Shown here: positions 1-63,724 of the stretch, in pieces
Numbering within the stretch: the first letter of the stretch is position 1
Layout: every line of letters starts with the position of its first letter
Made by a program: the position numbers and the translations under genes
IMG/VR virus record: IMGVR_UViG_3300044630_000814
Location: 1-63,724 of that record
Length of the DNA stretch: 63,724 nt
Strand: one strand, 5' to 3'
Source of the DNA: a virus
Taxonomy: Duplodnaviria; Caudoviricetes
The notes under the pieces: model-generated
The model's input: the letters and a program-made list of their open reading frames with translations, nothing else
What the model was told of the DNA's origin: nothing
The model's database searches: none

Positions 1-183
1 TTGTAGATTTTGCTGCGGGCACCAAGGACGTTTTCGTCACTTACCCATCCGAAAAGGCTGTCACGGAAGACTATGGCAATGCGCTAGCCGCAACCACTGC
101 GGCTAACCTAGCTGGCGGTGCAGCGGGTTCCATTCCTTACCAGACTGCGGCCAACACCACAGCGATGCTTGCGACAGGTACAG
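1..183 (+). repeat. Terminal overlap, copy 1 (circular assembly)
   Basis: 1-127 is identical to 63542-63668; 128-183 matches 63669-63724 with 8 third-codon differences. Confidence 0.95.
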
Positions 184-3100
184 GCGTCCTGATTGGCGGC
201 ACAACTCCGTCATATACGATGTCTCCGTCGCTGACGCAGGTTACCGTTGCTGGTGACCCGACCGTTAACCTGCAAGTGGCGACCAAACAGTACGTAGACA
301 CCCAGACGTCCGCCGGTATTCACTTCCACCAGCCAGTGCGCGTCGAGTCACCGATCAACCTGAACGCGACATACAACAATGGTTCGTCTGGCGTTGGCGC
401 TACCCTGACCAATGCAGGCACTCAAGCTGCACTGGTTATTGACGGTGTGACGCTTAGTGTCGCTGACCGTGTCTTGGTTTACGAACAGACCGATGAGACC
501 CAGAACGGCATCTACGTCGTGACAAGCGTAGGTAGTGGCTCGACTAACTGGGTATTGACGCGTTCCAGTGACGCGGACACTTACGTCAACGCTAGCCCAG
601 ATGGTCTGAGCCAAGGCTCAACTGTCTTTGTCCAACAGGGTACGACCGGCGCAGGCGAGACCTATACTTGCAACACCGTTGGCACGATTGTCTTTGGTAC
701 GACGGCAATCACGTTTGCTCAGATTTCATCTGCGCAGATTTACAGTGCTGGCACCGGCCTGACACTGACTGGCACGACATTCAGCCTCACCTCACCTGTA
801 GCTACGACGCTAGGCGGTACAGGTCTCACCAGTTTTACAACTGGCGGCGCGGTTTACGCGACGTCTTCCAGTACGCTAACCACAGGCACGCTACCCGCAA
901 CGGCAGGCGGCACAGGGCAGAGCAGCTACACGGCTGGCGACTTGCTATACGCGACCTCGTCTACGACGATAGGTGTAATAGCTGACGTAGCCACTGGTAA
1001 CGCACTTATCTCTGGCGGTGCTGGCGCTGATCCTTCCTACGGCAAAATCGGCCTGACCACGCATATTACCGGCACTCTGGCTGTTGGTAACGGTGGTACG
1101 GGTGCAACTTCGCTAACGGGCTATCTCGTCGGCAACGGCACTTCTGCGTTCACGGCTACGGCCACTATTCCGACCAGCGCCTTGTCTGGTACAATCAGCC
1201 TCACCACGCAGGTCAGCGGCACCCTTGGTGTAGGTAATGGTGGTACTGGGATAAGCAGCTACACCGTTGGCGACATCCTCTACGCCTCTGCGACTACCAC
1301 GCTAAGCTCTTTGGCTGATGTGGCGACCGGCAACGCGCTCATCTCTGGCGGCGTCAGCAACCCTCCATCATGGGGCAAGATTGGCCTCACGACGCATGTC
1401 AGCGGCACGCTGCCTGTAAGCAACGGTGGTTCGGGTGCTACGACCCTGACTGGTTACCTCAAGGGCAACGGCACGTCGGCCTTCACTGCGTCGGCTACGA
1501 TACCAAGTGGTGATATCACTGGCGCGGCTCTAACCAAGGCAGACGACACTAACGTCACCTTGACGTTGGGCGGAAGCCCATCGACTGCACTGCTTGCAGC
1601 AACATCCATAACTGCGGGCTGGTCAGGCCAGCTTGCCGTCTCACGCGGCGGCACGGGCAACTCCACGCTGACGTCGGGCTATCTCCTCAAGGGTAACGGC
1701 GTCTCGCCCACCAGCGCGTCGGTTATTTATGACGACGGTACGAACGTAGGTATTGGTAACGCTGCCATACCCTACACCACCAGTGGACGCACCGTATTCA
1801 ACGTCAATGGCACTAGCTCCGCCATAATCTCGCTTCAGACATCTGGTTCAAATCGTGGCTATTTCTACGGGGACGGCTCTACAATCGCCATCGAAGCTGA
1901 AAGTGGCTGCGCCATCAAACTTAATACCGTCAGCGCGCAACCCATGACGTTCTTTACCAGCAACACAGAACGCCTGTCCATCAACAGCAGCGGCAACGTC
2001 ACGGCCAACGTCGATATGCGTGCGCCGATCTTCTACGACAGCAATAATACCAGCTACTACCTTGATCCTGCTGGCTCCAGCGTGCTTGGGATCATCACGG
2101 CACAATCCACCAATGACGCGCAGCTATACCTGAACGGGAATGGAACGTCGTGGGCTGGTATCCAGTGGACGGATGTCAGTGGCAGCGACAACATGTGGTA
2201 CAACGGCTCCACATCTACGTTCGCCATCGGCGGCGGTGGATCGGTTGTTGCCAATAAAAAACTGCATATTAACGGTGGGACAACCATCGGAAGCGGGATC
2301 GCTGCGTCTGCCAGCGGAACAAATTCTTTGTTGGTTGAAGCGTCCATAACAGCCAACCAGATGTACGCGCAAATCTTCTACGACAGCCAGAACGGCGCAT
2401 ACTACGTTGATCCGGCCAGCACATCGAACCTTAATGACCTAAATGTGGCGAGTGGAAACGTCCTTGGCGCAATCGCCACGTTCAATAACATGAACCAAAC
2501 GCATGGTCAGCAAAGTGACTTTAACGCGATTACTAATTTCGGCGTAAGGTATGTGCAAGGCAGTGCAAATGGCCCCGGCATTTCTGGTGCTACCCAGTAC
2601 TATGGGTTTAGCCTCGGTTTGGGGTCAAACTATCCGTATTCGGACTTTGGCAGTCAATTTTACTGGCCTCGTACCGCAGTAGGCGGACTTCCGTATCCAT
2701 CTGTTCGCTTCCGTGAAAGCGGTACTTGGAGCGCATGGTCAAAGATTTATGCTGGCTGGGCCGACGCTCCAAGTGGTGCTACGTTTGCGGCGTCAGGCGA
2801 CTTCCGCGCACCTATCTTCTACGACAGCAATAACACTGCGTATTACGTAGACCCAGCGTCGGGTTCGGTGCTTAATAGGCTAGTGTCCATAACAGGCGCG
2901 GGTAACAGCAACGGCGGCAATTTGCAGCTTGGTGACAAGGACGTAAACACCGCGAAATGGTCTGTGCTGACTGGGGCGCACTATGCAGGGTCATCAGAAC
3001 CAAAGGGCGTGATGCTTATTGGTTCGTATTCGGCTTCTGGGAACAACAGCCTTAGCATCGGCGGCAACATCTACGAAGCCAATCCCGCTACCTATATCGC

Positions 3101-4406
3101 GTTTTATACGGCGACCACTGCCACGCACCCGACAGGCGGGTTTAATCGCTTAAACATCAACGGGAGCGGCAACGTCACCGCCGAAGTCGATATCCGCTCG
3201 CCCATATATTACGACAGTAACAACACTGCGTATTACCTCGACCCCGCCAGCAGGTCTATCCTAGGCAATATCTCTGTTATCACTGGTGCTACAGAGTGTG
3301 GCATCCGCTTTCGCGGTGACACATTGGATTTCGTTGGGCGCTACGGCGGCTATATGTCGTTGTATAACCAAACAACTGGGGGTGAATTTAAAATACTCGA
3401 CGCCGGTTATTTTAACTTCAACCAATACGCTGTAAACGAAGCATCTTTCCGCGCACCCATATTCTATGACCAGAACGACACTGGCTATTACTTAGACCCT
3501 AACGGTTTCAGCAATCTTAACCGTGCTAACTTTATTGCTCAATCTACCGATACATCAGCATCGTCCATTTACCTTGGGGGTCAAAACGTCACCACAAGTG
3601 GCTCGTTATGGATCAACTTCCACTCTGACGGCGACACTAACTACCGTATAGGCAAGCCCGCTGGGGCGTGGACGCAGCCGCTTGAGTTTCGTTTTTACAC
3701 AGGGCAGCGTTTTAAGGCGTCCGCTTCTTATGGCGGTTTTCAATTCATTGACTTCAACACGAATGGTGTCGTGTTTGACATGGCTAATGGAGGCAGTTTC
3801 ACTCGGTCAATCGTCGCTTTCTACGCGCCAATCATGTACGACAACGACAATAGCGCGTTCTTCGTTGATCCTAACAGCACTTCGGTTCTTAGCACCGTTC
3901 GTGCGGCGACAATCCAACACTCGTCTGGTAACAGGGCTATCACACTTAACGGCTCTACGTGGACGGAGTTTTGCGACGTTAACGGGTCTACCAAACTGTG
4001 GCTTGGTGGGAGCGGCGACCCAAACAACTATTACAATGCTGGTATTCACTACTTCCGCAACACGTCCAGCAGCACCACGATGACGATTGATAGCTCTGGA
4101 AATGTCGTAGCCACAGCAAACGTCACCGCATATTCAGATGCTCGCCTCAAGAAGGACGTTGAGACCATTGGTGACGCGCTTGGTCTCGTCGGTAAGATGC
4201 GCGGCGTGCGGTATACTCGCATAGACACTGAGAAACGCAACGTCGGTGTCATCGCGCAGGAGATGTTGGAAGTTATACCTGAAGTGGTTCATCAAGGCAC
4301 GGGTGACGACGACACGCTCTCTGTTGCTTATGGTAACCTTGTTGGTGTATTAATAGAAGCAATCAAGGAACTCGAAGCCCGCGTGGCCGAATTGGAAGGA
4401 AAGTAA
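1..4406 (+). CDS. Long tail fibre (main part; gene begins at 63301 and wraps the origin, ~1548 aa total) with C-terminal intramolecular chaperone (Peptidase S74)
   Basis: In frame with the ORF starting at ATG 63301 via the terminal overlap. Gly/Thr/Ser-rich GTLPVxNGGTG repeats, six RAPIFYDSNNTxYYLDP linkers, and C-terminal SDARLKKD...GVIAQE...YGNLVGVLIEAIKEL typical of S74 chaperones. Confidence 0.9.
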   Translation, partial: VDFAAGTKDVFVTYPSEKAVTEDYGNALAATTAANLAGGAAGSIPYQTAANTTAMLATGTGVLIGGTTPSYTMSPSLTQVTVAGDPTVNLQVATKQYVDTQTSAGIHFHQPVRVESPINLNATYNNGSSGVGATLTNAGTQAALVIDGVTLSVADRVLVYEQTDETQNGIYVVTSVGSGSTNWVLTRSSDADTYVNASPDGLSQGSTVFVQQGTTGAGETYTCNTVGTIVFGTTAITFAQISSAQIYSAGTGLTLTGTTFSLTSPVATTLGGTGLTSFTTGGAVYATSSSTLTTGTLPATAGGTGQSSYTAGDLLYATSSTTIGVIADVATGNALISGGAGADPSYGKIGLTTHITGTLAVGNGGTGATSLTGYLVGNGTSAFTATATIPTSALSGTISLTTQVSGTLGVGNGGTGISSYTVGDILYASATTTLSSLADVATGNALISGGVSNPPSWGKIGLTTHVSGTLPVSNGGSGATTLTGYLKGNGTSAFTASATIPSGDITGAALTKADDTNVTLTLGGSPSTALLAATSITAGWSGQLAVSRGGTGNSTLTSGYLLKGNGVSPTSASVIYDDGTNVGIGNAAIPYTTSGRTVFNVNGTSSAIISLQTSGSNRGYFYGDGSTIAIEAESGCAIKLNTVSAQPMTFFTSNTERLSINSSGNVTANVDMRAPIFYDSNNTSYYLDPAGSSVLGIITAQSTNDAQLYLNGNGTSWAGIQWTDVSGSDNMWYNGSTSTFAIGGGGSVVANKKLHINGGTTIGSGIAASASGTNSLLVEASITANQMYAQIFYDSQNGAYYVDPASTSNLNDLNVASGNVLGAIATFNNMNQTHGQQSDFNAITNFGVRYVQGSANGPGISGATQYYGFSLGLGSNYPYSDFGSQFYWPRTAVGGLPYPSVRFRESGTWSAWSKIYAGWADAPSGATFAASGDFRAPIFYDSNNTAYYVDPASGSVLNRLVSITGAGNSNGGNLQLGDKDVNTAKWSVLTGAHYAGSSEPKGVMLIGSYSASGNNSLSIGGNIYEANPATYIAFYTATTATHPTGGFNRLNINGSGNVTAEVDIRSPIYYDSNNTAYYLDPASRSILGNISVITGATECGIRFRGDTLDFVGRYGGYMSLYNQTTGGEFKILDAGYFNFNQYAVNEASFRAPIFYDQNDTGYYLDPNGFSNLNRANFIAQSTDTSASSIYLGGQNVTTSGSLWINFHSDGDTNYRIGKPAGAWTQPLEFRFYTGQRFKASASYGGFQFIDFNTNGVVFDMANGGSFTRSIVAFYAPIMYDNDNSAFFVDPNSTSVLSTVRAATIQHSSGNRAITLNGSTWTEFCDVNGSTKLWLGGSGDPNNYYNAGIHYFRNTSSSTTMTIDSSGNVVATANVTAYSDARLKKDVETIGDALGLVGKMRGVRYTRIDTEKRNVGVIAQEMLEVIPEVVHQGTGDDDTLSVAYGNLVGVLIEAIKELEARVAELEGK

Positions 4407-4407
4407 T

Positions 4408-4785
4408 ATGGCACTTACGTACACTTGGGCGATCACGTCCTTGAAGAAAACCACAGATGGCAGCATTGACAACGTCGTTGTGCAATCCACATGGACCTGC
4501 ACCGGCACGGACGAAGATGGCGACAGCGGCACGTTCAACGGCGCTACGCCCTTTCCGCTTTCAAGCGTAGACCCCGCTACGTTCATCCCCTATGAAGATT
4601 TGACCGAGGCTGACGTCCTTGGTTGGATAGAAGCCGTTGTTGTCGGTTCTTACAAGGAGCACGTCGATGCGCAAATCAACAAGCAGATTGCGCTAATCAA
4701 AGACCCAGTAGTGGACGTCCCTGAAGGCGATTTCCCATGGGACCCAACACCGACCCCAACACCACCAACACCCCCCGTTACCTAA
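4408..4785 (+). CDS. Tail-fibre-associated protein (putative assembly/accessory)
   Basis: Directly follows the fibre gene; the YTW...FIPYEDLTEADVLGW...PW pattern is common downstream of phage fibres. Confidence 0.6.
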   Translation: MALTYTWAITSLKKTTDGSIDNVVVQSTWTCTGTDEDGDSGTFNGATPFPLSSVDPATFIPYEDLTEADVLGWIEAVVVGSYKEHVDAQINKQIALIKDPVVDVPEGDFPWDPTPTPTPPTPPVT

Positions 4786-4797
4786 AGGAGAAATAGT

Positions 4798-4992
4798 ATG
4801 AACCCCGAACTAGATAAGTATGACGTTGATAAGCAGGAAGCGCCGGAAATTACGGTTGTCCTGTCTATCCAAGAACTAAACACCATCCTTGCGGCGCTGG
4901 CTGAACTGCCACACCGTGTGTCGGACGCTCTTATTCGTAAGGTCTACACACAGGCTAATGAGCAAATTCCGCAGCAGCAGCGGACAAACTAA
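4798..4992 (+). CDS. Small hypothetical protein (fibre-associated)
   Basis: AAGGAG RBS; 64 aa; tight operon packing. Confidence 0.65.
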   Translation: MNPELDKYDVDKQEAPEITVVLSIQELNTILAALAELPHRVSDALIRKVYTQANEQIPQQQRTN

Positions 4993-5474
4993 TGTCTGAT
5001 CCCCGGTGGCTCATCGTCGCTGAAAAACTTGTGGGTACTAAGGAAATTCCCGGCCCTACCCACAGCAAAGTTATTCAGGGCTGGCTTGCAAAACTACGTG
5101 CTTGGTGGCGGGACGATGAGACGCCTTGGTGCGGTGTGTTCGTTGCACACTGCATGTCTGAAGCAGGGCTTCCTTACCCCAAGCTTTATATGCGGGCAAA
5201 AGAGTGGGCTACTTATGGTTCGCTCCTACGTCCTGACCGCGTAGCACCCGGTGCTATCCTTGTCTTTGACCGTGCAGGTGGCGGACATGTGGGCTTCTAT
5301 GTGGGTGAAGATGCTGGGCACTATTATGTGCTTGGTGGAAACCAAGGAAATGCTGTAAATATAATGAAGCTTGGTAAAAGCCGTCTTGTCGCATGCCGCT
5401 GGCCCAAAGATGAGCCGGTGCTTGGCAAGTATGTTTTTATGAAGGGCGGAAAAGTCTCCGCAAATGAAGCATAA
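4992..5474 (+). CDS. Endolysin, NlpC/P60-CHAP-like (TIGR02594-type) cysteine amidase/peptidase
   Basis: ETPWCGVFV (Cys), GGGHVGFY (His) and LGGNQ motifs; adjacent to a holin-like gene. Confidence 0.85.
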   Translation: MSDPRWLIVAEKLVGTKEIPGPTHSKVIQGWLAKLRAWWRDDETPWCGVFVAHCMSEAGLPYPKLYMRAKEWATYGSLLRPDRVAPGAILVFDRAGGGHVGFYVGEDAGHYYVLGGNQGNAVNIMKLGKSRLVACRWPKDEPVLGKYVFMKGGKVSANEA

Positions 5475-5484
5475 GGAATTTGTT

Positions 5485-5661
5485 ATGAATAAAGACGAAA
5501 TGTTTGGTGTAGTACGCGCCGTGCTAGCTGCAGTAGCTGGCTTTGTAGCTGGCCAAGGTCTCGTAGACTCTGAAACTGCTATGGCCGTTGCCGGTGCTGC
5601 AACCACAATCATCGTTGCCGTATGGTCTGTCCGTTCGAAGCGCGCTGCACCTGCGGAGTAA
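5485..5661 (+). CDS. Putative holin (2 TM)
   Basis: AAGGA RBS before ATG 5485; two hydrophobic helices and a basic C-terminus; follows the endolysin. Confidence 0.7.
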   Translation: MNKDEMFGVVRAVLAAVAGFVAGQGLVDSETAMAVAGAATTIIVAVWSVRSKRAAPAE

Positions 5662-5705
5662 TATTCGCCTAATACCCTAATCGCAGAAAGGAGGGAGGCT
5701 AAGTA

Positions 5706-6668
5706 ATGTTTGGTTTCTCTCCTTTTGCGGCTTCCGCCTTTGCGGACCTCCTTGAAACTAACCGGGCCAACCAGAATGTAACTGGCGTTGAAGCCACGTG
5801 CTCTCTTGGTTCCGTTGCGGTCACAGCCGCAGTTAATATCTCTGTCACTGGTGTTGAAGCCACAGGAGACATCGGGCACGTCGATGCTCGGTCGATTGTT
5901 AGCGTCTCCGTAATTGGCGTTGAAGCTCTTGGTGAAGTTGGCACTGTTGCCGTATCTGCCGCCGCATCCACTGTTTTAACTGGTGTCGAAGCTCTTGGCG
6001 AAACCGGTACAGCTAACGCCACAGGCACAGCCAATGTAATTACCACAGGCGTAGGGGCCTCAGGCGCAATCGGTACGGCTGAAGTTTCGGGTAAAGCCTT
6101 TGTCTCCGTCACTGGCGTTCAAGCCCTTGGTGAAACTGGCACCGTCAATGTCGCAGCCTCCGGAAGCGTGGTTGTCACTGGCGTTGAAGCTCTTGGCGAA
6201 ACAGGCACGGTGAACGTCGCAGGCGCAGCCAATGTAATCTCCATAGGCGTAGAAGCTCAAGGTGCGGTCGGCACGGCGACTACCTCAGGTAAAGCCGTTG
6301 TTTCCGTTACTGGCGTCAGCGCCACCGTTGATCTTGGCAGCGTCGTTGTCCGCATACCGAAAATTGTACCTGTCACAGGGGTAGAAGCTACCGGTCAGGT
6401 GGGAACCACTACTGTAGTAGCTGGTTGTAAAGTCCTTGTCTCTGGTGTACAAGCCGCTGCACTAGTTACAACTCCGTTAGTGTGGGGTATTATTAATGAT
6501 AACCAAACACCAAACTGGGTGCCGATTGATGATAGCCAGACAGGAACTTGGGCCCAAGTGAACGACAATCAAACACCAAGCTGGCAGACGGTTGACGATT
6601 CCCAAGCTGGGGATTGGGTGCAAGTGGTAGACGGAAACACAGTAGTCTGGGCTCAGATACCGACGTAA
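5706..6668 (+). CDS. Virion structural repeat protein (22-aa VTGVEA repeats, C-terminal Trp repeats)
   Basis: MFGFSPFAASAFAD N-terminus; about 11 repeats of 22 aa; about 6 WxxIxDxQ repeats of 11 aa. Confidence 0.7.
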   Translation: MFGFSPFAASAFADLLETNRANQNVTGVEATCSLGSVAVTAAVNISVTGVEATGDIGHVDARSIVSVSVIGVEALGEVGTVAVSAAASTVLTGVEALGETGTANATGTANVITTGVGASGAIGTAEVSGKAFVSVTGVQALGETGTVNVAASGSVVVTGVEALGETGTVNVAGAANVISIGVEAQGAVGTATTSGKAVVSVTGVSATVDLGSVVVRIPKIVPVTGVEATGQVGTTTVVAGCKVLVSGVQAAALVTTPLVWGIINDNQTPNWVPIDDSQTGTWAQVNDNQTPSWQTVDDSQAGDWVQVVDGNTVVWAQIPT

Positions 6669-6677
6669 GGAACGAAG

Positions 6678-8618
6678 ATGGCAAGTACGTATAGCAATCT
6701 CAAAATCCAGTTAATGACCACGGGTGAGAACTCGACCACGTGGGGCGACGTTACAAACGTCAATCTCGGCACGGCGCTCGAAGAGGCCATTGTTGGTTCT
6801 AGCGATGTTACTTTCGCCAGTGCCAACGTCACGCTGACCTTATCCAATACCAATGCTTCACAGGCTGCGCGCAACATGCGCCTACGCTGCACCGGCACAA
6901 CTGGTGGCTCGACCCGTAACCTCGTGGTTCCCAGCATCGAGAAGCCGTACATCGTCCTGAACGATTGCGCGGACAGCATCCTTGTTAAGACCTCTGCTGG
7001 TAACGGTATCACCGTCCCTGCGGGTAAGACCATGTGGGTGTATAGCAACGGCACGGATGTAGTGGATGTCACCACCCATCTCACGTCGCTCACGCTTGCC
7101 ACGGCGCTCCCTGTTCTCTCAGGCGGCACAGGCTCCAATACTGCTTCGGGTGCACGGACCAACCTCGGTCTTGGCACAATCGCCACGCAGAACTCAAACG
7201 CTGTCACCATCACTGGTGGTTCGATCACGGGTATTACTGACCTTGCTGTGGCTGACGGGGGCACAGGCGCTTCAACTGCTGCGGATGCACGGACCAATCT
7301 GGGTCTCGGCTCTTTGGCGGTTCTCTCTTCGATTAATAACACCAACTGGTCTGGCACCGCTCTGGCGGTAGCCAATGGCGGCACAGGCGCAACCGATGCG
7401 GCGACTGCTCGGACTAACCTCGGCGCTGGCACGGTCACTTCGGTTGCTGGCGCAGGCACGGTCAACGGTCTCACGCTCACCGGCACAGTTACTTCGTCTG
7501 GCTCGATCACACTTGGCGGCACGCTCTCCGGCGTCAGCCTGACCTCGCAAGTCTCCGGCACACTTCCGATTGCTAATGGCGGTACGAACGCCACGACGGC
7601 TGGGGGTGCGCGCACGGAGCTTGGGGCTACGACGCTCGGTGGTAATCTCTTCACAATCACTAACCCAAGTGCGGTTACATTCCCACGCTTTAACGCGGAT
7701 AACACGGTCTCTGCTTTGGATGCCGCGACTTTCCGGAGTGCAATCGGTGCGGGCACTAGCTCAACTACAGGCACTGTTACCAGCGTTGCTGGCACCGGCA
7801 CGGTCAACGGCCTCACCCTGACAGGCACGGTAACGTCATCTGGTTCGCTTACTCTTGGTGGCACACTAACAGGCGTCAACCTTACGTCTCAGGTCACAGG
7901 CACGCTCCCAATCGGCAACGGGGGCACAGGTATCACATCCACACCGACAAACGGCCAACTTCTGATTGGTAATGGTACGGGTTACACCGCTGCTACAATC
8001 ACGGCTGGTTCTGGCGTCAGCGTCACTAACGGCGCAGGGTCGATTACTATTGCTGCCACTGGCGGCACGGGTACAGTTACAAGCGTGGCGGGCACGGGTA
8101 CAGTCAACGGCATTACGCTTAGCGGGACCGTCACTAGCTCGGGCAGTCTTACACTTGGCGGCTCGCTTTCTGGCGTTAGCCTCACGACGCAAGTCAGTGG
8201 CACGCTCCCTATCGCCAACGGTGGTACTGGGTCTACTTCGACTACTTATTGCAGCCTCACGGCTAACGTCACAGGAACGCTCCCTGTTGCCAATGGCGGT
8301 AGTGGTGCTACGACCCTGACAGGTATTTTGAAGGGTAACGGCACGTCGGCATTTAGCGCTGCTACCGCAGGTACTGACTATGTCGCGCCCGGTGGCGCAC
8401 TCGGTACGCCCTCGTCCGGCACGTTAACAAACTGTACCTTCCCGACGCTTAACCAGAACACCACTGGTAGTGCAGGAAGTCTGGCAACGACCAATTTCTC
8501 CATCGTGGAGAGCGGTGGCGTCCTGTACTTTAAGTATGGCAGCACCAACATCGCTAAGCTAGAAAGCAACGGTGCGTTCACCGCGCTTAACAACGTCACA
8601 GCCTATGGGAGCATCTAA
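6678..8618 (+). CDS. Second tail fibre/spike protein
   Basis: MASTYS...GENSTTWG N-terminal anchor; ARTNLG, GTVTSVAG and GTLPIANGGTG repeats. Confidence 0.85.
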   Translation: MASTYSNLKIQLMTTGENSTTWGDVTNVNLGTALEEAIVGSSDVTFASANVTLTLSNTNASQAARNMRLRCTGTTGGSTRNLVVPSIEKPYIVLNDCADSILVKTSAGNGITVPAGKTMWVYSNGTDVVDVTTHLTSLTLATALPVLSGGTGSNTASGARTNLGLGTIATQNSNAVTITGGSITGITDLAVADGGTGASTAADARTNLGLGSLAVLSSINNTNWSGTALAVANGGTGATDAATARTNLGAGTVTSVAGAGTVNGLTLTGTVTSSGSITLGGTLSGVSLTSQVSGTLPIANGGTNATTAGGARTELGATTLGGNLFTITNPSAVTFPRFNADNTVSALDAATFRSAIGAGTSSTTGTVTSVAGTGTVNGLTLTGTVTSSGSLTLGGTLTGVNLTSQVTGTLPIGNGGTGITSTPTNGQLLIGNGTGYTAATITAGSGVSVTNGAGSITIAATGGTGTVTSVAGTGTVNGITLSGTVTSSGSLTLGGSLSGVSLTTQVSGTLPIANGGTGSTSTTYCSLTANVTGTLPVANGGSGATTLTGILKGNGTSAFSAATAGTDYVAPGGALGTPSSGTLTNCTFPTLNQNTTGSAGSLATTNFSIVESGGVLYFKYGSTNIAKLESNGAFTALNNVTAYGSI

Positions 8619-9184
8619 TGACCCTACCAAGCAGCGGCCCTCTTACCCTTGCTGACATCCAGACTGAGTTTGGTGGTTCGAACCCAATCTCACTGAGCGA
8701 GTATTACGCTGGTGGCGCTTACGTTCCGGCTGGGACAAGCGGCACTTACGGTGCTGTGCCTTCATCTGGTGCAATCAGCATTCGGAACTTTTACGGTACG
8801 AGTAACGTCGTTATTTCCATAACCGATCAGTATATATCTGGGTCTGGTGTTAGTGACGCTTACGCTTTTTACTTCCTCACAGCCGGAGGGCAGGTTGAGC
8901 AGTCCACAGATGCGGGGGGCATCAACCCCACGAACCTTGAACAGTGGTGTACGCCGACAGCACAATCGTCAAACTATGAAGCACTGGTAACCTTAGTATT
9001 TGGTACGCTGTCGGGCGGCACCGTAGGTAGCTACGTCGCGTTGTCCACCACAAGGAGTTGGTACGTTGAAGAGTTTACTCCGGGGGGTTCAAATTTCTGT
9101 GAGTTCACCGTACAAATACGCAAGATTGGCACGAGTACCGTACTCGACACCGCAACAATCACCCTTGAGGCAAACGTATTCTAA
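8618..9184 (+). CDS. Fibre-tip/adhesin-like protein
   Basis: MTLPSSGPLTLADIQTEFGGSNPISLSEYY N-terminus typical of proteins following fibre genes; translationally coupled. Confidence 0.6.
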   Translation: MTLPSSGPLTLADIQTEFGGSNPISLSEYYAGGAYVPAGTSGTYGAVPSSGAISIRNFYGTSNVVISITDQYISGSGVSDAYAFYFLTAGGQVEQSTDAGGINPTNLEQWCTPTAQSSNYEALVTLVFGTLSGGTVGSYVALSTTRSWYVEEFTPGGSNFCEFTVQIRKIGTSTVLDTATITLEANVF

Positions 9185-11106
9185 TGGCCTTCATCAAACT
9201 CCAGTTTAAACCCGGTGTGAACCGCGATCAGACCGACTACTCCAACGAGGGTGGCTGGTACGAGTGCGACAAGATACGGTTTCGCTCAGGCTATCCGGAG
9301 AAGATTGGCGGCTGGGTAAAGACCACTCCGACTGCGTTTGATGGTGTATGCCGCCAGATGTGGAACTGGATCACGACGTTCAATGATAACTTGCTGGCGC
9401 TTGGGACCGATACCAAAGCCTATATCGAGAACGGTGGTTATTACTACGACATCACGCCGTTTGGTGAAGCACTTGCTGGGTCCAATACCTTTGCGGTAAC
9501 CAACACCTCGGCTGTAGTCACGGTTACGACGACCGCTGCGCTCCCATCTTGGCTGGTAACGGGTGAGCCTGTGCTTGTGGCTGGGTTTGTGTCGGCTCTT
9601 GGTGGTATCCCCATCATCGAACTGAACACAACGCACGTAATCACGAAGACCGGAGCAAACAGTTTCACCTTTACGGTAGCGACACCTGCATCTTCCACCA
9701 CGTCCGTAACTGGCTCAGGCTACACGGTTAAAGCTGAAATCGAACCCGGTAACGCCATTACAATCGCAGGTCTTGGTTGGGGTGCAGGGACTTGGGGGCG
9801 TGACGCTTGGGGTCTGGGTAGCACCACGGGCGGTATCAACCTTCCGCAGCGCGACTGGTGGTTTGACAACTTCGACAATGACCTTGTGCTGAATATCCGC
9901 AACGGTGCACCTTACTGGTGGGTTCGCGGTCCCACAGACGACCCACAGACTGCGCTTGGTACGCACGCTATTACCCTACAGGATTACGCGTCAGGTGAAG
10001 GTTACACGGCTGCCTCCGTCCCTGTGCAGGTTATGCAGTTGCTGGTATCGCAGCAGGACAAGCATCTTATCGCTTTTGGCGCGGTGCCATTTGGTTCGAC
10101 AAGCACGGCTGACTTTGACCCGCTGTTGATCCGCTGGGCTGACCAAGATACGCCGGGTGACTGGACGCCATCCACAACCAACACTGCCGGTGACCTACGC
10201 GTCTCGCGTGGTTCGCGTATCGTGCGCGCACTGCCAACACGTCAGGAAATCTTGGTTTGGACTGACACCAACCTCTATACGCTTCAGTTCCTCGGCACGA
10301 CCGACGTGTTCGGTTTGCAGGAATATGCGGACAATATCTCGGTTGCCTCGCCGCGCTCCATGGCGTCGGCTGCAAACATCACCTACTGGATGGGCCAAGA
10401 CAAGTTCTATGCCTACACTGGCCGCGTCGAGACGCTGCCTTGCACCCTGCGTAACCACGTGTTCAACAACATCAACTTCGACCAATCCGACCAGATTGTC
10501 TGCGGCACCAACGAGCAGTGGAACGAAGTCTGGTGGTTCTACCCAACGGCTGATAGCGACTACAACAACGCTTACGTCATTTATAACCACCTCGAACGCA
10601 TATGGTATTACGGTACGCTTGACCGCACGGCTTGGCTCGATACGCCAATCCGCCAGTATCCGCAGGCTGCGAACACACCAATTACAGTTGATGGTAGCAC
10701 AGTGACCACTGGTGGTGGCTTCGTTTATAACCATGAGAACGGTATCGACGACGATGTGTTAGCCATGGATAGCTACATCCAGTCGTCAGACTTTGACCTC
10801 GACGACGGCGACAACTTCATGCTGGCTCGACGCATACTACCTGACGTTGGCTTTGATGGTTCGACTGCTGCATCTCCTGAGGTCACTCTGACTATCCGCC
10901 CACGCAACTTCCCCGGCAGTGCGTTTAGTGCAGATGCTGCTGATACACAGCGCGTCATTGAGACTTCGGTTGGCGTCTATACCGATCAGGTCTTCATGCG
11001 TGCCCGCGCACGCCAGATGGCGCTTAAGATTAGGTCCGAGACCCTTGGCGTCCAGTGGCAGCTAGGTGCACCCCGCCTCGATGCGCGTCCTGACGGGAGG
11101 CGCTAA
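9184..11106 (+). CDS. Tail nozzle / DNA-stabilisation protein (P22 gp10/T7 gp12-like beta-propeller)
   Basis: 640 aa, Trp/aromatic beta-rich; lies between fibres and ejection proteins. Confidence 0.7.
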   Translation: MAFIKLQFKPGVNRDQTDYSNEGGWYECDKIRFRSGYPEKIGGWVKTTPTAFDGVCRQMWNWITTFNDNLLALGTDTKAYIENGGYYYDITPFGEALAGSNTFAVTNTSAVVTVTTTAALPSWLVTGEPVLVAGFVSALGGIPIIELNTTHVITKTGANSFTFTVATPASSTTSVTGSGYTVKAEIEPGNAITIAGLGWGAGTWGRDAWGLGSTTGGINLPQRDWWFDNFDNDLVLNIRNGAPYWWVRGPTDDPQTALGTHAITLQDYASGEGYTAASVPVQVMQLLVSQQDKHLIAFGAVPFGSTSTADFDPLLIRWADQDTPGDWTPSTTNTAGDLRVSRGSRIVRALPTRQEILVWTDTNLYTLQFLGTTDVFGLQEYADNISVASPRSMASAANITYWMGQDKFYAYTGRVETLPCTLRNHVFNNINFDQSDQIVCGTNEQWNEVWWFYPTADSDYNNAYVIYNHLERIWYYGTLDRTAWLDTPIRQYPQAANTPITVDGSTVTTGGGFVYNHENGIDDDVLAMDSYIQSSDFDLDDGDNFMLARRILPDVGFDGSTAASPEVTLTIRPRNFPGSAFSADAADTQRVIETSVGVYTDQVFMRARARQMALKIRSETLGVQWQLGAPRLDARPDGRR

Positions 11107-11786
11107 TGGCACTTACGAAGTTCAAGGCAGCCCCGCTACCCAACCCCCCAGCGGAATACGACTCACAATATGTGCGGCAACTTATCCGCGTACTTGAAAC
11201 CTACTTCTCGCAGTTGGACAGCAGCACGCCGAACTACGCTCAGAGCTACACGGCTGACTTTTTCTATGGGAATGGCACCGGCATCTATGTGCCTTACAAC
11301 CAGTTTTATAGTATGGTTGACCAGACAGTGCCCGCTATTGACCAGTCGGTTGCGGTCAAGTTGGAAGAGACAACCTTCGCAAATGGTATCTCTATTACAG
11401 GCGTAAACGAGACGCGGATTACCTTCAGCGTGGGCGGCATCTACACCTTGGTGTTTAGCTTAGCGTTTAAAAACACAACGAACGACAACCAAGAAATAGA
11501 CATCTGGTTCCGGTATGATGGCGTTGACGTTGCGAACTCTAACAGCCGCTTCACGATAGCGCCGCGCAAATCAACAGGAACTCCCTCGTACCTGATTGCT
11601 ACAGCAGCGTTCACCGGTTTAGCTGCGGGTACCGGTGACTATGTCGAGATTATGTGGGCCACAACCAACACCAGTGTGGTGATGGAACATCTTCCAGCAG
11701 TGGCTTACTCAGCGGGCGTAACTCCTGCTATTCCCGCTACTCCGTCTGCCATTGTGCAGGCTAACTTTGTGTCAAAGGCAGTTTGA
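11106..11786 (+). CDS. Tail protein (needle/spike-like)
   Basis: PPLPNPPAEYD...YF N-terminus followed by a beta-sandwich-like region; coupled to the nozzle gene. Confidence 0.55.
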   Translation: MALTKFKAAPLPNPPAEYDSQYVRQLIRVLETYFSQLDSSTPNYAQSYTADFFYGNGTGIYVPYNQFYSMVDQTVPAIDQSVAVKLEETTFANGISITGVNETRITFSVGGIYTLVFSLAFKNTTNDNQEIDIWFRYDGVDVANSNSRFTIAPRKSTGTPSYLIATAAFTGLAAGTGDYVEIMWATTNTSVVMEHLPAVAYSAGVTPAIPATPSAIVQANFVSKAV

Positions 11787-11853
11787 TATGCGTAAGGGCT
11801 TTAGTTTTAGACATATTGGCGCTATAAGCGTAGGTACAAGGTAGGATATCGCA

Positions 11854-13449
11854 ATGGACATGCAGGCTGCTCCGCCAACATACGCAGAAATAAACACTGG
11901 GCAGCCCCCAGTTGGTAACCCTCCCGTGCTTGGACAGCAGGTTCCGGGCATGTCTGGCGGTCTGCCTTCGCAGGGCGGTCTCTCGGTTCTTGCCAACCCA
12001 ATGGCTCAACAACTGCAAAGTATGGGTCGCGGTGACGACAAGATGTTGGTTCATATGACACCCGGTGAGGTTAGTAGCCTCCAAGGTCTGGCTATGGCGA
12101 CAGGCGGCTCTCTCACAATTAACCCACAAACAGGTCTCCCCGAAGCTGGCTGGCTTGGTAAACTCCTACCCACTATTCTTGGCGCAGCCCTAGCGGCTAC
12201 TGGTGTCGGTGCCCCACTTGCTGCTGGTATCGTAGGCGCAGGTCAGTTTGCACGTACTGGTAGCTTGAAGAAAGGCTTGATGGCCGGTCTCGGTGCCTTC
12301 GGTGGCGCTGGTATGGCTGGTATGGCGGGTCTTGGTGGTAAGCTTTCTGAAACAGGTTTTGGCTTGCTCGGAGATAAAGCTGGTTTCTTCGGTGCTAATA
12401 TGGGTCAGGGACTTTCTCAAGGTGCAAATGCCGCAGCAGGGCTAGCTAAAATGGGTACGGCTCCTGTTGAAAATGCCATCAACGTAACTGGCTCTATGCC
12501 CGGTGCTCCGGCTGCGGCTGCGCTAAACCCTGTGCAGACACAAGCAATAATGGGTGGGAACGTCATTGGCTCAGGAACACAAGCGGCCATGACAGGCGTA
12601 GCGCCCACGGCAACAACAGGTGCACAGTTCACAGGTGGCTTAGGCTCGCGCTTCGGCCAAGCTGTGCGCGCTGGCCTCCCCGCTGGCACTCCGAGTATGA
12701 TTTCCAAAGCTGCGCCTATGATGGCAGGCATGGGCGTCCTAAACAACATATCCAGTGCAACCACCCCTTCAGGCGGCAGTATAGGTTCGGACGGCGTTAT
12801 AGATAATGCTTATCAGGGTCCATACACGGCGCAGCAGCGCAAAGCTACGTTTGCCGACTCCACTGCCGATATACTTGGCTCGTCTAAGGAGCGTCGTTAC
12901 TTCGACGTAGATATGCCTGAAGTTTACAACGTGCAGGGGCAAGTCGTGCAGCCGGGTTCCAGCACTAAGCGGGGCACACCTATCCTGCAGAATGTTCTTA
13001 ATCCCAAGGCCAAGAAGGGCGAGAACCGCTACAGTCAGATACTCACCCCGTATATGGGTGGCGTTGACCCCGAGGAGGGAGACTACGCCAAGGGCGGTGA
13101 AGTCGAACTAGCCGACGGAGCCTTTGTGCTTGATGCGCGTACGGTATCTGAAATTGGCAACGGCAGCAGCAATGCTGGCATGGAGGCGCTTCGTAAAATT
13201 GGCGGGCGTCCAATTAACGGCCCGGGCGATGGAGTAAGTGATAGTATCCCTGCTCGTATAGGCCGTGACCAGCCAGCACGTGTTGCACGTGATGAGGTAC
13301 TGATGCCTGCAGATGCAGTACGCCGCCTTGGTAAAGGCAACCCAAAAAAGGGCGCGGACAAACTATACTCGCTTATGAATAAGGCCCATAAAGCCCGTAA
13401 GAAAGCCAAGCGTGGCCAAGACACTAAAGTGCGTCGTGGACTTGTATAA
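11854..13449 (+). CDS. Internal virion/ejection protein
   Basis: GRGDDxMLVHMTPGEV...TINPQTGLPEA domain, Gly/Ala hydrophobic segments, YAKGGEV and GPGDGVSDSIPA domain. Confidence 0.7.
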   Translation: MDMQAAPPTYAEINTGQPPVGNPPVLGQQVPGMSGGLPSQGGLSVLANPMAQQLQSMGRGDDKMLVHMTPGEVSSLQGLAMATGGSLTINPQTGLPEAGWLGKLLPTILGAALAATGVGAPLAAGIVGAGQFARTGSLKKGLMAGLGAFGGAGMAGMAGLGGKLSETGFGLLGDKAGFFGANMGQGLSQGANAAAGLAKMGTAPVENAINVTGSMPGAPAAAALNPVQTQAIMGGNVIGSGTQAAMTGVAPTATTGAQFTGGLGSRFGQAVRAGLPAGTPSMISKAAPMMAGMGVLNNISSATTPSGGSIGSDGVIDNAYQGPYTAQQRKATFADSTADILGSSKERRYFDVDMPEVYNVQGQVVQPGSSTKRGTPILQNVLNPKAKKGENRYSQILTPYMGGVDPEEGDYAKGGEVELADGAFVLDARTVSEIGNGSSNAGMEALRKIGGRPINGPGDGVSDSIPARIGRDQPARVARDEVLMPADAVRRLGKGNPKKGADKLYSLMNKAHKARKKAKRGQDTKVRRGLV

Positions 13450-13883
13450 TGGAAGTTAGCCTCATCCCTGCTGAGTTTGTAGGTGGTCTTCTACCCAAGC
13501 TGTTCCCGCATATAAGTAAGGCTGCGGAATATACATTTGGTCGGTATGAACCAGAAGATATAATTGATGCGGTGCTCGACGAAGCAGCACACCTGTGGGT
13601 AGTGATTGAAGGCGAAGATATTCTTGGGGTTACCATTACTCGTTTTTGGCAGTACCCTCGCAAGAAGTGCCTCGATATGCTATTTATCGGTGGCGATGAA
13701 GGTTTTAGTTGGAAAGACCCAATGCTTGAAACTTTGCAACGTTGGGCACGTGATAATAGTTGCGATGTCATCGAGTCTTCGGGTAGGCCCGGATTTGCCC
13801 GTGCTTTCAAAGACGATGGATATAAAATGCTATGGCAGGTATATGAGTTACCCGTAATGGGTCTTGGAGGACAGAATGGCTAA
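13449..13883 (+). CDS. GNAT-like acetyltransferase-fold protein in the ejection module
   Basis: Size, the LFIGG and ESSGRPGF motifs, and position typical of podoviral ejection cassettes. Confidence 0.6.
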   Translation: MEVSLIPAEFVGGLLPKLFPHISKAAEYTFGRYEPEDIIDAVLDEAAHLWVVIEGEDILGVTITRFWQYPRKKCLDMLFIGGDEGFSWKDPMLETLQRWARDNSCDVIESSGRPGFARAFKDDGYKMLWQVYELPVMGLGGQNG

Positions 13884-15894
13884 GGGTGGTAGCAGTCAAC
13901 CGGTTAAACAGGAGATAACCCAGTCAACTCTCCCTGAATATGCACGTCCTTATTTTGAAGGGATGATGCAGCGCGCAAGTACAGCGCTTACTACACCTTA
14001 TCAGACCTATGGCCAAGAGCGCATTGCTGGGTTCACACCTGAGCAGCAGCAGCTTCAACAGAACATCCTTAACCAGCAGACTCCGGGTGAGTTCGGGCAA
14101 GCTGGCAGTTTGGCTTCCGCTGCAGGTCTTGGTTCACTACAAGCTTCGCAATATAACGCCGGTCAGTTTGGTGCACAGCAGATCGGGATGCCCAACCTCC
14201 AACAGTACAGCATGAGTGGGCCATCTAACGTACAAGCGCAGCAATACGGCTCGCCTCAGATGCAGGCTGCTCAGACTGGCTTCAGCCCACAGGTACAAGC
14301 TTACATGATGGGTGGCGCTCGTGATGTTGGTGCACAGGGCGTGTCGGCACAGGATATGCAGGCCGCGCAGTCGGGCTACCGCCCAGACCTCGAAGCATTC
14401 CAGATGAGCCCCGCCGAACGCATTGGTGGATACGATGTCAATGCTCCCATGATGCAGGCTGCGCAGACAAGCTACGGCCAAGGGCCGCTTGAGCAGTTCC
14501 GCATGGAAGGGCCGCAAGCTTTTGGTTTAGCACAGGCCCAGCAGTACATGTCGCCTTTTGCGGAAGCCGTAATGGAGCCACAGAAGCGCGAAGCTATCCG
14601 TAGTGCGAAGCAGTCGCAGCTTGTCCAAGACCTCGGCGCTGCGCGTCAGGGTACCTATGGCGGGTCTCGTCAGCTTCTTGCTGGGTTGGAGCGCGAACGC
14701 AATCTTGGCACTCAACTTGGTGATATCGACGCTCGTGGTCGTCAGGCAGCGTACGAAAGTGCGCAGCAGCAGTTTGAGCGTGACCGTGCAGCGGGTATGA
14801 CAGCCGGACGTGAGAACCTCCAAGCAGCGCTCCAACAGCAGCAGCTTGGCACCCAGACAGGTCTACAGGCGACTCTGGCTAACTTATCCAACGAACAGCA
14901 AGCCAACGTAAATAATCAGGCCATGCAGTTCCAAGCACAGGGTATGTCTGCGGATAACGCCATGAGGGCAGCATTGGCTAATCAGCAAGCTGGTCTCACC
15001 ACAGGCCAACAGAACCTTGCGGCGCGTCTCGGCGTACAAGAACTTGGTGCGCAGCAGGGTCTTCAGGTTGCGATGCAGAACCTATCGAACGAGCAGCAGG
15101 CTGCGGTTAATAACCAAGCCCAGCAGTTCCAAGCTCAGGGTATGAACGCCGACAACGCGCTCAAGGCAGCATTGGCCAATCAGGGTGTGGACGTCACACG
15201 GGCGCAGGCAAACCAACAAGCCCAGATGCAGGCTCAGCAGCTTAGCACTCAGACGGGTATGCAGACGGCACTTGCTAACCTTGACGCTGCTTCACAGGCT
15301 AACGTCCAGAACTTGGCAGCACAACTCCAGACACAAGGGCTTAACTCCGAGCAGGCGATGCGTGCAGCATTGGCCAACCAGCAGGCACAGCTTACGACGG
15401 GCCAGCAGAACCTTAGCGCCGCGCTGGATACTCAGCGTCTGGGTGCAACTACAGGACTTGAAGCTCTTCGGGCCAACCAGCAGGCAGACCTTGAGCGCCA
15501 GCGTATGCGTGAGCAGTCCCGTCAGTTTGGAGCGCAGCAGCGCCTTGCAGGTCTTGGGCAGGCCGGTCAGATGGGTCAGACCCTTACCAATATCGGTTCG
15601 GCACGCTCGCAGGCAGACCTTGCGCGGTTCGGTCAGCAGACACAGACTGCGGCGCAGCAGCAGGCGCTACAACAGCAGTACCTCGACACGGCATATCAAG
15701 ACTTCCTGCGTCAGCAGGGTTATCCGATGGAACAGTTGCAGCAGTATAGCAGCCTGCTTCGTGGTGTCCCTGTAGAACCTAATGTGAGTAGGACGGCTTA
15801 TGCACCGAGTGCTTCTCTAGGTTCCCAGCTTATGGGCGGCGGACTTGCTGCGGCTGGTATATACAACACGGCTAACCGGGCGGGGTTAATTTAA
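13876..15894 (+). CDS. Gln-rich DNA ejection/pilot protein
   Basis: GGAGG RBS; MAKGG start; Gln/Ala-rich coiled coil with three 66-aa repeats; GTYGGSRQ motif. Confidence 0.75.
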   Translation: MAKGGSSQPVKQEITQSTLPEYARPYFEGMMQRASTALTTPYQTYGQERIAGFTPEQQQLQQNILNQQTPGEFGQAGSLASAAGLGSLQASQYNAGQFGAQQIGMPNLQQYSMSGPSNVQAQQYGSPQMQAAQTGFSPQVQAYMMGGARDVGAQGVSAQDMQAAQSGYRPDLEAFQMSPAERIGGYDVNAPMMQAAQTSYGQGPLEQFRMEGPQAFGLAQAQQYMSPFAEAVMEPQKREAIRSAKQSQLVQDLGAARQGTYGGSRQLLAGLERERNLGTQLGDIDARGRQAAYESAQQQFERDRAAGMTAGRENLQAALQQQQLGTQTGLQATLANLSNEQQANVNNQAMQFQAQGMSADNAMRAALANQQAGLTTGQQNLAARLGVQELGAQQGLQVAMQNLSNEQQAAVNNQAQQFQAQGMNADNALKAALANQGVDVTRAQANQQAQMQAQQLSTQTGMQTALANLDAASQANVQNLAAQLQTQGLNSEQAMRAALANQQAQLTTGQQNLSAALDTQRLGATTGLEALRANQQADLERQRMREQSRQFGAQQRLAGLGQAGQMGQTLTNIGSARSQADLARFGQQTQTAAQQQALQQQYLDTAYQDFLRQQGYPMEQLQQYSSLLRGVPVEPNVSRTAYAPSASLGSQLMGGGLAAAGIYNTANRAGLI

Positions 15895-15895
15895 G

Positions 15896-17239
15896 ATGGA
15901 AACGAAACCGTACGATCTACAGTCCCCTGAGCAAATTGCTAAGGACTATGGTGGTAATAAGCAGAAGATCGCTGAAGCTATGCAGATGGGCATTCTTGAC
16001 CCTACCGCTGGTACGTTGGCTGGTATGTTTATTGACCGCATGCGTTCTGCTGCTCAGATGGAAGCCGCTCCCCAGCAGACTGTAGCTCAACAGACGTTTG
16101 CGCCTCCCGCTCCACCCCAGCCGCCCATGGGTGCCCCTGCGGGTCTTGGTGCTACACCACAAGCTGCGGCTATGCCGCCTATGAACGCTGCGCCACCTAT
16201 GGGTGCGGTCCCCCCACAAGGTGAAATGCCTGCTATGGCCGAAGGCGGTATGGTTCCCCCATATATGGCTGGCGGTGGTCTTTCTGATATACCGCTTCCT
16301 GACGGTATGTTCGATGAACCTAGCAACGGCGGATTTAACGACGGCTATGCTGGCGGCGGATTGGTCGCGTTTTTTGAGGGTGGTCCTGTTAAGGAAAAAA
16401 CACCGGAAGAAATAGCAGCAGAAGAAGCAGAAAAGGCATATCTAGCTCAGCTAGACAGCGAATATGTTCCACCTGCGAGCGCAGCTAGTCCGATTGACGT
16501 TTATGGCGCGACACCTGCTAAAGCTCCGATACCGCTTAACGTCCCAGAGTTTTCAGGCATACCGGCAGCTATGTATGGTGTATCAAGGTTGCCGAAGGAT
16601 AACTTGGCAATGATTAGGGAGTTGGCCCCACAGCAGACTAAGTACAGTGAGCGACTTACTAAGGAACTGGAAAAGTCCCTCGACGAAGGAGAGCAGAAAA
16701 AACGTGCTCGGGAAAATCTCGACATGGCGATGATTAGGGCCGGTGTTGCAATGGCAAATGCACCGGGCTCTATACTTCAATCTGCTACCGCAGGTGTCGG
16801 CGCAGCACTGCCCGATTTTGAGGCTGGGGTTAAGGAGCAGCGTGCTGAAGTGCGTGACGCTGTTAAGGCGCTGGCTGAGCAGGAGGGGGTAAGTAATAAA
16901 GCTGCTCGAGAAGCCGCGAATTTGGCTATGGAAATGACCATGAAATATGGTACGTTGGCTGAAGCTATGAAGGACCGGGCTGTTCAAATAGAACTTTCGA
17001 AGCGGAGTAATGCAGTTCAACTGCTCATCGCTCAGATGCAGGCCGCCACTGCAAGGGCAGGCCATCAAGTGCAGTTACAAGTAGCAAACGCCCCGTCTGC
17101 CACGGAACGTATTATCGAGCGGTTAGGTAACGGTGATTTTGCGGCTGGGTTTACCACTTTTTCAGAAGGTAAAGCAAAGAGTAGCCAAGGGGCAAACAGT
17201 AGCGGTGATGGTTGGGGCGAAGCTCAGGTCGATAATTAA
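15896..17239 (+). CDS. Internal virion/ejection protein
   Basis: Pro/Ala-rich region, four AxGG motifs and a coiled-coil C-terminus; ejection-module position. Confidence 0.7.
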   Translation: METKPYDLQSPEQIAKDYGGNKQKIAEAMQMGILDPTAGTLAGMFIDRMRSAAQMEAAPQQTVAQQTFAPPAPPQPPMGAPAGLGATPQAAAMPPMNAAPPMGAVPPQGEMPAMAEGGMVPPYMAGGGLSDIPLPDGMFDEPSNGGFNDGYAGGGLVAFFEGGPVKEKTPEEIAAEEAEKAYLAQLDSEYVPPASAASPIDVYGATPAKAPIPLNVPEFSGIPAAMYGVSRLPKDNLAMIRELAPQQTKYSERLTKELEKSLDEGEQKKRARENLDMAMIRAGVAMANAPGSILQSATAGVGAALPDFEAGVKEQRAEVRDAVKALAEQEGVSNKAAREAANLAMEMTMKYGTLAEAMKDRAVQIELSKRSNAVQLLIAQMQAATARAGHQVQLQVANAPSATERIIERLGNGDFAAGFTTFSEGKAKSSQGANSSGDGWGEAQVDN

Positions 17240-17254
17240 TAGCAAGGGGTTTTT

Positions 17255-20200
17255 ATGCCTACATACCGGATCAAAGCCCCTGACGGTAACACCTACCGGA
17301 TAGAGGGGCCACCCAACGCGTCTCAAGCCGATGTAATCGCTGCAGTAATGAGGCAGAACCCATCGGCGGGTGTAGCTAAAGTTACGCATCAAATAAAGGC
17401 ACCTGATGGCAATACGTATGCGATCGAAGGGCCTAAGAATGCTACCCAGAAGGAAGTTGCTGCGGCTGTAATTCGGCAGAAGCCGACGGCTGGCAAACCA
17501 CCAGCACCGGTCAAGCCCACACCTAAAGCAGCGGTTGAAATCGGCAAACGCACAAAAGAACTCGATGAGAGTGCCGCGAGCCTTAATCGGATGATTGCTG
17601 AAACCCAACGCTTATCTAAGCTACCCGGCGCGACAGCAAGCATGCGGGAAAAAGCTAACGTAGCCATAGAAGAATACCGCAAAACCCTTGCGAACATCGC
17701 AAATGAAAAAGGGTACATGCAGCGCACGGGTACGCTTGTGCCCGAACGGTCCTTTGGTGAGATTGCCACAGATACACTTAAAGGACTTGGTGCCGGTGCG
17801 CTCCGTACAGTTGCGGGTATACCGAGCCTGTTGGGTGCTGTAGGTATAGAAAGTCCGGGTAAAGCATCCGAGCAAGCAGCCGAACGATTTATTCAGCGTA
17901 ACCTTGCACCTGATGAGAGCGATGCAGCCCAATTTGGTACGTTTGCGCAGCAGGGTCGGCGACTTTCTGAAGTAGCAGGTAGCGTCCTACCTGCGTTTGC
18001 CACTCGTGGCGCGTCTCGTGCAGGTATGGCTGTTGCTGGTCCACGCGCTGTTCCGATACTTACAAGGACAGAACAAGCAGCACAACTTGCATTAGGTGCG
18101 GGTCCCGGTGCTCAGCAACAGCGTCAGGCAATCGAGCAATACGAAGCTGAGACAGGGAAGGTCGTTAACCCTCTCGTACGTGCGCTTGCGCAGGCTGGCG
18201 GTGCAGCCATTGGGGCTACAGAAGTTCTCACCTTAGACGCTATGATGGCGCGGGTACCTTCCAAGTTGCGTGGGTCTATGACTTCAAAACTTGCAGGTCT
18301 TGTGGAGCGTATAGAAGCCGGTGGCATATCGCCGAAAGCTGCGGCAGCAGAAGTACGCACCCTTATGGCTGACATCCAGAAAACTGGCCGAGGCCGTGTG
18401 GGTGTCGCTATGCTGGAAGAAGGTACGCAGGAAGGTACCGCTCAGTTCGCACAGAATGTCCTCGAGAAAACGGCGTACAACTCCGAAAAGGATGTAACCG
18501 AAGGGGTCGCAGAGAACTTTATCTACGGTGCGGTTGTTGGTGGCGGCGTACGTGGGCTTACTGAGCTAGTTACAAAAGTAACAGGCGGCGTAGAAACCGC
18601 TAATAAAATTAAGTCGGACGCAAAGCTTATCGCTGCAACTATGCGGTTGCAAGAGAACCCGAACGACGATGCCGCTTTCGATACCATCGTTGAACGTATG
18701 GTGGAAAGCTACGGAATTACCCCAGAGAAAGCAGCGCTATACGCCCAACAACAACTCGGACGCGCACGCGAAGAAGGAGATACGGATGTCCCCGATGCTG
18801 ATACCGGAGTGGATGACTTCGGAGGAACTGACGCAGGCACTGCTTCTGATATCGGAACCACTCCGTCCATATCCGGTGCTACAGACGTTGGAGAGACTGT
18901 CGGAGGAGGACTGGAGCGGGCTGTTTCTGGCGTATCAACTACTGATGTTGGCGAGGGAGCGGGAGTCAGTTCACTAGACGAAACTAAGCAAATCCTTGCC
19001 GATAAGAAAGTCAAACTGACTGAACGCGTTAATGTAGCTAGGCAGCTACTGAACGACACGATACTCAACAACCCCCTCGTCAGTGTGAATGACGTTGACC
19101 AGAAGCAGTTCGATGCGGCTAAGAAGCAGCTTGCGAATGGTAAATACAATGGTGACCCCGTGGCTGCGCTGGAAGCGGTTACAGGCAAGAAGTTTGCTGC
19201 TCCTCTCGACGTCAACACGACTGTTGAGGATGTGAACACACAAGAAATCCAAGGGGGGCTCGACGCTGTCACCCAAGGAATTGCGGAAAATCAAGCGCAA
19301 ATTAAGTCCTTCATCCAAGGGATTGAGGAAAATCAAGCGAAACTTGCGGCTGCACCTGAAGTCACTACACCCCCATTGGATGTGCAAGCTACGGCTCCTG
19401 TTAAGACGGCGATTGAATCGGTCACTACCCCTGCTCCTGACGCTAGCCCTATCCCATCCTTGGCTCAAGCAAGTGCACAACAGTTGGGTATTACACCTAC
19501 GGCTGCGCCTGAAGCTGCGCCCGAAATGGCTGCGCCTGAAGTGGCCCCGCTTAGCCGTGAAGAGAAACCGGTTTATGACCCCGCAGACTACACCCCACAG
19601 GAAATCTACGACAACCTAACACGTTTTGGGTACAAAGAAGCCGAGCGCCGTGGTTATGTGTTTAACACCGCTGAAAACGGTATGTTTGGTGAAGGTGTAC
19701 GGGAAGCAAAGAACCCCGACATCCAGCCTCTAACTGACGAACAAGTCCTTTCCCTTGAGCGGGGTAGCCCCGAAGTTCTTGCCGCTTACAAAGAAGGCCA
19801 GCAGTGGGGGAAAGAACAGGTTGCAGCCGTACAAGCTGCGCCAGTAGCCGAAGAAGCCGCACTTGAAGCTGCGCCTGTACAGGAACCTGTACAAGGTTAT
19901 GTTGATACGCGGAAGCAAGAACTAGCAGCACAAGAGGCTGCGGATGTTGAAGCCGAGGCTAACCTACGGCAAGAGATTGAAGCGCGTAAGCAGCAAGAAG
20001 AAGCTGCGCCAGTAGCCGAAGCAGCCGCACTTGAAGCTGCGCCAGTAGCCGAAGAGGTTGCACCTGAGGTAGTTACTGCACCTATCGAGGAAGCAGCACC
20101 AGAAGTCGATCCTTATGCTGGCGTACTTGCGGACATTGAGGCAGCGCTAGCCGACGAGGCGATTGATGCAAGGACACATAAGCTGCTTACCTCGGCAGTA

Positions 20201-23200
20201 GAACGCCGCCTGCCGTTAGAAAAAATTGAAGCTCAACTTGATGTAGCCCGCACGCGAAGTGCTGAGCGAGCCATGGGTGCTTCCAATAGTGAACGTGCAA
20301 CTCCGAGCGAAAGGCTTCAAGGTCTTATATACCGGATGCAGGATGCGTGGAAGGTGCTTACTGGTAAGCCTATACTGGCCAATGCTAGGTTAGCAGATTT
20401 GCTGCGCGACCCAGACATTCTCAGCAAAATGAATCCTGCGCAGCGGGGGCTTGCTGCTGCCTTGGCGGATGTCATAGATGACGACGTTGACGTCTATATC
20501 GGCAATCTTAACTTTAGCCCCCAAGAAGCTTTTACCTTAGGAACTGCCACTGTTTATGACGGCGCAGCCCCCGACGTTCGTTTGCGCGGGGTGTCAACCG
20601 CAGCAAACATTGTAACCCTCCTTCACGAGGCAGTTCACATTGCTTTGATAGCTAAGTTTGGCTCGGACTTTAAGCGTTTAACAGACCTTGGCCCTGACGC
20701 TGACCCAGAAATGCTTGCATTACGCGATGAAGTCTATAACTTGATTGATGCATACAACACCATGTTTGAGGTGGAGAGTTCGGCGGACCTACTGCTCAAG
20801 GCATCCCCGTACGGCATGAAAAACCTAGACGAGTTCATCGCTGAAGGACTGACCCAACCGAGCTTCCAAAAATTCTTGGAGAAGGGTAACCTGTGGACGC
20901 GTTTCGTAGCGTTAGTGCGGAAGCTGCTTAAGCTGCAACCTAAATTCCAGCCTCAACTGGATAACGTACTAAAAGCTGGCGCTAAACTAATTGCCGCGTC
21001 CAAGAACATCGACCGTATGGAGTATGTATCGGGCACTTTTGAGCAGCGGAAAAAGGCTGCTCCTAAAGGTAAAGGTAGTGCACAAGAGAGGGTCGCTACC
21101 GGCGAAGCAGAGATTAATCGTGGTGTGGCCCAAGCACAAATGGCAGCGGACATGCTGGAGTTCACCGATGGTCTCAGTGCGGCTATCGACGGGCGCGACG
21201 GCAGCTTCTTCCTCCCCTCGATAAAAGAAGGATGGGCTTCCTTCAATGACGCTACCCGTGAATATATACTGCCCGCACTGACCAGCTCGTTCATTATTAA
21301 CGATATTGATAAGGGCCGGTTACCGCCATTGCGGCGTATGGAGACGATTGAAGCTAACATCCGTGGGGCGCAAAACAGGATGCGTGCCCAATTTGGGAAG
21401 CTAGACCGGCGTTTTACGAAGTTCGTCAACCGTACAGGGCAGCGTGTCCTTGCAACGACTATGCATGCGGCACGCATCAACGAGTTCTCCCCCTCGGACT
21501 TCTCGTCGTTAGATAATGCGCTCCAGAACGACCCTATTATGGTTTGGTACAATGACGCAATAAAGGACCCAACCGTTAGCAAGGGGCAGGTCGCTGCGTT
21601 TAAAGGCAAGAAGACCATCCGCGAGAAACAAATTAAGGCGGTCTGGAAGCTTTGGGAAGAGCTTGGTAAGCAAAAGAACGGCCACGACATTTATGTGCGC
21701 GTCCGCGATTTTTACGCTGATATGTATACTATCATGCGTACCGAGCAGAACAGCTTCATCAAGAAACTACCTATCGACGATGCGGCTAAAGAAGAGCTTC
21801 TTGTAGCGGTGGACCCCGATACTTTTGCTGAAGGGGAGGCAGACCCGAATGACCCGCATGCTGGTATCCCAGACAGCGTACGTCCCAAGGAGTACTTCCC
21901 TTTCCGCCGTTACGGTAAATATTGGCTGACGGTTAAAGGCGATGGCATAAAAACAGGCCGCGAGCGCCACCACTTCGAAACCGCTTTTGGGCGGAATGCC
22001 TTCCTGCGTAAGCGCGCCAAGGAGTTGGGTGTAGACCCACAAAATGAAAACGTTTTCGAGAAGGGTAATACCCTAGAGGACTTCCAGAATAACTTGGTCG
22101 AGAGCAGCTTGATGCTCAGCAATATATTCTCAGTGATTGACAAGGCCGTTATTTCTGGGAACTACGACACCACTAAATACGCTACACCTGCTGAAGCACT
22201 AGAAGCCATGAAGAAAGAGCTTAGGGATAAGCTCTACCAGACGTACCTCATGACACTACCAGAGCGCAGCCTTCGTAGGCAGTTTATCCATGCCGAGCGC
22301 GTGACAGGTTTCAGCAGCGATGTACTGCGTAATTTCAGGTCCAGTTCTGCACAATACGCGGTGCAAATCCCGAAGCTGCAGTATGGGTCCGACGTTAACA
22401 GCGTAATCAGCGAAGGCTATGATGCCCTTGAAGGCATGCCTGTGGACGAAAAAGCCGCCGCAAGAACTTACGTGGATGAAATGGTCCAACGGCTGCGCGG
22501 AGCCATCAACCCAGAAGCACCGAATGCATTCGTGGCGGGGGTTAGCCGGTTTGCTTTCTACGAAGTCATGTCCAGCATTGCGTCTGCTGCATCGCAGATG
22601 TTGTCCGTCCCGATCTCGGTTATGCCTAAACTCAATGCGGACTACGGGTACACCGCAGCTGCCGCTGCTTTTATGCGTTACTCCTTCATCCCGTACAGCT
22701 TCGGTCTTCCTGAGCGTGACGCAGATGGCATGTTTTCACAAGTTATGCCTTCGATAGGGACGTCAGTAGCGGTAAAAAGTAACCCTATCCGTGCCCGTGC
22801 GTTTAAGGAATTTACCGACCGCGATTTGTTCGACTCTTCTGCGGCTAGCTCCCTATTCCTCAACAACGAGATGGCGCATACATACTCTTCGTACAACATT
22901 CCGGCGGAAGTGCTCGGGCTGGCGTTTAAGGCTATGCGTCTTCCCTTCACTATGTTTGACGTGGCTTCTCGTGAGATGAGCGCCATGATGTTCTTCGACC
23001 TTGACTACGGCAAAAACCGTAAGGACGGCATGGAGCCAGAGGAAGCATATAACGCTGCTATCCAGAACACTGTTAATGGCTTGAACGAAACTATCGGTAG
23101 CCACAACTTGTTCGAGCGTCCGCGTTACATGGTCGGGCAAATCCGCCAACTGCTTTTCCTGTTCCGCATGTACGCTGTGAACCGCACCATGTTTGGTTTG

Positions 23201-24202
23201 CGTATGGGTATACAAGTCATGCGGGGTGAGAATGCCACTGGCCGTACTCGCGCTGCTGCCATACACGAACTAGGTGGCAACTTGGCAATGGTGGCAGTCC
23301 TTGGTGGTATAGCAGGTGCACCGCTGTTAGACGTGGTGTGCGGGGCTATTGATATGATCCTGCCGTCGCTCATGGATGACGAGGAAGAAGAAGAGTTCCG
23401 GCGTCAGCACCCATATTCATACAACAACTCCAAGCACCGGTTCCTGTACGAGTGGCTGCCGGAGAATTTTGGTAACCCTACACTGCCCGGTCTAGATGGT
23501 AAGCAGCATGCGCTGGCAGATGTCCTGCGTAACGGTATACCGTCCGAGCTTATCGGCGTTAACTTCGCATCTCGTGTTAGCTGGAACGGCATGTGGATAC
23601 GCGACAGCATCCCCGGAGAAAACTGGAGCGAGTCAATCGTAAACTGGCTTGAGACCAACCTGTCTCCCGGTGCGGCTATCAGTATCGAGTTCATCAAAGC
23701 GCTTGAGGATGTGTACAAGGGTGACGTTATGCGTGGTCTTGAGAAGATAGTCCCCGGCACATTCCGTGGTTCTATAACTGCCGAGCGGCTGTCAACTCAG
23801 GGGGCAGAAACCCGCAAGGGTGGGAAAATGTTCGCAAAGGACGAAATTACAGCTTTGCAGCTTAACTTCCAGCGTATGGGTTGGGCACCGAACGAGGTAT
23901 CGGATTGGCAGCGTGAGCGTATGGGCGCCCTCTCTATGATTAACGCCGTTACTGGCGAACGCACTGACCTTATGGCTAAGCTAAATAAAGCTAAGTCCGA
24001 CCCCGAAGGTTCCAGCGAGACAGTTGCTGAAGTCGAAGCCGATATCCGTGAGTTCAACAGGTTGCACCCAATACCAGAACTGCAGATTGAAGAGGAAGAC
24101 ATAGCCAAGTCTCGTAGCCGCTACCTACAGAGCGAACTGGATAGCTATCGTGGTATGCAACTTACTGCGGAGCAGAAGGCTCTTATGCTAAAGTACAAAT
24201 AA
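17255..24202 (+). CDS. Giant (2315 aa) ejected polyvalent-type protein with zincin metallopeptidase-like domain
   Basis: Duplicated N-terminal IKAPDGNTYxIEGP module, acidic EAAP linker, LLHEAVH...DEFIAE zincin motif, helical C-terminal region; last late gene. Confidence 0.75.
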   Translation: MPTYRIKAPDGNTYRIEGPPNASQADVIAAVMRQNPSAGVAKVTHQIKAPDGNTYAIEGPKNATQKEVAAAVIRQKPTAGKPPAPVKPTPKAAVEIGKRTKELDESAASLNRMIAETQRLSKLPGATASMREKANVAIEEYRKTLANIANEKGYMQRTGTLVPERSFGEIATDTLKGLGAGALRTVAGIPSLLGAVGIESPGKASEQAAERFIQRNLAPDESDAAQFGTFAQQGRRLSEVAGSVLPAFATRGASRAGMAVAGPRAVPILTRTEQAAQLALGAGPGAQQQRQAIEQYEAETGKVVNPLVRALAQAGGAAIGATEVLTLDAMMARVPSKLRGSMTSKLAGLVERIEAGGISPKAAAAEVRTLMADIQKTGRGRVGVAMLEEGTQEGTAQFAQNVLEKTAYNSEKDVTEGVAENFIYGAVVGGGVRGLTELVTKVTGGVETANKIKSDAKLIAATMRLQENPNDDAAFDTIVERMVESYGITPEKAALYAQQQLGRAREEGDTDVPDADTGVDDFGGTDAGTASDIGTTPSISGATDVGETVGGGLERAVSGVSTTDVGEGAGVSSLDETKQILADKKVKLTERVNVARQLLNDTILNNPLVSVNDVDQKQFDAAKKQLANGKYNGDPVAALEAVTGKKFAAPLDVNTTVEDVNTQEIQGGLDAVTQGIAENQAQIKSFIQGIEENQAKLAAAPEVTTPPLDVQATAPVKTAIESVTTPAPDASPIPSLAQASAQQLGITPTAAPEAAPEMAAPEVAPLSREEKPVYDPADYTPQEIYDNLTRFGYKEAERRGYVFNTAENGMFGEGVREAKNPDIQPLTDEQVLSLERGSPEVLAAYKEGQQWGKEQVAAVQAAPVAEEAALEAAPVQEPVQGYVDTRKQELAAQEAADVEAEANLRQEIEARKQQEEAAPVAEAAALEAAPVAEEVAPEVVTAPIEEAAPEVDPYAGVLADIEAALADEAIDARTHKLLTSAVERRLPLEKIEAQLDVARTRSAERAMGASNSERATPSERLQGLIYRMQDAWKVLTGKPILANARLADLLRDPDILSKMNPAQRGLAAALADVIDDDVDVYIGNLNFSPQEAFTLGTATVYDGAAPDVRLRGVSTAANIVTLLHEAVHIALIAKFGSDFKRLTDLGPDADPEMLALRDEVYNLIDAYNTMFEVESSADLLLKASPYGMKNLDEFIAEGLTQPSFQKFLEKGNLWTRFVALVRKLLKLQPKFQPQLDNVLKAGAKLIAASKNIDRMEYVSGTFEQRKKAAPKGKGSAQERVATGEAEINRGVAQAQMAADMLEFTDGLSAAIDGRDGSFFLPSIKEGWASFNDATREYILPALTSSFIINDIDKGRLPPLRRMETIEANIRGAQNRMRAQFGKLDRRFTKFVNRTGQRVLATTMHAARINEFSPSDFSSLDNALQNDPIMVWYNDAIKDPTVSKGQVAAFKGKKTIREKQIKAVWKLWEELGKQKNGHDIYVRVRDFYADMYTIMRTEQNSFIKKLPIDDAAKEELLVAVDPDTFAEGEADPNDPHAGIPDSVRPKEYFPFRRYGKYWLTVKGDGIKTGRERHHFETAFGRNAFLRKRAKELGVDPQNENVFEKGNTLEDFQNNLVESSLMLSNIFSVIDKAVISGNYDTTKYATPAEALEAMKKELRDKLYQTYLMTLPERSLRRQFIHAERVTGFSSDVLRNFRSSSAQYAVQIPKLQYGSDVNSVISEGYDALEGMPVDEKAAARTYVDEMVQRLRGAINPEAPNAFVAGVSRFAFYEVMSSIASAASQMLSVPISVMPKLNADYGYTAAAAAFMRYSFIPYSFGLPERDADGMFSQVMPSIGTSVAVKSNPIRARAFKEFTDRDLFDSSAASSLFLNNEMAHTYSSYNIPAEVLGLAFKAMRLPFTMFDVASREMSAMMFFDLDYGKNRKDGMEPEEAYNAAIQNTVNGLNETIGSHNLFERPRYMVGQIRQLLFLFRMYAVNRTMFGLRMGIQVMRGENATGRTRAAAIHELGGNLAMVAVLGGIAGAPLLDVVCGAIDMILPSLMDDEEEEEFRRQHPYSYNNSKHRFLYEWLPENFGNPTLPGLDGKQHALADVLRNGIPSELIGVNFASRVSWNGMWIRDSIPGENWSESIVNWLETNLSPGAAISIEFIKALEDVYKGDVMRGLEKIVPGTFRGSITAERLSTQGAETRKGGKMFAKDEITALQLNFQRMGWAPNEVSDWQRERMGALSMINAVTGERTDLMAKLNKAKSDPEGSSETVAEVEADIREFNRLHPIPELQIEEEDIAKSRSRYLQSELDSYRGMQLTAEQKALMLKYK

Positions 24203-24231
24203 AAACCCCCGGCTGAGTGAGCAACCGGGGG
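24201..24231 (-). terminator. Intrinsic terminator at the convergence of the late and replication arms
   Basis: CCCCCGG/CCGGGGG stem followed by a U-run on the minus strand. Confidence 0.75.
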
Positions 24232-24277
24232 CTTAGTGTGCCTAACGGAAGGAGCAAACTTCCGGGGGTGTGTATAC

Positions 24278-24472
24278 TCACATTCTCCAGACACGTAAAC
24301 CCCTAATACCATCTTCGATCACCGCTTTTATCAATACCTTGAGTTTCAAGCGTTTGGTAACCACTAGGACTTGTGCCTTAGCGCGTTTGGGGTCTAGGCA
24401 CGGGAAGAATATAGATGTCCCGCGCTTGAACTTTCTCCAGTTAACCTCGTAACTAACTCCCTCCAGCTTCAT
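24278..24472 (-). CDS. Small basic hypothetical protein (putative DNA-binding)
   Basis: 64 aa, W..F..G.SIFFPC...GLRVWR; overlaps the primase stop. Confidence 0.65.
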   Translation of the reverse strand: MKLEGVSYEVNWRKFKRGTSIFFPCLDPKRAKAQVLVVTKRLKLKVLIKAVIEDGIRGLRVWRM

Positions 24473-27299
24473 CCTTAATCTCCACGGGCAATAAGCCTTC
24501 TACGTCCATGAAGCCATTGACCGACGTATCGAAGAACAGGGCTTGTACGCCGAGGGTGTTAATCCTCATGCCCTTCGACATCCGCTTAGTGTCGCTCTTG
24601 ATGTACACGCCGTCGTCCTTCAGCCTACGCAGGGTTTCCTTGTAGTTAATCTGGAACTGTACGCAGTACTCCTTGAACTTTTTAGCTGCGAAGAACAACA
24701 TCTTAGTGTCAGGCTCGTAGCGGATGATGAGTTCGCCCTTAGGCTCCATCTTCGGCTTAACCTCCATGTTAGAGCGGCTGTCCACTTGGTCGTCTACGAC
24801 GAGCGTGTTCTGGATGTGGCGGTTCACAAAGTCACCGATGACTTGACTCGTGTCCGTCGCTGGTGGCTCAATCTCTTGCCGCAGTGTGGTAATCATGTTG
24901 CATGCCCACTGGTATATATCGTTCATATTCCAGTCGATTAGGCCCAGCATCTTGGCGATAAAACCTGCCGTGATGTTAGCGGCGACACCAGCCGACCAGA
25001 AACGTTCGCGCTGTGTTAGACGTAGCTGCAGGTCAAGCCGAGACTGGATGTTCTGGCAGGCTTCAAACACCTCTTCCATATTATCTAGCACGTATGCCAT
25101 GAAGATAGGTCCGGCGTGGCCGTAGTTATCCATCAACTGCTGGTCGAACATCTGCTTACCTTCTTCGGTGCTGATGGCATCCGTCTGGCTAATGCGATAC
25201 TCAATTAGGCGCATCATCTCCCCGTCAGGGCTATCCTTGCGGATAGACAGCTTTTCATAGAATGATGCGTTCGACGTACATATCGAGATAGTCTGCCATG
25301 TGGTCTCGTTGATGCGCAGTTCATTACCTCCTGCGGTCATACGTTCTTTGCCCTTACCTTGGGACATCCCGTAAACCAGTTCGGAGAACTCATCAGCGTT
25401 CATGTTGGTGATTTCGTCCACGCAGTATGGCAGGTTGCACATGATAGCCAACCACTGCATCTTCGCGTTCAACGTGTCTGACTTCTTAGCAATAAGCTCA
25501 GTGGGGTGCCCATATACGCTCATGGCCATACGAGCGATGGTTGTCTTACCCGTGCCGGACTCAGGGCTTACGAGGTTGATGGCAGCACCTGACTGCTTGA
25601 GAAACTTCAAGAGCGGCGCACCGAAGGCGCTAAGCGCGGCAAAGGCATGGCCTTCTAAGCCGGGACGCCCGTATAGTGCCCACACTTCTTTCCATTTATC
25701 CAACGAACCCACCGGCCCCATATACCGTGCTAGCGGTGCCGTGACTGCCGAAGGCGGGCTATAGAGCATACCATCCCGAGTGACTTCTTGGTCGCCGATG
25801 ACAAAGCGGCTGTTGTTGTCTGCCCATCCAAATTGATTACGCATGATTTCTAACTTTCCTGTGTTCTGTGTAGCGTTCACCGACAGCATCACATAATCCA
25901 TGAACATGTCGAACTTCTTGGGGTGAATGGCTACGCTGTATGTTGATATAGCTTTGCGAAGCAGGTCTTTCGAGGACACCTCGTTAAGGGGTACCGAAAA
26001 ATCTTCTACTCCGTCGAGCGGCAGGTGGCGGCGGAAAACTAGGACTTCTCCCATCTTCCTGTCCTTCATACGCTTCACGATGTATATGTCGTTGTGGTAT
26101 ACGAGGATAGGTTCCGCTTCGTCGCCGTCGCCCTTTGGTGGCTTGCGCCATATGCCCCCACCTTCCCCACGGAAGAACGGGAACGGATACTCCGGTATAT
26201 AGAATGTTTCTGACTTAGGTCCTGTGGGTGTATCTATAACCTCTTCGACTTTGTTGCTCTTGGCTTCGTTTATCTTGCGGCCAAGATACTTAGGGCCGAG
26301 GATTTCCCCCTTCCACTTGCATCCTTGGCATAGGGTCGGGTTCTTCCCCTCGAACTTAGCGCAACTTGTTGCCCCCTTGATGGTGGCTACCTTGTTCTCC
26401 AGCGTAGCAGGGTCATACTCTGGGTGTCCTTCGGACATCATATGCACCGCTTCAGCCGCATCTTCGCACATGGCGGCGACCGATATGGCGTGAAACCAGT
26501 CGTAATAGTCTATGGTAGCACGGTTGTTATACGCATGGAGAAGCTGGGCGCATCCCTCACCCTTCTCGCTACGACGCATAATCTTGCCAAAGTTGAACTG
26601 AACGCTTTTGTTCATTGCCTTACCGAGTTCGGTAGGCTCCCACTTGGGCTGCGCTGCTAGGTGCTTCACACCTAACGTCTGTATAACCCAGTCAAAATTA
26701 ACAGGCTTACCGACGAACATTACTTCGACAGGCTTTGGGGGGTCATCTTTAAAGTTCAAAGTGCCGGGTATGCGCAGTATGCGCGCCGCTTCAAACACTG
26801 CTGCGTCCACGTAAAAGTTGTGGGTGTAGCATAAGTCACGGAGGCGGAGGGCAACAGGCTCCCACTCTTCGCGGGTTACGTCGCGGTCAAGCGTCCAGTA
26901 TGCGTGTATACCGCGCCCTGAGTTAACAAGGGTAGGCTTAGGTAGCCCTGTGAGTTCACAGAAATCCCGTAGCGCGGCAAGACCAGTCTCTTGGTCTATA
27001 TATCCGTCAGGACGGCCAGTTTTTTCGCTGACTACGGCTTTGCTTTCACCGCAGTCGATATCTAGCCATAGGGCACGGAGCGCCTTTACGTTGTCCTTGG
27101 TACGCCCTGCGTCCGTTTTATATTTAGCAACACCGAAGAAAACATTGCGTTGTTGAGAGAGGTACAGAGCCGCAACCCTATCTGCTTCCTCACGCGTCTC
27201 AACCAGCGTCTGTCTTACATCGTCTTTGCCTTTGTTACCGAAGATCGCAAACCACCCTTCAGATGGCTGTACTGTCGATAGGAGGTCAAACTCTTCCAT
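24453..27299 (-). CDS. Primase-helicase (AEP/RepB-like primase + DUF927 + helicase)
   Basis: WLDIDC, NSGRGIHAYW and RILRIPGT primase motifs; QFGW (DUF927); Walker A ESGTGKTT; Walker B CVDEIT. Confidence 0.85.
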   Translation of the reverse strand: MEEFDLLSTVQPSEGWFAIFGNKGKDDVRQTLVETREEADRVAALYLSQQRNVFFGVAKYKTDAGRTKDNVKALRALWLDIDCGESKAVVSEKTGRPDGYIDQETGLAALRDFCELTGLPKPTLVNSGRGIHAYWTLDRDVTREEWEPVALRLRDLCYTHNFYVDAAVFEAARILRIPGTLNFKDDPPKPVEVMFVGKPVNFDWVIQTLGVKHLAAQPKWEPTELGKAMNKSVQFNFGKIMRRSEKGEGCAQLLHAYNNRATIDYYDWFHAISVAAMCEDAAEAVHMMSEGHPEYDPATLENKVATIKGATSCAKFEGKNPTLCQGCKWKGEILGPKYLGRKINEAKSNKVEEVIDTPTGPKSETFYIPEYPFPFFRGEGGGIWRKPPKGDGDEAEPILVYHNDIYIVKRMKDRKMGEVLVFRRHLPLDGVEDFSVPLNEVSSKDLLRKAISTYSVAIHPKKFDMFMDYVMLSVNATQNTGKLEIMRNQFGWADNNSRFVIGDQEVTRDGMLYSPPSAVTAPLARYMGPVGSLDKWKEVWALYGRPGLEGHAFAALSAFGAPLLKFLKQSGAAINLVSPESGTGKTTIARMAMSVYGHPTELIAKKSDTLNAKMQWLAIMCNLPYCVDEITNMNADEFSELVYGMSQGKGKERMTAGGNELRINETTWQTISICTSNASFYEKLSIRKDSPDGEMMRLIEYRISQTDAISTEEGKQMFDQQLMDNYGHAGPIFMAYVLDNMEEVFEACQNIQSRLDLQLRLTQRERFWSAGVAANITAGFIAKMLGLIDWNMNDIYQWACNMITTLRQEIEPPATDTSQVIGDFVNRHIQNTLVVDDQVDSRSNMEVKPKMEPKGELIIRYEPDTKMLFFAAKKFKEYCVQFQINYKETLRRLKDDGVYIKSDTKRMSKGMRINTLGVQALFFDTSVNGFMDVEGLLPVEIKDEAGGS

Positions 27300-27353
27300 T
27301 GGGCACACTCGTCACTGCAGGTTAACCTGCTTACTGCTTGCGGGGGGTGAAAC

Positions 27354-27587
27354 TTAAGTAGGGAAGTTGGTGATGTATTTACGGATAAGTCCGATAAACT
27401 CGCCCTGCGGGGCGCTAACCCCGCAGAACCAGTTGTATACAGACTGCCGTGTGGCACCAAGGTCATGTGCAACTTTGCTCACAGAAACTCCGTGCTCAAT
27501 GCACTTCCTCCCTAGCTGCACACCTAGATGCCCATCGTCAGCTTCGCTATTAGCTTCAATGGTTTTGAGGCTATAGCCGTAAGTCAT
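27354..27587 (-). CDS. Cro/XRE-like HTH protein
   Basis: VSKVAHDLGATRQSVYNWFCG helix-turn-helix. Confidence 0.75.
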   Translation of the reverse strand: MTYGYSLKTIEANSEADDGHLGVQLGRKCIEHGVSVSKVAHDLGATRQSVYNWFCGVSAPQGEFIGLIRKYITNFPT

Positions 27588-28501
27588 TAATCGTCCTCAT
27601 CACTACCCCAGTTGCTAATAACAGCAGCTAGGTTGGCTTTAGGTTCTGCGGCAGTGTCACTTTTAGCAGCAGGACGCTTCTTGGGTTCTTCAAGCTCTTC
27701 TTCGGGTTCGTCCGAGCGAGAGATTTGCGGTGCCGGTGCAGGGGCGGCTGGCTGCTTCTTTACGCCGTCTTGCTGGGCTACGGTTAGTTCGCACATACGC
27801 TTTGTACCTGCGTCCGCTTGTGCGCGTTTTACGAGTTCCTGCTCTTCGTCACTGGTACCACGCACGGGGGTAAAGAGAAGCTCCATGCTATCGGCGTTGA
27901 GGTCGTAGCTGATGTTGGTCACTACCGTATCCGGCGACTCGTGGTTAGCCAATAGGTAACGTACATAGCTTTCAAACGGATGCACATTACCTACACCCTT
28001 ACCGAAGAGCGACTTGGCTGGGACGTTGAACTGGTACACTTCTCCCGAAGGGTCGTTAGGCATGATAACTGCAATACGGCGCTGATAGCGGCATGCGCGA
28101 CCCTTACCGTTAGTACCCGAGCCGACTACGTTCTTAGGGCAACTTACGCAGTTGGGCGATTGTTTGTTACCCGCAGCGGCTTCTGGAATATCACCGTTGT
28201 TCGACCAGCAGTCTGGGAGCGTTGGCTTAGCGTTAGGGTCGTAAGCACCGGCATAAAACACGCGGCTAACCTTGGGTAGTGCATGGACGATGATAACATC
28301 AATGTCGCCACGCACCGCATCGCCAATCTGCTCACCATTTACGAGGCGCTTAAACGTCCCGTTGGTGTTGGTTTGGATGCGACGGTTAGTGCCGCCACCC
28401 GCACCACTGGCCAGAGTTTTGGCAAGTTCACTGAGTTCACGACGACCGACTGACGTTGAGACGGCACCGGCTTGCTTAAAAATAGAAACTTCATTGGACA
28501 T
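27587..28501 (-). CDS. Putative ssDNA-binding/annealing protein
   Basis: PDCWS...CxSCPKN..GS...GRAC motif and acidic C-terminus (WGSDEDD); replication-module context. Confidence 0.6.
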   Translation of the reverse strand: MSNEVSIFKQAGAVSTSVGRRELSELAKTLASGAGGGTNRRIQTNTNGTFKRLVNGEQIGDAVRGDIDVIIVHALPKVSRVFYAGAYDPNAKPTLPDCWSNNGDIPEAAAGNKQSPNCVSCPKNVVGSGTNGKGRACRYQRRIAVIMPNDPSGEVYQFNVPAKSLFGKGVGNVHPFESYVRYLLANHESPDTVVTNISYDLNADSMELLFTPVRGTSDEEQELVKRAQADAGTKRMCELTVAQQDGVKKQPAAPAPAPQISRSDEPEEELEEPKKRPAAKSDTAAEPKANLAAVISNWGSDEDD

Positions 28502-28513
28502 GGGTATATCCCC

Positions 28514-28921
28514 TTATTTAGATGTAGGTTTACGGACTTGTACGACGTACTTGGTATCGGCTTGTAGGCCAACAGGAAGAACCTCTGGGTTGTCTGCCAA
28601 GAACTGCTTCAAGTTACCATTATGGATGCGTTGTTCCAGCAGGAAGGGTGCATCATGTTCCTTGATGAACTGATACATCGCATCCCAGTCGCTCGTCCAG
28701 TACCGAGTGTTAACCCGACGAGAGACCGTCCCTGCGTTGGTGCGTAGGCTATCCACATCCAGCGTATTGCAGATGTCGAGTAAGCCTCCGGCAACAAGGT
28801 CTAATTGTTCTTTGAGGGAGGCAAGTTCTTCCTTGTGCTCTTCCTCTTTGTCACGGATGACATCCCGGATTCGCCGGTACGCCGTGACCATTTCTTCTAC
28901 TGACTGTTCGTTATCCATCAT
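28514..28921 (-). CDS. Conserved phage replication-module protein (coiled coil + SLRTxxGT...DWD)
   Basis: AAGGAGCAA RBS; family commonly found next to the SSB-like gene. Confidence 0.7.
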   Translation of the reverse strand: MMDNEQSVEEMVTAYRRIRDVIRDKEEEHKEELASLKEQLDLVAGGLLDICNTLDVDSLRTNAGTVSRRVNTRYWTSDWDAMYQFIKEHDAPFLLEQRIHNGNLKQFLADNPEVLPVGLQADTKYVVQVRKPTSK

Positions 28922-28934
28922 TTGCTCCTTCGTG

Positions 28935-29039
28935 TTGGGGTAGGCTCACCCGACTTAACCTGTCAATTCAGGTCCGCCTTTTTTATCAGCGCCGTCGCAA
29001 CAGGATTTCCCACCGCCGTGGGCACTGAGCCTACCCCAA
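28935..29039 (-). ncRNA. Structured 5'-leader / candidate ncRNA
   Basis: Perfect 14-bp closing inverted repeat (28935-28948 / 29026-29039) enclosing smaller hairpins; lies between a promoter and an RBS. Confidence 0.5.
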
Positions 29040-29043
29040 ACCC

Positions 29044-29071
29044 TACATACACTACCCTTTGACATTGTCAA
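29044..29071 (-). promoter_or_regulatory. Sigma70-type middle promoter with palindromic operator over -35
   Basis: TTGACA-16-TATGTA; palindrome TTGACA-T-TGTCAA at 29059-29071. Confidence 0.6.
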
Positions 29072-30618
29072 GCGGTACCGCTTACCATTTCTCGATATAG
29101 GTCGATAATTTTTTCGTGGTTCTCGATATTGCCACGGAGCATGCCGTACAGCCGCTCCTCCACCGGACTGCCCTTGATGTGCACAATGGTCATGGCGTTC
29201 TTCTGGCCGGGGCGATTGATACGGGCGTTTGCCTGTAGGTAGGTTTCCACGCTGGTTACTGGCGCATACCAGATGATTGTGTCTGCTGCCGTAAGCGTAA
29301 GCCCGTGCGATGCAGCCTGTGGCTGTATGAGTAGCACATGTGGGTCTTTCCGTGACTGGAAGTCCTCGACAATCTCACTGCGCTTGTTCATCGACACTTT
29401 CCCGTTGATGACTGCGCAACTAATCTTGTGCTTGGTTAGGTGGGCTTCCAGTAACTCGATGGTGTGCGTGAACGGTATGAATACCAGTACCTTGCTAGTG
29501 GCTTCTTCGATGACCTCCGTAACTACGTTCAAGCGGTTTGATACGTCGAACTCGATGACTTCTTTAGTGTCCGTGTAGACCGCACCACCGCTGATTTGCA
29601 GGAGCTTGTTTATCTTGGTCGCTGCGTTGACCGCGCTGACCTCCTCACCTGCTGCTTCGATGAGCATCTCGTTCTTAAGCTCGTTGTAGTACTTACGCTG
29701 CTGCGGGGTGAGAGGCGCTTCACGTTCAGTATACGTCACTTCCGGTAGGTCGAGGCAGTCCTTCTTCTCAAACCGGATGGCTGGCTGAAGCACACGATGC
29801 ACGATGCGATCAGCGCCGGGTCGAGGTGCCCACTTGAACTGGGTTACCTTTGCCATAACCGAGTCGCGGAACTGGCCGAAATATCTAGGGCAACCGTCAG
29901 GGTTAACCAGCTTGGCGAGACCAAACGCATCGACAGGGCTTTGTGCTGCTGGCGTACCAGTAAGCATCCATAGATATGGGTTAGTGTGTTGCAGGATTTG
30001 CGCGAGCACTTTCCAGCGGTTTGTCTGTGGGTTCTTATAGGCGTTCGCTTCGTCCACTACGATAAGGTCAAAACCACCAGCTATAATCTCGTCCTTGACG
30101 ACAGCTACGCCGTCGAAGTTGATGATGACGAACTCAGCGCCAGCGGCGATAATCTTCTTGCGTTGTTTGGCATCACCGTGGGCGACAGAACAAGACCGGT
30201 GCATAGCAAAGGTGAACATGTCGCGCTGCCATGCCGACTTCATAATCGAGAGAGGTCCAAGCACAAGGACGCGGTTAATCTTACCTAAGTTCAATAGGTA
30301 GTCCGCTGCCCAGATGACGCTTGCCGTCTTACCCGTACCCTGTTCGTTAAAGCAGAAGGCGCGTTTGTGTAGGGTAAGGAACGATGCGGTTGCCTCTTGG
30401 TGGGTGAATGGTTTGAACTTGCCGGTCCACGCGTAGTCGCGCTTGATAGGCGACGGAACATCGGCGAAGCCAAGGGATGCCAGCGTTTGGGCTTCTTTTA
30501 ACCCCCACTTGACGGCCACTTCGCCTGTTTCGATGATTACGCTTTTAGGTATGCTCTGGGTTATTAGGCTTGGGTCGTCAGTCGTTAGGACCAACGCACG
30601 GTTTTCAACGATTTGCAT
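29068..30618 (-). CDS. SNF2-family (SF2) helicase
   Basis: NEQGTGKT, VVDEA, LTGTP, HGLTLT and QANARINRPGQ motifs. Confidence 0.9.
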   Translation of the reverse strand: MQIVENRALVLTTDDPSLITQSIPKSVIIETGEVAVKWGLKEAQTLASLGFADVPSPIKRDYAWTGKFKPFTHQEATASFLTLHKRAFCFNEQGTGKTASVIWAADYLLNLGKINRVLVLGPLSIMKSAWQRDMFTFAMHRSCSVAHGDAKQRKKIIAAGAEFVIINFDGVAVVKDEIIAGGFDLIVVDEANAYKNPQTNRWKVLAQILQHTNPYLWMLTGTPAAQSPVDAFGLAKLVNPDGCPRYFGQFRDSVMAKVTQFKWAPRPGADRIVHRVLQPAIRFEKKDCLDLPEVTYTEREAPLTPQQRKYYNELKNEMLIEAAGEEVSAVNAATKINKLLQISGGAVYTDTKEVIEFDVSNRLNVVTEVIEEATSKVLVFIPFTHTIELLEAHLTKHKISCAVINGKVSMNKRSEIVEDFQSRKDPHVLLIQPQAASHGLTLTAADTIIWYAPVTSVETYLQANARINRPGQKNAMTIVHIKGSPVEERLYGMLRGNIENHEKIIDLYREMVSGTA

Positions 30619-30642
30619 GGGTGTATTTCCACCTTGATAGAG

Positions 30643-30927
30643 TCACTTCTTACGTTTGCGTTCCCGCGTACTTGTTTCCGATACTAGGTTCTTCTTGCTG
30701 TCCCGCTTGAAAGAGCGGTTGGCAGATTTGCTCTCGACGCGCAACCCCGTCTTGTTGCTGCCGCCCTTGTCAAATGCTTTTGTGTGGGCGACATCCTTGC
30801 CGTCACCCTTACTAACTTTACCGGCCTTCATCATCTTGGCACGGGCAGCGTTACGCGCAGCGCGGTTCTTCTTCTGCTCCGCTGTGCCTTGGTACGTCTC
30901 GTACTCGCGTTTGTAATCCCGTGCCAT
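30643..30927 (-). CDS. Small HNH-like protein
   Basis: MARDYKREY...GDGKDVAH...GGSN...LRVES..ANRS pattern. Confidence 0.65.
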   Translation of the reverse strand: MARDYKREYETYQGTAEQKKNRAARNAARAKMMKAGKVSKGDGKDVAHTKAFDKGGSNKTGLRVESKSANRSFKRDSKKNLVSETSTRERKRKK

Positions 30928-31598
30928 TAGCGTCTCCTCGGGCGGTGGTGTTCGCATTCTACCACAGGACACCACCCACATAAAGGGCCACTTTTAGGGT
31001 TCCAAACCCCGCTTAGTTCTGCGTGTTCTAACCTATCCAGCTCATCGCGGAAGGTTTCTAAATACTTGCTCAGCTTCTCACGTTTGTGAACCTTTGGGAT
31101 AAACTCGTTGCTCACTACATATGCTAGAGCAGACTTAACCGTCTTAAGCTCCGGGTAATGCACGAACAACGCGCCAGCCATCAGGTCAAGCTGCTTGGGG
31201 TCTGCGTACTTGCTGTTCTTTCCGGTTTTGTAGTCAACCATGTGGGCCTTGTCGCCGTTGATGATAACAAGGTCAACGATGCCCCTCCACCAAACACCCT
31301 TGTCGAAGAAGCCGCATGGCTCGTAGCCAGCGTCCGTCTTCCTGACACCGAGCTTCAACTCTGTGTGTTTGTCACCTTCGATAACAGCTAGGCTCTCGAC
31401 GATGGGCTTCATGTACGCAAACTTGTTCGGGATTGGTATTCCGTGTTTGACGTAATGCTCTGCCGCTTCGTGAACAGCGGTCCCATAGTCAGCAGCTTCC
31501 CCCGGTTCGTCCTTAACGTCCTTCACAACCTTGAGGTGGAAGTATTTCTTCGGACACTGGTCGAAGGTCTTGATGCTACTATAGGACCACGCTGTCAT
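30927..31598 (-). CDS. PD-(D/E)XK Cas4/RecB-like exonuclease
   Basis: WSYS...CP, GTAVH, GIVDL, VDYKTG, QL..., C-terminal CGWCPVVEC. Confidence 0.85.
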   Translation of the reverse strand: MTAWSYSSIKTFDQCPKKYFHLKVVKDVKDEPGEAADYGTAVHEAAEHYVKHGIPIPNKFAYMKPIVESLAVIEGDKHTELKLGVRKTDAGYEPCGFFDKGVWWRGIVDLVIINGDKAHMVDYKTGKNSKYADPKQLDLMAGALFVHYPELKTVKSALAYVVSNEFIPKVHKREKLSKYLETFRDELDRLEHAELSGVWNPKSGPLCGWCPVVECEHHRPRRR

Positions 31599-31599
31599 G

Positions 31600-32091
31600 T
31601 TATCTGATTTTCCCTTGGAGACGGTCAGCCACTAACGTAGCATAGCCAGCTATATCGGTCCAGCTATCTACATGGTCGGGGTTACCGTTAAGTATACGCG
31701 CAATCTTAGTGGCAATCATATCGAGTGCTTCAACTTGGTCGGCATCCAGCACCGTGGGGTTACCTATGAGGGCTGTGTGGATTAGCGACTTAATATCCTG
31801 TGCAGTCCCCGCTACGGTTTCAAAGCTCCCGTAAGTATTACCACGTTCGTTAAGGATTGCGTCTACGTTAGTATCAGCTTGAACAAACTCTCCGGGCTTA
31901 AGTCCTTGTACGGCTTCCTGTATAGCTTCAACTGCGGCTTCGACTTCGCCCTGTGCTTGGTCTCTCATGTTCTTCCATAACTTCCATGCGTAGTTGTAGC
32001 TTACCGCCATACGCTGGGTTATTTCCGTAGGTGTGTAACCCTGCTTCAACAGTTTGATAACCTTTTCGCCTAGTTTTTTCTTCCTTTGCAT
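31600..32091 (-). CDS. HTH + DUF6378-like (nucleotide-metabolism-associated) protein
   Basis: N-terminal HTH (TPTEITQRMAVSYNY); ILNERG..YG.F...KIARIL.G...H.DSW.DIAGYA. Confidence 0.7.
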   Translation of the reverse strand: MQRKKKLGEKVIKLLKQGYTPTEITQRMAVSYNYAWKLWKNMRDQAQGEVEAAVEAIQEAVQGLKPGEFVQADTNVDAILNERGNTYGSFETVAGTAQDIKSLIHTALIGNPTVLDADQVEALDMIATKIARILNGNPDHVDSWTDIAGYATLVADRLQGKIR

Positions 32092-32108
32092 TTCGTTTGC
32101 TCCTTCGG

Positions 32109-32303
32109 TTAAAGTTTTTCGTAGGCGTTTGGGGTGGGCCAACTCTTGCTGGCAAACTCTTTCAACGCTTCAGCGGTTATGCAGGTGCGGTTCCCGATTT
32201 TAATTATTGGTAAGTTCCCCACTTTAATATGACTGTAGAGGTTGGTCCTTCCTATCCCCGTGGCAGTCACAGCTTCGTTTACACTGTATAGTAACTTCTC
32301 CAT
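32109..32303 (-). CDS. Excisionase/AlpA-like winged HTH
   Basis: LLYSVNEA...GIGRTNLY..IK.G.L...KIG.RT.I; AAGGAGCAA RBS. Confidence 0.75.
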   Translation of the reverse strand: MEKLLYSVNEAVTATGIGRTNLYSHIKVGNLPIIKIGNRTCITAEALKEFASKSWPTPNAYEKL

Positions 32304-32314
32304 TACTTGCTCCT

Positions 32315-33073
32315 TCATTTAAGATTGCCACCGCTCTGCAGGATGTCACCACCAAACACATACGTGCCTACATGGTGCAGCTTGATGAACGGGTGGGCGT
32401 GTATTTTGCCACCGTGGTTGCGCCACAGTTCGCAAAAATGGTAATCTTCGCTTAGCAATGCGCCACTGGCGTCTATGCTGGTAGCGAAAAACTCGTGGGT
32501 CAAAGGCTTGGCATACTCGCCTGTCACTGGGTCTTGGAACGATGATACGCGGTAGGTGGGTACGTGGGGTATAAGGTGCTCGAATACCCCCCGCTTGATG
32601 AGCATGAAGCCTGTGCCACCATGGCGGACCTCAATGCAGCCTGTCTCGTCGCTGTGCACATCTTCACCCCCGACCATGTTGAACACAAATGCTCCGGCAT
32701 GGTTCTCAAGGTCGGACTTACCTGCAAGTGCTGCACGGTTGACGCTATCCCAGTTCACTTCCTTCTTAGGGTAGATACCGCATGCGATGTCCTTGTCGGC
32801 CAGCAACAAGTGCGCGATGGCCTCACTGTCGAAACCAATGTCGGCGTCAATGAACATCAGATAGTCGTGGTCACTCTCAAGGAACACCCGTGCCAGTTCG
32901 TTACGCGCCCGTGTGATAAGGCTCTCGTTCATAATCTGACACCATGCCACATTGACGCCGATTTCCCGCATCTTGTTCATGGTCATCAACAAGCCTTGCA
33001 CATAGTGCCCCGTGCACATGCCCCCATACATGGGTGTGGCAATCATTAGGCTTGGGCGTTTTTCTTCAGTCAT
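32315..33073 (-). CDS. GT-A-fold glycosyltransferase-like protein (middle copy)
   Basis: IATPMYGG, SLITRARN, FIDADI (DxD), GTGFMLI, SEDYHFC, HVG. Confidence 0.75.
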   Translation of the reverse strand: MTEEKRPSLMIATPMYGGMCTGHYVQGLLMTMNKMREIGVNVAWCQIMNESLITRARNELARVFLESDHDYLMFIDADIGFDSEAIAHLLLADKDIACGIYPKKEVNWDSVNRAALAGKSDLENHAGAFVFNMVGGEDVHSDETGCIEVRHGGTGFMLIKRGVFEHLIPHVPTYRVSSFQDPVTGEYAKPLTHEFFATSIDASGALLSEDYHFCELWRNHGGKIHAHPFIKLHHVGTYVFGGDILQSGGNLK

Positions 33074-33227
33074 TTGCTTTTTGCTTTCTCTTTAATTTGT
33101 AATAGCGGCCTTCCACGGAGGCAATCGTAAGCCCCATTCGTTCCGCTATATATGCTGGCCTCAAGCCATGTTGGTAATAAGCCAGTAACTCTGCGTCCTT
33201 CTCAGGAGTCCATACTTTTTTAGGCAC
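33066..33227 (-). CDS. GcrA/Myb-like HTH mini-protein (53 aa, not in ORF track)
   Basis: GAGGAGG RBS, GTG start; MPKKVWTPEKDAELLAYYQHGLRPAYIAERMGLTIASVEGRYYKL. Confidence 0.7.
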   Translation of the reverse strand: MPKKVWTPEKDAELLAYYQHGLRPAYIAERMGLTIASVEGRYYKLKRKQKAND

Positions 33228-33406
33228 TATTTACCTCCTCGGAAACGGCCACGCTCGTCGCGGTCCGTTAATTTATGTAGTTCGGCGTTTAGCCGCTCGT
33301 TCTCGCGCTTAAGTGTAAGGACGTTCCCGTCCGCGCTGCCCTTACCAAGTAAGTATCCAAACGCAGGTAGCGCAATAAAAACTACTACTAATACTAAGAC
33401 TTCCAT
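33227..33406 (-). CDS. Small membrane-anchored protein (59 aa, not in ORF track)
   Basis: AGGAG RBS; N-terminal TM helix, short coiled coil, C-terminal RDERGRF. Confidence 0.65.
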   Translation of the reverse strand: MEVLVLVVVFIALPAFGYLLGKGSADGNVLTLKRENERLNAELHKLTDRDERGRFRGGK

Positions 33407-33425
33407 CTCTGCTCTCCTCTCTTGG

Positions 33426-33941
33426 TTATCTACGTACTAATTTCTTCAACTTCCCAAGCGTTGACCCCAGTGTCGCGCCTGTGCTGCCGTTAGCTATAGG
33501 CAGACTGTTCGGAGACTGCCCCGCTATGTGTGTAACCCCTGCGCTCCGGTACATATCACGGTCCACGTCGTACACACCTAGCTGTCCCACGGCATTCTGA
33601 TACTGCTGCATTTGCTGCATTTGCTGCTGCATTGCTTGCTGCTTCGTAAGTAGCAGTGACTTTGAAAGGTTACGCTCGTACTCCTGCTCTTCAAATACCT
33701 TGCGGCGGCGCTCTTCACCGTTAAGCAACTCGTCCATCACCCGTTCGTGGGTTTCGGCCAGTCGGATTTCCCGTAAACCTTCGGCCATTGCAGCCTTGTC
33801 AGCCTCACTCCCAAAAGCCTGTATCGAATTTACGTGGTCATACCAGCGGTCGTGGAACGGTGCGTCTGCGACCCTAAACTCTTCGGGGTGGCTCTTCATC
33901 CGCTTGAGTAGCAGTGTTACTACCTCGTGTGGCTCACTCAT
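33426..33941 (-). CDS. Hypothetical protein, HPEEF family paralog 1
   Basis: VTLLLKRMKSHPEEF...RW...RVMDELL; paralog of 37583-37879. Confidence 0.75.
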   Translation of the reverse strand: MSEPHEVVTLLLKRMKSHPEEFRVADAPFHDRWYDHVNSIQAFGSEADKAAMAEGLREIRLAETHERVMDELLNGEERRRKVFEEQEYERNLSKSLLLTKQQAMQQQMQQMQQYQNAVGQLGVYDVDRDMYRSAGVTHIAGQSPNSLPIANGSTGATLGSTLGKLKKLVRR

Positions 33942-34339
33942 TGGTCTGCTCCTAGTTTCTCTAGCGTATCCACAAGGTCCCGCGCACGGCGCACAAAACT
34001 ACCAAGCTCGTTGCGTGTTCTGTCGATACGTGAAAGGGTATCCCTTAATGCTTGGATTGTGTGGTACTCGCTAGAGGCCGTTGTCCCCTCTGGTTCGTCA
34101 ACAAGCCAAAGTATGTGTTTCCATTCGACCAGTGACTTCCTACCAAAGTTAGGGGTCCGCAGCATCTCTTCATCTGATATGTGCCTCAGGTCTTTAACCT
34201 TTGGCAGGGGCAACGTGCCAGCTGGCTCAAATGGTCGCCACCCGTGTATGTCTCTGTACATACCAAGGAGGCAGTTGGCCGTCCGTACCGATAGCTCTAG
34301 GTCGTCAATCAGCGTTTCGTTTGTAGGTTTAACCAACAT
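33938..34339 (-). CDS. RNA polymerase alpha-subunit C-terminal-domain-like protein
   Basis: IDDLELSVRTANCL...EEMLRTPNFGRKSLVE matches the RpoA alpha-CTD; AAGGAGCAG RBS. Confidence 0.85.
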   Translation of the reverse strand: MLVKPTNETLIDDLELSVRTANCLLGMYRDIHGWRPFEPAGTLPLPKVKDLRHISDEEMLRTPNFGRKSLVEWKHILWLVDEPEGTTASSEYHTIQALRDTLSRIDRTRNELGSFVRRARDLVDTLEKLGADQ

Positions 34340-34547
34340 GGTCTGCTCCTTCTCTCTGCTTACGTGCCTCGTCAATACGGGCTTGCTGTGCTGCTCGGCG
34401 GCCTTCCCTACCTACAACCTGACGCGCTCGCTCACGGGTAAGCCCATACTTTCGCCCCAAGGCTGCGAACGTGGTTCCTTGCTCCTCGCGTTCCCTATGG
34501 ATTGCTAGGTCTCGCTCGGCATTAACCCTAACTCCTTTAACCGCCAT
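34329..34547 (-). CDS. Sigma70 region-4-like HTH protein
   Basis: GTTFAALGRKYGLTRERARQVV resembles sigma region 4.2 (TLEEVG..F.VTRERIRQIE). Confidence 0.7.
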   Translation of the reverse strand: MAVKGVRVNAERDLAIHREREEQGTTFAALGRKYGLTRERARQVVGREGRRAAQQARIDEARKQREGADHVG

Positions 34548-36354
34548 AACTTTCTCCTATGTGGCTTTCACAGTTTAATGGTAATCCTAACGCCCACTTG
34601 GGGCGTATACGCATGCAAATCTCTACGAACTCTTGGGCGCGTTCGGCTTCTTCTGTTGGGACAATGCAGCCCACAGCGTCATGCACCGTCATGACCACAC
34701 GATACTTACGGGCAATCATCAACATCTGTTCGCCAATCACGATACGAGCGAGAGCCTGACATACATTCTCGATGAGCTTCCCACCGTATATGCGGTTAGG
34801 TATAACCGCCTTACCTCTCTTCTGGTCGTAAATCATCTCTTGCTTGCCATCGGTAAACACCCACCGAAGGTTCGGATATTTGAGGTATAGCCCGTTGGGT
34901 AGTCGGATACCGTTGTATCCTTCAACCTGTACAACGCCAGCAAGCCCAAGGGGTGCTGTCTGGTTGTTAGCGATAGCGTCGAGCGCCTCGCCAGCCTCAC
35001 GCCACAACTCAGGGATTTTAGGGTAAGTCTCCCGATACACCCTGATGATGCGGTCGCATTCGCTTTGCGGTAGGTCCACACCCATTGACTTAAGCTGGAT
35101 GCGGAACTTTTTAGGCCCCATGCCATACCCTGCACCGAGGATTGTTGTCTTACCCACGAACCGCTGGTCCTTGGTCACAGCCTCGCGGTCAACGCCGTAT
35201 ATGGAGGATGCCATAATTTTATAAACGTCCTCGCCTTTCTCGAAGGCATCCACAAGGTCGTTCTGCCCTGCCAGCCACGCTAAGGTCCGCGCTTCAATCT
35301 GCGAGGAGTCGCTGTCCACAAACATATGGTTCGGAGGTGCGAGGATGCAGTCTTTGAGGGGTGAGTTGCGAGGTAGGTTCTGCATGTTAACCTTATCGTC
35401 GCCGCCCCAGCGCCCCGTGTGTGCTGCGTAGTAGCGTAGTGGGATGGGTAGTAGTCCCCGTGTCGCTATGCCCATGAACCGTTCGGTGCGTGTCTCTTCC
35501 AGCGTAGACTTTACCCCTAGCCGCGCAGCTACAAGCGCTTGAACCTGTGGGTCCTCATGCTCCAACAGTGCCTTGAACTCCTCGTCGCTCTTGGCGAACG
35601 CATAGGTCTCCTTGCCCGTGGTTGGGCTAATCTTCGTTGGGGGTGTTACACCTAAGTTTGTTAGTATCTCAGCAAACTTCGGGTTACTCATCAACTGTTC
35701 GCGGTCAGCGTTTATCTTTTCCATGAGCAACGCTTTGTCTTCACGCACTTTACCAAGATGCGTTACCAGTGAGTAGTAACCTACCTCCAGTGTAGGTTCA
35801 GTGAACATGCGTATCGTCAGGTCTATGAGCCGCAGTTCAGCCACAGGGAAGTCCACCGCAAGGCACTCGAAAAGCTTATAGGTAAGCTCCGTGTCGTTGA
35901 CACAATACTCTGCGTAGCGGGATAGCTCGTCTGACGTGAAGTCCAGTCGTCCTTTGCCAAGTGCGTTTACGACCTCGTTGCCTTTTACCCCTAGCTTATA
36001 GTGTTCGGCCAGTGCTTTTAGGCTTCCGCTCACCGACGTGCCGTGCTTGGCCCGTGCCATAGATAGCGTGTCCACTATGCGTTTGGGTCGGATGTCGAAC
36101 TGCCAGTTGAGGATAGCCATGTCGAACATGGCGTTGTGTGCCACGGCGGTCGCCTCGTCCCACGCAAACTGCGAAAGCCATTTTTGCGTAGCTTCCTTCG
36201 GACCGGAGAACCACTGGGCCGGTGCGTCGTTCACCTTTACAGATACGCCGATAGCCTCAAACAACTCATCGCGGATATACTCTTCGGTGGTAACCTTGGA
36301 GAGCGAGTAGGTCCGGTCGTAGTAAGTCTCGAAGTCGATGGTCAGGATGGTCAC
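34537..36354 (-). CDS. polA: DNA polymerase family A with 3'-5' exonuclease
   Basis: IDFET (ExoI), AHNAMFD, YCVND; TGRW, NMQNLP, DSSQIEAR (motif A), KTTILGAGYG (motif B), VHDA (motif C). Confidence 0.9.
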   Translation of the reverse strand: MTILTIDFETYYDRTYSLSKVTTEEYIRDELFEAIGVSVKVNDAPAQWFSGPKEATQKWLSQFAWDEATAVAHNAMFDMAILNWQFDIRPKRIVDTLSMARAKHGTSVSGSLKALAEHYKLGVKGNEVVNALGKGRLDFTSDELSRYAEYCVNDTELTYKLFECLAVDFPVAELRLIDLTIRMFTEPTLEVGYYSLVTHLGKVREDKALLMEKINADREQLMSNPKFAEILTNLGVTPPTKISPTTGKETYAFAKSDEEFKALLEHEDPQVQALVAARLGVKSTLEETRTERFMGIATRGLLPIPLRYYAAHTGRWGGDDKVNMQNLPRNSPLKDCILAPPNHMFVDSDSSQIEARTLAWLAGQNDLVDAFEKGEDVYKIMASSIYGVDREAVTKDQRFVGKTTILGAGYGMGPKKFRIQLKSMGVDLPQSECDRIIRVYRETYPKIPELWREAGEALDAIANNQTAPLGLAGVVQVEGYNGIRLPNGLYLKYPNLRWVFTDGKQEMIYDQKRGKAVIPNRIYGGKLIENVCQALARIVIGEQMLMIARKYRVVMTVHDAVGCIVPTEEAERAQEFVEICMRIRPKWALGLPLNCESHIGESYGG

Positions 36355-36560
36355 TGCTTTGCCGCCTCTTCCACGGTCATCTTGGGGCAGCGGTCGTTTG
36401 GTTTAATCTCGATGCTCTCGATGGTGTAGAAGCTAGGCCCACACTCAACGATGTCTTGAAGCTCGAAAAGTTCCTCGACGTTAATCGTGGTGCTGCGTGG
36501 CCCATCCCCATGGTAATAGGTCAGCGTTACTGTCCAGCGTGGTTTTCCATTAGTAATCAT
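36351..36560 (-). CDS. Hypothetical protein
   Basis: AAGGAGCAA RBS; EELFELQDIVECGPSF motif; coupled to polA. Confidence 0.65.
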   Translation of the reverse strand: MITNGKPRWTVTLTYYHGDGPRSTTINVEELFELQDIVECGPSFYTIESIEIKPNDRCPKMTVEEAAKQ

Positions 36561-36571
36561 TCGCTTGCTCC

Positions 36572-36649
36572 TTAAAATTTAATCTCATCGTCGGCCCAGT
36601 CGTAAATATCCCAGCCGAAATTATCGAACAGGAATTGGCGCAGGGTCAT
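36572..36649 (-). CDS. 25-aa acidic/aromatic peptide ending DDEIKF (not in ORF track)
   Basis: ATGA overlap with the upstream stop; MTLRQFLFDNFGWDIYDWADDEIKF exactly fills the gap to the next RBS. Confidence 0.55.
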   Translation of the reverse strand: MTLRQFLFDNFGWDIYDWADDEIKF

Positions 36650-36996
36650 TTGCTTTGTTCCAGTGCTGCGCGAGCAACATCACCAAAGTCGAGGCTATCA
36701 ATACCCCACGGACCAGTCATCAGTTCCTGTGCGTAATACTCCAAAGCATCCCGCAGCCGCTCAATCTCTGCCGCTTGGGCTTCGATGGTGGCATCGGTCT
36801 GGGCGCGGGTGTTCCATGCTGCGATTGCTTCGGCTTCCGTTTTAAGTTCTACGCTTGGTTGTGCGAGACAGTTATTCTCATCGGAGCAAAATATTAACCA
36901 GTAACCATAAGTGCTATCGCCGGACTTTGGCGGGTTCCCACAAAACGGGCATGGCAATAGCACAGCCTCGCGTTCCTGCTTTGCATCGTTCGTCAT
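36646..36996 (-). CDS. Lar-family (restriction alleviation-like) zinc-ribbon protein
   Basis: LLPCPFCG...C....C...EAIAAWNTRA followed by an EIERLR coiled coil. Confidence 0.7.
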   Translation of the reverse strand: MTNDAKQEREAVLLPCPFCGNPPKSGDSTYGYWLIFCSDENNCLAQPSVELKTEAEAIAAWNTRAQTDATIEAQAAEIERLRDALEYYAQELMTGPWGIDSLDFGDVARAALEQSK

Positions 36997-37367
36997 TGCC
37001 CCTTCTCCCGTATCTCAATCTCAAAACCAGAATTTTCCAATTTGGCGCGGATGTGGTGAGCATAACTTTCTGCGTGTTTTCGGCTTTCAAATCCCGACAA
37101 CACGCTTTCAATAGCATCCACCAGCGGGTCAGGCTTGGGCTTGGGGATGATGAAGCATTGCATATGCTCTGGTGCGTATTCTGCGTAATGGTATTCCGAC
37201 ACAATCGCATCGCTCACCTTTTGCTTAAAGGCTTCGTGTTGTTCGATGGCGCGGCATAGTGCTTCTATTTCAGGCTCGCTGCGATAGAGTTCAAAATAGG
37301 CTAGGTTGCCACGTTCATCTGCTACCTCATTCAGGAGCGCCAAGGCTTTTGCTTCAATGTCGGTCAC
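36993..37367 (-). CDS. Hypothetical protein
   Basis: Coupled overlaps on both sides; ALCRAIEQHEAFKQ motif. Confidence 0.65.
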   Translation of the reverse strand: MTDIEAKALALLNEVADERGNLAYFELYRSEPEIEALCRAIEQHEAFKQKVSDAIVSEYHYAEYAPEHMQCFIIPKPKPDPLVDAIESVLSGFESRKHAESYAHHIRAKLENSGFEIEIREKGQ

Positions 37368-37546
37368 AGCGCCCTCCCTATCTCAATGCCCTTGCGGATG
37401 CCTTGCTCGACCAGACGCATCCAGATGGTGTGGTCGTAATCACCAGCCAAGTAGTTCTGTGACGCCAAGCTATTTTCTTTCCATGCTTGCAGGGCGCAGA
37501 TTTCCCGTGCGGCCTCGCGGATTATCATGTCATCTTCGTTAGTCAT
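37364..37546 (-). CDS. Hypothetical protein
   Basis: AGGAG RBS; AREICA...YLAGDYD. Confidence 0.65.
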   Translation of the reverse strand: MTNEDDMIIREAAREICALQAWKENSLASQNYLAGDYDHTIWMRLVEQGIRKGIEIGRAL

Positions 37547-37582
37547 TCGCTTCTCCTATGATAGTAAGCACACCTAACAGGG

Positions 37583-37879
37583 TTAGGTGCTGCCATCGGT
37601 TAGCAGCGTAGCCATAACCCTGCGACTGAAGCTATCGCCTTGGATGCTCATATACTTATCGTAGAGTATGAGGATTTCACGGTCTGTCAGGAACCCAAGG
37701 GACTCGTGATGCAGCACTGGGTCCTCGTCCGGTGACTTGTTCATAAAGTCTATCCGTGTCTTGACCGCCCCCATTACCCACCTCCACTTTTCGCGGACAT
37801 GTTTGTCTGGGTTGTGGGTATTAAACTCTTCGGGATGAGTATCCATCCGTTGCAGCAAAAGCTCTACACCTTGGTTCAT
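37583..37879 (-). CDS. Hypothetical protein, HPEEF family paralog 2
   Basis: VELLLQRMDTHPEEF...KW...RRVMATLL. Confidence 0.75.
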   Translation of the reverse strand: MNQGVELLLQRMDTHPEEFNTHNPDKHVREKWRWVMGAVKTRIDFMNKSPDEDPVLHHESLGFLTDREILILYDKYMSIQGDSFSRRVMATLLTDGST

Positions 37880-38124
37880 ATGTTTGGCCCCATAAATTTT
37901 TTATATGCGTCCATCTCGTCGGGAGCGTCTGTGATTTTGACGGGGTTTGTGCCCTCGTCTCGCTCAAACCATGGCACGATTTTGGTAACTTTAAGTTCCC
38001 CAGTGTTGGAGTCATGTTCAGCGTAGACTGCCCATGTGTTTCCATACTCCTCATACTTCATACCAAACAGCTCGTTTAGGCCCGGAAGCAGTTCCTTGAG
38101 TAATTGGGCGCGACTGATAGCCAT
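37876..38124 (-). CDS. Small protein whose N-terminus copies the major capsid protein N-terminus
   Basis: MAISRAQLLKELLPGLNELFGMKYEEYG vs capsid MAISRAQLLKELLPGLNALFGLEYARYG (23/28 identical); GGAGG RBS. Confidence 0.85.
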   Translation of the reverse strand: MAISRAQLLKELLPGLNELFGMKYEEYGNTWAVYAEHDSNTGELKVTKIVPWFERDEGTNPVKITDAPDEMDAYKKFMGPNI

Positions 38125-38429
38125 CAGTGAACCTCCCCTTTTAATTTTTTAACAAGGTCAGGGAGCATGTCGTAGTTCGTCTCGTCTACTACTACAGCTA
38201 CGCCGTTAGACCGACGTATCGCTTCAATCTCGCGCACCTGTAGTGCCGTAGTCTTGCCGCCGTTTGCCTTGCACTCAACGGCAAGAAACCAGCCGTTCAC
38301 ACAGGCTACAATGTCGGGGACGCCACTACGTCCGAAGCCGTGGGTTGCGGGGGAAAAGAAATATACTTCATGTGCAGTGAAGATAGATTTTACCTTATCC
38401 TTCACTTTTTTCTCAGGCGTTGCTGCCAT
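38124..38429 (-). CDS. VRR-NUC / Holliday-junction-resolvase-like nuclease
   Basis: TPEKKVK...GVPDIV...AVECKA...TALQ; AAGGAGCAAAC RBS. Confidence 0.85.
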   Translation of the reverse strand: MAATPEKKVKDKVKSIFTAHEVYFFSPATHGFGRSGVPDIVACVNGWFLAVECKANGGKTTALQVREIEAIRRSNGVAVVVDETNYDMLPDLVKKLKGEVH

Positions 38430-38453
38430 GGTTTGCTCCTTGTTTGGCATCCC

Positions 38454-38481
38454 ACCATACACCATCGGTTTACAATGTCAA
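38454..38481 (-). promoter_or_regulatory. Sigma70-type middle promoter with near-palindromic operator over -35
   Basis: TTGACA-16-TATGGT; TTTACA-A-TGTCAA at 38469-38481. Confidence 0.6.
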
Positions 38482-38492
38482 ATGCTAAGGAT

Positions 38493-38520
38493 AAAAAAAG
38501 ACCGCCCCGAAAGGCGGTCT
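38493..38520 (-). terminator. Intrinsic terminator ending the early operon
   Basis: AGACCGCC-TTTCGG-GGCGGTCT stem-loop followed by a U-run on the minus strand. Confidence 0.85.
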
Positions 38521-38549
38521 AGTCTAACATAGTTAGGAGCAACTATATG

Positions 38550-38723
38550 TTATCTGTGTGTATCAGCGTAGTCCGCTAAGACTTCACGCATCTTAGCCGT
38601 GTAGCTAGGGTATGTTTTGTAATAGTCTAGCACCTCCGTTGGTATGCGTAGGTGTGTCAGGCTCATGGCCGGACGCTTGCCCAGCCCACGCTGCCCTCGG
38701 TATCGTTTTGGTTCTTCAGTCAT
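38550..38723 (-). CDS. Ribbon-helix-helix protein, BrnA-antitoxin-like (57 aa, not in ORF track)
   Basis: RGLGKRPAMSLTHLRIPTEVLDYYKTYPSYTAKMREVLADY; ATGA coupling to the upstream gene. Confidence 0.65.
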   Translation of the reverse strand: MTEEPKRYRGQRGLGKRPAMSLTHLRIPTEVLDYYKTYPSYTAKMREVLADYADTHR

Positions 38724-39589
38724 ACGGGTTCCTTATCCATAACAAAGAAGGCATGGTCGTTAAGTCGCACACCTACGTTGGGTATAATCCGACTACCCTC
38801 ATGTAGTTTGAGGAAGCCAAGGTTGCGGCGGATGTTGTCTGTCAGTTGTTCGCTGGACTTGACCTCTGTCTCTCGCTCGTCCCCGAAGCCGCGCACCATG
38901 ATGTAGTCGCTGCCTCGCGTGATTATAGTGAACCCTTCTCGGTTGCGATAGGCCAGTTCTACACCCTCCGCTTCGTTCCTAGCAGCGAGTCGCTCAGGCA
39001 TATCCTCTGGCACTGGTGCGCCCATTGCCTTTAGCGCAGGTGCTACCGCATCCCAGTTATTCATAACATACTGCGTGACAAACGGACTGATACGCCTGTA
39101 ACCCGCATCAAAATCTTTGTTAACGAGATGGGTGTTTCCGGATAGCTTAGTAGTTATGGCCTGTTCATATTCTATAATGCTCTCGTCTAGTGTCTTACCA
39201 TGGAAGGCTTTAAGTATGCTCTTCACTGCTAGGTCGAGCTTACTGGTTTTAGTCCATATACCCCGCTGGCGCTTATGGGCTAGCCTTGGGTTATCGAAGC
39301 GGTAGTATGTAACTGACCCCACACCAGCGCGATACCCAGACTCAATGGAGATTTCTCCTAACGACTGGCCGCTCTCGTAGATGTCAAAGTGGTGCGCCGT
39401 TACTGTTTCACCCGTTATATTTACGTTAGCGGATATTAGCGTCCATTGCGGGCGGTGCTTATGTAGCTCCTCTATTAAGGGTAGCGCCTTCTCGTGGACC
39501 ACGAACCGCGTATCAGGTTTTACGAAAGCAGGGTTGCGGCTGATGGACGCATGAGAGAAACCCTCGCATGGGTATAGTTGCTTAGTCAT
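38720..39589 (-). CDS. Hypothetical early protein
   Basis: AAGGAG RBS; 289 aa; C-terminal LGFLKL...VGVR...FFV. Confidence 0.75.
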   Translation of the reverse strand: MTKQLYPCEGFSHASISRNPAFVKPDTRFVVHEKALPLIEELHKHRPQWTLISANVNITGETVTAHHFDIYESGQSLGEISIESGYRAGVGSVTYYRFDNPRLAHKRQRGIWTKTSKLDLAVKSILKAFHGKTLDESIIEYEQAITTKLSGNTHLVNKDFDAGYRRISPFVTQYVMNNWDAVAPALKAMGAPVPEDMPERLAARNEAEGVELAYRNREGFTIITRGSDYIMVRGFGDERETEVKSSEQLTDNIRRNLGFLKLHEGSRIIPNVGVRLNDHAFFVMDKEPV

Positions 39590-39612
39590 TGTGATTACTC
39601 CTTCTCTATATC

Positions 39613-40455
39613 TTACCAATCAAAGCCCGAAAGGATTGTATCGAGCTTGCCCTTGACGTTGGTGCGGATGTCTTCGCTTTCCTTGAGGTCATCAATATCC
39701 AAGCCAATCAAAGCCGACTCCAGCTTGCGCCGCGCATCCTCTAGCTTGGGGTCGCCAGTGAGGTTGAGGTGAGTAAGCATCCCGCACATTTCCTGTGCGT
39801 TCGTAATGAAGGTGTCGTGCCAGCGGGTCTTTTCCTCTAGCCCTAGCTTAGTAGACATTGAGGTCAGCATCTTGTGCAGCTGCTCCCATGGGGTGCGCAT
39901 GGCTTCGTCAACACGGCTAACAAAATTATCATCATACTCCTTGCGTATGGCGTCGAGTTCTTGGTTGGGGATGTCCACACGGAAGTCACCCGACTCTGGC
40001 ACAGGGGAGAACACAAGGCGGAAGCCAAACTTGTCCATCACCTCATCCACGCTTGGGTAGTCCGCAGGGTCATGCAGGTCGCCCATGTGCTGCGCCGCAG
40101 TGGTCATCAGCTTGGGGTATTCGAGGCGAAACTTATCTACCAACTGCGTGAACGTATCACGTCGTGCGTTGGCCTCGGTCTTGTATGCCATGAAGAGGCT
40201 TGTGGGTAGCAGCCTAGCACCTCGGTCTGCCCAAGGTAATGTCCGACTGTTGTGCCATGTGCGGCACAGCGCAGCGAAGTCCGCTATGTCCTTGCGCAGG
40301 GTTGTGCCAGCCATGAGGTTCTTACGCACTTGGGCTGCATCGCTGGTCGCGTTGCTGTCAGCGGTCAGCTTGGTGGTGGTATCCTTGTCCAGCTTGTTGG
40401 CTGTCCAGACGGATATGTTCAGTTCGACAAGAACCGATGAAGATGTAATGCTCAT
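39613..40455 (-). CDS. Conserved early protein (DUF3150-like)
   Basis: LVELNISVWTANKLD...TLPWADRGARLLP...DYP; typically linked to MoxR/VWA genes. Confidence 0.65.
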   Translation of the reverse strand: MSITSSSVLVELNISVWTANKLDKDTTTKLTADSNATSDAAQVRKNLMAGTTLRKDIADFAALCRTWHNSRTLPWADRGARLLPTSLFMAYKTEANARRDTFTQLVDKFRLEYPKLMTTAAQHMGDLHDPADYPSVDEVMDKFGFRLVFSPVPESGDFRVDIPNQELDAIRKEYDDNFVSRVDEAMRTPWEQLHKMLTSMSTKLGLEEKTRWHDTFITNAQEMCGMLTHLNLTGDPKLEDARRKLESALIGLDIDDLKESEDIRTNVKGKLDTILSGFDW

Positions 40456-40517
40456 TAGTTTGCTCCTATTGTGTTATATGTAACTTAGTTAGGTCGTCCG
40501 GTTTGCTATCCGGTATT

Positions 40518-40763
40518 TTATTTCTCGTCGGGTTTACCCGCCAACTTAGCCATGCGGTATAGACCATCAGGCATCATCGTAATGTCGCGCATCTCGCTGC
40601 TCATGTCCTGCTCCCAGACATGGTAGGTAGTGCCGCCATCTTGCGCCGAACGATAGGTCCTATGATAGTGTTCAGCCTTGGCTAGGATTTCATGTATGCG
40701 CAGTGCATCCTCTGCCTCCACGATATAATGGTCGTAGCCGTAACGTATGATTGCTTTAGACAT
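40518..40763 (-). CDS. Hypothetical protein
   Basis: AAGGAGCAAA RBS; ends YRMAKLAGKP. Confidence 0.7.
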   Translation of the reverse strand: MSKAIIRYGYDHYIVEAEDALRIHEILAKAEHYHRTYRSAQDGGTTYHVWEQDMSSEMRDITMMPDGLYRMAKLAGKPDEK

Positions 40764-40773
40764 TATTTGCTCC

Positions 40774-41982
40774 TTATCCTTTGATATGCACAGTTTTGCC
40801 AACTGGTGACACGATACGGCCTGAGCTGTAGCGATGCTCGGAGATTACCCACATGATAGGCGCACCCCAGTCGTCACCCCAGTCACCGACATACCCGTCA
40901 GTCAGCTGGATGATGCACTCTGGCTTGATGTTTTGTTCCTTGAGGTAGTGCATCATACAGGTTGGGTCAGTGCCGCCACCGCCCACTGGCTTGGTAGAGC
41001 TAACAAGGTTAGACATGGTTGCCATGTCATAGACCTCATGCCCTGCCACCGCTCCGTCCCAATAGATGAGGTCTATCTTGTCGGGATGCACCTCCTCGAC
41101 GATAGCCTTGACCTCGGACAGGAACACGCTGAGTTCGTCCGCACCGATAGAGCCGCTTGTGTCTACGCCGATAGCGATATGCCCGACCTTCTCCCCTACT
41201 AGCGTAGGGAGATATACGTCTTGGCTTAGCATGCGCCTGTTGACCCTGCGCCATGATGACGCATCCTTGGCATTGCAAGTAGCGGACACAAACTCACGCA
41301 GTGCTTCGCGCCAGTCTATCTGTGGTTGGAGCATGTCACCCAGCTCGCGGTTGACACCTAGCCCGCCTTTGCCCGCAGCTTTCATAGATGCTATCTGGCC
41401 TTGGCGTAGGGCTTGGTCCACCTCGCGTTCTAGTTCCTTGCGCTCGTCGGCAGTCATTTCCTTGGCCCCGTCCCAGTCATGCTCGTCGAACCCTTCGCCG
41501 CCTTGACCACCATCAGGGTTATCCTTCTTCTCCTGCTTGAGTATGTCGAAGACTTGCTTGGTGTTCATGCCTTTGAAGCGGGTGTCGTAACACGCCATCG
41601 GTGTGCCATCCTCGCGGCGAACCATAGCGATGACTTGCTCGTTCGGGTCCATCTCCATAATCATAAGGTTGATGACATGGTCCATTGCGATGTTGGCTAG
41701 GTGAGGGTCCTCTGCTCGGAGCTTCTGCCACGTTGTCATGTGACGTAAGCCCTTGTGCATGTTCTCGTGTAGCACGACGAAGCCCAGTTGCTTCTCGTCT
41801 AACTTTGTTATGAACTCCAAGCCGTATATCTCGTCACGCCCGTTGGTGCATGCCGTTGGCACGTCCTCGGCTACGCTGGTCTTGCCGACCATCATGATGC
41901 CAGACCACAACGCAAACATGGGGTTGCGCATCAGGTTAATCTTGACTTTCTTGAGCTTGCGCTCAGCTTTCTGCATATCCAT
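40774..41982 (-). CDS. Metallopeptidase-like + VWA domain protein (DUF2201-like)
   Basis: TACTNG, LHENMH (HExxH), NIAMD..IN, VDTSGS MIDAS, GGGGTD, LTDGY. Confidence 0.85.
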   Translation of the reverse strand: MDMQKAERKLKKVKINLMRNPMFALWSGIMMVGKTSVAEDVPTACTNGRDEIYGLEFITKLDEKQLGFVVLHENMHKGLRHMTTWQKLRAEDPHLANIAMDHVINLMIMEMDPNEQVIAMVRREDGTPMACYDTRFKGMNTKQVFDILKQEKKDNPDGGQGGEGFDEHDWDGAKEMTADERKELEREVDQALRQGQIASMKAAGKGGLGVNRELGDMLQPQIDWREALREFVSATCNAKDASSWRRVNRRMLSQDVYLPTLVGEKVGHIAIGVDTSGSIGADELSVFLSEVKAIVEEVHPDKIDLIYWDGAVAGHEVYDMATMSNLVSSTKPVGGGGTDPTCMMHYLKEQNIKPECIIQLTDGYVGDWGDDWGAPIMWVISEHRYSSGRIVSPVGKTVHIKG

Positions 41983-42004
41983 TAGTTTGCTCCTTGTGTT
42001 GGTA

Positions 42005-43072
42005 TCAAAGTAGGTCCTCGTTATCCCGCACCCAGTTAGCGAATGCAGCGGATGAAAACGCAACCGACTGGCGCTGCGGGTTCTTCGCAATGTTGATAGC
42101 GAAGCATGCTTGCCACTCTGGTTCGAAGCGGGACAGGTAGGTCATGAACGGCGTCATTGTCTCTTTAGTCACCTTCATGATTGCACCAAAGATAAGCACC
42201 GCACATGCTCCTGCTGACGTAGGGATAGCCGCATCATTCGGCTTGGATGTGATGTTCTCCCATGTGGGTAGCTGGTCTTGGTATGTGATGTAGGCTTGCA
42301 TGTCCCGCGCTGCTGCCTCACCGATTGTGCCTGATAGCGCAGCGGTAAGAGCGTTGGATGAAATCCGCTCACGATGCCTCACAATGTTAGATGCACGCGA
42401 CAAAGAGCGTGGGCTGACATAGGACTTCTGCATAGCCTTGGGGTTGTAGATATATGCGTTCTCGTTCTGCGTGCCGTCAGTGTATGAAGCCAGCGCATGC
42501 GGGAACTGCTTAACCCAAGCCATGACAACAGGCTCAACGTCATTGTTGATTGCCCACTCAAGCCACTGGTCGCTGTCAGGCTTGGCTACGCGCACTCTGG
42601 ATACTCTGTTAAGAGTATGGCCCTTGATAACATCGCCGACACCATCGCTCGACAAGTTAGATGTGAGGAACACGATTGAGTCTGGATGTAGCTCAATGTC
42701 GCCCAGTCGTGGGTTGTGTTCTTCGAGTAGCGGGTGAAGCATATTCTGCACAGGCGGCGGAGCCTTGGCAAACTCGTCAAGCATGATGACTGCTGGCTTG
42801 CCATGCTGCAACTGGAGCGCAGCATTGGGGAAATACTCTGTTACCCGTAGCTCTCGGTTGACGCTTGGCATGGCAATGTCACCCAAGTCCTTCTGCGCAC
42901 AGTCGAAGTAGGCATAGACGTAGCGGTCACCTAGCTTGGCCTTGAGCGCCTTCATGATGCTAGACTTACCAATCCCAGGTTCGCCTTCGAGCAGGAACCG
43001 ATTGTCGGGGATGGCTGCGATAAGCTCTGCGGCTTCGGCAAGTGAGATGTTTGAACCAAAATCAATAGACAT
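42005..43072 (-). CDS. MoxR-like AAA+ ATPase
   Basis: Walker A GEPGIGKS, Walker B MLDEF, sensor TSN, SPRS. Confidence 0.85.
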   Translation of the reverse strand: MSIDFGSNISLAEAAELIAAIPDNRFLLEGEPGIGKSSIMKALKAKLGDRYVYAYFDCAQKDLGDIAMPSVNRELRVTEYFPNAALQLQHGKPAVIMLDEFAKAPPPVQNMLHPLLEEHNPRLGDIELHPDSIVFLTSNLSSDGVGDVIKGHTLNRVSRVRVAKPDSDQWLEWAINNDVEPVVMAWVKQFPHALASYTDGTQNENAYIYNPKAMQKSYVSPRSLSRASNIVRHRERISSNALTAALSGTIGEAAARDMQAYITYQDQLPTWENITSKPNDAAIPTSAGACAVLIFGAIMKVTKETMTPFMTYLSRFEPEWQACFAINIAKNPQRQSVAFSSAAFANWVRDNEDLL

Positions 43073-43145
43073 AATATTACTCCTTCGTTGTAACTTTGTT
43101 AGGCTTGTTTACTCTAGTTGGCTGATTTCTCAGCTTTTTCTTTTT

Positions 43146-43214
43146 ATTGTAGCACAATAACATACCCAAGTCAAGTGATGTGGGCATCGGGTCGGGGACC
43201 TCTAACTTTGTTAG
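43146..43214 (-). promoter_or_regulatory. Early sigma70 promoter P2 with upstream CTAAC-N3-GTTAG site
   Basis: TTGACT-17-TACAAT with extended -10 TG; palindrome 27 bp upstream of -35. Confidence 0.8.
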
Positions 43215-44155
43215 AACCAATTCATATAGCGGTCCTTTGTCGGCACACCCAGCTTCGCTGGCTTGCGCTCCAACACCTCATAGCGGTGCATGAACATGAG
43301 TAGCTCGTCGAACGTTCTGCCTATGCGCTCTGGTGAGACGGAGATGCCTTCGGAGCTAATCCAATAGCGTCCCTCGTGGGCGCTTCTTATGATAGTAAGC
43401 AAAGCTCGGTAGTTATCCTCGACCTTGTCACTGCGTATCAGTCCCTTGAGGTTGTCTGCCTGTGACGCATAGTTGCGGTTAGCTTCCACCATGTTAGTGC
43501 GCTCTATGAGGTTGTGCGCCTCAAACTCACTGCGGCTTACCTTCACCACGGGTAGGGTCACATCAGGCCCATTCCAGCGCGGCTGCGATACATACTCGGT
43601 GCGCAGCTTGGTCATTGCGGAGAGGTATTTCCTGAACTCTGTGTATTCCTTCCTAACTTTGTTAGCTGCCTTGCGGTTGACCGCATGCTTCACGTTTTCT
43701 TCTATGTCGTCGATTAGCCAGTGGTTCTCATGGCGGACAACGCGCACAGGTGTGTTGTTAGGTAGCCGCCAATCGCCTTGCACAATCTCAGGCGCGTTTG
43801 ACCCTATGGCCCTACGCATGAAGCAAGTAACCCAAGCCCTGTAGTGGAAGGTATACATCTTTAGCCCAAGCAACATGTAGAACATGTCGTGTGTCGTGGG
43901 CGATACCCAGCCACCATTGTTTATGGTTAGCGTATTATCTGGATGGTAACGCACGATGTCCGTGGCATGCATCCGCACCACGATGTCGTTACCCTCCTTG
44001 CGTATGTTGTAGTATTTCTTGTTGCGCGCACCCAGCGGCTTAGTTCCGTCCTTGTCGCCCCTGACGGGATTGACAAGGGACTCGTGCCTCGCTGCGTCGT
44101 TGTATGATGCAAGTCTGGGGATGTCCCAGTTGCGGTAGTGGTTATTCCAGCCCAT
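43211..44155 (-). CDS. Hypothetical early protein
   Basis: AAGGAGCAAAC RBS; 314 aa; HATDIVRYHPD...GGW.SPTT. Confidence 0.75.
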   Translation of the reverse strand: MGWNNHYRNWDIPRLASYNDAARHESLVNPVRGDKDGTKPLGARNKKYYNIRKEGNDIVVRMHATDIVRYHPDNTLTINNGGWVSPTTHDMFYMLLGLKMYTFHYRAWVTCFMRRAIGSNAPEIVQGDWRLPNNTPVRVVRHENHWLIDDIEENVKHAVNRKAANKVRKEYTEFRKYLSAMTKLRTEYVSQPRWNGPDVTLPVVKVSRSEFEAHNLIERTNMVEANRNYASQADNLKGLIRSDKVEDNYRALLTIIRSAHEGRYWISSEGISVSPERIGRTFDELLMFMHRYEVLERKPAKLGVPTKDRYMNWF

Positions 44156-44177
44156 GTGTTTGCTCCTTCTAACTTTG

Positions 44178-44594
44178 TTAGGCTTGTGATTGAAACGATA
44201 TCTCGGTCGAGCGGTTCACGCCGACCACTGCATCTGCGTTGGTGCTCATCCTTATCTCGGTGTCTTGGTCTTCCTCGCCAAGGCGCACAAACTCCCATGC
44301 TATGTTGAACGCCGTGGGGTCGCCCGTCACTGCTTGCTCGTCTAGCAGTCGGTCGATGGCCTCGAACACTCTCTCCACCGCTTGCGGATGCTCGTAGTGC
44401 TCATACCACTTCACGTCGTTGTAATAGACGGAGATGCCTCGGCTCTCTGGGTCGTAGGTAATCCTCGCATCCCATTCGTTCGTGGCTTCCTTGACGGGGT
44501 AGTTCTCGTCGAACCATAGCTTGAGCAGCGGGTATGATGTCTCGCTGTCAACGGGTGCGTAGATAACTACGTCTACTTCTGAGCGATAGCCCAT
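44178..44594 (-). CDS. Acidic hypothetical early protein (MGYRS family)
   Basis: MGYRSEV...VKWY...FVRLGEE; GGAGG RBS. Confidence 0.75.
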   Translation of the reverse strand: MGYRSEVDVVIYAPVDSETSYPLLKLWFDENYPVKEATNEWDARITYDPESRGISVYYNDVKWYEHYEHPQAVERVFEAIDRLLDEQAVTGDPTAFNIAWEFVRLGEEDQDTEIRMSTNADAVVGVNRSTEISFQSQA

Positions 44595-44595
44595 G

Positions 44596-44874
44596 TTATG
44601 CTTCCTCCTGTTCTGGTTTATCTAGATACTCGTCTATTCGTTGATGCTTGCTAAAGAGGTCATCGGTCAGGCGTCCGGTTAGGAAATTGCTTCGGCCATT
44701 ATGAGTGCCGCTTTTCCCGTCCAGCCGGACACGTGCTTTCGCTTTGTGCATGCGGCCCTTCACTGCCTTCTCCGTTACACCTAGCCGCTCGGCGATAGCT
44801 CTGGCGCTAAAGCCAGCACGTTTCAGCCCTGCAGCGCGGGCCACCATCTCTGCGTCCCACACCTTCTTAGGCAT
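44596..44874 (-). CDS. GcrA-like HTH protein
   Basis: WDAEMV...AGFSARAIAERLGVTEKAVKGRMHK resembles the GcrA N-terminal DNA-binding domain. Confidence 0.7.
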   Translation of the reverse strand: MPKKVWDAEMVARAAGLKRAGFSARAIAERLGVTEKAVKGRMHKAKARVRLDGKSGTHNGRSNFLTGRLTDDLFSKHQRIDEYLDKPEQEEA

Positions 44875-44875
44875 A

Positions 44876-44971
44876 TCACTTCCCCTTGAATGTGTCGTGT
44901 ATCGCCCAGACGACGAAGATAAACACGGATATGAAAAATACCTCGGCTGCTGCGTGTAATATGGTAGTCAT
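44876..44971 (-). CDS. 31-aa single-TM peptide
   Basis: AAGGAGCAA RBS; MTTILHAAAEVFFISVFIFVVWAIHDTFKGK. Confidence 0.6.
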   Translation of the reverse strand: MTTILHAAAEVFFISVFIFVVWAIHDTFKGK

Positions 44972-45141
44972 TAGTCTTGCTCCTTCAGTTTCTCGTATAT
45001 CTGCGCCATGCTCATGCCTTTGAGTTCTTCTGGCACTTCGCCGCGCATCTCTGCTTCGATAGAGGCAATCGCCTCGTGGTAGCGGTCGAGTCCGACCCAA
45101 CCTGTCGGGTCATCGACGTTTAGTTTTGCTTTCTTTCCCAT
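44971..45141 (-). CDS. Hypothetical protein (56 aa, not in ORF track)
   Basis: MGKKAKLNVDDPTGWVGLDRYHE...; stop/start overlaps with neighbours. Confidence 0.55.
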   Translation of the reverse strand: MGKKAKLNVDDPTGWVGLDRYHEAIASIEAEMRGEVPEELKGMSMAQIYEKLKEQD

Positions 45142-45320
45142 CAGTCCCGCCTCTCACGTTCTGCTTTTAGTAACCGCTCGGTTAGCACCTGCTCTAACTC
45201 TGTTAGGTGTAAGCGTTCCTTGGCGGTGGCGATAAGCTCGTTGTTGGTTAGCATCCGGTAGTAGTTCCGGTCTTTGGTTGCTTGTGTGGTTTCGTTTGCT
45301 TGTGTGGTTGTCTGTGTCAT
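45141..45320 (-). CDS. Hypothetical protein (59 aa, not in ORF track)
   Basis: MTQTTTQANE...RNYYRMLTNNELI...LxERL; coupled overlaps. Confidence 0.55.
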   Translation of the reverse strand: MTQTTTQANETTQATKDRNYYRMLTNNELIATAKERLHLTELEQVLTERLLKAERERRD

Positions 45321-45466
45321 CCGTTATATCCTTCCTCGCAAAAGGCTTCCCACAAGTCGCGGTCCACCTGTATCCATAGGGTTGTGTCAAACTCCTGCAT
45401 CACCTCGGCATTCTCAAGTATGTCGAAGGCCAATGCTACCTTGTCCCAGTCGTTCAGTTCATCCAT
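45317..45466 (-). CDS. Highly acidic 49-aa protein (not in ORF track)
   Basis: MDELNDWDKVALAFDILENAEVMQEFDTTLWIQVDRDLWEAFCEEGYNG; GGAG RBS. Confidence 0.6.
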   Translation of the reverse strand: MDELNDWDKVALAFDILENAEVMQEFDTTLWIQVDRDLWEAFCEEGYNG

Positions 45467-45704
45467 GTGCTTTCTCCCATGCATCACGCTCGGCTGCTAT
45501 CTCCAGACGGGTTAGTTCATCGCGTTCCAACTCACTGCGGAAGTGGTCTTTCGATAAGCCTCGGCGTCCAGTCTCTATGCCGTATTGGGCCACGGCTGGG
45601 CCTAGCTCATACTCTGTCTCGCGTAGCTGTCTGCGTAGCTGGTCATATCTGCGTAGCAGGACGGCTGCTTTCATCTTGGTGCTTAAGTCGTTAACCATTT
45701 TCAT
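45459..45704 (-). CDS. Hypothetical coiled-coil protein
   Basis: GAGG RBS; LLRRYDQLRRQLR...YG...G. Confidence 0.65.
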   Translation of the reverse strand: MKMVNDLSTKMKAAVLLRRYDQLRRQLRETEYELGPAVAQYGIETGRRGLSKDHFRSELERDELTRLEIAAERDAWEKAHG

Positions 45705-45715
45705 TCCTCACTTTG

Positions 45716-45907
45716 TTAGGCGTTATTATACTTCGGGTTGAGCTGCTTGAGTTCGGTAAAGTTGGAGACGAGGACGTAATTGCTCTTGTTGAGCGGGGCC
45801 ACGCAGTGCCTTACCTTCCTCGCCTCCAAGTCCCCACACACAGGACAGGTTTGGTAGCCAAGGGCTACACGTCTCGGATTAATTTTGTCGCCGCAGTGAC
45901 ATTTCAT
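45716..45907 (-). CDS. C4 zinc-finger protein (DksA/TraR-finger-like)
   Basis: CHCGDKINPRRVALGYQTCPVCG; AAGGAGCAAAC RBS; first gene after promoter P1. Confidence 0.7.
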   Translation of the reverse strand: MKCHCGDKINPRRVALGYQTCPVCGDLEARKVRHCVAPLNKSNYVLVSNFTELKQLNPKYNNA

Positions 45908-45977
45908 AGTTTGCTCCTTTTCTAACCTTGTTAGGGCTGGTTGGGTGAACCGACCTGACCTTTTGTTTTTTCTTTTA

Positions 45978-46046
45978 TTTGTAGCACAAAATACCTTCTA
46001 CGTCAAGTGATGTGGGCACGAGGTCGGGCACGTCTAACTAGGTTAG
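45978..46046 (-). promoter_or_regulatory. Early sigma70 promoter P1 with upstream CTAAC-N3-GTTAG site
   Basis: TTGACG-17-TACAAA with extended -10 TG; near-duplicate of 43146-43214. Confidence 0.75.
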
Positions 46047-46049
46047 GTA

Positions 46050-46480
46050 GCGTAAGAAAATGGGATGACGGGAAACTGCGCTTTGTAAGGAAAATCGGGG
46101 TAATGTAAGAAAAGTGGCGAGGAAAAACTTACAAAAGAAAATGGCAGAAGCCTGCGGGTTTCAGTAAGGAAGTTGGGTGTAATGTAAGAAAGTTAGTTAA
46201 AAAAATAATAATAAAGGGCTGGAACGATTTTGCTTACGGATATTTCGGTGCATCTGCGAGAGAGCGTCTTTTCGGAGCGATGCCCCAAAAAAACCTTACA
46301 ACCCTTACGACCCTTACAAAGCGCAGAAATGCGTGGGTCATTTTCTTACAATAGGGCTAACTTTTCTTACATTACACAACTTTCCTTACAATACCCTGTG
46401 CGCTCGTCAGTCCTGTTACTATCATAGGAGCACCTAACTAAGTTAGGGCTGGTAATGTAAGTTTTCTGCATTGTAAGTTT
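46050..46480. repeat. Iteron-like TGTAAG/CTTACA repeat field (candidate replication origin)
   Basis: 11 exact hexamers in about 400 bp, arranged as inverted arms around an AT-rich core; non-coding. Confidence 0.55.
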
Positions 46481-46543
46481 TTCGCCTGCACCTAATGCGC
46501 TCGTCAGTCTCGTTACTATCATAGAAGCCCCTAACAAAGTTAG
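46399..46543 (+). repeat. 48-bp imperfect direct repeat (46399-46446, 46496-46543)
   Basis: 43/48 identity; each copy holds TTACTATCATA and a CTAAC-N3-GTTAG palindrome. Confidence 0.85.
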
Positions 46544-46572
46544 ATGTGTTCACCCTGCTGCATTAGGTGCAA

Positions 46573-46603
46573 ACAAAAACCCCCATGCTTGCGCATGAGG
46601 GTT
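46573..46603 (-). terminator. Intrinsic terminator after the first early gene
   Basis: AACCCTCATGC-GCAA-GCATGGGGGTT followed by a U-run on the minus strand; second GCAA hairpin at about 46632-46650. Confidence 0.7.
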
Positions 46604-46657
46604 CGGTGAGAGGTTCTAACTTTGTTAGGTCGGGGGAGCTTGCGCTCCCCTCCCCGA

Positions 46658-47149
46658 TTAGTCCATTAGGTTGAATTGTGTCAGGTCGATGCCGAGCTTC
46701 TCAAGTCCCATGCCGATATAGAAGGTTGCATCAAGGGTTGCCTCGGTCGGATTCTCATCTGCCTTGCCTGCCTTATAGAGCTTGGTAAGCTCGGTGACAA
46801 AGCGGTCGTGAATATCCCGTGGCGCATTGGCCCCCGCACCTTTCTTGACCTCAGGCTTCACATACTTAAGCACATCAGACCAAGGCTTATACTCATTATA
46901 CTTAGGGTTCTTGGCCTTCTTCTCCTTGGCTAGCTCTAACACTAGAGCCTTCTCCGCTCGGATAGCTTCCCGCACCTTGGCCTCATTACCAGATAGCGGG
47001 CCTTTCATCGGGATAAGCCACCAGCCAGCACCGAACTGTTCGGTAAGACTCTCGGCATATTCACGTAGCTTGCCGTATGTGGACTCGGTGGCCTTCATGT
47101 AGGCAAGGCGAGTAGTTGTGAGTGCGTTACGCATTGTTGCATTAGTCAT
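46658..47149 (-). CDS. First early gene, hypothetical protein (monocistronic)
   Basis: AGGAGCAAAC RBS; 163 aa; own terminator. Confidence 0.75.
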   Translation of the reverse strand: MTNATMRNALTTTRLAYMKATESTYGKLREYAESLTEQFGAGWWLIPMKGPLSGNEAKVREAIRAEKALVLELAKEKKAKNPKYNEYKPWSDVLKYVKPEVKKGAGANAPRDIHDRFVTELTKLYKAGKADENPTEATLDATFYIGMGLEKLGIDLTQFNLMD

Positions 47150-47727
47150 AATATGTTTGCTCCTATTAGTGTGTGAGTATCGGGGAGTGTTTGTCACCCT
47201 TCCGATGATTTGTTTGTCTCACAATTTAATCGGGATTGCAAGAAAAAAACGCATAAAAGCACCTAACAAGGTGAGGTTTCACGTTTTGTTCCGGTGGGGG
47301 CAGGGGTTGTTCGTTCTTTGTTCTGTTTACCCTACCGCCCCCCGACCCCCCAAGCCACACAGACAAGGTGCCGCTCCCCCTATACATACTATTTTGCACA
47401 TTATCTCACCACATTTTAAAAAACCCTGTCATCTGGCACACCCCCGGGATTCGAAACCACAAATCGACCCCCCACCCCCATATTTTTCCAGCCACCGTTT
47501 TCCCGGCACTCGATATCTGCAGACCCCCCGTCGATGGTACCTTGACGTATTTGACCCCCCGGGGGTATTATTTTTGAATGGGGTGGGTAGCTTCGGGACT
47601 GCTCCGTGGCTTGCTTGCAAGGCCCACCTCTTTTCCCGTCGCTGCGTTGTTCTCTGCGCAGCAGCCCCCGTCACCCTAGGTGTTCGGGGGTTTTTCTTTT
47701 ACCGTTGCTGTGCTATGCGCACCACCC

Positions 47728-48084
47728 ATGCCGTTCAACGACATAGAAAAGCGTAGGGAAGCGAGCCGCAGGCACTATGCGAAGCATCGTGAAAAGGTCA
47801 TTGCCAAGGCAAAAGTATATAGCAAAGCGGCCAAAGACCGTATCCGTGCGTTTATAAACGCCCACCTAGTGGCTAATCCATGTGTGGATTGCGGCGAAAC
47901 TAACACCGTCGTGCTTGAGTTCGACCACATAGGCGGCAACAAACACTTCAACATATCAGATGCGGCCCGGTTCGGGTACGGAATGGCAAAACTCAAGGAA
48001 GAAATAGCCAAGTGCGAAGTGCGCTGCGCCAACTGCCACAGGAAGAAAACGTACGAGCGAGGCGGCTGGACCCATCGGGGTTAA
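47728..48084 (+). CDS. HNH endonuclease (packaging-associated)
   Basis: CVDCG...LEFDH...CEVRCANCHRKKT; directly upstream of terminase genes. Confidence 0.85.
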   Translation: MPFNDIEKRREASRRHYAKHREKVIAKAKVYSKAAKDRIRAFINAHLVANPCVDCGETNTVVLEFDHIGGNKHFNISDAARFGYGMAKLKEEIAKCEVRCANCHRKKTYERGGWTHRG

Positions 48085-48160
48085 TTTTTGTCTTTGCTTT
48101 TTCCTGCTACTAGCGTACACGCACGGCTTCACTGCTTCCCTCAAACCGGATGCTGCACAC

Positions 48161-48793
48161 ATGCCCGTTATTAAAGTAGAACCGTCCGACGAATATCCGG
48201 TGCCTTATGACACCGTCGAAGAGAAACCCACGTCGCTCCTTGAAGAGATTGCGTTAGCGGGGAACACGGCAGAACTCCTTGTTGGTATGGGTGCCCCACT
48301 CGAACTGGATGAAAACACCGCTAAGGAAGCCAAGAAGCTTGCCGACATGGTGCAGAAGCGGGAAACCAAGAACCTTAATCAGGTGACGACTGCATTTGGT
48401 GCGGCCCAGTTTCTACGTGCCTATGGCCAACAGTTGGCATTAGATGCAAACCAAGTGCGGGCTGCAATTACGTTCAAGCTCATGGAGCTAGCGAATTACG
48501 GTGACCCTAAGGTGGAACTGAAGGCGCTTGAGCTTCTAGGTAAGCACAGCGACATCGGGCTATTCACGAACAAGTCTGAGATTACCATCAACTACAAAGA
48601 CCCGACAGAGTTGGAGAATGCGATTAAGGAGCGTGTCAAGCGGTTACTGAATGCAGATGTCATCGACATCACGCCCCTCGGACAGACCATCGAGGAAGAA
48701 CTGGCGCATTACGACCACAACGAGGCGTACGGGGAACTTGATGAGATGGAAGACGCACAGTTCGCAGAACTGGCGGAGGATGAGGACGAGTGA
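48161..48793 (+). CDS. terS: Putative terminase small subunit
   Basis: Immediately upstream of and overlapping TerL; LKALELLGK..D.GLF motif. Confidence 0.65.
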   Translation: MPVIKVEPSDEYPVPYDTVEEKPTSLLEEIALAGNTAELLVGMGAPLELDENTAKEAKKLADMVQKRETKNLNQVTTAFGAAQFLRAYGQQLALDANQVRAAITFKLMELANYGDPKVELKALELLGKHSDIGLFTNKSEITINYKDPTELENAIKERVKRLLNADVIDITPLGQTIEEELAHYDHNEAYGELDEMEDAQFAELAEDEDE

Positions 48794-50322
48794 CCGTCAA
48801 TATCGCCAACATCAGCCTAAAGGATATCCCCAAAATCCTACCGAAGCTGAGCTTGCCGGAGCAGGAGAAGCTGCTTGCGGAGTTGGAAAAGCTTCATGAG
48901 TTAAAGTCCAAGAAGGTTGCGCAGGATAAGTTCCTTGGCTTCGTCAAGGAAGTGTGGCCGTCATTCATAGGGGGACGACACCATGCAAAAATGGCAGATG
49001 CCTTTGAACGCGTCGCTCGTGGTGAGTGCAAACGGCTCATTATTAATATGCCACCGCGACACACTAAGTCGGAGTTCGCCTCTTACCTGCTCCCTGCATG
49101 GTTCCTCGGCAAATACCCCCATAAGAAGATTATCCAATGCTCGCACACGGCAGAGCTCGCGGTAGGCTTCGGGCGTAAGGTTCGAAATTTGGTAGACACG
49201 GAGGTCTACCGCAACATTTTCCCCGACCTTGTTCTGGCCTCGGACTCTAAGGCAGCTGGACGATGGAACACAAGTAAGGGCGGGGATTACTTTGCTATCG
49301 GTATCGGGGGTGCCGTGACCGGTAAGGGTGCTGACGTGCTCATCATCGACGACCCGCACTCAGAACAAGAAGCGGCTATCGCCGAAGTTAACCCAGATAT
49401 CTACGACAAGACCTATGAGTGGTATACCTCTGGGCCTCGTCAGCGTCTCCAGCCCGGTGGGGCCATTGTGGTCGTGATGACCAGATGGAGTAAGAGGGAT
49501 TTGACAGGGCAGATACTTAAGGATGCGGTAGCTAACGAGAGCCTCGGTGAGTGGGAAGTTATTGAATTTCCAGCTATTTTACCCAGCGACAAACCTCTGT
49601 GGCCTGAGTTCTGGGAGTTAAGTGAGCTTGAGAAAGTTAAGCGCGACGTCCCTAACAGCAAGTGGATGGCGCAGTATCAGCAGAACCCCATCTCGGAAAG
49701 CGCGGCTATCGTGAAACGCGAGTGGTGGCAGGAGTGGGAAAGCGACAACCCACCGGCCTGTGACTTTATCTTACAAAGCTGGGATACGGCCTTCGAGAAG
49801 ACGCAACGTGCCGACTATTCGGCCTGTACTACGTGGGGTGTGTTTTATCAGGCTGACGACAATGGTGAGACGCAGGCTAATATCATCCTCCTGAACGCGT
49901 TCAGGGATCGCATGGAGTTCCCGGAATTGAAGCGGGTCGCCATCGAGGAGTATAAAGAGTGGCAACCGGACGGGGTCATCATCGAGAAAAAGGCATCGGG
50001 TGCGCCGCTCATCTACGAGATGCGAGCCATGGGTATACCGGTGCAGGAGTTCACTCCGACGCGTGGTAACGACAAGATTTCACGACTCAACGCTATCGCA
50101 GATATCTTTGCATCTGGTAGAGTATGGGCACCGGGGACGCGCTGGGCCGAGGAAGTCATTGATGAAGTTGCAGAATTTCCCGCAGGTAGTCATGACGACT
50201 TTGTCGATACGGTGTCTATGGCCCTACATAGATTCAGGCGTGGAGGCTATATCACTACTACGCTAGACGAACCGGACGAAATCCAGTATTTTAAGTCAAA
50301 TCGCAATCAGGGGTATTACTAA
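48790..50322 (+). CDS. terL: Terminase large subunit
   Basis: INMPPRHTKS (Walker A), LIIDDP (Walker B), MTRW, QYQQ, SWDTA, IEKKASG, HDDFVD nuclease motifs. Confidence 0.95.
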   Translation: MTVNIANISLKDIPKILPKLSLPEQEKLLAELEKLHELKSKKVAQDKFLGFVKEVWPSFIGGRHHAKMADAFERVARGECKRLIINMPPRHTKSEFASYLLPAWFLGKYPHKKIIQCSHTAELAVGFGRKVRNLVDTEVYRNIFPDLVLASDSKAAGRWNTSKGGDYFAIGIGGAVTGKGADVLIIDDPHSEQEAAIAEVNPDIYDKTYEWYTSGPRQRLQPGGAIVVVMTRWSKRDLTGQILKDAVANESLGEWEVIEFPAILPSDKPLWPEFWELSELEKVKRDVPNSKWMAQYQQNPISESAAIVKREWWQEWESDNPPACDFILQSWDTAFEKTQRADYSACTTWGVFYQADDNGETQANIILLNAFRDRMEFPELKRVAIEEYKEWQPDGVIIEKKASGAPLIYEMRAMGIPVQEFTPTRGNDKISRLNAIADIFASGRVWAPGTRWAEEVIDEVAEFPAGSHDDFVDTVSMALHRFRRGGYITTTLDEPDEIQYFKSNRNQGYY

Positions 50323-50603
50323 TGGTCAAGGCGCTTTTCCCAATCGGCAAAACTCAGTGGTTAAAATGGTCTGACGACCAGCGCACAGCGTTCAACGAAG
50401 CGCGTGCAGCAGGCGTACCGTATATGGACGCTATCGCAGGTGCAAACCAGACGCAGGCTAAAAAGAAAAAGAACGTGCTCGATGTCATCGAAGACGTAGC
50501 GGAAACTGCAGTTCGCGTTGCCGACGTAGCAGCAAAGGTATCGCCGGTTGTATCAATAGCCAAGACAGTGGTTAAGGCCGCTACCAAAAAGAAAGCTAAG
50601 TAA
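50322..50603 (+). CDS. Hypothetical protein
   Basis: 93 aa, coupled between TerL and portal. Confidence 0.6.
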   Translation: MVKALFPIGKTQWLKWSDDQRTAFNEARAAGVPYMDAIAGANQTQAKKKKNVLDVIEDVAETAVRVADVAAKVSPVVSIAKTVVKAATKKKAK

Positions 50604-53087
50604 ATGGACATCGACAAGTCGCTCAACCAAGCCCCGTTAGGTATGTCTCCGATGAACACGGAGATAGACGAGGGTCCTGACCTTGAGATTGAGATCGAAG
50701 ACCCTGAGAGTGTCAGCATTGGCATTGATGGTATGGAGATCGAGATTGACCCGAGTGAGGACGAGGGCGACTTCAACGACAACCTAGCCGAAGACTTGGA
50801 CGAGGGCGTGCTGGCAGAACTTGCCGGTGACCTAATCGGTGAGTTTAACGAAGATATCAGCAGCCGCAAGGACTGGATACAGACTTACGTCGATGGGCTT
50901 GAGTTGCTGGGTATGAAGGTCGAAGACCGCACAGAACCTTGGCCCGGAGCTTGTGGTGTACATCACCCCTTACTTTCCGAAGCTGTCGTAAAGTTCCAAG
51001 CCGAGACTATGAGCGAGACATTCCCAGCCCAAGGGCCGGTGCGTACGCAGATTATCGGTAAAGAGACTAACGAGAAGAAGGACGCCGCTCAGCGCGTCCA
51101 AGAAGATATGAATTATCAGTTGACCGATGTGATGGTCGAGTATCGCCCTGAACACGAACGGATGCTGTGGGGGTTGGGCCTCGCAGGTAATGCGTTCAAG
51201 AAGGTGTATTTCGATCCATCACTCGGTCGTCAGGTCTCCATGTACGTTGCAGCAGAAGATGTTGTCGTACCTTATGGCGCGTCCAGCTTGGAAGTCGCTG
51301 AACGCGTCACCCATGTGATGCGGAAAACCCCGAATGAGCTTAAAAAGCTCCAAGCGAATGGGTTTTACCGTGATATCGACCTGCCAGACCCTGTCAATTC
51401 GATGGATGAGGTTGAGCAGAAGATTTCAGAGCAGCTCGGCTTCCGCGCTGAGACCGATGACCGGTACAAGCTGCTGGAAATGCACGTCGATATCGTCATT
51501 GAGGACGATAAATACCGCGACAAAGAGGAAAATGACCTTGGAATTGCCCTTCCGTACGTCATTACCATAGATAAAGAGACCGAAACGGTCCTATCCATTC
51601 GCCGTAACTGGAACCCAGATGACAAGAAAAAGCTTAAGCGCAACCACTTCGTACATTATTCGTACGTTCCGGGCTTTGGCTTCTACGCTTTTGGCCTTAT
51701 TCACCTTATCGGTGCTTTTGCTAAGTCTGGTACCAGCCTTATTCGTCAGCTTGTCGATGCTGGTACTCTATCTAATCTACCGGGTGGATTTAAAACTAAA
51801 GGCTTGCGCGTCAAAGGTGACGACACGCCGATAAGCCCTGCGGAATGGCGTGATGTGGACGTAGCGTCGGGTACGATGCGCGACAATATTATGCCTTTAC
51901 CTTACAAGGAACCTTCACAGGTCCTTTATTCGCTTCTGGGTACCATCGTAGACGAAGGTCGTCGCTTCGCAGGTATGGCGGATATGAAGGTGTCTGACAT
52001 GTCTGCACAGGCTCCTGTGGGCACCACGCTGGCTATTCTCGAGCGTACGCTGAAGATGATGAGTGCTGTGCAGGCACGCGTCCACTACGCGATGAAGCGC
52101 GAGTTCCAATTACTCAAAGGTATCATCCGCGATTATACGCCAGCTACGTATAGCTACGAGCCAGAAGAAGGCGGTCGTCGGGCTAAGAAGTCTGACTATG
52201 ATAACGTCGATGTTATTCCTGTATCTGACCCCAATGCTGCCACTATGGCGCAGAAGATTGTGCAGTATCAGGCAGTTATCCAGTTGGCACAGGGCGCGCC
52301 GCAAATCTACGACTTACCCTATTTACACCGTCAGATGCTTGAGGTGCTGGGTATCAAGAACGCGGAGAAGCTCGTACCGCTCAAGGACGGTGACGACATG
52401 AAGCCGCGTGACCCTGTGTCTGAAAACATGGATGTCATCAACGGCAAGCCTGTCAAGGCGTTTATCTATCAAGACCACGAAGCACATATTGCAGTGCACA
52501 CAAGCGCTATGCAGGACCCCAAGATTATGCAGCTTTTGGGTCAGAACCCCAACGCGCAGTCGATGATGGCTTCTATGCAAGCACATATAGCCGAACACTT
52601 GGCCTTCGAATATCGTAAGCAAGTCGAAGCGCAGGCAGGCGTACCACTACCGCCACCTAATGCCGAGATGGACGAGAACACCGAGCTGGCTATCTCTCGT
52701 CTGGCTGCCGCTGCCTCGTCGCAGTTACTTCAGAAGAACCAAGCCGAAGCCCAACAGCAACAGAACCAGCAGATGGCTCAAGACCCCATCGTGCAGATGC
52801 AGATGCAGGAGCTTGAGATCAAGAAGGGCGAACTTGAGCTTAAGAAGCAGAAGTTGATGATCGACGCTGCTGAGAAGAACGACCGTATCGAACTTGAGAT
52901 GGCTCGCATCGAGTCACAAGAAGAAATTGCTGGCCTAAACGTCGGCGCAAAACTTGCCACTTCCAAAGGACAACTGGAAGCTAAGCAGGAAGCCGAAGGA
53001 CTTCGCATGGGCGTCGAAATTGCCCGTGAAGCCCTTCAAAGTGAACGACCCGTTCCCAACCAAGCAACGCCTAAGGAGACTGAATGA
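50604..53087 (+). CDS. Portal protein
   Basis: 827 aa after TerL; SRKDW, G.AFKKVYFD and PGFGFY motifs; Gln-rich C-terminal barrel as in P22-like portals. Confidence 0.85.
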   Translation: MDIDKSLNQAPLGMSPMNTEIDEGPDLEIEIEDPESVSIGIDGMEIEIDPSEDEGDFNDNLAEDLDEGVLAELAGDLIGEFNEDISSRKDWIQTYVDGLELLGMKVEDRTEPWPGACGVHHPLLSEAVVKFQAETMSETFPAQGPVRTQIIGKETNEKKDAAQRVQEDMNYQLTDVMVEYRPEHERMLWGLGLAGNAFKKVYFDPSLGRQVSMYVAAEDVVVPYGASSLEVAERVTHVMRKTPNELKKLQANGFYRDIDLPDPVNSMDEVEQKISEQLGFRAETDDRYKLLEMHVDIVIEDDKYRDKEENDLGIALPYVITIDKETETVLSIRRNWNPDDKKKLKRNHFVHYSYVPGFGFYAFGLIHLIGAFAKSGTSLIRQLVDAGTLSNLPGGFKTKGLRVKGDDTPISPAEWRDVDVASGTMRDNIMPLPYKEPSQVLYSLLGTIVDEGRRFAGMADMKVSDMSAQAPVGTTLAILERTLKMMSAVQARVHYAMKREFQLLKGIIRDYTPATYSYEPEEGGRRAKKSDYDNVDVIPVSDPNAATMAQKIVQYQAVIQLAQGAPQIYDLPYLHRQMLEVLGIKNAEKLVPLKDGDDMKPRDPVSENMDVINGKPVKAFIYQDHEAHIAVHTSAMQDPKIMQLLGQNPNAQSMMASMQAHIAEHLAFEYRKQVEAQAGVPLPPPNAEMDENTELAISRLAAAASSQLLQKNQAEAQQQQNQQMAQDPIVQMQMQELEIKKGELELKKQKLMIDAAEKNDRIELEMARIESQEEIAGLNVGAKLATSKGQLEAKQEAEGLRMGVEIAREALQSERPVPNQATPKETE

Positions 53088-53278
53088 CACATGAGTTACT
53101 GATGTACCTGTCAAAAAAGGTACAGGAGGAGATTGACGTGATGAGCGGCGATCTCGCCCGTGGGACCGCAAAAGACCATGGGGAATATAAATACGCCTGC
53201 GGGATTATCCGTGGGCTTATGACGGCAAACGGTTTCATTGCTGAAGCCGCACAAAGAATGGAACAAGACGATGACTGA
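53084..53278 (+). CDS. Small conserved head-module protein
   Basis: L..G.AKD..EYKYACG.IRGL; AAGGAG RBS. Confidence 0.7.
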   Translation: MTHELLMYLSKKVQEEIDVMSGDLARGTAKDHGEYKYACGIIRGLMTANGFIAEAAQRMEQDDD

Positions 53279-53705
53279 TATTGTTGGGGTCACCACCCCC
53301 TCGTTAGTGGGCCTCAATGGCAAACCCATTGTGGCAAAGGACAAAGAACCGGAAGTTCCGGTAGAAGATCGCGCAAAGCAGCTTCCAGACCCATCCGGCT
53401 ATCGCATTCTGTGCGCTATCCCAGAAGTCGAAGAGAAGACCGCTGGCGGTATTTTCAAGGCCGACTCGACCAAGCAGTTTGAAGAACTCACTACCCCAGT
53501 ACTTATGGTGCTGAAGATGGGTCCAGATTGCTACAAGGACGAGAAACGCTTCCCATCTGGCCCATGGTGCAAGGAAGGTGACTTCATCCTTACTCGCCCA
53601 CATGCCGGTAGCCGTGTGAAAATCCATGGTCGTGAGTTCCGCATCATCAACGACGACAGCGTAGAAGGCATCGTTGAAGACCCTCGGGGCATTTCCCGCG
53701 CTTAA
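53271..53705 (+). CDS. GroES/Cpn10-like co-chaperonin
   Basis: PSGYRIL...EEKTAGGIF...GP...GD.IL...G..VKI.GREFRIINDD. Confidence 0.8.
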   Translation: MTDIVGVTTPSLVGLNGKPIVAKDKEPEVPVEDRAKQLPDPSGYRILCAIPEVEEKTAGGIFKADSTKQFEELTTPVLMVLKMGPDCYKDEKRFPSGPWCKEGDFILTRPHAGSRVKIHGREFRIINDDSVEGIVEDPRGISRA

Positions 53706-53735
53706 CGGACGTAACCCGTACAAAGGAGAAGTAAA

Positions 53736-54686
53736 ATGAGTATGCAGAATGATGATTTCGACGATTTTTCGTTCGAGGTCGAAGATGAAACCCCCGTTTC
53801 TGGGGCTGAGAAGCCCGAAATCGAAATAGAAGATGATACTCCCGAGGCAGACCGTGGGCGTGAGCCTATGCCCAAGGAGCTTGTCGAAGAGTTGGAAGCT
53901 GATGAGCTTGAAGACTATTCCGACAAGGTAAAGACCCGTCTGAAGCAGATGAAGAAGGTCTGGCACGACGAGCGTCGTGAAAAAGAACGCGAAATGCGGG
54001 AAAAGACCGAAGCTTTGTCTGCAGCCCAACGGTTACTTGAGGAAAACCGCAAGTTAAAGGCTACCCTTTCCGAGGGCGAGCAAACACTGGTTGGTAGCTT
54101 CAAGCAGGCCGCTGAATACGAGCTTGCACAGGCCAAACGTGAGTATAAGGATGCTTACGAAGCCGGTGATACTGATCGCGTCCTAGACGCACAGCAGAAG
54201 CTCAGTGAGGCACAGTACAAGATACAACAACTCGCAGGTTATCGTCCTACTTTACAAGAGGAATATAATGAGGTAGGAATACCACAACAGCAGGTCCAAA
54301 TTCCGCAACCTGACCAGAAAACTATGGCGTGGCAAGAGCGCAATACGTGGTGGGGTACTGATCCGGAAATGACCGCAGCTGCTCTTGGGCTTCATCAGAG
54401 GCTCATAAATGAACGTGGCCCGCAGTTTGCAGGTACCGACGAATATTGGGGCGTCATAGACAAAACTATGCGTCGTCGCTTCTCCGATTACTTCGGGGAT
54501 GAAATGGATAATGGTGACACCAGACCCACTGCACGCGAACAAAAAGCGTCATCGGTCGTCGCTCCAGCCTCACGAACACGGTCCCCCAAAAAGATTGTGT
54601 TGAAACAGTCCCAATTGGCAATTGCAAAACGTCTAGGCTTAACGCCCGAACAGTATGCCCGTGAACTAGTGAAGATGGAGAAATAA
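53736..54686 (+). CDS. Putative capsid scaffolding protein
   Basis: Acidic N-terminus, long coiled coil, C-terminal IAKRLGLTPEQYA; upstream of the capsid gene. Confidence 0.7.
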   Translation: MSMQNDDFDDFSFEVEDETPVSGAEKPEIEIEDDTPEADRGREPMPKELVEELEADELEDYSDKVKTRLKQMKKVWHDERREKEREMREKTEALSAAQRLLEENRKLKATLSEGEQTLVGSFKQAAEYELAQAKREYKDAYEAGDTDRVLDAQQKLSEAQYKIQQLAGYRPTLQEEYNEVGIPQQQVQIPQPDQKTMAWQERNTWWGTDPEMTAAALGLHQRLINERGPQFAGTDEYWGVIDKTMRRRFSDYFGDEMDNGDTRPTAREQKASSVVAPASRTRSPKKIVLKQSQLAIAKRLGLTPEQYARELVKMEK

Positions 54687-54687
54687 G

Positions 54688-55164
54688 ATGACCAAGTTGA
54701 TTGACGCTATCAATGAGACGCCAGAGGCAACTCGCGCTCCTCGTGAAACTCGTGCAGATGCTGAACGTCCTAAAGTATGGCAACCGGCTTCGACCCTGCC
54801 AGAACCGGACAAACAGCCGGGTTACGCGTACCGTTGGGTACGTGTGGCCTCAATGGGTCAGAACGATCCCCGCAATATCTCGTCCAAACTACGGGAAGGC
54901 TGGGAGCCAGTTAGCATAAGTGAACAACCTCAGTTCCGTATGCTGGTAGACCCTGACAGCCGTTTCAAAGACAACATCGAAGTCGCAGGACTGTTGTTGT
55001 GCAAGGCACCGGAAGAACTGATGAAACAGCGTAAGGAATACTTCGCTGGTAAAAATCAGGCTCAGATGGACTCCGTGGACAATAACTTCATGCGTGAGAA
55101 CGACGCTCGTATGCCACTCTTTAGGGAAAAACGGTCTACGACGTCATTTGGCAAAGGCAAATAG
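54688..55164 (+). CDS. Conserved head-module protein
   Basis: WQPASTLP...YRWVR...REGWEPV...GLLLCK. Confidence 0.7.
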   Translation: MTKLIDAINETPEATRAPRETRADAERPKVWQPASTLPEPDKQPGYAYRWVRVASMGQNDPRNISSKLREGWEPVSISEQPQFRMLVDPDSRFKDNIEVAGLLLCKAPEELMKQRKEYFAGKNQAQMDSVDNNFMRENDARMPLFREKRSTTSFGKGK

Positions 55165-55180
55165 CTAAAGGAGCTATAAT

Positions 55181-55798
55181 ATGGCATACCCTTCTGTTAC
55201 CAGCCCTTACGGGCTAATCCCGATCAATTTGATCGGCGGACAGGTTTTTGCTGGTGCTACTCGTCAACTCCCAATCGCAACTAACTCTTCGACTGCCATC
55301 TTTTACGGTGACGTCGTTAAGTTGCTCGCAGGCGGTACTGTTGGCAAGGACACTGGTACAGACTCGGCCACCCCTGTTGGTGTTTTCCTCGGTTGCACCT
55401 ACACGGACCCAACCTTTGGTCTGACATTCCGTCAGTACTACCCCGGCACCACAAACATCAGTGACGTCACAGCTTACATTCAGGAAGACCCTGATGCGCT
55501 GTTTAAGGTCGCTGTATGCGCTGGTACCAACTCGAACACTGTTAGCTATGTAACACAGGCTGCTGTTGGTTCGAACCTCAAGCTGGCAAACGGCGCAAAC
55601 AACGTAGGTTCAACTTCGAACGGTAACTCTAAGGTCGGTGTAGACTCGACCGAAGGTACGACTTCGACATGGCCTATCCGCGTTGTGGACGTTGTTCCTG
55701 AGACCGCTCTGGCAGGTAACCCCGGTTCTTACACCGAAGTTATCGTCAAGTGGAATCAAGGCACGCACAGCTACCTCAACCCAACCGGTCTGGCATAA
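55181..55798 (+). CDS. Putative capsid cement/decoration protein
   Basis: PYGL.P...IFYGD.V...GVF.GC.YTDP; immediately upstream of MCP. Confidence 0.6.
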   Translation: MAYPSVTSPYGLIPINLIGGQVFAGATRQLPIATNSSTAIFYGDVVKLLAGGTVGKDTGTDSATPVGVFLGCTYTDPTFGLTFRQYYPGTTNISDVTAYIQEDPDALFKVAVCAGTNSNTVSYVTQAAVGSNLKLANGANNVGSTSNGNSKVGVDSTEGTTSTWPIRVVDVVPETALAGNPGSYTEVIVKWNQGTHSYLNPTGLA

Positions 55799-55810
55799 GG
55801 AGACTGAACA

Positions 55811-56722
55811 ATGGCAATTTCACGCGCACAACTTCTTAAAGAACTGTTGCCCGGACTGAACGCTTTGTTCGGCCTTGAGTATGCACGTTACGGCGAAGAG
55901 CACAAAGAAATCTACGAAACGGAAACTTCTGAACGTTCGTTCGAAGAAGAAACGAAGCTTTCTGGTTTCTCGGCTGCTCCAGTCAAGAACGAAGGTTCGG
56001 CCATCGCGTACGACAACGCACAGGAAGTCTTCACTGCTCGCTACAACCACGAAACGATTGCCCTCGGGTTCTCGCTCACGGAAGAAGCGATTGAAGATAA
56101 CTTGTACGACTCCTTGTCGTCGCGTTACACAAAGGCATTGGCTCGCGCCATGTCCTACACCAAGCAAACTAAAGCTGCTGCAGTCTTGAACAACGGCTTC
56201 GACACCGATTATACCGGTGGTGACGGCCAACCATTGTTCTCGGCTTCGCACCCATTGGTTTCTGGTGGCACGAACTCGAACATCCCAAGCACTCCTGCTG
56301 ATTTGAACGAAACGTCGCTTGAAGCGGCTGTAATTCAGATCGCAGCGTGGACGGATGAACGTGGCCTTCTCATCGCGGCTAAACCGCGTAAGCTGGTAGT
56401 TCCGCCAAGCCTGATGTTCGTTGCTACTCGCTTGCTCGAAACCGAACTCCGCGTTTCGACAGCTGACAACGACATCAACGCTCTGAAGTCAAACGGCTCG
56501 ATCCCAGAAGGATACGCCGTAAACCACTTCTTGACCGACACTGACGCGTGGTTCTTGACCACCGACGTGCCAAACGGTCTGAAGCACTTTGTTCGTACGC
56601 CAATGGCGACGGGCATGGACGGTGACTTCGATACTGGTAACGTACGTTACAAGGCTCGTGAGCGTTATTCGTTCGGCTGGTCAGACCCTCTGGGTATGTA
56701 CGGCAGCGAAGGCGCAGCCTAA
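55811..56722 (+). CDS. Major capsid protein (HK97 fold, Mu gpT-like family)
   Basis: MAISRAQLLKELLPGL, EG.AI.YD, TEEAIEDNLY, LVVPP.L, ARERYSFGWSDP; strong codon bias; followed by a terminator. Confidence 0.9.
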   Translation: MAISRAQLLKELLPGLNALFGLEYARYGEEHKEIYETETSERSFEEETKLSGFSAAPVKNEGSAIAYDNAQEVFTARYNHETIALGFSLTEEAIEDNLYDSLSSRYTKALARAMSYTKQTKAAAVLNNGFDTDYTGGDGQPLFSASHPLVSGGTNSNIPSTPADLNETSLEAAVIQIAAWTDERGLLIAAKPRKLVVPPSLMFVATRLLETELRVSTADNDINALKSNGSIPEGYAVNHFLTDTDAWFLTTDVPNGLKHFVRTPMATGMDGDFDTGNVRYKARERYSFGWSDPLGMYGSEGAA

Positions 56723-56760
56723 TAAGTTTCCCCGAGAGCGTAGCTCAAGGGAACGGGGGG

Positions 56761-56792
56761 AAGGGAGGAGAGAAATCTCTTCCCTTCTTTTT
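56761..56792 (+). terminator. Intrinsic terminator after the capsid gene
   Basis: AAGGGAGGAGA-GAAA-TCTCTTCCCTT followed by a T-run. Confidence 0.75.
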
Positions 56793-56812
56793 TATATATG
56801 CTATATCCACGT

Positions 56813-56882
56813 CACTAGGGATATTATTCGTACCGACCGGCCCAGCGGACTTAGTAGAGACGGTACGGACGAGTGCTACTAC
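56813..56882 (+). ncRNA. Structured RNA downstream of the gpT-like capsid gene (Mu-gpT-DE-like candidate)
   Basis: Stem TTCGTACCG (56827-35)/CGGTACGGA (56861-69); loop TAGTAG can pair with downstream CTACTA (pseudoknot). Confidence 0.5.
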
Positions 56883-56895
56883 ACGGAGAAATATT

Positions 56896-57261
56896 ATGGC
56901 TAATACTACCTTTAACGGTCCAGTCCGTTCGGAAAACGGCTTCCAGAGCATCTCTATCGACGCTACGACTGGTGCTGTAACTGTTAACGCTACGCTTGGT
57001 TCAGCTACCTCGGTCGCTACGGTTGCTGCTACCGGCACCGTTACCGCACGTAGCGCTTCGGGTCTCACCGCTGGCGGCGCTGCTGGTTTTATCGGCACTA
57101 ACGTCGCTGCTGGCATGGGCATTTACTTTGGTTCGGGTGCCCCAACTGTTGCAGCTGCTAAGGGTTCAATCTACCTGCGTAGCGACGGTTCGTCTGCTTC
57201 GACACGTTTGTACGTCTCGGATGGCGGCACGACTTGGGTTGCCGTAACTACTGCATCGTAA
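56896..57261 (+). CDS. Putative head decoration/fibre protein
   Basis: MANTTFNGPVRSENGF N-terminus; GSGAPT...GSIYLR motif. Confidence 0.65.
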   Translation: MANTTFNGPVRSENGFQSISIDATTGAVTVNATLGSATSVATVAATGTVTARSASGLTAGGAAGFIGTNVAAGMGIYFGSGAPTVAAAKGSIYLRSDGSSASTRLYVSDGGTTWVAVTTAS

Positions 57262-57289
57262 TCGGTAACCTCTAAGAAGGAGAAATCCG

Positions 57290-57598
57290 ATGGCAATGCA
57301 AAGTGACGTCAAGGTAACCAAGCCCCTGACTGCTACCGGTGTGTTTAAAACACAGACGGATGCTAACATGGCTTTCCGCGCACGTGTTAAAGGCATCTAC
57401 GTTAAGAACGGTGCCTCGGCTGGTTCGGTGGTTGTGGCGGATGGTCAGGGTGGAAGCGTATTGTTTACACTTGAAACTTCCCCCTCCGCTGACACGGGTG
57501 ATTTCTATATCCCGGTCCCAGACCAAGGTGTACTTGCAGAAAATGGGTTATATGGTACGCTCACCAATACAGCGTCCATTACTATTTTCTACGGGTGA
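57290..57598 (+). CDS. Small beta-rich virion protein
   Basis: MQSDVK...RARVKG...IP..GVL..NG.Y...TIFYG; AAGGAG RBS. Confidence 0.65.
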   Translation: MAMQSDVKVTKPLTATGVFKTQTDANMAFRARVKGIYVKNGASAGSVVVADGQGGSVLFTLETSPSADTGDFYIPVPDQGVLAENGLYGTLTNTASITIFYG

Positions 57599-57601
57599 CA
57601 T

Positions 57602-58339
57602 ATGCAGCAGGAACAAAGCTACGATTTAGCTGGTAAGAGCGTCTTCATCGCTCTTCCAGCGTACGACTTCAAGGTGTCCTTGAAGCTAGCTGTTTCTCTC
57701 GCACGTTTTGCTCAGCAAGCTGCGCAGCACGGAATTGAACTTCACATCGGCAGCATATGCGGGTGTTCGGTTGTTTCTCGTGCGCGCAACCTGCTGGCGC
57801 AAGACCTACTTGAGTCAAAGTGCGACTACCTAATGTTCATCGACTCGGACATTAATTTCGAGCCGCAAGATGTGTTCCGCCTTATGGCGTGGGGCACCGA
57901 CCCTAAGAAGGGTATTGTAGCTGCCGTGCCCCGTACGCGCAGCGAAACCAAAAACTATATTGCTACTCTCGACCACGACGAGAATAACCAGCTCACTATG
58001 AACAATATGGGTCTGGTCCGGGCTAAGCGTGTAGCTACAGCATTTATGCTGGTACGCCGCGAAGTGTTCGAGCAGATGTCTGCAGCCCACCCAGAGTGGA
58101 GCTACTACGACACGCGGTCTGACCGCATGCTAAACGCTATGTTTGATTTCCTTGTTACCGACGAAGGTTATATCGGAGAGGACTTCCTCTTCTGCGACCG
58201 GGCACGGGAACTCGGTTTTGAAGTGTGGGTAGACCCCACAATCACATTGGGCCACATGGGCGTACAGGAATATGTCGGTAACTACGGCGATGACATTCTT
58301 TATCCAATGATTGTCCCCACACAGAAGGAAGCAGCATAA
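57602..58339 (+). CDS. GT-A-fold glycosyltransferase-like protein (late copy)
   Basis: IALPAYD, SVVSRARN, FIDSDI (DxD), ATAFMLV, GEDFLFC, HMG. Confidence 0.75.
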   Translation: MQQEQSYDLAGKSVFIALPAYDFKVSLKLAVSLARFAQQAAQHGIELHIGSICGCSVVSRARNLLAQDLLESKCDYLMFIDSDINFEPQDVFRLMAWGTDPKKGIVAAVPRTRSETKNYIATLDHDENNQLTMNNMGLVRAKRVATAFMLVRREVFEQMSAAHPEWSYYDTRSDRMLNAMFDFLVTDEGYIGEDFLFCDRARELGFEVWVDPTITLGHMGVQEYVGNYGDDILYPMIVPTQKEAA

Positions 58340-58692
58340 TGGGTATTAAATTAGGCGACATCTCCCCCATGGCAGGTGCCATAAGCGGTAAGGGTTTATT
58401 CGGCAAAGGACTGGCCAAACTGGGTAATGCCATGGGTCCTATGGGTGGCCTTATGCCAATGCTAGCTGCTAACCAGCGCAAGAAACTCCTCGCCCGCGAG
58501 GCAGCTAAAGGAAGCGGTATGCGCCGTCGTCCTATGGCGGAAGAAGTCATGATGGCAGAGGAAGTTCCCGCAGGCGCACCGATGATGCGCAAGGGTGGCA
58601 AGGTTAAGAAGATGGCTAAGGGCGGTTCAACTGCCTCCAAGCGCGCCGATGGCTGCGCTACCAAGGGTAAGACGAAAGGGCGGTTTGTATAA
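58339..58692 (+). CDS. Small basic protein with KGG and RADGxAxKGKTKG motifs
   Basis: MRKGGKV, MAKGGS, RADGCATKGKTKGRFV. Confidence 0.7.
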   Translation: MGIKLGDISPMAGAISGKGLFGKGLAKLGNAMGPMGGLMPMLAANQRKKLLAREAAKGSGMRRRPMAEEVMMAEEVPAGAPMMRKGGKVKKMAKGGSTASKRADGCATKGKTKGRFV

Positions 58693-58952
58693 TGGCTAAG
58701 ACGCCTGCTTGGACACGTAAGGAAGGTAAGAACCCCAAGGGCGGCTTGAACGCTAAGGGTCGTGCGTCTGCAAAGGCGCAGGGGATGAACCTCAAACCTC
58801 CAGTCTCGGCCAAGCAGGCAAAGAAGTCACCTAAGTCCGCTGCACGACGCAAGAGCTTTTGTGCACGTATGTCGGGTATGCCGGGGCCAATGAAGGACGA
58901 GAAAGGTCGTCCTACTCGTAAAGCTCTATCGTTACGTAAGTGGGACTGCTAA
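58692..58952 (+). CDS. Small basic protein (KEGKNPKGGLNAKGR / RRKSFCARM family)
   Basis: Lys/Arg-rich; ends LRKWDC. Confidence 0.75.
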   Translation: MAKTPAWTRKEGKNPKGGLNAKGRASAKAQGMNLKPPVSAKQAKKSPKSAARRKSFCARMSGMPGPMKDEKGRPTRKALSLRKWDC

Positions 58953-58953
58953 C

Positions 58954-59202
58954 ATGGAAATGATGATATGGAACATCGTACTGAGCGCAGTGGTGGCGGT
59001 TATGGGCTTCTTGTTTAAGGGCAAGATTGACGAGTTGGACCGTATTGGCATCCTACTCAATAAAACCCGCGAGGAAGTTGCTCGGGATCATGTGACTCGT
59101 TCGGAGATGAACACACTGGTCGATAAGCTGGGGGATCGGTTCGACCGGGCCTTCGAGCGCCTTGAAGCTAAAGTAGAAGAGATAGGAAGGACAAAGTCGT
59201 GA
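58954..59202 (+). CDS. Small N-terminally membrane-anchored coiled-coil protein
   Basis: WNIVLSAVVAVMGFL TM segment; LLNKTREEVA. Confidence 0.7.
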   Translation: MEMMIWNIVLSAVVAVMGFLFKGKIDELDRIGILLNKTREEVARDHVTRSEMNTLVDKLGDRFDRAFERLEAKVEEIGRTKS

Positions 59203-59582
59203 TGGATAAGAAGAAAAAGTCGATGCCCCCGCAGCCAACTGCTGCTGATCGTGCGTCGGATGCTAAGTTCCGTAAGTCTGTAAAGGACCTCAAGGTTACG
59301 CCAGAAAATGCTGCGGCTATCGGGCGTGGAAATCGTTCTACAGGTATGGCGAAAGGTGGAAAAATGGCAACTAAGTTTGGCGCTGCTATGAAAAAGAAAT
59401 CGGCTGACACCAAGGGCCGTGCAATGGTCAAGAAGGCCGGTGGTGGCAAATGTTACGCTTCGGGCGGTCTTGTTGCTGGCCACAAGTCGGCTGATGGTAT
59501 TGCCAAGAAGGGCAAGACCAAAGGCAAGATGCTGGCAATGGGCGGCATGGCTGGTTACAAGCGTGGTGGGAAAACCTGCTAA
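59199..59582 (+). CDS. Small basic protein with multiple xAxGG motifs
   Basis: MAKGGK, KAGGG, YASGGLV, ADGIAKKGKTKG, LAMGG, YKRGGK. Confidence 0.7.
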   Translation: MMDKKKKSMPPQPTAADRASDAKFRKSVKDLKVTPENAAAIGRGNRSTGMAKGGKMATKFGAAMKKKSADTKGRAMVKKAGGGKCYASGGLVAGHKSADGIAKKGKTKGKMLAMGGMAGYKRGGKTC

Positions 59583-59860
59583 TGCGCGCTTGTCGGGGTA
59601 TGGGGGCCATAAACCCCTCAAAAATGCCGGGGGCGAAAACAATTCGTCGTAAGGATAATCCCGACGAAGTGAAGGTGTACGCCAAGGGCGGCGAGTCCAA
59701 GGTCAACGAAGCTGGCAATTACACGAAGCCCGGTATGCGCAAGTCTTTATTTAACGCGATCAAAGCGGGCGGTAAAGGCGGCGCACCGGGTCAGTGGTCA
59801 GCCCGTAAAGCCCAGATGTTGGCGATGCAGTATAAGAAGAAGGGCGGCGGATACAAGTGA
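59582..59860 (+). CDS. Small basic protein
   Basis: RGMGAINPSK, YAKGGE, NYTKP.MRK, GQWSARKAQ. Confidence 0.7.
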   Translation: MRACRGMGAINPSKMPGAKTIRRKDNPDEVKVYAKGGESKVNEAGNYTKPGMRKSLFNAIKAGGKGGAPGQWSARKAQMLAMQYKKKGGGYK

Positions 59861-60111
59861 GCGGACTTGCTAAATCCCAGCAGAGCCTGAAGAATTGGAC
59901 CAAGCAGAAGTGGCGGACCAAAAGCGGTAAACCATCGACGCAGGGGTCCAAGGCGACAGGTGAGCGGTACCTACCTGAGAACGCTATAAAGTCTTTGTCC
60001 CCTGCGGAATATGCAGCCACGACAAAAGCTAAGCGGGTTGGTAAGGCTAAGGGGAAGCAGTTCGTAAAGCAGCCTAAGACTATTGCAAAAAAGACGAAAG
60101 GGTTTAGATAA
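59857..60111 (+). CDS. Small basic protein (QxSLKxWTKQKWRTKSGKPS family)
   Basis: TGERYLP...LSPAEYAATT..KR...GKQFVKQP. Confidence 0.75.
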   Translation: MSGLAKSQQSLKNWTKQKWRTKSGKPSTQGSKATGERYLPENAIKSLSPAEYAATTKAKRVGKAKGKQFVKQPKTIAKKTKGFR

Positions 60112-60386
60112 TGGCACTGAAACCGACCGACAAAAAAGCCAATCCCGGGCTGGCAAAACTGCCCACAGAAGTGCGGAATAAGATGGGTTATGCTAAAAAA
60201 GGCGGTAGCACGAACTTCATCCAAAAAGCGATCAAGAAACCCGGCGCACTCCGTGCGGAGCTTGGCACTCCTAAGGGAAAGAAAATCCCAGCAGCAAAGC
60301 TTGCCAAAGCCGCCAAGGCTCCCGGTAAGCTAGGTCAACGTGCACGGTTTGCTCAACTCTTGAAGGGTTTCAAGAAAGGTAAGTAA
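60111..60386 (+). CDS. Small basic protein
   Basis: NPGLAKLP.EVRNKMGYAKKGG; IQKAIKKPGALR; RARFA. Confidence 0.7.
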   Translation: MALKPTDKKANPGLAKLPTEVRNKMGYAKKGGSTNFIQKAIKKPGALRAELGTPKGKKIPAAKLAKAAKAPGKLGQRARFAQLLKGFKKGK

Positions 60387-61096
60387 TGACCACAAGTGGC
60401 ACTACAGCATTTAACCTGAACCTCAACGACCTAGTCGAAGAGGCTTTTGAGCGCTGCGGTGCAGAACTCCGCACGGGCTATGACCTGCGTACGGCGCGGC
60501 GCAGCCTGAACCTGCTTACCATCGAGTGGGCAAACCGTGGCATAAACCTGTGGACAATCGAGCAGGGCTCGATACCACTTGTGCAGGGGCAGATTGTTTA
60601 CGATTTACCCATCGACACCATCGACTTACTTGAGCATGTCGTGCGCACCCAGACTGGGCAGCAACAGACTGATATCACCATCAACCGTATCAGCATCGAC
60701 ACATACTCGACCATCCCGAATAAGAACGCGCAGGGTCGGCCTATCCAAGTATGGATTAACCGCCAGTCAGGTGCAGACTATCCGGTGGATGGCGTTGCAA
60801 ATCCGCAGATCAACGTGTGGCCAGCGCCAGACCAGAGCAACTATTATACCTTTGTCTACTGGCGCTTGCGCCGCTTACAGGATGCTGGTGATGGTGTTAC
60901 TACGCAAGATATACCGTTTAGGTTCCTCCCTTGTCTGGTGGCTGGTCTCGCGTATCACCTATCCCTGAAGGTACCCGGTGCGCTTGAGCGTTCTATGAGC
61001 CTTAAAGCGCAGTATGAAGAACTCTGGCAACAGGCTGCTGATGAGGACCGCGAGAAAGCGCCACTGCGCATCGCGCCTCGTCAGTATTTCCGGTGA
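60386..61096 (+). CDS. Head-to-tail adaptor-like protein
   Basis: EEAFERCG...ARRSLNLL..EWANRG.NLW; PNK..QGRP; FLPCL..GLAY. Confidence 0.7.
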   Translation: MTTSGTTAFNLNLNDLVEEAFERCGAELRTGYDLRTARRSLNLLTIEWANRGINLWTIEQGSIPLVQGQIVYDLPIDTIDLLEHVVRTQTGQQQTDITINRISIDTYSTIPNKNAQGRPIQVWINRQSGADYPVDGVANPQINVWPAPDQSNYYTFVYWRLRRLQDAGDGVTTQDIPFRFLPCLVAGLAYHLSLKVPGALERSMSLKAQYEELWQQAADEDREKAPLRIAPRQYFR

Positions 61097-61099
61097 TTT

Positions 61100-61492
61100 G
61101 TGCCTAATCGGTTTGCATCTGGTAAATGGGCAATCGCCCAGTGCGACCGCTGTAACTTTCGCTATAAGCTGAAAGAGCTCAAGCGGCTCGTCATTAAGAC
61201 CAAGAATATCAATATTCTCGTGTGCCCTACATGCTGGGAGCCGGACCAGCCGCAGCTTCAGTTGGGTATGTATCCAGTGGACGACCCACAAGCGTTGCGC
61301 GACCCACGTCCGGACAACAGCTATTTTCAAGCGGGTCTGAACGTGAACAATAACCCTACTGACGGTAGTCGCGTAATTCAGTGGGGGTGGGACCCGGTAG
61401 GGTTAAATAATCCTTTGGGTTTATTTGGTCTTCCAAATACGCTATTAGGTAATGGTCAAGTAGGGACCGTAACGATTGAGACGGAGAATTAG
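61100..61492 (+). CDS. Zinc-finger (CxxC...CxxC) virion-module protein
   Basis: FASGK.A...CDRC...VCPTCWEPDQPQ...DPQAL..PRPD. Confidence 0.7.
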   Translation: MPNRFASGKWAIAQCDRCNFRYKLKELKRLVIKTKNINILVCPTCWEPDQPQLQLGMYPVDDPQALRDPRPDNSYFQAGLNVNNNPTDGSRVIQWGWDPVGLNNPLGLFGLPNTLLGNGQVGTVTIETEN

Positions 61493-61686
61493 TGATGGAT
61501 AAGAAAGACATGAAGCAGGACAAGGCTACTGTGGCAAAGGCCGTGCACAAACACGAGCGTGCGAAACACAAGGGCCAGCCCCTAACTAAGCTTGCTAAAG
61601 GCGGTAAGACCAACGCACAGATGAAGGCTCTAGGTCGCAATCTTGCCAAAATCGCCAACCAGAAGAAATCTTCGCGGGGTAAATAA
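61492..61686 (+). CDS. Small basic protein
   Basis: AVHKHE...H.G...TKLAKGGKT..MK..GRNLAK. Confidence 0.7.
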   Translation: MMDKKDMKQDKATVAKAVHKHERAKHKGQPLTKLAKGGKTNAQMKALGRNLAKIANQKKSSRGK

Positions 61687-61687
61687 T

Positions 61688-61828
61688 ATGGACTATAAAC
61701 CAAAAACGGTGCCGATTGTGAAGAACAATAACGGTTATCCGAACAACGTACCTAACACCCAGACCGTGAAAACACGCGGAACCGGTGCGGCGACTAAGGG
61801 CACGCATAGCAGCAAGAAGTTGGCATAA
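61688..61828 (+). CDS. 46-aa basic peptide
   Basis: KTRGTGAATKG motif; exactly fills the gap between neighbours. Confidence 0.6.
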   Translation: MDYKPKTVPIVKNNNGYPNNVPNTQTVKTRGTGAATKGTHSSKKLA

Positions 61829-62508
61829 TGAATTACGCTGAACTGTTCGAAACGATCAAAGGGTACGTCGAAAACGACTTCCCCAACACCTCATGGACCG
61901 GCTCTGACGGCTCCAGCACGGTGACGCTGACGTCTACCGAACAGATCAACACGTTCATTCAGGAGGCCGAGCAACGCATCTTCAATACGGTGCAACTCCT
62001 TGACCTCCGCAAGAACGTTACGGGTAACATGACGTCGGGCAACAAGTACCTTTCGGTACCTTCAGACTGGCTGGCCAACTTCTCTCTGGCCGTTATCGAC
62101 GCGACCGGACGGTATGAGTATTTGCTGAACAAGGATGTGAGTTACATCCGGCAAGCGTTTCCGAACCCAAGCACGACAGGCATACCCACACACTATGCTT
62201 ATTTTGACGAGAACTCGTACATCTTGGGGCCGACGCCGGACTCGAACTATGCAGTCGAACTACACTATTTCTACTACCCGCCTTCGATTGTGACGGCAGG
62301 TACGTCGTGGTTGGGTGATAACTTCGATAGCGTTTTGCTTTACGGATCACTGCTCGAAGCGTACACTTTCATGAAGGGCGAAGCAGATATCATCGCAGGC
62401 TACCAGAAGCGGTATGACGAAGCGATGGCGATGCTCAAACAGCTTGGTGAAGGCAAAAACCGTCAGGATATGTATCGTAGCGGTCAAGCCCGCTACCCGG
62501 TCCAGTAG
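61828..62508 (+). CDS. Tail adaptor / tubular protein A-like
   Basis: MNY.EL...I..Y.EN, FI..AEQRI, G.P..YA, GPTPD, LLYGSL.EAY.FMKG. Confidence 0.7.
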   Translation: MNYAELFETIKGYVENDFPNTSWTGSDGSSTVTLTSTEQINTFIQEAEQRIFNTVQLLDLRKNVTGNMTSGNKYLSVPSDWLANFSLAVIDATGRYEYLLNKDVSYIRQAFPNPSTTGIPTHYAYFDENSYILGPTPDSNYAVELHYFYYPPSIVTAGTSWLGDNFDSVLLYGSLLEAYTFMKGEADIIAGYQKRYDEAMAMLKQLGEGKNRQDMYRSGQARYPVQ

Positions 62509-62517
62509 GAGCTATAT

Positions 62518-62799
62518 ATGTTTAACGGACTCAGCGACGTCGGAAATGTGATGGTCATGGCGACCGAAGGACGTGGTTTCACGCCCGAGGAAACTGCTGA
62601 GCGCGCACTCGACAAAATCATCTATGTGGGCAGTCAGGCACACCCTGCTATCCGCGATCAGGCCGAAGCCTTCAAGGACAGCATCCGTCAGGTGCTCATC
62701 CACTATATGCACGAGGCTGTGCGGTCCCATAACGTAACTCTGGTTAATAAATTCAAACAGGCGGGGCATCCAGAGCTAACCGCCATACTCGATACATAA
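62518..62799 (+). CDS. Conserved hypothetical protein
   Basis: RGFTPEE.AERA.DKII.V...HPAIR.QAEAFK; AGGAG RBS. Confidence 0.7.
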   Translation: MFNGLSDVGNVMVMATEGRGFTPEETAERALDKIIYVGSQAHPAIRDQAEAFKDSIRQVLIHYMHEAVRSHNVTLVNKFKQAGHPELTAILDT

Positions 62800-62811
62800 G
62801 GAGGCCTTAAG

Positions 62812-63291
62812 ATGCCAATTACTCAAGCGATGTGCACCAGCTTTAAGGCCGAGCTTATGCTGGCCGTGCACGATTTCCGGGTTACCGGCGGCGACACTTT
62901 CAAGCTGTCGCTGTACACTTCGTCCGCTTCGCTAGATGCCAACACTACGGCGTATACATCCAGCCAAGAAGTTTCATCTTCGGGTACGAACTACACCGCT
63001 GGCGGCGGTACGCTGACGCGCCTTGGTGTTGTGACGTCGGATAATACAGCTTCGTCTGGTACGGGCTTTACCGATTTCGGTGACCTGACCTTTGCTAACG
63101 CGACGATTACGGCTCGTGGCGCGCTGATTTATAACACGACTCCTTCGGCTAACTCGAACGCGAACACTACGCTGACGAACGCTGCTGTGGCTGTGTTAGA
63201 TTTTGGTTCGGATAAGACCTCGACGGATGGTGATTTTACGATTATCTTCCCGACGGCCACAAACACGACGGCCATTATCCGTATCGCATAA
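62812..63291 (+). CDS. Conserved tail-module structural protein
   Basis: ITQAMCTSFK.EL...FKLSLYTS.A...YTAGG..L...ARGALIYN...VLDFG.DK. Confidence 0.7.
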   Translation: MPITQAMCTSFKAELMLAVHDFRVTGGDTFKLSLYTSSASLDANTTAYTSSQEVSSSGTNYTAGGGTLTRLGVVTSDNTASSGTGFTDFGDLTFANATITARGALIYNTTPSANSNANTTLTNAAVAVLDFGSDKTSTDGDFTIIFPTATNTTAIIRIA

Positions 63292-63300
63292 GGAAAACTA

Positions 63301-63724
63301 ATGGCTCTTGTCCTCGCTGACCGCGTTAGGGATACCACTGCTACAACTGGTACAGGTACGGTAACGCTCAGCGGGACCGCGCCGACCGGGTATCAGAACT
63401 TTTCGGTAATCGGTAACGGTAACACGACGTATTATACGATTAACAGCGACACCCAGTGGGAAGTCGGCGTTGGCACCTACACGTCTTCCGGTACGACCCT
63501 AGCGCGTAACACGGTATTGGCGTCGAGCAATGGTGGTGCGCTTGTAGATTTTGCTGCGGGCACCAAGGACGTTTTCGTCACTTACCCATCCGAAAAGGCT
63601 GTCACGGAAGACTATGGCAATGCGCTAGCCGCAACCACTGCGGCTAACCTAGCTGGCGGTGCAGCGGGGTCTATCCCTTACCAGACTGCGGCTAACACCA
63701 CAGCGATGCTTGCAACGGGCACGG
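63301..63724 (+). CDS. Tail fibre N-terminus (continues at position 1)
   Basis: AAGGA RBS; MALVLADRVRDTTATTGTGTVTL...WEVG.GTY; open to the contig end and in frame with 165-4406. Confidence 0.9.
   Translation, partial: MALVLADRVRDTTATTGTGTVTLSGTAPTGYQNFSVIGNGNTTYYTINSDTQWEVGVGTYTSSGTTLARNTVLASSNGGALVDFAAGTKDVFVTYPSEKAVTEDYGNALAATTAANLAGGAAGSIPYQTAANTTAMLATGT
63542..63724 (+). repeat. Terminal overlap, copy 2
   Basis: Matches 1-183 (127 bp identical, then synonymous variants). Confidence 0.95.

Follow-up and report, generated by a model that had tools for sequence, protein, structure and literature searches.

Why does a tailed phage carry, at the very end of its early gene block, a small hairpin that is complementary to the ribosome-binding sites (RBSs) of many genes in that same block? 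We addressed this question in a window of 63,724 bases (63.7 kb), which is the whole stretch of DNA analyzed and a complete record of a tailed phage. One gene block occupies the + strand, from 47.1 to 63.7 kb and from 1 to 24.2 kb, and encodes the structural, late products (terminase, portal, major head, virion and tail-fibre proteins, and a giant 2315-aa protein). The other occupies the minus strand from 47.2 to 24.3 kb, and its products include an HNH endonuclease, an SNF2 helicase and a DUF927 primase. The early/replication block ends at the anti-RBS locus, and the two blocks run towards each other there. For gene starts we used a crude list of 88 ORFs (42 minus, 46 +), in which some starts, such as those of the giant ORF and of the primase, are wrong.

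The earlier note on this DNA had described an extended RBS in front of 13 minus-strand genes, and this description held. All five exact copies of the 11-mer AAGGAGCAAAC that it listed (32095, 38431, 41985, 44158 and 45909) were recovered on the minus strand as RBSs, and its eight near-exact copies were located within 1 to 2 nt of where it had placed them. We counted 13 minus-strand sites between 28.9 and 47.2 kb with 9 to 12 contiguous nucleotides complementary to the hairpin, each followed by an ATG 0 to 5 nt later; the motif contains a canonical GGAG at a fixed RBS spacing from this ATG. The complementarity spans 12 nt at 45908-45919 (63-aa gene), 44158-44169 (314-aa gene), 41984-41995 (402-aa HNH endonuclease gene) and 32095-32106 (163-aa gene), and 11 nt at 40457-40467 (280-aa gene), 38431-38441 (101-aa endonuclease-like gene) and 28921-28931 (135-aa gene). 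It spans 10 nt at 47155-47164 (163-aa gene), 44977-44986, 40766-40775 (81-aa gene) and 32307-32316 (64-aa gene), and 9 nt at 36565-36573 (69-aa gene) and 34344-34352 (133-aa gene), all of these sites being on the minus strand. A 14th RBS, TAGGAGCAGAC at 33944, is complementary over 7 nt.

A sixth exact copy of AAGGAGCAAAC is inverted, on the + strand at 24249, and corresponds to the loop and 3' arm of the hairpin at 24246-24264. There, as had been claimed, a minus-strand RNA would contain the exact complement of the RBS, reading CGGAAG-UUUGCUC-CUUCCG. Six exact copies compare with 0.04 expected, and none of 100 shuffled sequences reached six. With two mismatches allowed, 34 copies were found versus 18.5 expected, a count that alone barely exceeds chance.

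The tag was also confirmed to be missing ahead of late genes, as no + strand (late, structural) gene is preceded by the motif. When the seed GUUUGCUCCUUCC was paired with gene start regions, binding at or below -15 kcal/mol was predicted for 15/42 minus-strand and 0/46 + strand starts (Mann-Whitney p 2e-4), and this strand contrast makes the tag specific to the early/middle block. Seeds with shuffled flanks that kept CTCC reached this energy at a mean of 2.4 start regions, and 1.5% of them reached 15. A genome-wide duplex scan with the whole seed was dominated by its C-run and hence uninformative. Two late genes on the + strand, at 55181 and 62518, have GGAGCTATA(A)T ahead of their ATG, with an extension after GGAGC that differs from the early tag.

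The early block contains a second repeated element. Hairpins of the form CTAAC-NNN-GTTAG (5-bp stem, 3-nt loop) are scattered between 34140 and 47275 (for example at 45922-45934, 44169-44181 and 46434-46446), with 22 copies at up to one mismatch versus 2.0 expected, nearly all inside the early block and several immediately 5' of a tagged RBS. Whole records of relatives contain 9, 12, 21, 1 and 0 exact copies, so these hairpins are independent of the RBS tag. Their shape is reminiscent of the hairpin promoters of the N4 virion RNA polymerase. The giant 2315-aa ORF (17255-24202, + strand) had no Pfam match; residues 1057-1229 match a "virion RNA polymerase" PHROG (E 4e-9), and its C-terminal part matches a DarB-like antirestriction PHROG (E 3e-32). 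The PHROG matches and the hairpin repeats together suggest an injected RNA polymerase.

The anti-RBS hairpin starts a compact minus-strand arrangement, located 14 nt past the last ORF of the block. Its 5' arm GGAAG (24263-24259), loop UUUGCUC (24258-24252) and 3' arm CUUCC (24251-24247) are closed by the pair C24264-G24246. An 11-nt spacer, UUAGGCACACU (24235-24245), follows, which is kept only in the closest relatives and in a group with 75% primase identity. Next comes an intrinsic terminator hairpin (24203-24234) with a 13-pair GC-rich stem, whose pairs co-vary among relatives, and a U-run at 24205-24201. This terminator, the only one of the block, overlaps the stop codon (24200-24202) in which the giant + strand ORF ends. 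The earlier note had seen UUGCUC again in the terminator loop, which is correct for the window and yet not a feature of the family, since TTGCTC occurs in the terminators of just 8/108 distinct elements. On the + strand, positions 24246-24264 read CGGAAGGAGCAAACTTCCG. We also considered whether the inverted motif could be an RBS for a + strand gene, and rejected this, as the motif was followed by an ORF of 30 aa or longer in 0/83 elements.

Upstream, a -10-like box, TATACA (24271-24276, minus strand), begins one base past the stop codon of a 64-aa ORF (24278-24472, minus strand), and a -35-like box, TTTACG (24294-24299), lies within the Gly-Leu-Arg codons of this ORF. Across 107 family elements, a TAnnnT box begins 0 to 3 nt past the ORF stop in 93, with the consensus T.95 A1.0 T.67 A.75 C.5 T.68. 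A TTTACG or TTGCGN box lies 16 to 18 nt further upstream, inside conserved codons; TTTACG itself is found in 48/107 elements and a 17-nt spacer in 66/107. The combined promoter score was 8.0, compared with 6.4 at random control positions of the same loci. Because the -35-like box is inside conserved codons, it is also under protein constraint; the -10-like box is non-coding, so that its conservation is not explicable in this way. Since the hairpin is located between the conserved TATACA and an intrinsic terminator, we predict a minus-strand RNA of about 64 nt (24201-24265), composed of the hairpin, the spacer, the terminator hairpin and the U-run, whose 5' end we place 6 to 8 nt past the -10-like box. 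The earlier note had proposed an RNA derived from the 3' untranslated region (3' UTR). The element uses the terminator of the block, and transcription from its own sigma-70-like promoter is likelier than an origin solely as a 3'-UTR fragment.

The neighboring ORF is itself strongly conserved. It encodes exactly 64 aa in 91/92 distinct sequences (69 aa in the other), with Y8, W12, G18, F22, P24, G58, R60 and W62 invariant in a 52-sequence alignment. The protein is confidently modeled as an alpha/beta fold (pLDDT 90.8), for which Foldseek gave no match below E 0.38 and VIA-align a best Z of 5.1; it had no clear Pfam match and no tblastn match in phage records. A search of the whole window with the Rfam 15 covariance models gave nothing at the gathering threshold, the best sub-threshold matches reaching 15.6 to 18.5 bits against thresholds of 39 to 70 (suhB/mmgR, E 0.8; P15, E 0.4). 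Among sequencing runs, one metatranscriptome (X1; word share 0.05) and three runs of unknown kind were found, all in the form of contigs. Compared with positions 22500-29500, the X1 contigs (depth 3-8) are short and cover parts of the primase and of 28.3-29.0 kb but nothing across 24138-24371, which at this depth is uninformative either way on the existence of the RNA.

No match to positions 23000-26000 was obtained by blastn in phage records. The best tblastn match of the primase in these records, in Pseudomonas phage Rollin, has 28% identity, and downstream of its primase Rollin has two different ORFs and no comparable element. Relatives of the primase among genome_contigs lie on phage-sized contigs in metagenome-assembled genome (MAG) bins of Caulobacteraceae, Actinomycetota, Sericytochromatia and others. 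These phyla are inconsistent, so that no host can be named from them, and an alphaproteobacterial host is unsupported. Several such loci (L215, L217 and others) are on contigs of 61 to 64 kb, with primases 48 to 52% identical to that of the window, and the MAGs that contain them belong to unrelated phyla; binning has probably swept up phage genomes here.

Conservation of the anti-RBS loop, which the earlier note had proposed to check, was evident among relatives, where the hairpin is kept between a -10-like box and a terminator with compensatory changes in its stem. A search with the primase as a single protein gave 21 loci, from 97% down to 44% identity, and the hairpin is still present at 44%, where the flanks are unalignable. 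A pattern scan gave at least 118 stretches, and all those with a terminator behind them lie downstream of the same primase and small-ORF module. As the pattern scan is biased in its ascertainment, we ran a second search with primase alignments only, which found 592 relatives; we took the best 80 loci (up to 7 kb of flank), 70 of which had enough downstream sequence. A terminator-like element follows the primase module in 67/70 of these, the anti-Shine-Dalgarno motif CUCC is present in 56/70, GCUCC in 42/70, and GCUCC within a hairpin with 5 or more base pairs in 38/70; at the remaining loci there is either some other CU-rich stretch or nothing.

In an alignment of 67 hairpins, a set that is partly ascertained by the search pattern, the GCUCC core does not vary. 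Of 72 distinct family hairpins, 66 form stems of 5 bp or more in one common register, whereas in slid registers 0 to 4 of the 72 can pair, except at +1 (24/72). There are five stem types with both arms changed (GGAAG/CUUCC, GAGAG/CUCUC, GCAAG/CUUGC, GAGGG/CCCUC and GAGG/CCUC). We counted stems by script because MAFFT and RNAalifold misaligned the variable loops and the 5' hairpin; on the MAFFT alignments, RNAalifold recovered the terminator and, in group B, also the invariant hairpin.

A branch with UUA loops (L153, L158, L088, L098, L116 and others) has a second architecture, with three hairpins in the putative RNA. The additional 5' hairpin varies in sequence among phages with its pairing kept, and precedes the anti-RBS hairpin; between the two, UUUCUCCUC forms a second, single-stranded anti-Shine-Dalgarno stretch. 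Terminators seem to be exchanged as cassettes. Four relatives (L001, L004, L003 and L005) with primases 95 to 97% identical to that of the window have an identical anti-RBS hairpin and terminators differing from the one at 24203-24234, and the terminator of the window reappears in distant members with compensatory stem changes (10/108 elements).

If the loop pairs with the RBSs, then the bases that follow GGAGC should track the loop. We predicted these three bases from the loop of each locus and compared them with the RBS-like sites that lie upstream on that strand (1 to 4 per locus, partly from the same orthologous genes). The loops UUU, UUG, UUA and UUC occur with GGAGCAAA, GGAGCAAC, GGAGCUAA and GGAGCGAA, respectively. 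Where AAA was predicted (34 loci), it was found in 55/189 RBSs, with no TAA and two AAC; where AAC was predicted (9 loci), AAC was found in 10/46 and AAA in none. TAA occurred in 22/79 RBSs of the 24 loci for which it was predicted, with GGAGCAAA likewise common in these UUA-loop phages (13/79), and GAA in 2/11 RBSs of 3 loci. At the 25 loci without GCUCC, GGAGC was present in only 18/120 RBSs. Where GCUCC is all that the putative RNA has, 44% of RBSs show a C after GGAG, versus 14 to 16% elsewhere. Two classes did not follow the prediction: CUGCUC loops (6 loci; AGC in 0/34 RBSs), whose whole records contain GGAGCAAG(C), a match only if a 1-nt bulge is allowed, and AUAGCUC loops (3 loci; TAT in 0/13). 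The co-variation suggested as a check was thus largely positive, for the AAA, AAC, TAA and GAA classes, and failed for AGC and TAT.

Whole records behaved similarly. The motif GGAGCAAAC occurs nine times in one of them (G008), on one strand only; GGAGCAACC was found in 3/7 in another (G010), and GGAGCTAA four, two and three times in three UUA-loop records (G001, G002 and G005). The record without GCUCC (G009) has no RBS consensus. On a FastTree phylogeny of 98 primases, the AAC class appears at three or more separate places, with AAC RBSs each time, and AAC and AAA are split perfectly (8 and 24 rows; 3/3 independent pairs as predicted). TAA RBSs were present in 18/18 TAA rows and 0/24 AAA rows, and GAA RBSs in 2/2 GAA rows and 0/22 TAA rows. 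Informative independent pairs in the predicted direction numbered 3/3, about 1.5/2 and 1/1; with 1 to 5 pairs per test, these are too few for any sign test to reach significance (p 0.25 to 1). The presence of GCUCC and the share of GGAGC gave a weak test, with 1.9 pairs changing in the same way, 0.6 in the opposite way and 2.5 without difference. The bases 5' of GGAG are not tied to the 3' arm: opposite CUCUC, the predicted AGA was found once and GAA five times. Specific pairing seems limited to the loop and one or two stem bases.

Based on these sequence comparisons, we moderately favor the reading that the locus encodes a trans-acting small RNA (sRNA) directed against the RBS, which would damp the approximately 13 tagged early and middle genes. 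The sigma-70-like promoter (TTTACG, 17 nt, TATACA), in and just past the last codons of the 64-aa ORF, would drive transcription of the minus strand from the foot of GGAAG-UUUGCUC-CUUCC to the intrinsic terminator, giving an RNA of about 64 nt. Early transcripts that read through would share the same 3' end, and the RNA might also be released from them. The loop and the first bases of the 3' arm (5'-GUUUGCUCCUU) could pair with (A)AGGAGCAAAC, which consists of the Shine-Dalgarno sequence plus a private spacer tag and precedes about 13 early/middle genes and no late gene. Pairing would be nucleated by the loop at GAGCAAA and then extend across the Shine-Dalgarno sequence; since half of the anti-Shine-Dalgarno sequence is locked in the stem, the hairpin would have to open. 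The loops UUUG, UUAG and UUCG would fit YUNR, the U-turn motif of antisense recognition loops. As such pairing would cover the Shine-Dalgarno sequence, a block of ribosome binding and a joint turn-down of the tagged class would be its most likely outcome. The RNA may serve as a timer of early shut-off, for dosage control or for exclusion of kin.

A rather unlikely variant of this reading is that the RNA pairs with the tagged RBSs and has a main role other than self shut-off, either marking or protecting early mRNAs or providing an RNA "immunity" directed at the early genes of superinfecting kin, with the loop/tag classes as specificity groups. The same pairing evidence, namely the 13 complementary RBSs and the co-variation of loop and tag, applies to it, and by sequence it is indistinguishable from self-regulation. 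Protection or activation is hard to square with pairing right over the Shine-Dalgarno sequence. The division of relatives into the loop/tag classes AAA, AAC, TAA and GAA is what selection for private specificities would predict, and there is a precedent in the c4 RNA of P1/P7, a small trans-acting phage RNA that, according to PMC12197685, blocks the ant RBS and underlies heteroimmunity. Against this variant, no lysogeny genes turned up among the proteins scanned, in a scan with other aims.

Could the hairpin instead be a mere 3'-end structure of the early operon, a stabilizer or auxiliary terminator that matches the RBSs through its C/U-rich composition? It does immediately precede an intrinsic terminator, many relatives have merely CU-rich stretches here, and no Rfam family was matched. 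We nevertheless consider this unlikely. Composition does not account for an exact 11-mer so rarely expected, for loop classes that follow the RBS extension, for the scarcity of GGAGC among RBSs of loci without GCUCC, or for the conserved non-coding -10-like box.

It is quite unlikely that the + strand is the functional one, with late read-through transcripts carrying GGAAG-GAGCAAA-CUUCC as an RBS mimic that titrates ribosomes or, as the earlier note had suggested, a protein that reads the tag. Co-variation with the tag would be equally expected, and the two strands fold equally well (z-scores of -3.25 and -3.26, which do not discriminate between them). Read-through past the stop codon of the giant gene is also plausible, the terminator hairpin having its U-run on the minus strand only. 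However, in nearly all relatives it is the minus strand that has a promoter-like box and this U-run. The hairpin stems include ten G-U pairs, among them several U-G pairs that close the loop, and these would become A-C mismatches on the + strand; no candidate for a tag-reading protein was identified. The + strand decoy and the pure 3'-end structure both fit the data less well than an sRNA. Finally, the motif is very unlikely to be a duplex DNA site for a phage protein, placed before early genes with one inverted copy at the end of the block: co-variation among all copies and restriction to one genome block would be expected for such a site as well, but it would explain neither the canonical GGAG at a fixed RBS spacing from the ATG, nor the position of the inverted copy between a -10-like box and a terminator, nor compensatory stem changes that keep a hairpin needless for duplex DNA.

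An sRNA of the proposed kind would resemble c4 of P1/P7, as described in PMC12197685, in acting in trans on mRNA of the phage itself, in having its complementary bases in loops, in pairing around the RBS so that translation is blocked, and in a specificity that differs between related phages. Unlike c4, which acts on one operon, ant, in temperate phages, the putative RNA is complementary to a tag shared by about 13 genes, and no sign of lysogeny was seen among the proteins scanned here; the two RNAs have no similarity in sequence or in Rfam. In PMC12197685, sar of P22 is described as blocking initiation of ant translation. The predicted RNA resembles sar and OOP of lambda in being a short phage antisense RNA with a terminator at its end. 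Both sar and OOP are cis-antisense RNAs opposite a single target, whereas the putative RNA lies 4 to 23 kb from its targets, with 9 to 12 nt of pairing. These targets are on the same strand, and opposite the locus there is nothing but the stop codon of the giant ORF.

In T4, RegA is a translational repressor and RegB an endoribonuclease that cuts GGAG. The proposed system would likewise switch off many early mRNAs jointly through their ribosome-binding sites, but its effector would be an RNA rather than a protein, with a co-evolving spacer tag as the discriminator. Among bacterial sRNAs, RsaE/RoxS, CcsR and AbcR have C/U-rich anti-Shine-Dalgarno loops, and icaR contains an anti-Shine-Dalgarno element in its 3' UTR. 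The predicted RNA shares with RsaE/RoxS, CcsR and AbcR a pyrimidine seed in a hairpin, several targets in the Shine-Dalgarno region and a 3' terminator hairpin, and the weak Rfam matches (suhB/mmgR and P15) are of the same general shape. Seeds of the RsaE/RoxS type match generic Shine-Dalgarno sequences, whereas here the bases that follow GGAG on its 3' side would confer the specificity, toward genes of the phage itself. In the literature searched, we found no phage sRNA directed at an RBS tag shared by early genes, and literature matches for GGAGCAAAC were apparently unrelated, among the matches listed. If the proposal holds, then what sets it apart from these systems is that, across a large clade of uncultured phages, one RNA would reach a dozen targets by way of a tag that lies next to the Shine-Dalgarno sequence and co-evolves with it.

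To our knowledge, the examples of lytic phages shutting off their early genes on schedule mostly involve proteins, and the phage antisense RNAs described so far control single genes. An anti-RBS sRNA would represent a simple and portable means of post-transcriptional control over a class of genes, and the stretch that separates the Shine-Dalgarno sequence from the start codon would carry regulatory information that gene annotation ignores. Hundreds of environmental relatives, with their AAA, AAC, TAA and GAA classes, supply natural "compensatory mutants". A more far-reaching idea, which we regard as speculative and unlikely, is that a large clade of uncultured phages labels its early genes with the private tag beside the Shine-Dalgarno sequence, and that this tag and the phage sRNA that reads it diversify jointly, working as an internal timer and an RNA-based immunity code at once. 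An infected cell would then shut down early genes of same-class relatives that superinfect it, and this family would provide a lytic-phage counterpart of P1/P7 heteroimmunity that spans a whole class of genes.

Follow-up and report, generated by a model that had tools for sequence, protein, structure and literature searches.

The region around polA in the phage genome analysed here (the window, a stretch of 63,724 nucleotides) is, with good confidence, a conserved gene backbone interrupted on either side of polA by a hypervariable slot. The seven genes flagged in it as look-alikes of host or phage proteins are real but heterogeneous; they are not co-inherited and do not constitute one operon-level device. 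The phage is an uncultivated tailed phage from freshwater (~64 kb), and the region occupies the central part of its early/replication genes. Between positions 33066 and 38723 the window contains 15 genes, all on the minus strand (Table 1). The seven flagged ORFs were all confirmed at the positions given for them by the initial annotation; the eight unflagged genes are the VRR-NUC/Hjc-like nuclease, 98-, 60-, 124- and 69-aa ORFs, polA, and 171- and 59-aa ORFs.

Table 1. Window coordinates of the features discussed in the text and the matches or signals by which they were recognized.
Feature	Position	Strand	Match or signal
57-aa ribbon-helix-helix (RHH) protein, BrnA-like at family level	38550..38723	-	family matches to PF14384
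Intrinsic-terminator-like hairpin (predicted)	38520-38499	-	9 bp stem and T-run (consensus scan)
Sigma-70-like promoter (predicted)	38481-38454	-	TTGACA-16-TATGGT (consensus scan)
113-aa VRR-NUC/Hjc-like nuclease	38124..38465	-	phrog_93 1.3e-16; Pfam Hjc 1.1e-4
82-aa protein with capsid N-arm copy	37876..38124	-	residues 1-25 copy major capsid protein N-arm helix
98-aa ORF	37583..37879	-	paralog of 171-aa ORF; cluster 0
124-aa ORF	36993..37367	-	no family match found (Pfam, PHROG)
116-aa Lar-family zinc-ribbon protein, C-terminal helical extension	36646..36996	-	PF14354 1.2e-12; phrog_599 6e-11
25-codon micro-ORF	36572..36649	-	aromatic-rich N-half, acidic tail ending Ile-Lys-Phe
69-aa ORF	36351..36560	-	no family match found; translationally coupled to polA
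Family A DNA polymerase with 3'-5' exonuclease (polA)	34537..36354	-	PF00476 1.6e-33; PF01612 1.9e-10; phrog_17 9.4e-87
72-aa HTH protein resembling sigma-70 region 4.2 / Mor	34329..34547	-	Mor 3e-4, Sigma70_r4 2.7e-3, both below cut-off
Stand-alone RNAP alpha-CTD-like protein	33938..34375	-	PF03118 3.1e-12
171-aa ORF	33426..33941	-	paralog of 98-aa ORF; cluster 0; semi-conserved
53-aa Myb/GcrA-DBD-like HTH	33066..33227	-	phrog_323 6.2e-8
Major capsid protein, HK97 fold, Mu gpT-like	55811..56722	+	phrog_371 6.5e-25; PF10124 6.7e-11

The conserved backbone order is RHH protein, terminator plus promoter, VRR-NUC-type nuclease, polA, GcrA/Myb-like HTH and glycosyltransferase. PolA, itself a backbone gene with 489 relatives in IMG/VR, separates the two variable slots: slot A extends from the nuclease, its upstream anchor (detected in 53 of 80 relatives), to polA, and slot B from polA to the glycosyltransferase. 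The RHH gene also belongs to the backbone, where it ends the upstream transcription unit, and its homologs, present in 41 of the 80 relatives, are always located immediately upstream of the nuclease. The terminator and promoter predicted between RHH and nuclease, which come from a consensus scan only and belong to types of sites whose total counts were not above those in shuffled sequence, would divide the flagged genes between two or more transcription units. The BrnA-like character of the RHH protein was supported only at the family level and below Pfam thresholds, where 13 of 26 members matched PF14384 at E<=1 (best 4.6e-5) and where the RHH-type strand-helix-helix core of the BrnA antitoxin is found, but not for the window copy, which gave no Pfam match at E<=0.1 and none in PHROG. 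A BrnTA toxin-antitoxin pair was ruled out because a BrnT-type toxin gene is absent next to the RHH gene: its neighbours are a 299-aa protein without family match and, past the terminator, the nuclease.

Slot A varies in length from 15 to 2373 bp (53 loci), slot B from 641 to 2795 bp (49 loci). Clustering of the 364 slot ORFs gave 105 clusters, of which roughly half had a single member. Cluster 0, to which the 98- and 171-aa ORFs belong, is the commonest accessory family flanking polA (members in 46 loci); the 171-aa ORF is present in 20 of the 31 fully covered relatives, and the 98-aa ORF had no match in Pfam or PHROG. In one close-relative contig (run X3) position 36644 is joined to 37542, and the 897-bp block with the 60-aa, 124-aa and Lar genes is missing.

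Co-occurrence of the flagged genes was scored in the 31 relatives covering the stretch from the nuclease through polA to the glycosyltransferase. The tblastn threshold (E<=1e-3) may overlook very small or fast-evolving homologs, and absences stand for lower bounds on presence in the following counts: RHH 23, GcrA-like HTH 14, alpha-CTD 7, micro-ORF 4, capsid-tag family 3, sigma-4-like HTH 3 and Lar 1. The complete set of seven was found in none of the 31. When only the five accessory items (alpha-CTD, micro-ORF, capsid-tag family, sigma-4-like and Lar) were considered, 19 relatives carried none, eight carried one, three carried two and a single one (L040) carried four. Among the nearest relatives (polA 93-94%), L002 had no accessory item and L004 and L003 had one each. 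For L040, which has four in common with the window, the polA value is 70%. The sharing with L040 indicates that some accessory items may travel together.

These distributions speak against the proposal that the seven genes form a coordinated decoy/host-takeover cassette of captured epitopes, which would blunt abortive-infection sensors responding when capsid, SSB/replisome or RNAP is perturbed. The members were essentially scattered at random among the 31 relatives, two of them (RHH and GcrA-like HTH) belong to the backbone and have complete DNA-binding folds, and the seven are distributed over two transcription units with eight unflagged genes interleaved. Moreover, if a sensor recognizes an epitope, early expression of a copy should set the sensor off rather than blunt it, unless the copy were to bind non-productively. 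A defence-related family was not found, nor was a link found between any of the seven members and abortive-infection sensors. We consider such a cassette very improbable, even though four of its members (the alpha-CTD, sigma-4-like, GcrA-DBD-like and capsid-N-terminus proteins) genuinely reproduce parts of larger proteins of host or phage, the capsid N-arm copy is kept by selection at the peptide level, L040 combines most of the accessory items, and other host-derived fragments are found in the same slots of relatives. The description of each member as a stand-alone fragment is correct for the four partial copies but not for Lar and RHH, which are whole small proteins.

The idea that captured fragments occupy equivalent slots in relatives fared better: alpha-CTD, Sigma70_r4-matching and DnaA-domain-IV-like proteins were encountered there. 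Of the 104 cluster representatives scanned from the relatives' slots, two matched Sigma70_r4, one the alpha-CTD family and one Bac_DnaA_C. This recurrence of stand-alone pieces of host transcription and replication proteins is a thematic coherence not expected if the slots took up genes purely at random. In other respects the slots resemble the hypervariable early-gene ('moron' or host-takeover) regions, in that runs of small ORFs with coupled translation lie between conserved replication genes, their content varies even among close relatives, and few of them have database matches. They differ from such regions in being sharply bounded by polA and two anchors, and in repeatedly containing free-standing DNA-binding modules like those of host RNAP or DnaA.

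The most clearly identified of these modules in the window is the alpha-CTD-like protein, whose match to PF03118 (46.5 bits) is above the cut-off of 23.8; its relative in L078 matched with an E value of 3.8e-21. The reading frame probably starts at the ATG at codon 13, giving 133 aa, because the alignment with its closest relative, the 133-aa P0121, begins at query residue 13. The DNA-contact motifs LELSVRTANCL and LRTPNFGRKSL align to those of solved alpha-CTDs (9zum, 7ye1 and 1coo), where they read LELxVRSANCL and LxTPNxGxKSL, and the DDLEL motif is also retained. Between its helix pairs the protein has 16 additional residues, and a helical extension of ~55 aa follows at the C-terminus. Identification as RpoA was rejected, since the 133-145 aa polypeptide has no alpha-NTD and is a homolog of the domain only. 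Only 60 of 1.84 billion representatives scored E<=1e-3, many of them shorter than ~200 aa, and no match was found in PHROG. Among 50,697 deposited phage records there were five matches, of which four are annotated as rpoA or alpha subunit. The fifth, which matched alike, is an unannotated record of 2 kb.

The assignment of the sigma-4-like HTH was supported at the level of the family profile, but the window copy remained below the Pfam cut-off (17.6 bits against PF04545, cut-off 24.1; Mor scored slightly better). The profile of eight members matched solved region 4 structures (3n97, 1l9z, 1rio, 1ku3 and 4g6d) with E values of 2e-4 to 1e-3 and aligned the recognition-helix motif TRER-RQ (TRERIRQ), the top match overall being a designed repeat protein. 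The 72-aa window protein is shorter than its relatives (101-212 aa), and neither region 2 (core binding, -10 recognition) nor any other domain was found in it.

The genes of these two proteins are adjacent and overlap, and they co-occur, besides the window, in two (L040 and L078) of the three relatives having the sigma-4-like gene. With numbers too small and loci that are not independent, this co-occurrence only hints at a functional pair. A narrower form of the cassette idea would confine joint action on host RNAP or promoters to this pair, possibly with the GcrA-DBD-like HTH, the proteins reproducing the arrangement of alpha-CTD, sigma region 4 and DNA at UP/-35 promoters. The retained DDLEL and VRxANCL motifs of the alpha-CTD and TRER-RQ of the HTH would fit such an arrangement, with the motifs assigned to contacts as in E. 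coli. Five of the seven relatives with alpha-CTD have no sigma-4-like gene, L034 has the HTH without alpha-CTD, and in L078 the two genes occupy different slots. A joint sub-module of this kind is therefore unlikely, and the reading of heterogeneous genes exchanged individually is preferred for this pair, too.

The GcrA-like HTH is a semi-backbone gene upstream of the glycosyltransferase. Its name, again, is better founded for the family than for the window copy, all of whose Pfam matches were below cut-off (Myb 3e-4, Sigma70_r4_2 1.5e-3, GcrA 0.035; 14.9 bits against PF07750, cut-off 26.9). Ten of 19 relatives matched PF07750 at E<=0.1 (best 9.4e-4), with scores close to those for Myb and Sigma70_r4_2, and the best natural match of the 19-member profile was the GcrA DNA-binding domain 5yiu (E 5.4e-4). 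The 53 residues align only to positions 3-46 of the 155-position PF07750, and the C-terminal sigma-binding domain of GcrA is absent. Phage-encoded GcrA homologs are described in the phiCbK genomics paper (PMC3556154); compared with GcrA, the window protein is a DNA-binding helix bundle of ~45 aa alone.

The Lar-like finger was firmly identified (PF14354, 48.3 bits against a cut-off of 28.6, residues 13-65). A homolog, partial, was detected in only one of the 80 relatives. Judged from the family name alone, the protein may be a restriction-alleviation protein acting against type I restriction. The ATG of the 25-codon micro-ORF overlaps the Lar stop codon (ATGA), and its own stop codon abuts the Shine-Dalgarno sequence of the next gene. 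In IMG/VR the micro-ORF was intact, with 24-25 codons ending in [IL][RKI]F, in 53 of 53 loci, and it is a real conserved micro-gene. Its contexts varied: polA was located within 1.5 kb downstream in only seven of 28 loci, the commonest upstream neighbour was the 124-aa ORF (homolog within 1.4 kb in 19 of the 39 loci with enough upstream sequence), and the homologs of the 69-aa ORF, detected in four of the 80 relatives, were each downstream of a micro-ORF. No RNA structure signal was detected at the micro-ORF (z 0.53).

The bacterial SSB C-terminal tip and phage replication proteins have acidic tails ending in Phe, and in the SSB tip this Phe is preceded by Pro. The micro-ORF tail (...DDEIKF) resembles the tip in having an acidic stretch, a hydrophobic residue, one further residue and the terminal Phe, which was found in all 53 loci; among six-frame window ORFs of at least 20 aa it was the sole case of an acidic tail with a terminal aromatic residue. 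The position before Phe is occupied by Arg or Lys in 52 loci and by Ile in one, never by Pro, and the product would be an independent peptide of 25 residues, rich in aromatics in its N-half, that lacks an OB fold. Thus the conserved ORF, the acidic run and the terminal Phe of the suggested SSB-tail mimic stood, but the likeness to the SSB tail amounts to a six-residue resemblance only.

The most unusual of the seven is the capsid-tagged small early protein, whose start overlaps the nuclease stop codon. Its first 28 aa are 82% identical to the translation of 55811-55894 (E 3e-12, tblastn within the window), that is, to the start of the major capsid gene, which confirmed the capsid N-terminus copy; the capsid protein is the source of the copied N-arm helix. 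The AlphaFold2 model of the capsid protein has a helix at residues 5-27 and gave Foldseek matches to encapsulins and HK97-type capsids (E ~5e-8). The model of the 82-aa protein has a helix at 4-25 (pLDDT 81), and its body is a small domain of three strands and a helix. Comparison of the 28 tag codons with the capsid gene revealed 7 identical, 16 synonymous and 5 non-synonymous codons. Since 16 of the 23 conserved codons differ synonymously, selection acts on the peptide. Synonymous sites are near saturation, and at tag position 18 the family has a specific Glu, where capsid proteins have an invariant Ala; both would fit long maintenance of the tag by this selection. The tag was present on 29 of 34 members of the small-protein family, from several sources, and in the 29 members its conservation was 0.91 as compared to 0.59 for the body. 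Two database proteins (P0071 and P0077) carry the tag on other bodies, which matched none of 287 sequences in six frames, indicating that they are not frameshifted capsid genes of those loci. Many other database matches to the tag were frameshifted or truncated capsid genes.

The latter matches, together with the three of seven window copies scoring below Pfam cut-offs, would suit the view that the resemblances are due to chance or to ORF-calling or assembly artefacts. This view is largely refuted and can be regarded as extremely unlikely: Lar and alpha-CTD exceed curated cut-offs, the tag family has its 29 tagged members, the micro-ORF is intact in every locus, and contigs identical to parts of the region were seen in a second lake sample (run X2).

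A precedent for the tag is the T4 capsid targeting sequence (CTS), described in PMC3012670 as a short conserved N-terminal peptide on otherwise diverse small internal proteins, which it steers into the scaffolding core of the prohead. As far as that description goes, the window tag would be similar in being a conserved N-terminal peptide with more variable bodies, at least two other bodies occurring in the database. It differs in that it reproduces a helix (the N-arm) of the capsid protein itself in place of a separate CTS, that the tagged gene sits in the early block, and that no prohead protease was identified here. We tentatively suggest that small early proteins have acquired, as a portable tag at their N-terminus, the N-arm helix of an HK97-fold major capsid protein, with which they would reproduce the procapsid contact of the N-arm. 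The partner in the procapsid would be the conserved C-terminal helix-turn-helix of the scaffold or neighbouring subunits. The outcome could be head loading for co-injection, making the tag an analogue of the T4 CTS built from the capsid protein, or timing or poisoning of capsid assembly, or titration of a host sensor of the capsid N-arm.

In the slots flanking polA, small accessory genes come and go or replace one another singly. The BrnA-like RHH and the GcrA-DBD-like HTH proteins are most likely phage transcription regulators. The alpha-CTD, with its retained DNA-contact motifs and a helical tail that is probably dimerising, and the sigma-4.2-like HTH would most likely bind promoter-proximal DNA at UP-element-like or -35-like sites, by which host RNAP may be redirected or competed with. 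The capsid N-arm copy and the 25-residue micro-protein would act at the peptide level.

The window spans an entire IMG/VR virus record (63,724 bp) that is estimated to be complete and in which no tRNA gene was found. No near-identical relative was detected among 50,697 deposited phage records, and the family A DNA polymerase shares at most 37.5% identity with that of any named phage (the best match was Rhizobium phage RHph_TM3_14A, followed by phages like Pseudomonas phage KPP25). Near-identical pieces of the segment between 33066 and 38723 are contained in metagenomes of about 15 lake, estuary and aquaculture studies; the 24 runs listed included no RNA data set. The plus strand carries the structural genes (terminase, portal, a Cpn10-like protein and a Mu gpT-like major capsid protein), and the minus strand between about 24.4 and 47 kb forms the early/replication block with primase-helicase, helicase, PD-(D/E)XK nuclease and the polymerase gene polA. 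Coordinates of individual features are collected in the table. Glycosyltransferase-like paralogs occur in both parts of the genome. The structural and replication modules have diverged to very different degrees: in two relatives (G001 and G002) polA is only about 70% identical to that of the window, yet the capsid protein reaches 96-97%, which indicates a mosaic history.

Features of the phage genome (positions in the window)
Feature	Position	Strand	Remarks
Single 2315-aa ORF	17255-24202	+	after tail genes
Glycosyltransferase-like protein	32315-33073	-	early block; phrog_1574, E 1.8e-45
171-aa ORF	33426-33941	-	paralog of the 98-aa ORF
Stand-alone RNAP alpha-CTD-like protein	33938-34375	-	above Pfam cut-off
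Micro-ORF, 25 codons	36572-36649	-	real micro-gene
Lar protein	36646-36996	-	Pfam cut-off passed
124-aa ORF	36993-37367	-	no family match
98-aa ORF	37583-37879	-	paralog of the 171-aa ORF
82-aa protein with capsid N-terminus copy	37876-38124	-	residues 1-28 82% identical to start of major capsid protein at 55811, E 3e-12 (within window)
Overlapping pair: 438-aa protein and 355-aa ATPase	40774-43072	-	phrog_1314 (labelled HNH endonuclease), 1.9e-86; phrog_1297, 3.1e-46; upstream of the 33066-38723 segment
Cpn10/GroES-like co-chaperonin	53238-53705	+	phrog_3188, 1.3e-12; Pfam Cpn10, 1.5e-5; between portal and scaffold candidate
Scaffold candidate, 316 aa	53736-54686		acidic coiled coil with well-conserved basic C-terminal helix-turn-helix; upstream of capsid gene; looks like scaffold
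Major capsid protein	55811-56722	+	Mu gpT-like; source of the copied N-terminus
Glycosyltransferase-like protein	57602-58339	+	among structural genes; phrog_1574, E 1.2e-37

The segment 33066-38723 holds 15 minus-strand genes, which for the most part overlap or abut. The initial annotation had picked seven of them (BrnA-like RHH, capsid N-terminus copy, Lar, micro-ORF, sigma-4-like, alpha-CTD-like and GcrA-like) as a candidate array of captured interaction epitopes that may be a coordinated decoy and host-takeover cassette. When these genes were checked in turn, the sequence observations proved right for the most part. Their grouping was examined by synteny. A polA scan of IMG/VR yielded 489 relatives, and the best 80 of these (67-94% identity) were analysed with up to 10 kb on each side, gene order being read by tblastn with 22 window proteins. 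The conserved order was: 94-aa, 280-aa and 299-aa genes; 57-aa RHH gene and nuclease; slot A; polA; slot B; 171-aa, 59-aa and 53-aa (GcrA-like) genes, each missing from some relatives; glycosyltransferase, DUF6378 protein and PD-(D/E)XK nuclease. Slot A varied between 15 and 2373 bp (53 loci) and slot B between 641 and 2795 bp (49 loci). Within the slots, 364 ORFs (40 aa or longer) were grouped into 105 clusters, about half of them singletons.

In the 31 relatives covering both anchors, the RHH gene was present in 23, the GcrA-like gene in 14, the alpha-CTD gene in 7, the micro-ORF in 4, the capsid-tag family and the sigma-4-like gene in 3 each, and Lar in 1. None carried all seven. Leaving aside the RHH and GcrA-like genes, which belong to the backbone, 19 relatives had none of the five accessory items, 8 had one, 3 had two and a single locus (L040) had four. 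Moreover, the RHH and nuclease genes are predicted to be separated by a strong hairpin resembling a terminator and by a good promoter of sigma-70-like type. In a contig of the metagenome run X3, position 36644 is joined to 37542, with 897 bp skipped and 6 bases common at the joint; the 60-aa, 124-aa and Lar genes are thus missing from this close relative, whose joint coincides with the 5' end of the micro-ORF. The co-occurrence counts, the terminator and promoter, and the X3 joint indicate that the seven genes, selected from fifteen, do not behave as a unit, so that a single cassette is not borne out. The region is a hypervariable early accessory region, which is a known kind.

A Pfam search with 104 slot cluster representatives matched only nine families: Sigma70_r4 (2 representatives, best 3.4e-12), alpha-CTD, methyltransferase, PDDEXK_14, SNase, Bac_DnaA_C, Transposase_20, HTH_24 and, weakly, DUF790. 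The commonest slot-B gene of the relatives was a Methyltransf_24 methyltransferase (40 loci, e.g. L061:3785-4543), which is absent from the window. A stand-alone 116-aa protein resembling DnaA domain IV was encoded in the polA-flanking slots at L061:4512-4859 and at three more loci; its match to Bac_DnaA_C (3.8e-7, 30.5 bits) is just under the cut-off of 31.5. Thus, of the idea of captured host fragments, the recurrence in the slots of stand-alone DNA-binding modules of host transcription and replication proteins stands, but a coordinated cassette does not. The simplest action of such modules would be binding to the corresponding DNA sites, not decoying of immune sensors. The commonest accessory family around polA, which the initial annotation had not flagged, was found at 46 loci and in both slots. 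It includes the 98-aa and 171-aa ORFs, paralogs with a common N-terminal motif, and had no match in Pfam or PHROGs.

Among the seven proteins, the assignment of Lar was confirmed by Pfam. The window copies of the 57-aa (RHH), 72-aa (sigma-4-like) and 53-aa (GcrA-like) proteins scored under the Pfam cut-offs, but their families lend support. BrnA_antitoxin matches 13 of 26 relatives of the 57-aa protein. In profile searches of the PDB the 72-aa family matched solved sigma region 4 structures at E values between 2e-4 and 1e-3, the recognition-helix motif being in alignment, and the 53-aa family matched the GcrA DNA-binding domain (E 5.4e-4), although in both searches a designed repeat protein ranked first and the scores of other HTH families were similar. 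On this sequence evidence the BrnA, sigma-4 and GcrA likenesses remain resemblances, not memberships. At one relative locus (L034:6769-7083) the BrnA-like RHH protein has 105 aa, being fused to a Cys-rich, zinc-ribbon-like extension at its N-terminus.

The copy of the capsid N-terminus in the 82-aa protein was also verified. At the DNA level 54 of 84 bases agree with the capsid gene; of the 28 codons 7 are identical, 16 synonymous (including a TCA/AGT serine switch) and 5 non-synonymous. No similarity was found 5' of the ATG past the ribosome-binding site. Because the codon differences are mainly synonymous and the similarity does not extend upstream, the copy is, as judged from its codons, an old one kept by selection on the peptide, and neither a recent duplication nor an assembly artefact. 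A search of 5.8 billion proteins (45-144 aa) gave 478 matches, most of which were truncated or frameshifted capsid genes. The true family consists of 34 sequences (alignment A5), 29 with the capsid-derived N-terminal tag and 5 with other N-termini. In the tagged members conservation is 0.91 in the tag versus 0.59 in the body. Position 18 is Glu in 27 of the 29, and Ala in all 61 capsid proteins. The tag was also found on two database proteins with apparently unrelated bodies (P0071 and P0077), which matched none of 287 sequences compared in any frame outside the tag. No further tagged small proteins were detected in IMG/VR, where 80 of 80 examined matches were of capsid size and 71 tag occurrences were without a small ORF.

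In the AlphaFold2 model (pLDDT 81) the tag belongs to a single long helix, residues 4-25, and the small body has three strands plus a helix. In the capsid model the same helix, at residues 5-27, is attached to an HK97 fold; among solved structures, encapsulins and HK97-type capsids come closest to this model. With the 82-aa model, Foldseek found nothing in the PDB at E<=0.001, and the ESM Atlas gave no usable match. The homologs at loci L045 and L048 have N-termini that differ from the tag. Since the L045 capsid protein is 97% identical to that of the window, the tag does not merely follow the capsid protein of the same phage. No long protein sharing the N-terminus of P0003, an untagged member, was found, which is weak evidence. 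The first 25 residues form the top block in the capsid conservation profile, but the loci had been fetched by N-terminal patterns, and this biased profile was given no evidential use. By analogy with other phages, the tag may bind the scaffold candidate. Complex prediction with residues 190-316 of the candidate (alignment A6) and the 82-aa protein (A5) scored 0.00 and 0.03 against a mark of 0.32, which counts neither for nor against binding. For an N-terminal address common to several proteins, the closest precedent is the capsid targeting sequence of T4 (PMC3012670).

The 25-codon micro-ORF was found in 53 IMG/VR contigs by a degenerate DNA pattern search, and all 53 had an intact ORF of 24-25 codons with the end [IL][RKI]F. 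Variation was mostly restricted to codon 8 and codons 19-24, with synonymous changes at other codons. At 41 of the 53 loci the ATG shares bases with the stop of a preceding ORF of at least 40 codons. A homolog of the 124-aa gene was located upstream, within 1.4 kb, at 19 of 39 loci and Lar at 3 of 39; the downstream gene varied widely, and polA followed within 1.5 kb at 7 of 28 loci. An RNA element was also considered for this region and rejected: no Rfam family reached the threshold and the fold z-score was 0.53. The micro-ORF is a real micro-gene. That its nucleotide sequence is conserved between unrelated flanks and that the X3 joint touches its edge suggests a second role as a recombination patch. 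No other ORF of 20 aa or more in the window combines an acidic tail with a terminal aromatic residue; the likeness of the micro-ORF product to the SSB tip remains, at the sequence level, a resemblance only. PHROGs and Pfam revealed no SSB gene in the early block, though a diverged SSB could escape such a search.

The alpha-CTD assignment held as well. In alignment with solved alpha-CTDs (best 9zum and 7ye1, with a 13-residue identical stretch) the two helix-hairpin motifs are almost unchanged. Unlike these, the phage protein carries an insertion of 16 residues as well as a helical tail of about 55 residues, the latter also conserved in its relatives. The real protein is probably 133 aa long, because the closest relative begins at query residue 13. 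In the set of 50,697 deposited phage records, the matches were confined to rpoA genes of bacterial type.

Three items are individually interesting and apparently undescribed within the limits of PHROGs, the deposited phage records and the literature searched: the family with the capsid N-arm tag, the micro-protein of 25 residues and the stand-alone alpha-CTD-like family. Literature searches on phage-encoded alpha-CTD homologs, capsid decoys and SSB-tail mimic peptides brought up no description of these items. The selected capsid N-arm copy carried by unrelated small proteins could point to a novel means of directing proteins to HK97-type procapsids, or of disturbing them. The micro-protein is kept in at least 53 viral contigs, and routine gene callers would miss such an ORF. 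Stand-alone alpha-CTD-like proteins with DNA-contact motifs would give phages a new kind of tool directed at DNA close to promoters or at the partners of alpha-CTDs. The unsupported mimic array gives way to a testable map for a large group of uncultivated freshwater phages, with a conserved backbone and one exchange slot on either side of polA.

What the first reader, a model, noticed from the sequence alone, without database searches (positions are those of the whole stretch)
37876..38124. Middle-operon mini-protein that copies the phage's own major capsid N-terminus (candidate capsid decoy)
Seen: the first 28 aa are 23/28 identical to the MCP at 55811, and the first 17 are 17/17 identical. 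Yet 11 of those 17 codons differ synonymously (e.g. TCA/AGT Ser, CTT/TTA Leu). The remaining ~54 aa are unrelated to the capsid. The gene has its own GGAGG RBS and sits on the opposite strand about 18 kb away, in the replication operon, so it would be made before capsid. Known: major capsid proteins trigger bacterial defences (CapRel-SJ46 binds capsid; the T4 Gol peptide of gp23 activates Lit). Inference: the peptide is under protein-level selection. It could act as a decoy that pre-saturates a capsid-sensing defence, as a dominant-negative timer of head assembly, or as an address tag that inserts a cargo domain into procapsids.
Basis: partly seen in the sequence, partly recalled or inferred. 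Interest (0 to 1): 0.88.

Follow-up and report, generated by a model that had tools for sequence, protein, structure and literature searches.

The report
Small phage proteins wearing capsid's N-terminus
An 82-residue gene in a freshwater phage's DNA-replication operon starts with the same ~25 amino acids as the phage's own major capsid protein, and related phages put that peptide on about a dozen unrelated small proteins, so it looks like a portable docking tag, probably for the head-assembly machinery.

Summary
ORF 37876-38124(-) shares 23/28 N-terminal residues with the capsid protein (MCP) at 55811 (17/17 at the start). Eleven of those 17 codons differ, so the identity is held at protein level.

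It is not a one-off. About 30 protein clusters have the same architecture: tag 87% identical, "cargo" 46%. The same tag heads at least 10 other unrelated small proteins. Every one whose neighbourhood I read lies among early or replication genes, not in the head module.

Tags on small proteins differ systematically from MCP N-termini (Q7 to E/D, A18 to E), which makes them more acidic.

Against obligatory self-mimicry:
- Two relatives with 95-97% identical MCPs carry the orthologous gene with quite different N-termini.
- About 36 of 44 cargo clusters (at 50% identity) lack the tag.
- Five cultured relatives have no tagged gene.
- Some untagged N-termini resemble the N-arms of other MCP lineages.

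Best reading (confidence about 0.4): the tag is the MCP N-arm, reused as a docking peptide for the N-arm's partner. By analogy with 80alpha, SPP1 and P22 that partner is the scaffolding protein. The closest analogue is the T4/P1 capsid-targeting sequence. Assembly interference, a defence decoy and a plain structural helix are not excluded. No binding, virion or expression data exist.

The parts
37876..38124 (-). Mini-protein gene, 82 aa plus stop: N-terminal MCP-like tag followed by a small beta-beta-beta-alpha cargo domain
   Evidence: AF2 model from a 34-row alignment: pLDDT 82; H5-19, H24-28, E31-37, E44-51, E62-64, H70-78.
38053..38124 (-). Tag: codons 1-24 (MAISRAQLLKELLPGLNELFGMKY), the conserved portable module
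   Evidence: Within the 30 tagged family members, residues 1-6, 8, 12-14, 16, 17 and 20 are invariant.
37879..38034 (-). Cargo domain (W31-I82). It belongs to a large, diverse family of small phage proteins with no known fold or family
   Evidence: No Pfam or PHROG match. Foldseek against pdb and BFVD gave no hit at E<=0.001. VIA-align wide gave a best Z of 3.6.
38132..38136 (-). GGAGG ribosome-binding site, 7 nt upstream of the ATG
   Evidence: Read.
38124..38465 (-). Upstream gene: VRR-NUC/Hjc-like nuclease, 113 aa. Its TGA overlaps the mini-gene ATG (TGATG)
37583..37879 (-). Downstream gene, 98 aa, with the N-terminal 'ELLLQRMDTHPEEF' motif. Its ATG overlaps the mini-gene stop (ATGA)
38454..38520 (-). 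Terminator-like hairpin (38520-38499) followed by a sigma-70-like promoter match (38481-38454, TTGACA-16-TATGGT). This is a possible start of the transcription unit nuclease - mini - 98 aa
   Evidence: These are consensus matches only: 6 promoter-like sites were found against 3.6 expected.
55811..56722 (+). Major capsid protein, 303 aa, Mu gpT-like. Residues 1-28 (55811-55894) are the copied N-terminus
53736..54686 (+). Candidate scaffolding protein, 316 aa: acidic N-terminus, coiled-coil-like middle, conserved basic C-terminal helix-turn-helix-like end (net +7 over the last 45 aa). It is the inferred partner of the N-arm
   Evidence: Position in the head module and phrog_28737. Conservation across 43 homologues. 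Charge. The scaffold role is inferred, not shown.
53238..53705 (+). Phage GroES/Cpn10-like co-chaperonin in the head module, an alternative candidate pathway for the MCP N-terminus
   Evidence: Pfam Cpn10 1.5e-5 and phrog_3188 1.3e-12. Annotated GroES in all 5 cultured relatives that I inspected.
34537..36354 (-). DNA polymerase A, defining the replication arm downstream of the mini gene

Best explanation
The first ~24 residues of the mini-protein are the N-arm helix of the phage's HK97-fold (Mu gpT-like) major capsid protein, reused as a portable N-terminal docking peptide. Both the capsid protein and the small proteins keep the same residues while their synonymous sites are saturated, so both are probably held by the same binding partner.

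By analogy with solved procapsids, that partner is most likely the C-terminal, basic, helix-turn-helix-like end of the scaffolding protein (window 53736-54686). The tag would then bring small accessory 'cargo' domains, made from the replication operon, to scaffold and procapsids, so that they are co-encapsidated or act at the assembling head. This resembles the T4 internal-protein and P1 DarB capsid-targeting sequences.

Shown here: the identity, protein-level purifying selection, a conserved gene family, portability of the tag onto many cargos, and systematic acidic substitutions in the tags.

Inferred: that residues 1-28 are the N-arm, that the partner is the scaffold, that the cargo enters procapsids or virions, and the timing of expression.
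For: 1. Identity at protein level only: 23/28 residues, 11/17 codons differ, pS 0.83-0.92. The window's own MCP ranks 82nd of 95 in nucleotide identity to the tag, so this is not recent copying.

2. Conserved family: 30 tagged members, counting the window. Tag identity is 87% against 46% for the cargo. Against 5 relatives, tag pN is 0.07-0.15 and cargo pN 0.32-0.34.

3. Portability. A DNA pattern for LLPGLNELFG hit 24 viral loci: 10 MCP genes and 14 small non-MCP genes of 6 cargo kinds. The same pattern hit 31 metagenome loci: 6 MCPs, 1 ambiguous, 6 chance hits and 18 small tagged genes (some are the same contigs as the viral loci). The representative search added more cargo kinds.

4. The small-protein tags are a lineage of their own. 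MCPs have Q7 in 95/95 and Ser4 as TCN in 94/95. The small proteins have E/D7 in 15/19 and Ser4 as AGY in 8/19. E18 occurs in 28/30 family members against A18 in 85/95 MCPs. Net charge over residues 1-24 is -2 or -1 in 18/19 small proteins, against 0 in 79/95 MCPs. The scaffold's C-terminal 45 aa carry +7.

5. Literature (passages read). The 80alpha scaffold C-terminal helix binds the capsid N-arm helix, and SaPI1 CpmB competes there (PMC5644958). The SPP1 scaffold binds the MCP N-terminal helix, 'similar to other phages' (PMC6813328). [quoted passage not shown] The first 30 residues of P1 DarB suffice for capsid targeting (PMC9024508).

6. Natural populations: contigs from three further studies cover the gene. 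Only one difference is listed inside it, and that one is synonymous. The table was cut, with 231 differences not shown.
Against: 1. Two relatives with a 97% (G005, complete) and 95% (G011, 87% complete) identical MCP carry the orthologous gene at the same slot upstream of DNA polymerase, with N-termini unlike their MCP. Exact self-mimicry is therefore dispensable for this cargo.

2. At 50% clustering, only 5 canonical-tag and 3 near-tag clusters stand against about 36 cargo clusters with other N-termini.

3. Five cultured relatives carry the tag pattern only at the MCP. The cargo was not found in 10 complete GenBank relatives.

4. All tagged genes whose context I read lie in the early/replication arm, not with the late head genes. 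That is not where most virion-protein genes sit.

5. The cargo is acidic, unlike DNA-associated internal proteins (my reading of the sequence).

6. There is no structural evidence that residues 1-28 form an N-arm. The MCP model failed at pLDDT 36.8, and PDB searches by sequence and by profile found nothing.

7. E18 in the pattern-derived sets is forced by the pattern itself.
Confidence: 0.4

Rival explanations
1. Assembly competitor. The tag occupies the MCP N-arm's binding site, on the scaffold or on neighbouring capsomers, and acts as a dominant-negative. It would either delay the phage's own head assembly until late MCP swamps it (a timer), or poison the assembly of co-infecting relatives and competitors.
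For: The gene sits in the replication arm, ahead of DNA polymerase. A relative, HTVC027P, shows early, middle (replication) and late (morphogenesis) transcription classes (PMC12753301, passages). Some untagged family members resemble N-arms of other MCP lineages. P0148 and P0177 score 55-57 against Caulobacter GB2A/ctpbd312-type MCPs, where the maximum among 1008 background N-termini is 36-39 (BLASTP E 1e-5). P0148 sits in a genome (G011) whose own MCP is the canonical type, which would suit a weapon aimed at a different phage. SaPI1 CpmB and SaPIbov5 Ccm are precedents for interference by mimicry of capsid-assembly parts (PMC5644958 passages; PMC8569155 abstract only).
Against: The window's tag matches its own, nearly invariant MCP N-terminus, so it would hit the phage itself as hard as any relative. 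A pure competitor needs no folded cargo, yet cargos are conserved and diverse. I chose the pairs resembling other MCP types after the fact, from 360 comparisons. Their own genomes were not available, except for G011.
Confidence: 0.2
2. Intrinsic helix with no capsid-related role. The ~25-residue N-terminal amphipathic helix is a structural or oligomerisation element of these small proteins. In one sub-lineage it was replaced by, or descends from, the MCP 5' end through recombination, and it is conserved for reasons internal to the small proteins.
For: Nearly all of the roughly 45 cargo clusters have an alignable N-terminal helix that starts MA[IV][SP] and has hydrophobic residues at about positions 3, 8, 12, 16, 20 and 24, whatever their similarity to the MCP. 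G005 and G011 keep the gene without MCP identity. AF2 models the tag as a helix within the same chain.
Against: This does not explain why the invariant residues of the tag are the same ones that are invariant in 95 MCPs. It also does not explain why the same 24 residues are kept on at least 10 unrelated cargos, including predicted coiled-coil and 54-aa proteins. Tag identity of 87% with saturated synonymous sites exceeds what a generic amphipathic helix needs.
Confidence: 0.2
3. Decoy or blocker for a host defence that senses the MCP N-terminus. Made early, it would pre-occupy the sensor.
For: Capsid proteins are known triggers of defence systems (recalled: CapRel-SJ46, Lit/Gol; only search listings seen). 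The gene has an early-arm position, evolves fast and is swapped between relatives, as is typical of counter-defence genes.
Against: No host and no defence system is known for this uncultured phage. A peptide that binds a sensor as the trigger does would be expected to activate it rather than block it. A decoy needs no diverse folded cargos. Relatives with the same MCP lack the tag.
Confidence: 0.1
4. Minor capsid component docked through the N-arm. The tag fills N-arm sites left vacant in the lattice, for example around the portal vertex where a penton is missing, and displays the cargo there. This would resemble the portal-vertex protein PVP of phage P74-26.
For: P74-26 PVP has a globular domain plus an N-arm that joins the MCP P-domain sheet at the portal aperture (PMC12407722, passages). 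SPP1 N-arms pair antiparallel across capsomers (PMC6813328).
Against: The gene is not in the head module. No structure or proteome exists, and the gene is dispensable in close relatives.
Confidence: 0.07

Closest known systems
T4 internal proteins (IPI/II/III) with their capsid-targeting sequence (CTS), and the N-terminal CTS of P1 DarB
   Same: A short conserved N-terminal peptide heads otherwise unrelated, fast-evolving small or accessory proteins. In T4 and P1 the peptide alone suffices to load cargo into the prohead (PMC3012670; PMC9024508).
   Different: The T4 and P1 signals are not copies of the capsid protein's own N-terminus (recalled, not tested here). T4's CTS is cleaved by the prohead protease, and I found no protease gene here. 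Encapsidation of the present proteins is untested, and their genes lie in the replication arm.
SaPI1 CpmB, which mimics the 80alpha scaffold C-terminus, and the SaPIbov5/PICI Ccm capsid-protein homologue
   Same: Mimicry of one partner in the scaffold-capsid N-arm interface lets another protein be inserted into the assembly pathway (PMC5644958).
   Different: In those cases a satellite mimics the scaffold side or the whole capsid protein in order to resize capsids. Here the phage itself carries a mimic of the capsid side (the N-arm only), fused to small unrelated domains.
Encapsulin cargo-loading peptides and engineered P22 scaffold-fusion cargo (recalled)
   Same: A short terminal peptide addresses varied cargos to the interior of an HK97-fold shell.
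   Different: Those peptides bind the shell protein or are pieces of the scaffold. They are not copies of the shell protein's own N-arm.
P74-26 portal-vertex protein (PVP)
   Same: A small globular domain plus an N-arm that docks onto the MCP lattice (PMC12407722).
   Different: No sequence relation was tested. I do not know whether the PVP arm copies the MCP arm, and PVP is a proven virion component.

Membership tests
Capsid-targeting-sequence cargo proteins (T4 IP / P1 DarB kind) | A short conserved N-terminal peptide shared by otherwise unrelated proteins of one phage group | tested here: met
   The tag occurs on the WAVYA-type cargo and on at least 10 other cargo kinds. Tag identity is 87% against 46% for the cargo.
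Capsid-targeting-sequence cargo proteins (T4 IP / P1 DarB kind) | The peptide is sufficient or necessary to load the protein into proheads or virions | not testable with these tools
   This needs virion proteomics or reporter fusions. The phage is uncultured.
Capsid-targeting-sequence cargo proteins (T4 IP / P1 DarB kind) | Binding to the scaffolding core | tested here: inconclusive
   One co-fold job (scaffold 190-316 with the mini-protein) returned no verdict. It counts neither for nor against.
Major capsid protein, Mu gpT-like / HK97 fold (is the mini-protein a capsid-protein fragment?) | Homology beyond the N-arm, covering the P and A domains | tested here: not met
   BLASTP similarity ends at residue 28. 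The mini-protein has no Pfam or PHROG hit. Its 54-residue cargo is predicted as beta3-alpha.
Frameshifted or truncated MCP gene (artefact) | Downstream sequence is MCP read out of frame, or the ORF ends at a contig edge | tested here: not met
   The gene is 17.7 kb from the MCP on the other strand, with its own RBS and conserved cargo homologues. Many database hits are indeed such fragments, and I set them aside.
Known anti-defence or defence families | A match to a curated family | not tested
   The PADLOC and NCBIfam libraries were not searched. Pfam and PHROGs gave nothing.

The most novel reading that the evidence does not exclude
An abundant clade of aquatic podophages has turned the scaffold-binding N-arm of its own capsid protein into a natural, modular capsid-addressing tag. 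Any small early protein that acquires these ~24 residues by recombination is loaded into procapsids and delivered with the DNA into the next host, giving a swappable arsenal of pre-made effectors. Family members that carry N-arms of foreign MCP lineages may instead target the heads of competing phages.
Probability: 0.2. Interest if true: 0.85.

Novelty: new variant of a known kind. Interest (0 to 1): 0.7.

Why it matters
If the tag is a docking peptide copied from the capsid protein's own scaffold-binding arm, three things follow.
- It would be a new evolutionary route to capsid targeting or assembly control: self-mimicry rather than a dedicated signal.
- It would define a ready-made ~24-residue tag for loading proteins into the heads of a globally abundant phage group. 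[quoted passage not shown]
- It would give a handle on about a dozen families of small 'dark-matter' early proteins.

Independently of mechanism, it is a clean case of a 24-residue module kept near-invariant on unrelated genes while synonymous sites are saturated.

I found no description of such a capsid N-arm copy in full-text searches. One search for 'Pag-Yong1' returned no paper. Subscription-only literature and supplements were not searched.

Tried and rejected
Co-fold of scaffold residues 190-316 (alignment A3) with the mini-protein (A2): score 0.01 twice, 'no answer'. This is not evidence either way.

AF2 model of the MCP from a 25-row alignment: pLDDT 36.8, unusable. The N-arm assignment therefore rests on position and analogy.

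PDB searches:
- Sequence searches with the MCP and the scaffold, and a profile search with the MCP alignment, found nothing usable.
- Fold searches with the mini-protein model found no hit at E<=0.001 in pdb or BFVD. The best VIA-wide Z was 3.6, to ribosome-associated chains, which I treat as no match.
- The ESM Atlas search with the cargo gave no usable hit.

GenBank phages:
- No DNA match to the locus.
- No tblastn match to the mini-protein, P0123 or P0143 better than E of about 2.
- Profile A5 found no cargo in 10 complete relatives.

Alternative N-termini (P0004, P0003, the G005 type) against all held loci gave nothing significant.

Pairing non-canonical mini-proteins with their own MCPs mostly failed. 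P0177 and P0129 are not in IMG/VR. A6 found only the three known contigs and nothing in bacterial genomes. The four metagenome records are not held for whole-record search.

Expression: no RNA holder is listed for the locus. The runs I laid are DNA contigs only.

Rejected ideas:
- Recent duplication or gene conversion from the resident MCP.
- Capture of the MCP translation-initiation region for expression. The upstream sequences differ and conservation is at the amino-acid level.
- A truncated MCP pseudogene.

Supplementary files of papers were not consulted. Table S3 of PMC12753301 (temporal classes of HTVC027P genes) might bear on timing.
Full report
WHAT IS THERE

The window is a complete 63.7-kb uncultured virus record. 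Its plus-strand arm holds the structural genes: terminase at 48790, portal, a GroES-like gene at 53238, a scaffold-like gene at 53736, two small head-module genes, the MCP at 55811, then tail and internal proteins.

Its minus-strand arm (47.2 to 24.3 kb) holds the early and replication genes: an AAA/VWA pair, DNA polymerase A at 34537-36354, a PD-(D/E)XK nuclease, an SNF2 helicase and DUF927.

The MCP is Mu gpT-like. It is 74% identical to that of Planktothrix phage Pag-Yong1 and Synechococcus phage MinM2, 63-66% to the HTVC023P-type pelagiphages, and 58-59% to the roseophages CRP-901 and CRP-902.

The finding's ORF (37876-38124, minus strand, 82 aa) lies between a VRR-NUC/Hjc-like nuclease gene and a 98-aa gene. 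Its start overlaps the stop of the first gene and its stop overlaps the start of the second. It has a GGAGG 7 nt upstream. A terminator-like hairpin and a TTGACA-16-TATGGT match lie just upstream of the nuclease gene (consensus matches only).

- 23/28 residues are identical, 17/17 at the start.
- 11 of those 17 codons differ.
- The synonymous proportion is 0.83-0.92, which is saturated.
- The resident MCP is among the least similar of 95 MCP 5' ends at nucleotide level: 82nd, 68% against a best of 79%.
- Only these two copies exist in the window.

IT IS A CONSERVED FAMILY

A search of 5.8 billion clustered proteins returned 478 hits at E<=0.01, with the best 120 listed. I fetched 56 of them.

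- 29 have the same architecture. With the window that makes 30 aligned members.
- Over those 30, tag residues 1-24 average 87% pairwise identity and the cargo 46%.
- Against five relatives for which I held DNA, the window's tag shows pS 0.65-0.71 and pN 0.07-0.15. The cargo shows pS 0.72-0.85 and pN 0.32-0.34.
- Most other hits are truncated or frameshifted MCP fragments and were set aside.
- All 80 viral loci fetched with the whole protein were MCP genes, 73 full-length and 7 cut by contig ends. Their N-terminus, MAISRAQLLKELLPGLNALFG, is almost invariant.

THE TAG IS PORTABLE

I used a degenerate DNA pattern for LLPGLNELFG. It forces E at position 18.

In IMG/VR it hit 24 loci:
- 10 MCP genes of a clade that itself has E18
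- 3 genes of the present family
- 4 genes of a 67-aa '...PPENHTQGS' family
- 4 genes of a short helical '...DDLKKAEEL' family
- 1 gene of a 158-aa protein
- 1 gene open at a contig end
- 1 protein in which a tag-like segment follows an HTH domain

In metagenome contigs it hit 31 loci. Some of these contigs duplicate IMG/VR ones.
- 6 MCP genes
- 1 ambiguous
- 6 chance matches
- 18 small tagged genes, which add a 54-76-aa 'GGNxYVHG' family, an 80-aa protein (L142) and L151

A profile search of 1.84 billion representatives gave 318 hits at E<=1e-3, with 150 listed. It added:
- an 'IVEVDF' family
- P0165, which resembles P0077
- P0244, which resembles L142
- P0252
- P0243, a tag placed in front of a homologue of the window's early gene at 44178-44594

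None of the 8 tagged cargo proteins scanned, 7 of them with other cargos and none from the additions, reached a Pfam cut-off or matched a PHROG beyond a weak hit.

Wherever I read the context, the tagged gene sits in the early/replication arm, but at different slots:
- upstream of DNA polymerase (the window, L084-L086)
- between the PD-(D/E)XK nuclease and a 93-aa gene downstream of the polymerase (L093, L094, L104-L106, L108, L111, L114)
- after the VWA-like gene (L112)
- beside a likely phosphoesterase gene (named from its N-terminal sequence, not scanned) in a different phage type (L109)

THE TAGS ARE NOT SIMPLY THE MCP N-TERMINUS

- Position 7 was not constrained by the search pattern. It is Q in 95/95 MCPs but E or D in 15/19 small proteins.
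- Ser4 is TCN in 94/95 MCPs but AGY in 8/19 small proteins, across several cargo kinds.
- Ile3 is ATT in 86/95 MCPs but ATA or ATC in 18/19 small proteins.
- In the 30-member set, whose search pattern did not force it, E18 occurs in 28/30 against A18 in 85/95 MCPs.
- Net charge over residues 1-24 is 0 in 79/95 MCPs, and -2 or -1 in 18/19 small proteins. The last 45 residues of the scaffold-like protein carry +7.

This suggests either a common origin of the tags, spreading from one small gene to another, or convergent tuning toward a more acidic peptide. I interpret it as tuning for a basic partner. That is inference.

EVIDENCE AGAINST OBLIGATORY SELF-MIMICRY

The cargo family is much larger than its tagged part. 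At 50% clustering I count 5 canonical-tag clusters, 3 near-tag clusters and about 36 with other N-termini. Nearly all of the others still have a ~25-residue helix that starts MA[IV][SP] and shows a similar hydrophobic periodicity.

The closest relatives of the window's cargo (83-91% identical) include four clusters with an unrelated N-terminus that looks HeH-like to me (my reading, untested).

Two phages carry the orthologue at the same slot with N-termini unlike their MCP, and nothing else in G011 matches that N-terminus:
- G005: complete genome, MCP 97% identical
- G011: 87% complete, MCP 95% identical

Five cultured relatives have the tag pattern only at the MCP.

A TWIST

Several non-canonical N-termini resemble the N-arms of other gpT-like MCP lineages. 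I compared each against 1008 background ORF N-termini.

| Mini-protein | MCP type it resembles | Score | Background maximum |
|---|---|---|---|
| P0177, P0148 | Caulobacter phage GB2A / ctpbd312 | 55-57 | 36-39 |
| P0129 | ct7L0027 | 42 | 29 |
| P0128 | ctpbd312 | 37 | 30 |

P0177 against the GB2A MCP also gives BLASTP E 1e-5 over residues 1-27 of both.

P0135 (the G005 type), P0143, P0161 and P0134 are not significant.

I picked these pairs from 360 comparisons. Apart from G011, where the N-terminus does not match the resident MCP, their genomes could not be recovered. So family-wide resemblance to MCP N-arms is suggestive, while in-genome co-variation is not shown. The tally is two matches (the window, and G009 with another cargo) and two mismatches (G005, G011).

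MECHANISM

The same residues are invariant in the MCPs and in the tags, on unrelated cargos, with saturated synonymous sites. The simplest reading is that the tag and the MCP N-terminus share a binding partner. I put that at about 0.75-0.8.

Which partner is inferred. In 80alpha, SPP1 and, those papers say, other phages, the scaffold's C-terminal helix binds the MCP N-terminal helix in the procapsid. Here the scaffold-like protein is only 37% conserved overall across 43 homologues, yet it keeps a basic C-terminal helix-turn-helix-like end.

[quoted passage not shown] I therefore favour a docking or addressing peptide (0.4).

The rivals are:
- assembly interference or a timer (0.2)
- an intrinsic helix with no capsid role (0.2)
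- a defence decoy (0.1)
- a PVP-like lattice filler (0.07)

The head module also encodes a GroES-like protein, so a chaperonin-related role for the shared N-terminus cannot be excluded.

My one co-fold job gave no verdict, and the MCP model failed.

POPULATION DATA

Near-identical DNA of the locus occurs in lake, river, estuary, aquaculture and drinking-water metagenomes from 12 studies, leaving out the possible source. Contigs from three of them cover 37542-39700 with 29-30 differences. Only one difference is listed inside the gene (37900 T>C, which is synonymous by my reading), though the table of differences was cut. A fourth run holds a variant about 92% identical. No RNA data were available.

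NOVELTY AND VERDICT

This is a family, and the tag is modular.

The kind of system, an N-terminal addressing or docking peptide for phage heads with mimicry at the scaffold-capsid interface, is known. A copy of the capsid protein's own N-arm used as the portable module, on small early-operon proteins, is something I could not find described. I rate it a new variant of a known kind, interest 0.7. Function remains untested, and there is real counter-evidence against a strict requirement for self-mimicry.

Noticed in passing
window 37583-37879 (-) and 33426-33941 (-); also L084, L085, L087: A second shared N-terminal module. The 98-aa gene just downstream of the mini gene and a 171-aa gene both begin with a '...ELLL.RM.SHPEEF' motif (52% identity over 25 residues) and then diverge. 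Relatives carry two or three such paralogues near the DNA polymerase gene.
   Followed up: partly
window 53238-53705 (+): A phage-encoded GroES/Cpn10-like co-chaperonin sits between portal and scaffold. It is annotated in all five cultured relatives that I inspected. This recalls T4 gp31 and suggests chaperonin-dependent MCP folding.
   Followed up: partly
window 36645-37541: A contig from run X11 joins 36644 to 37542 and so lacks 897 bp holding small genes between the 98-aa gene and the polymerase region. The stretch is a variable insertion among near-identical relatives.
   Followed up: no
window 32315-33073 (-) and 57602-58339 (+): Two full-length paralogues (28% identity over about 240 residues, E 7e-21), one in the replication arm and one in the structural arm. 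The first has only a weak, sub-threshold Pfam Anp1 match.
   Followed up: no
window 40774-43072 (-): A MoxR-like AAA_5 ATPase lies next to a DUF2201 metallopeptidase/VWA-like protein in the early arm. In G009 a tagged gene follows this pair directly.
   Followed up: no
proteins P0222, P0255, P0243: Database proteins in which the MCP N-terminus is joined to the C-terminal part of the 158-aa head-module protein (P0222), to a GroES-like C-terminus (P0255), or to the start of an early gene (P0243). They may be assembly chimeras or real recombinants. I could not tell which.
   Followed up: no
L087 (G005) 1873-2312 and 5633-5914: Several other 70-95-aa ORFs in the same arm end in a similar 'D-E-L-x-A-[FYM]' helix after short beta-like segments. 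This hints at a wider superfamily of small beta/alpha early proteins.
   Followed up: no
window 17255-24202 (+): A 2315-aa ORF sits at the end of the structural arm. It is presumably an internal or ejection protein, and I did not examine it.
   Followed up: no
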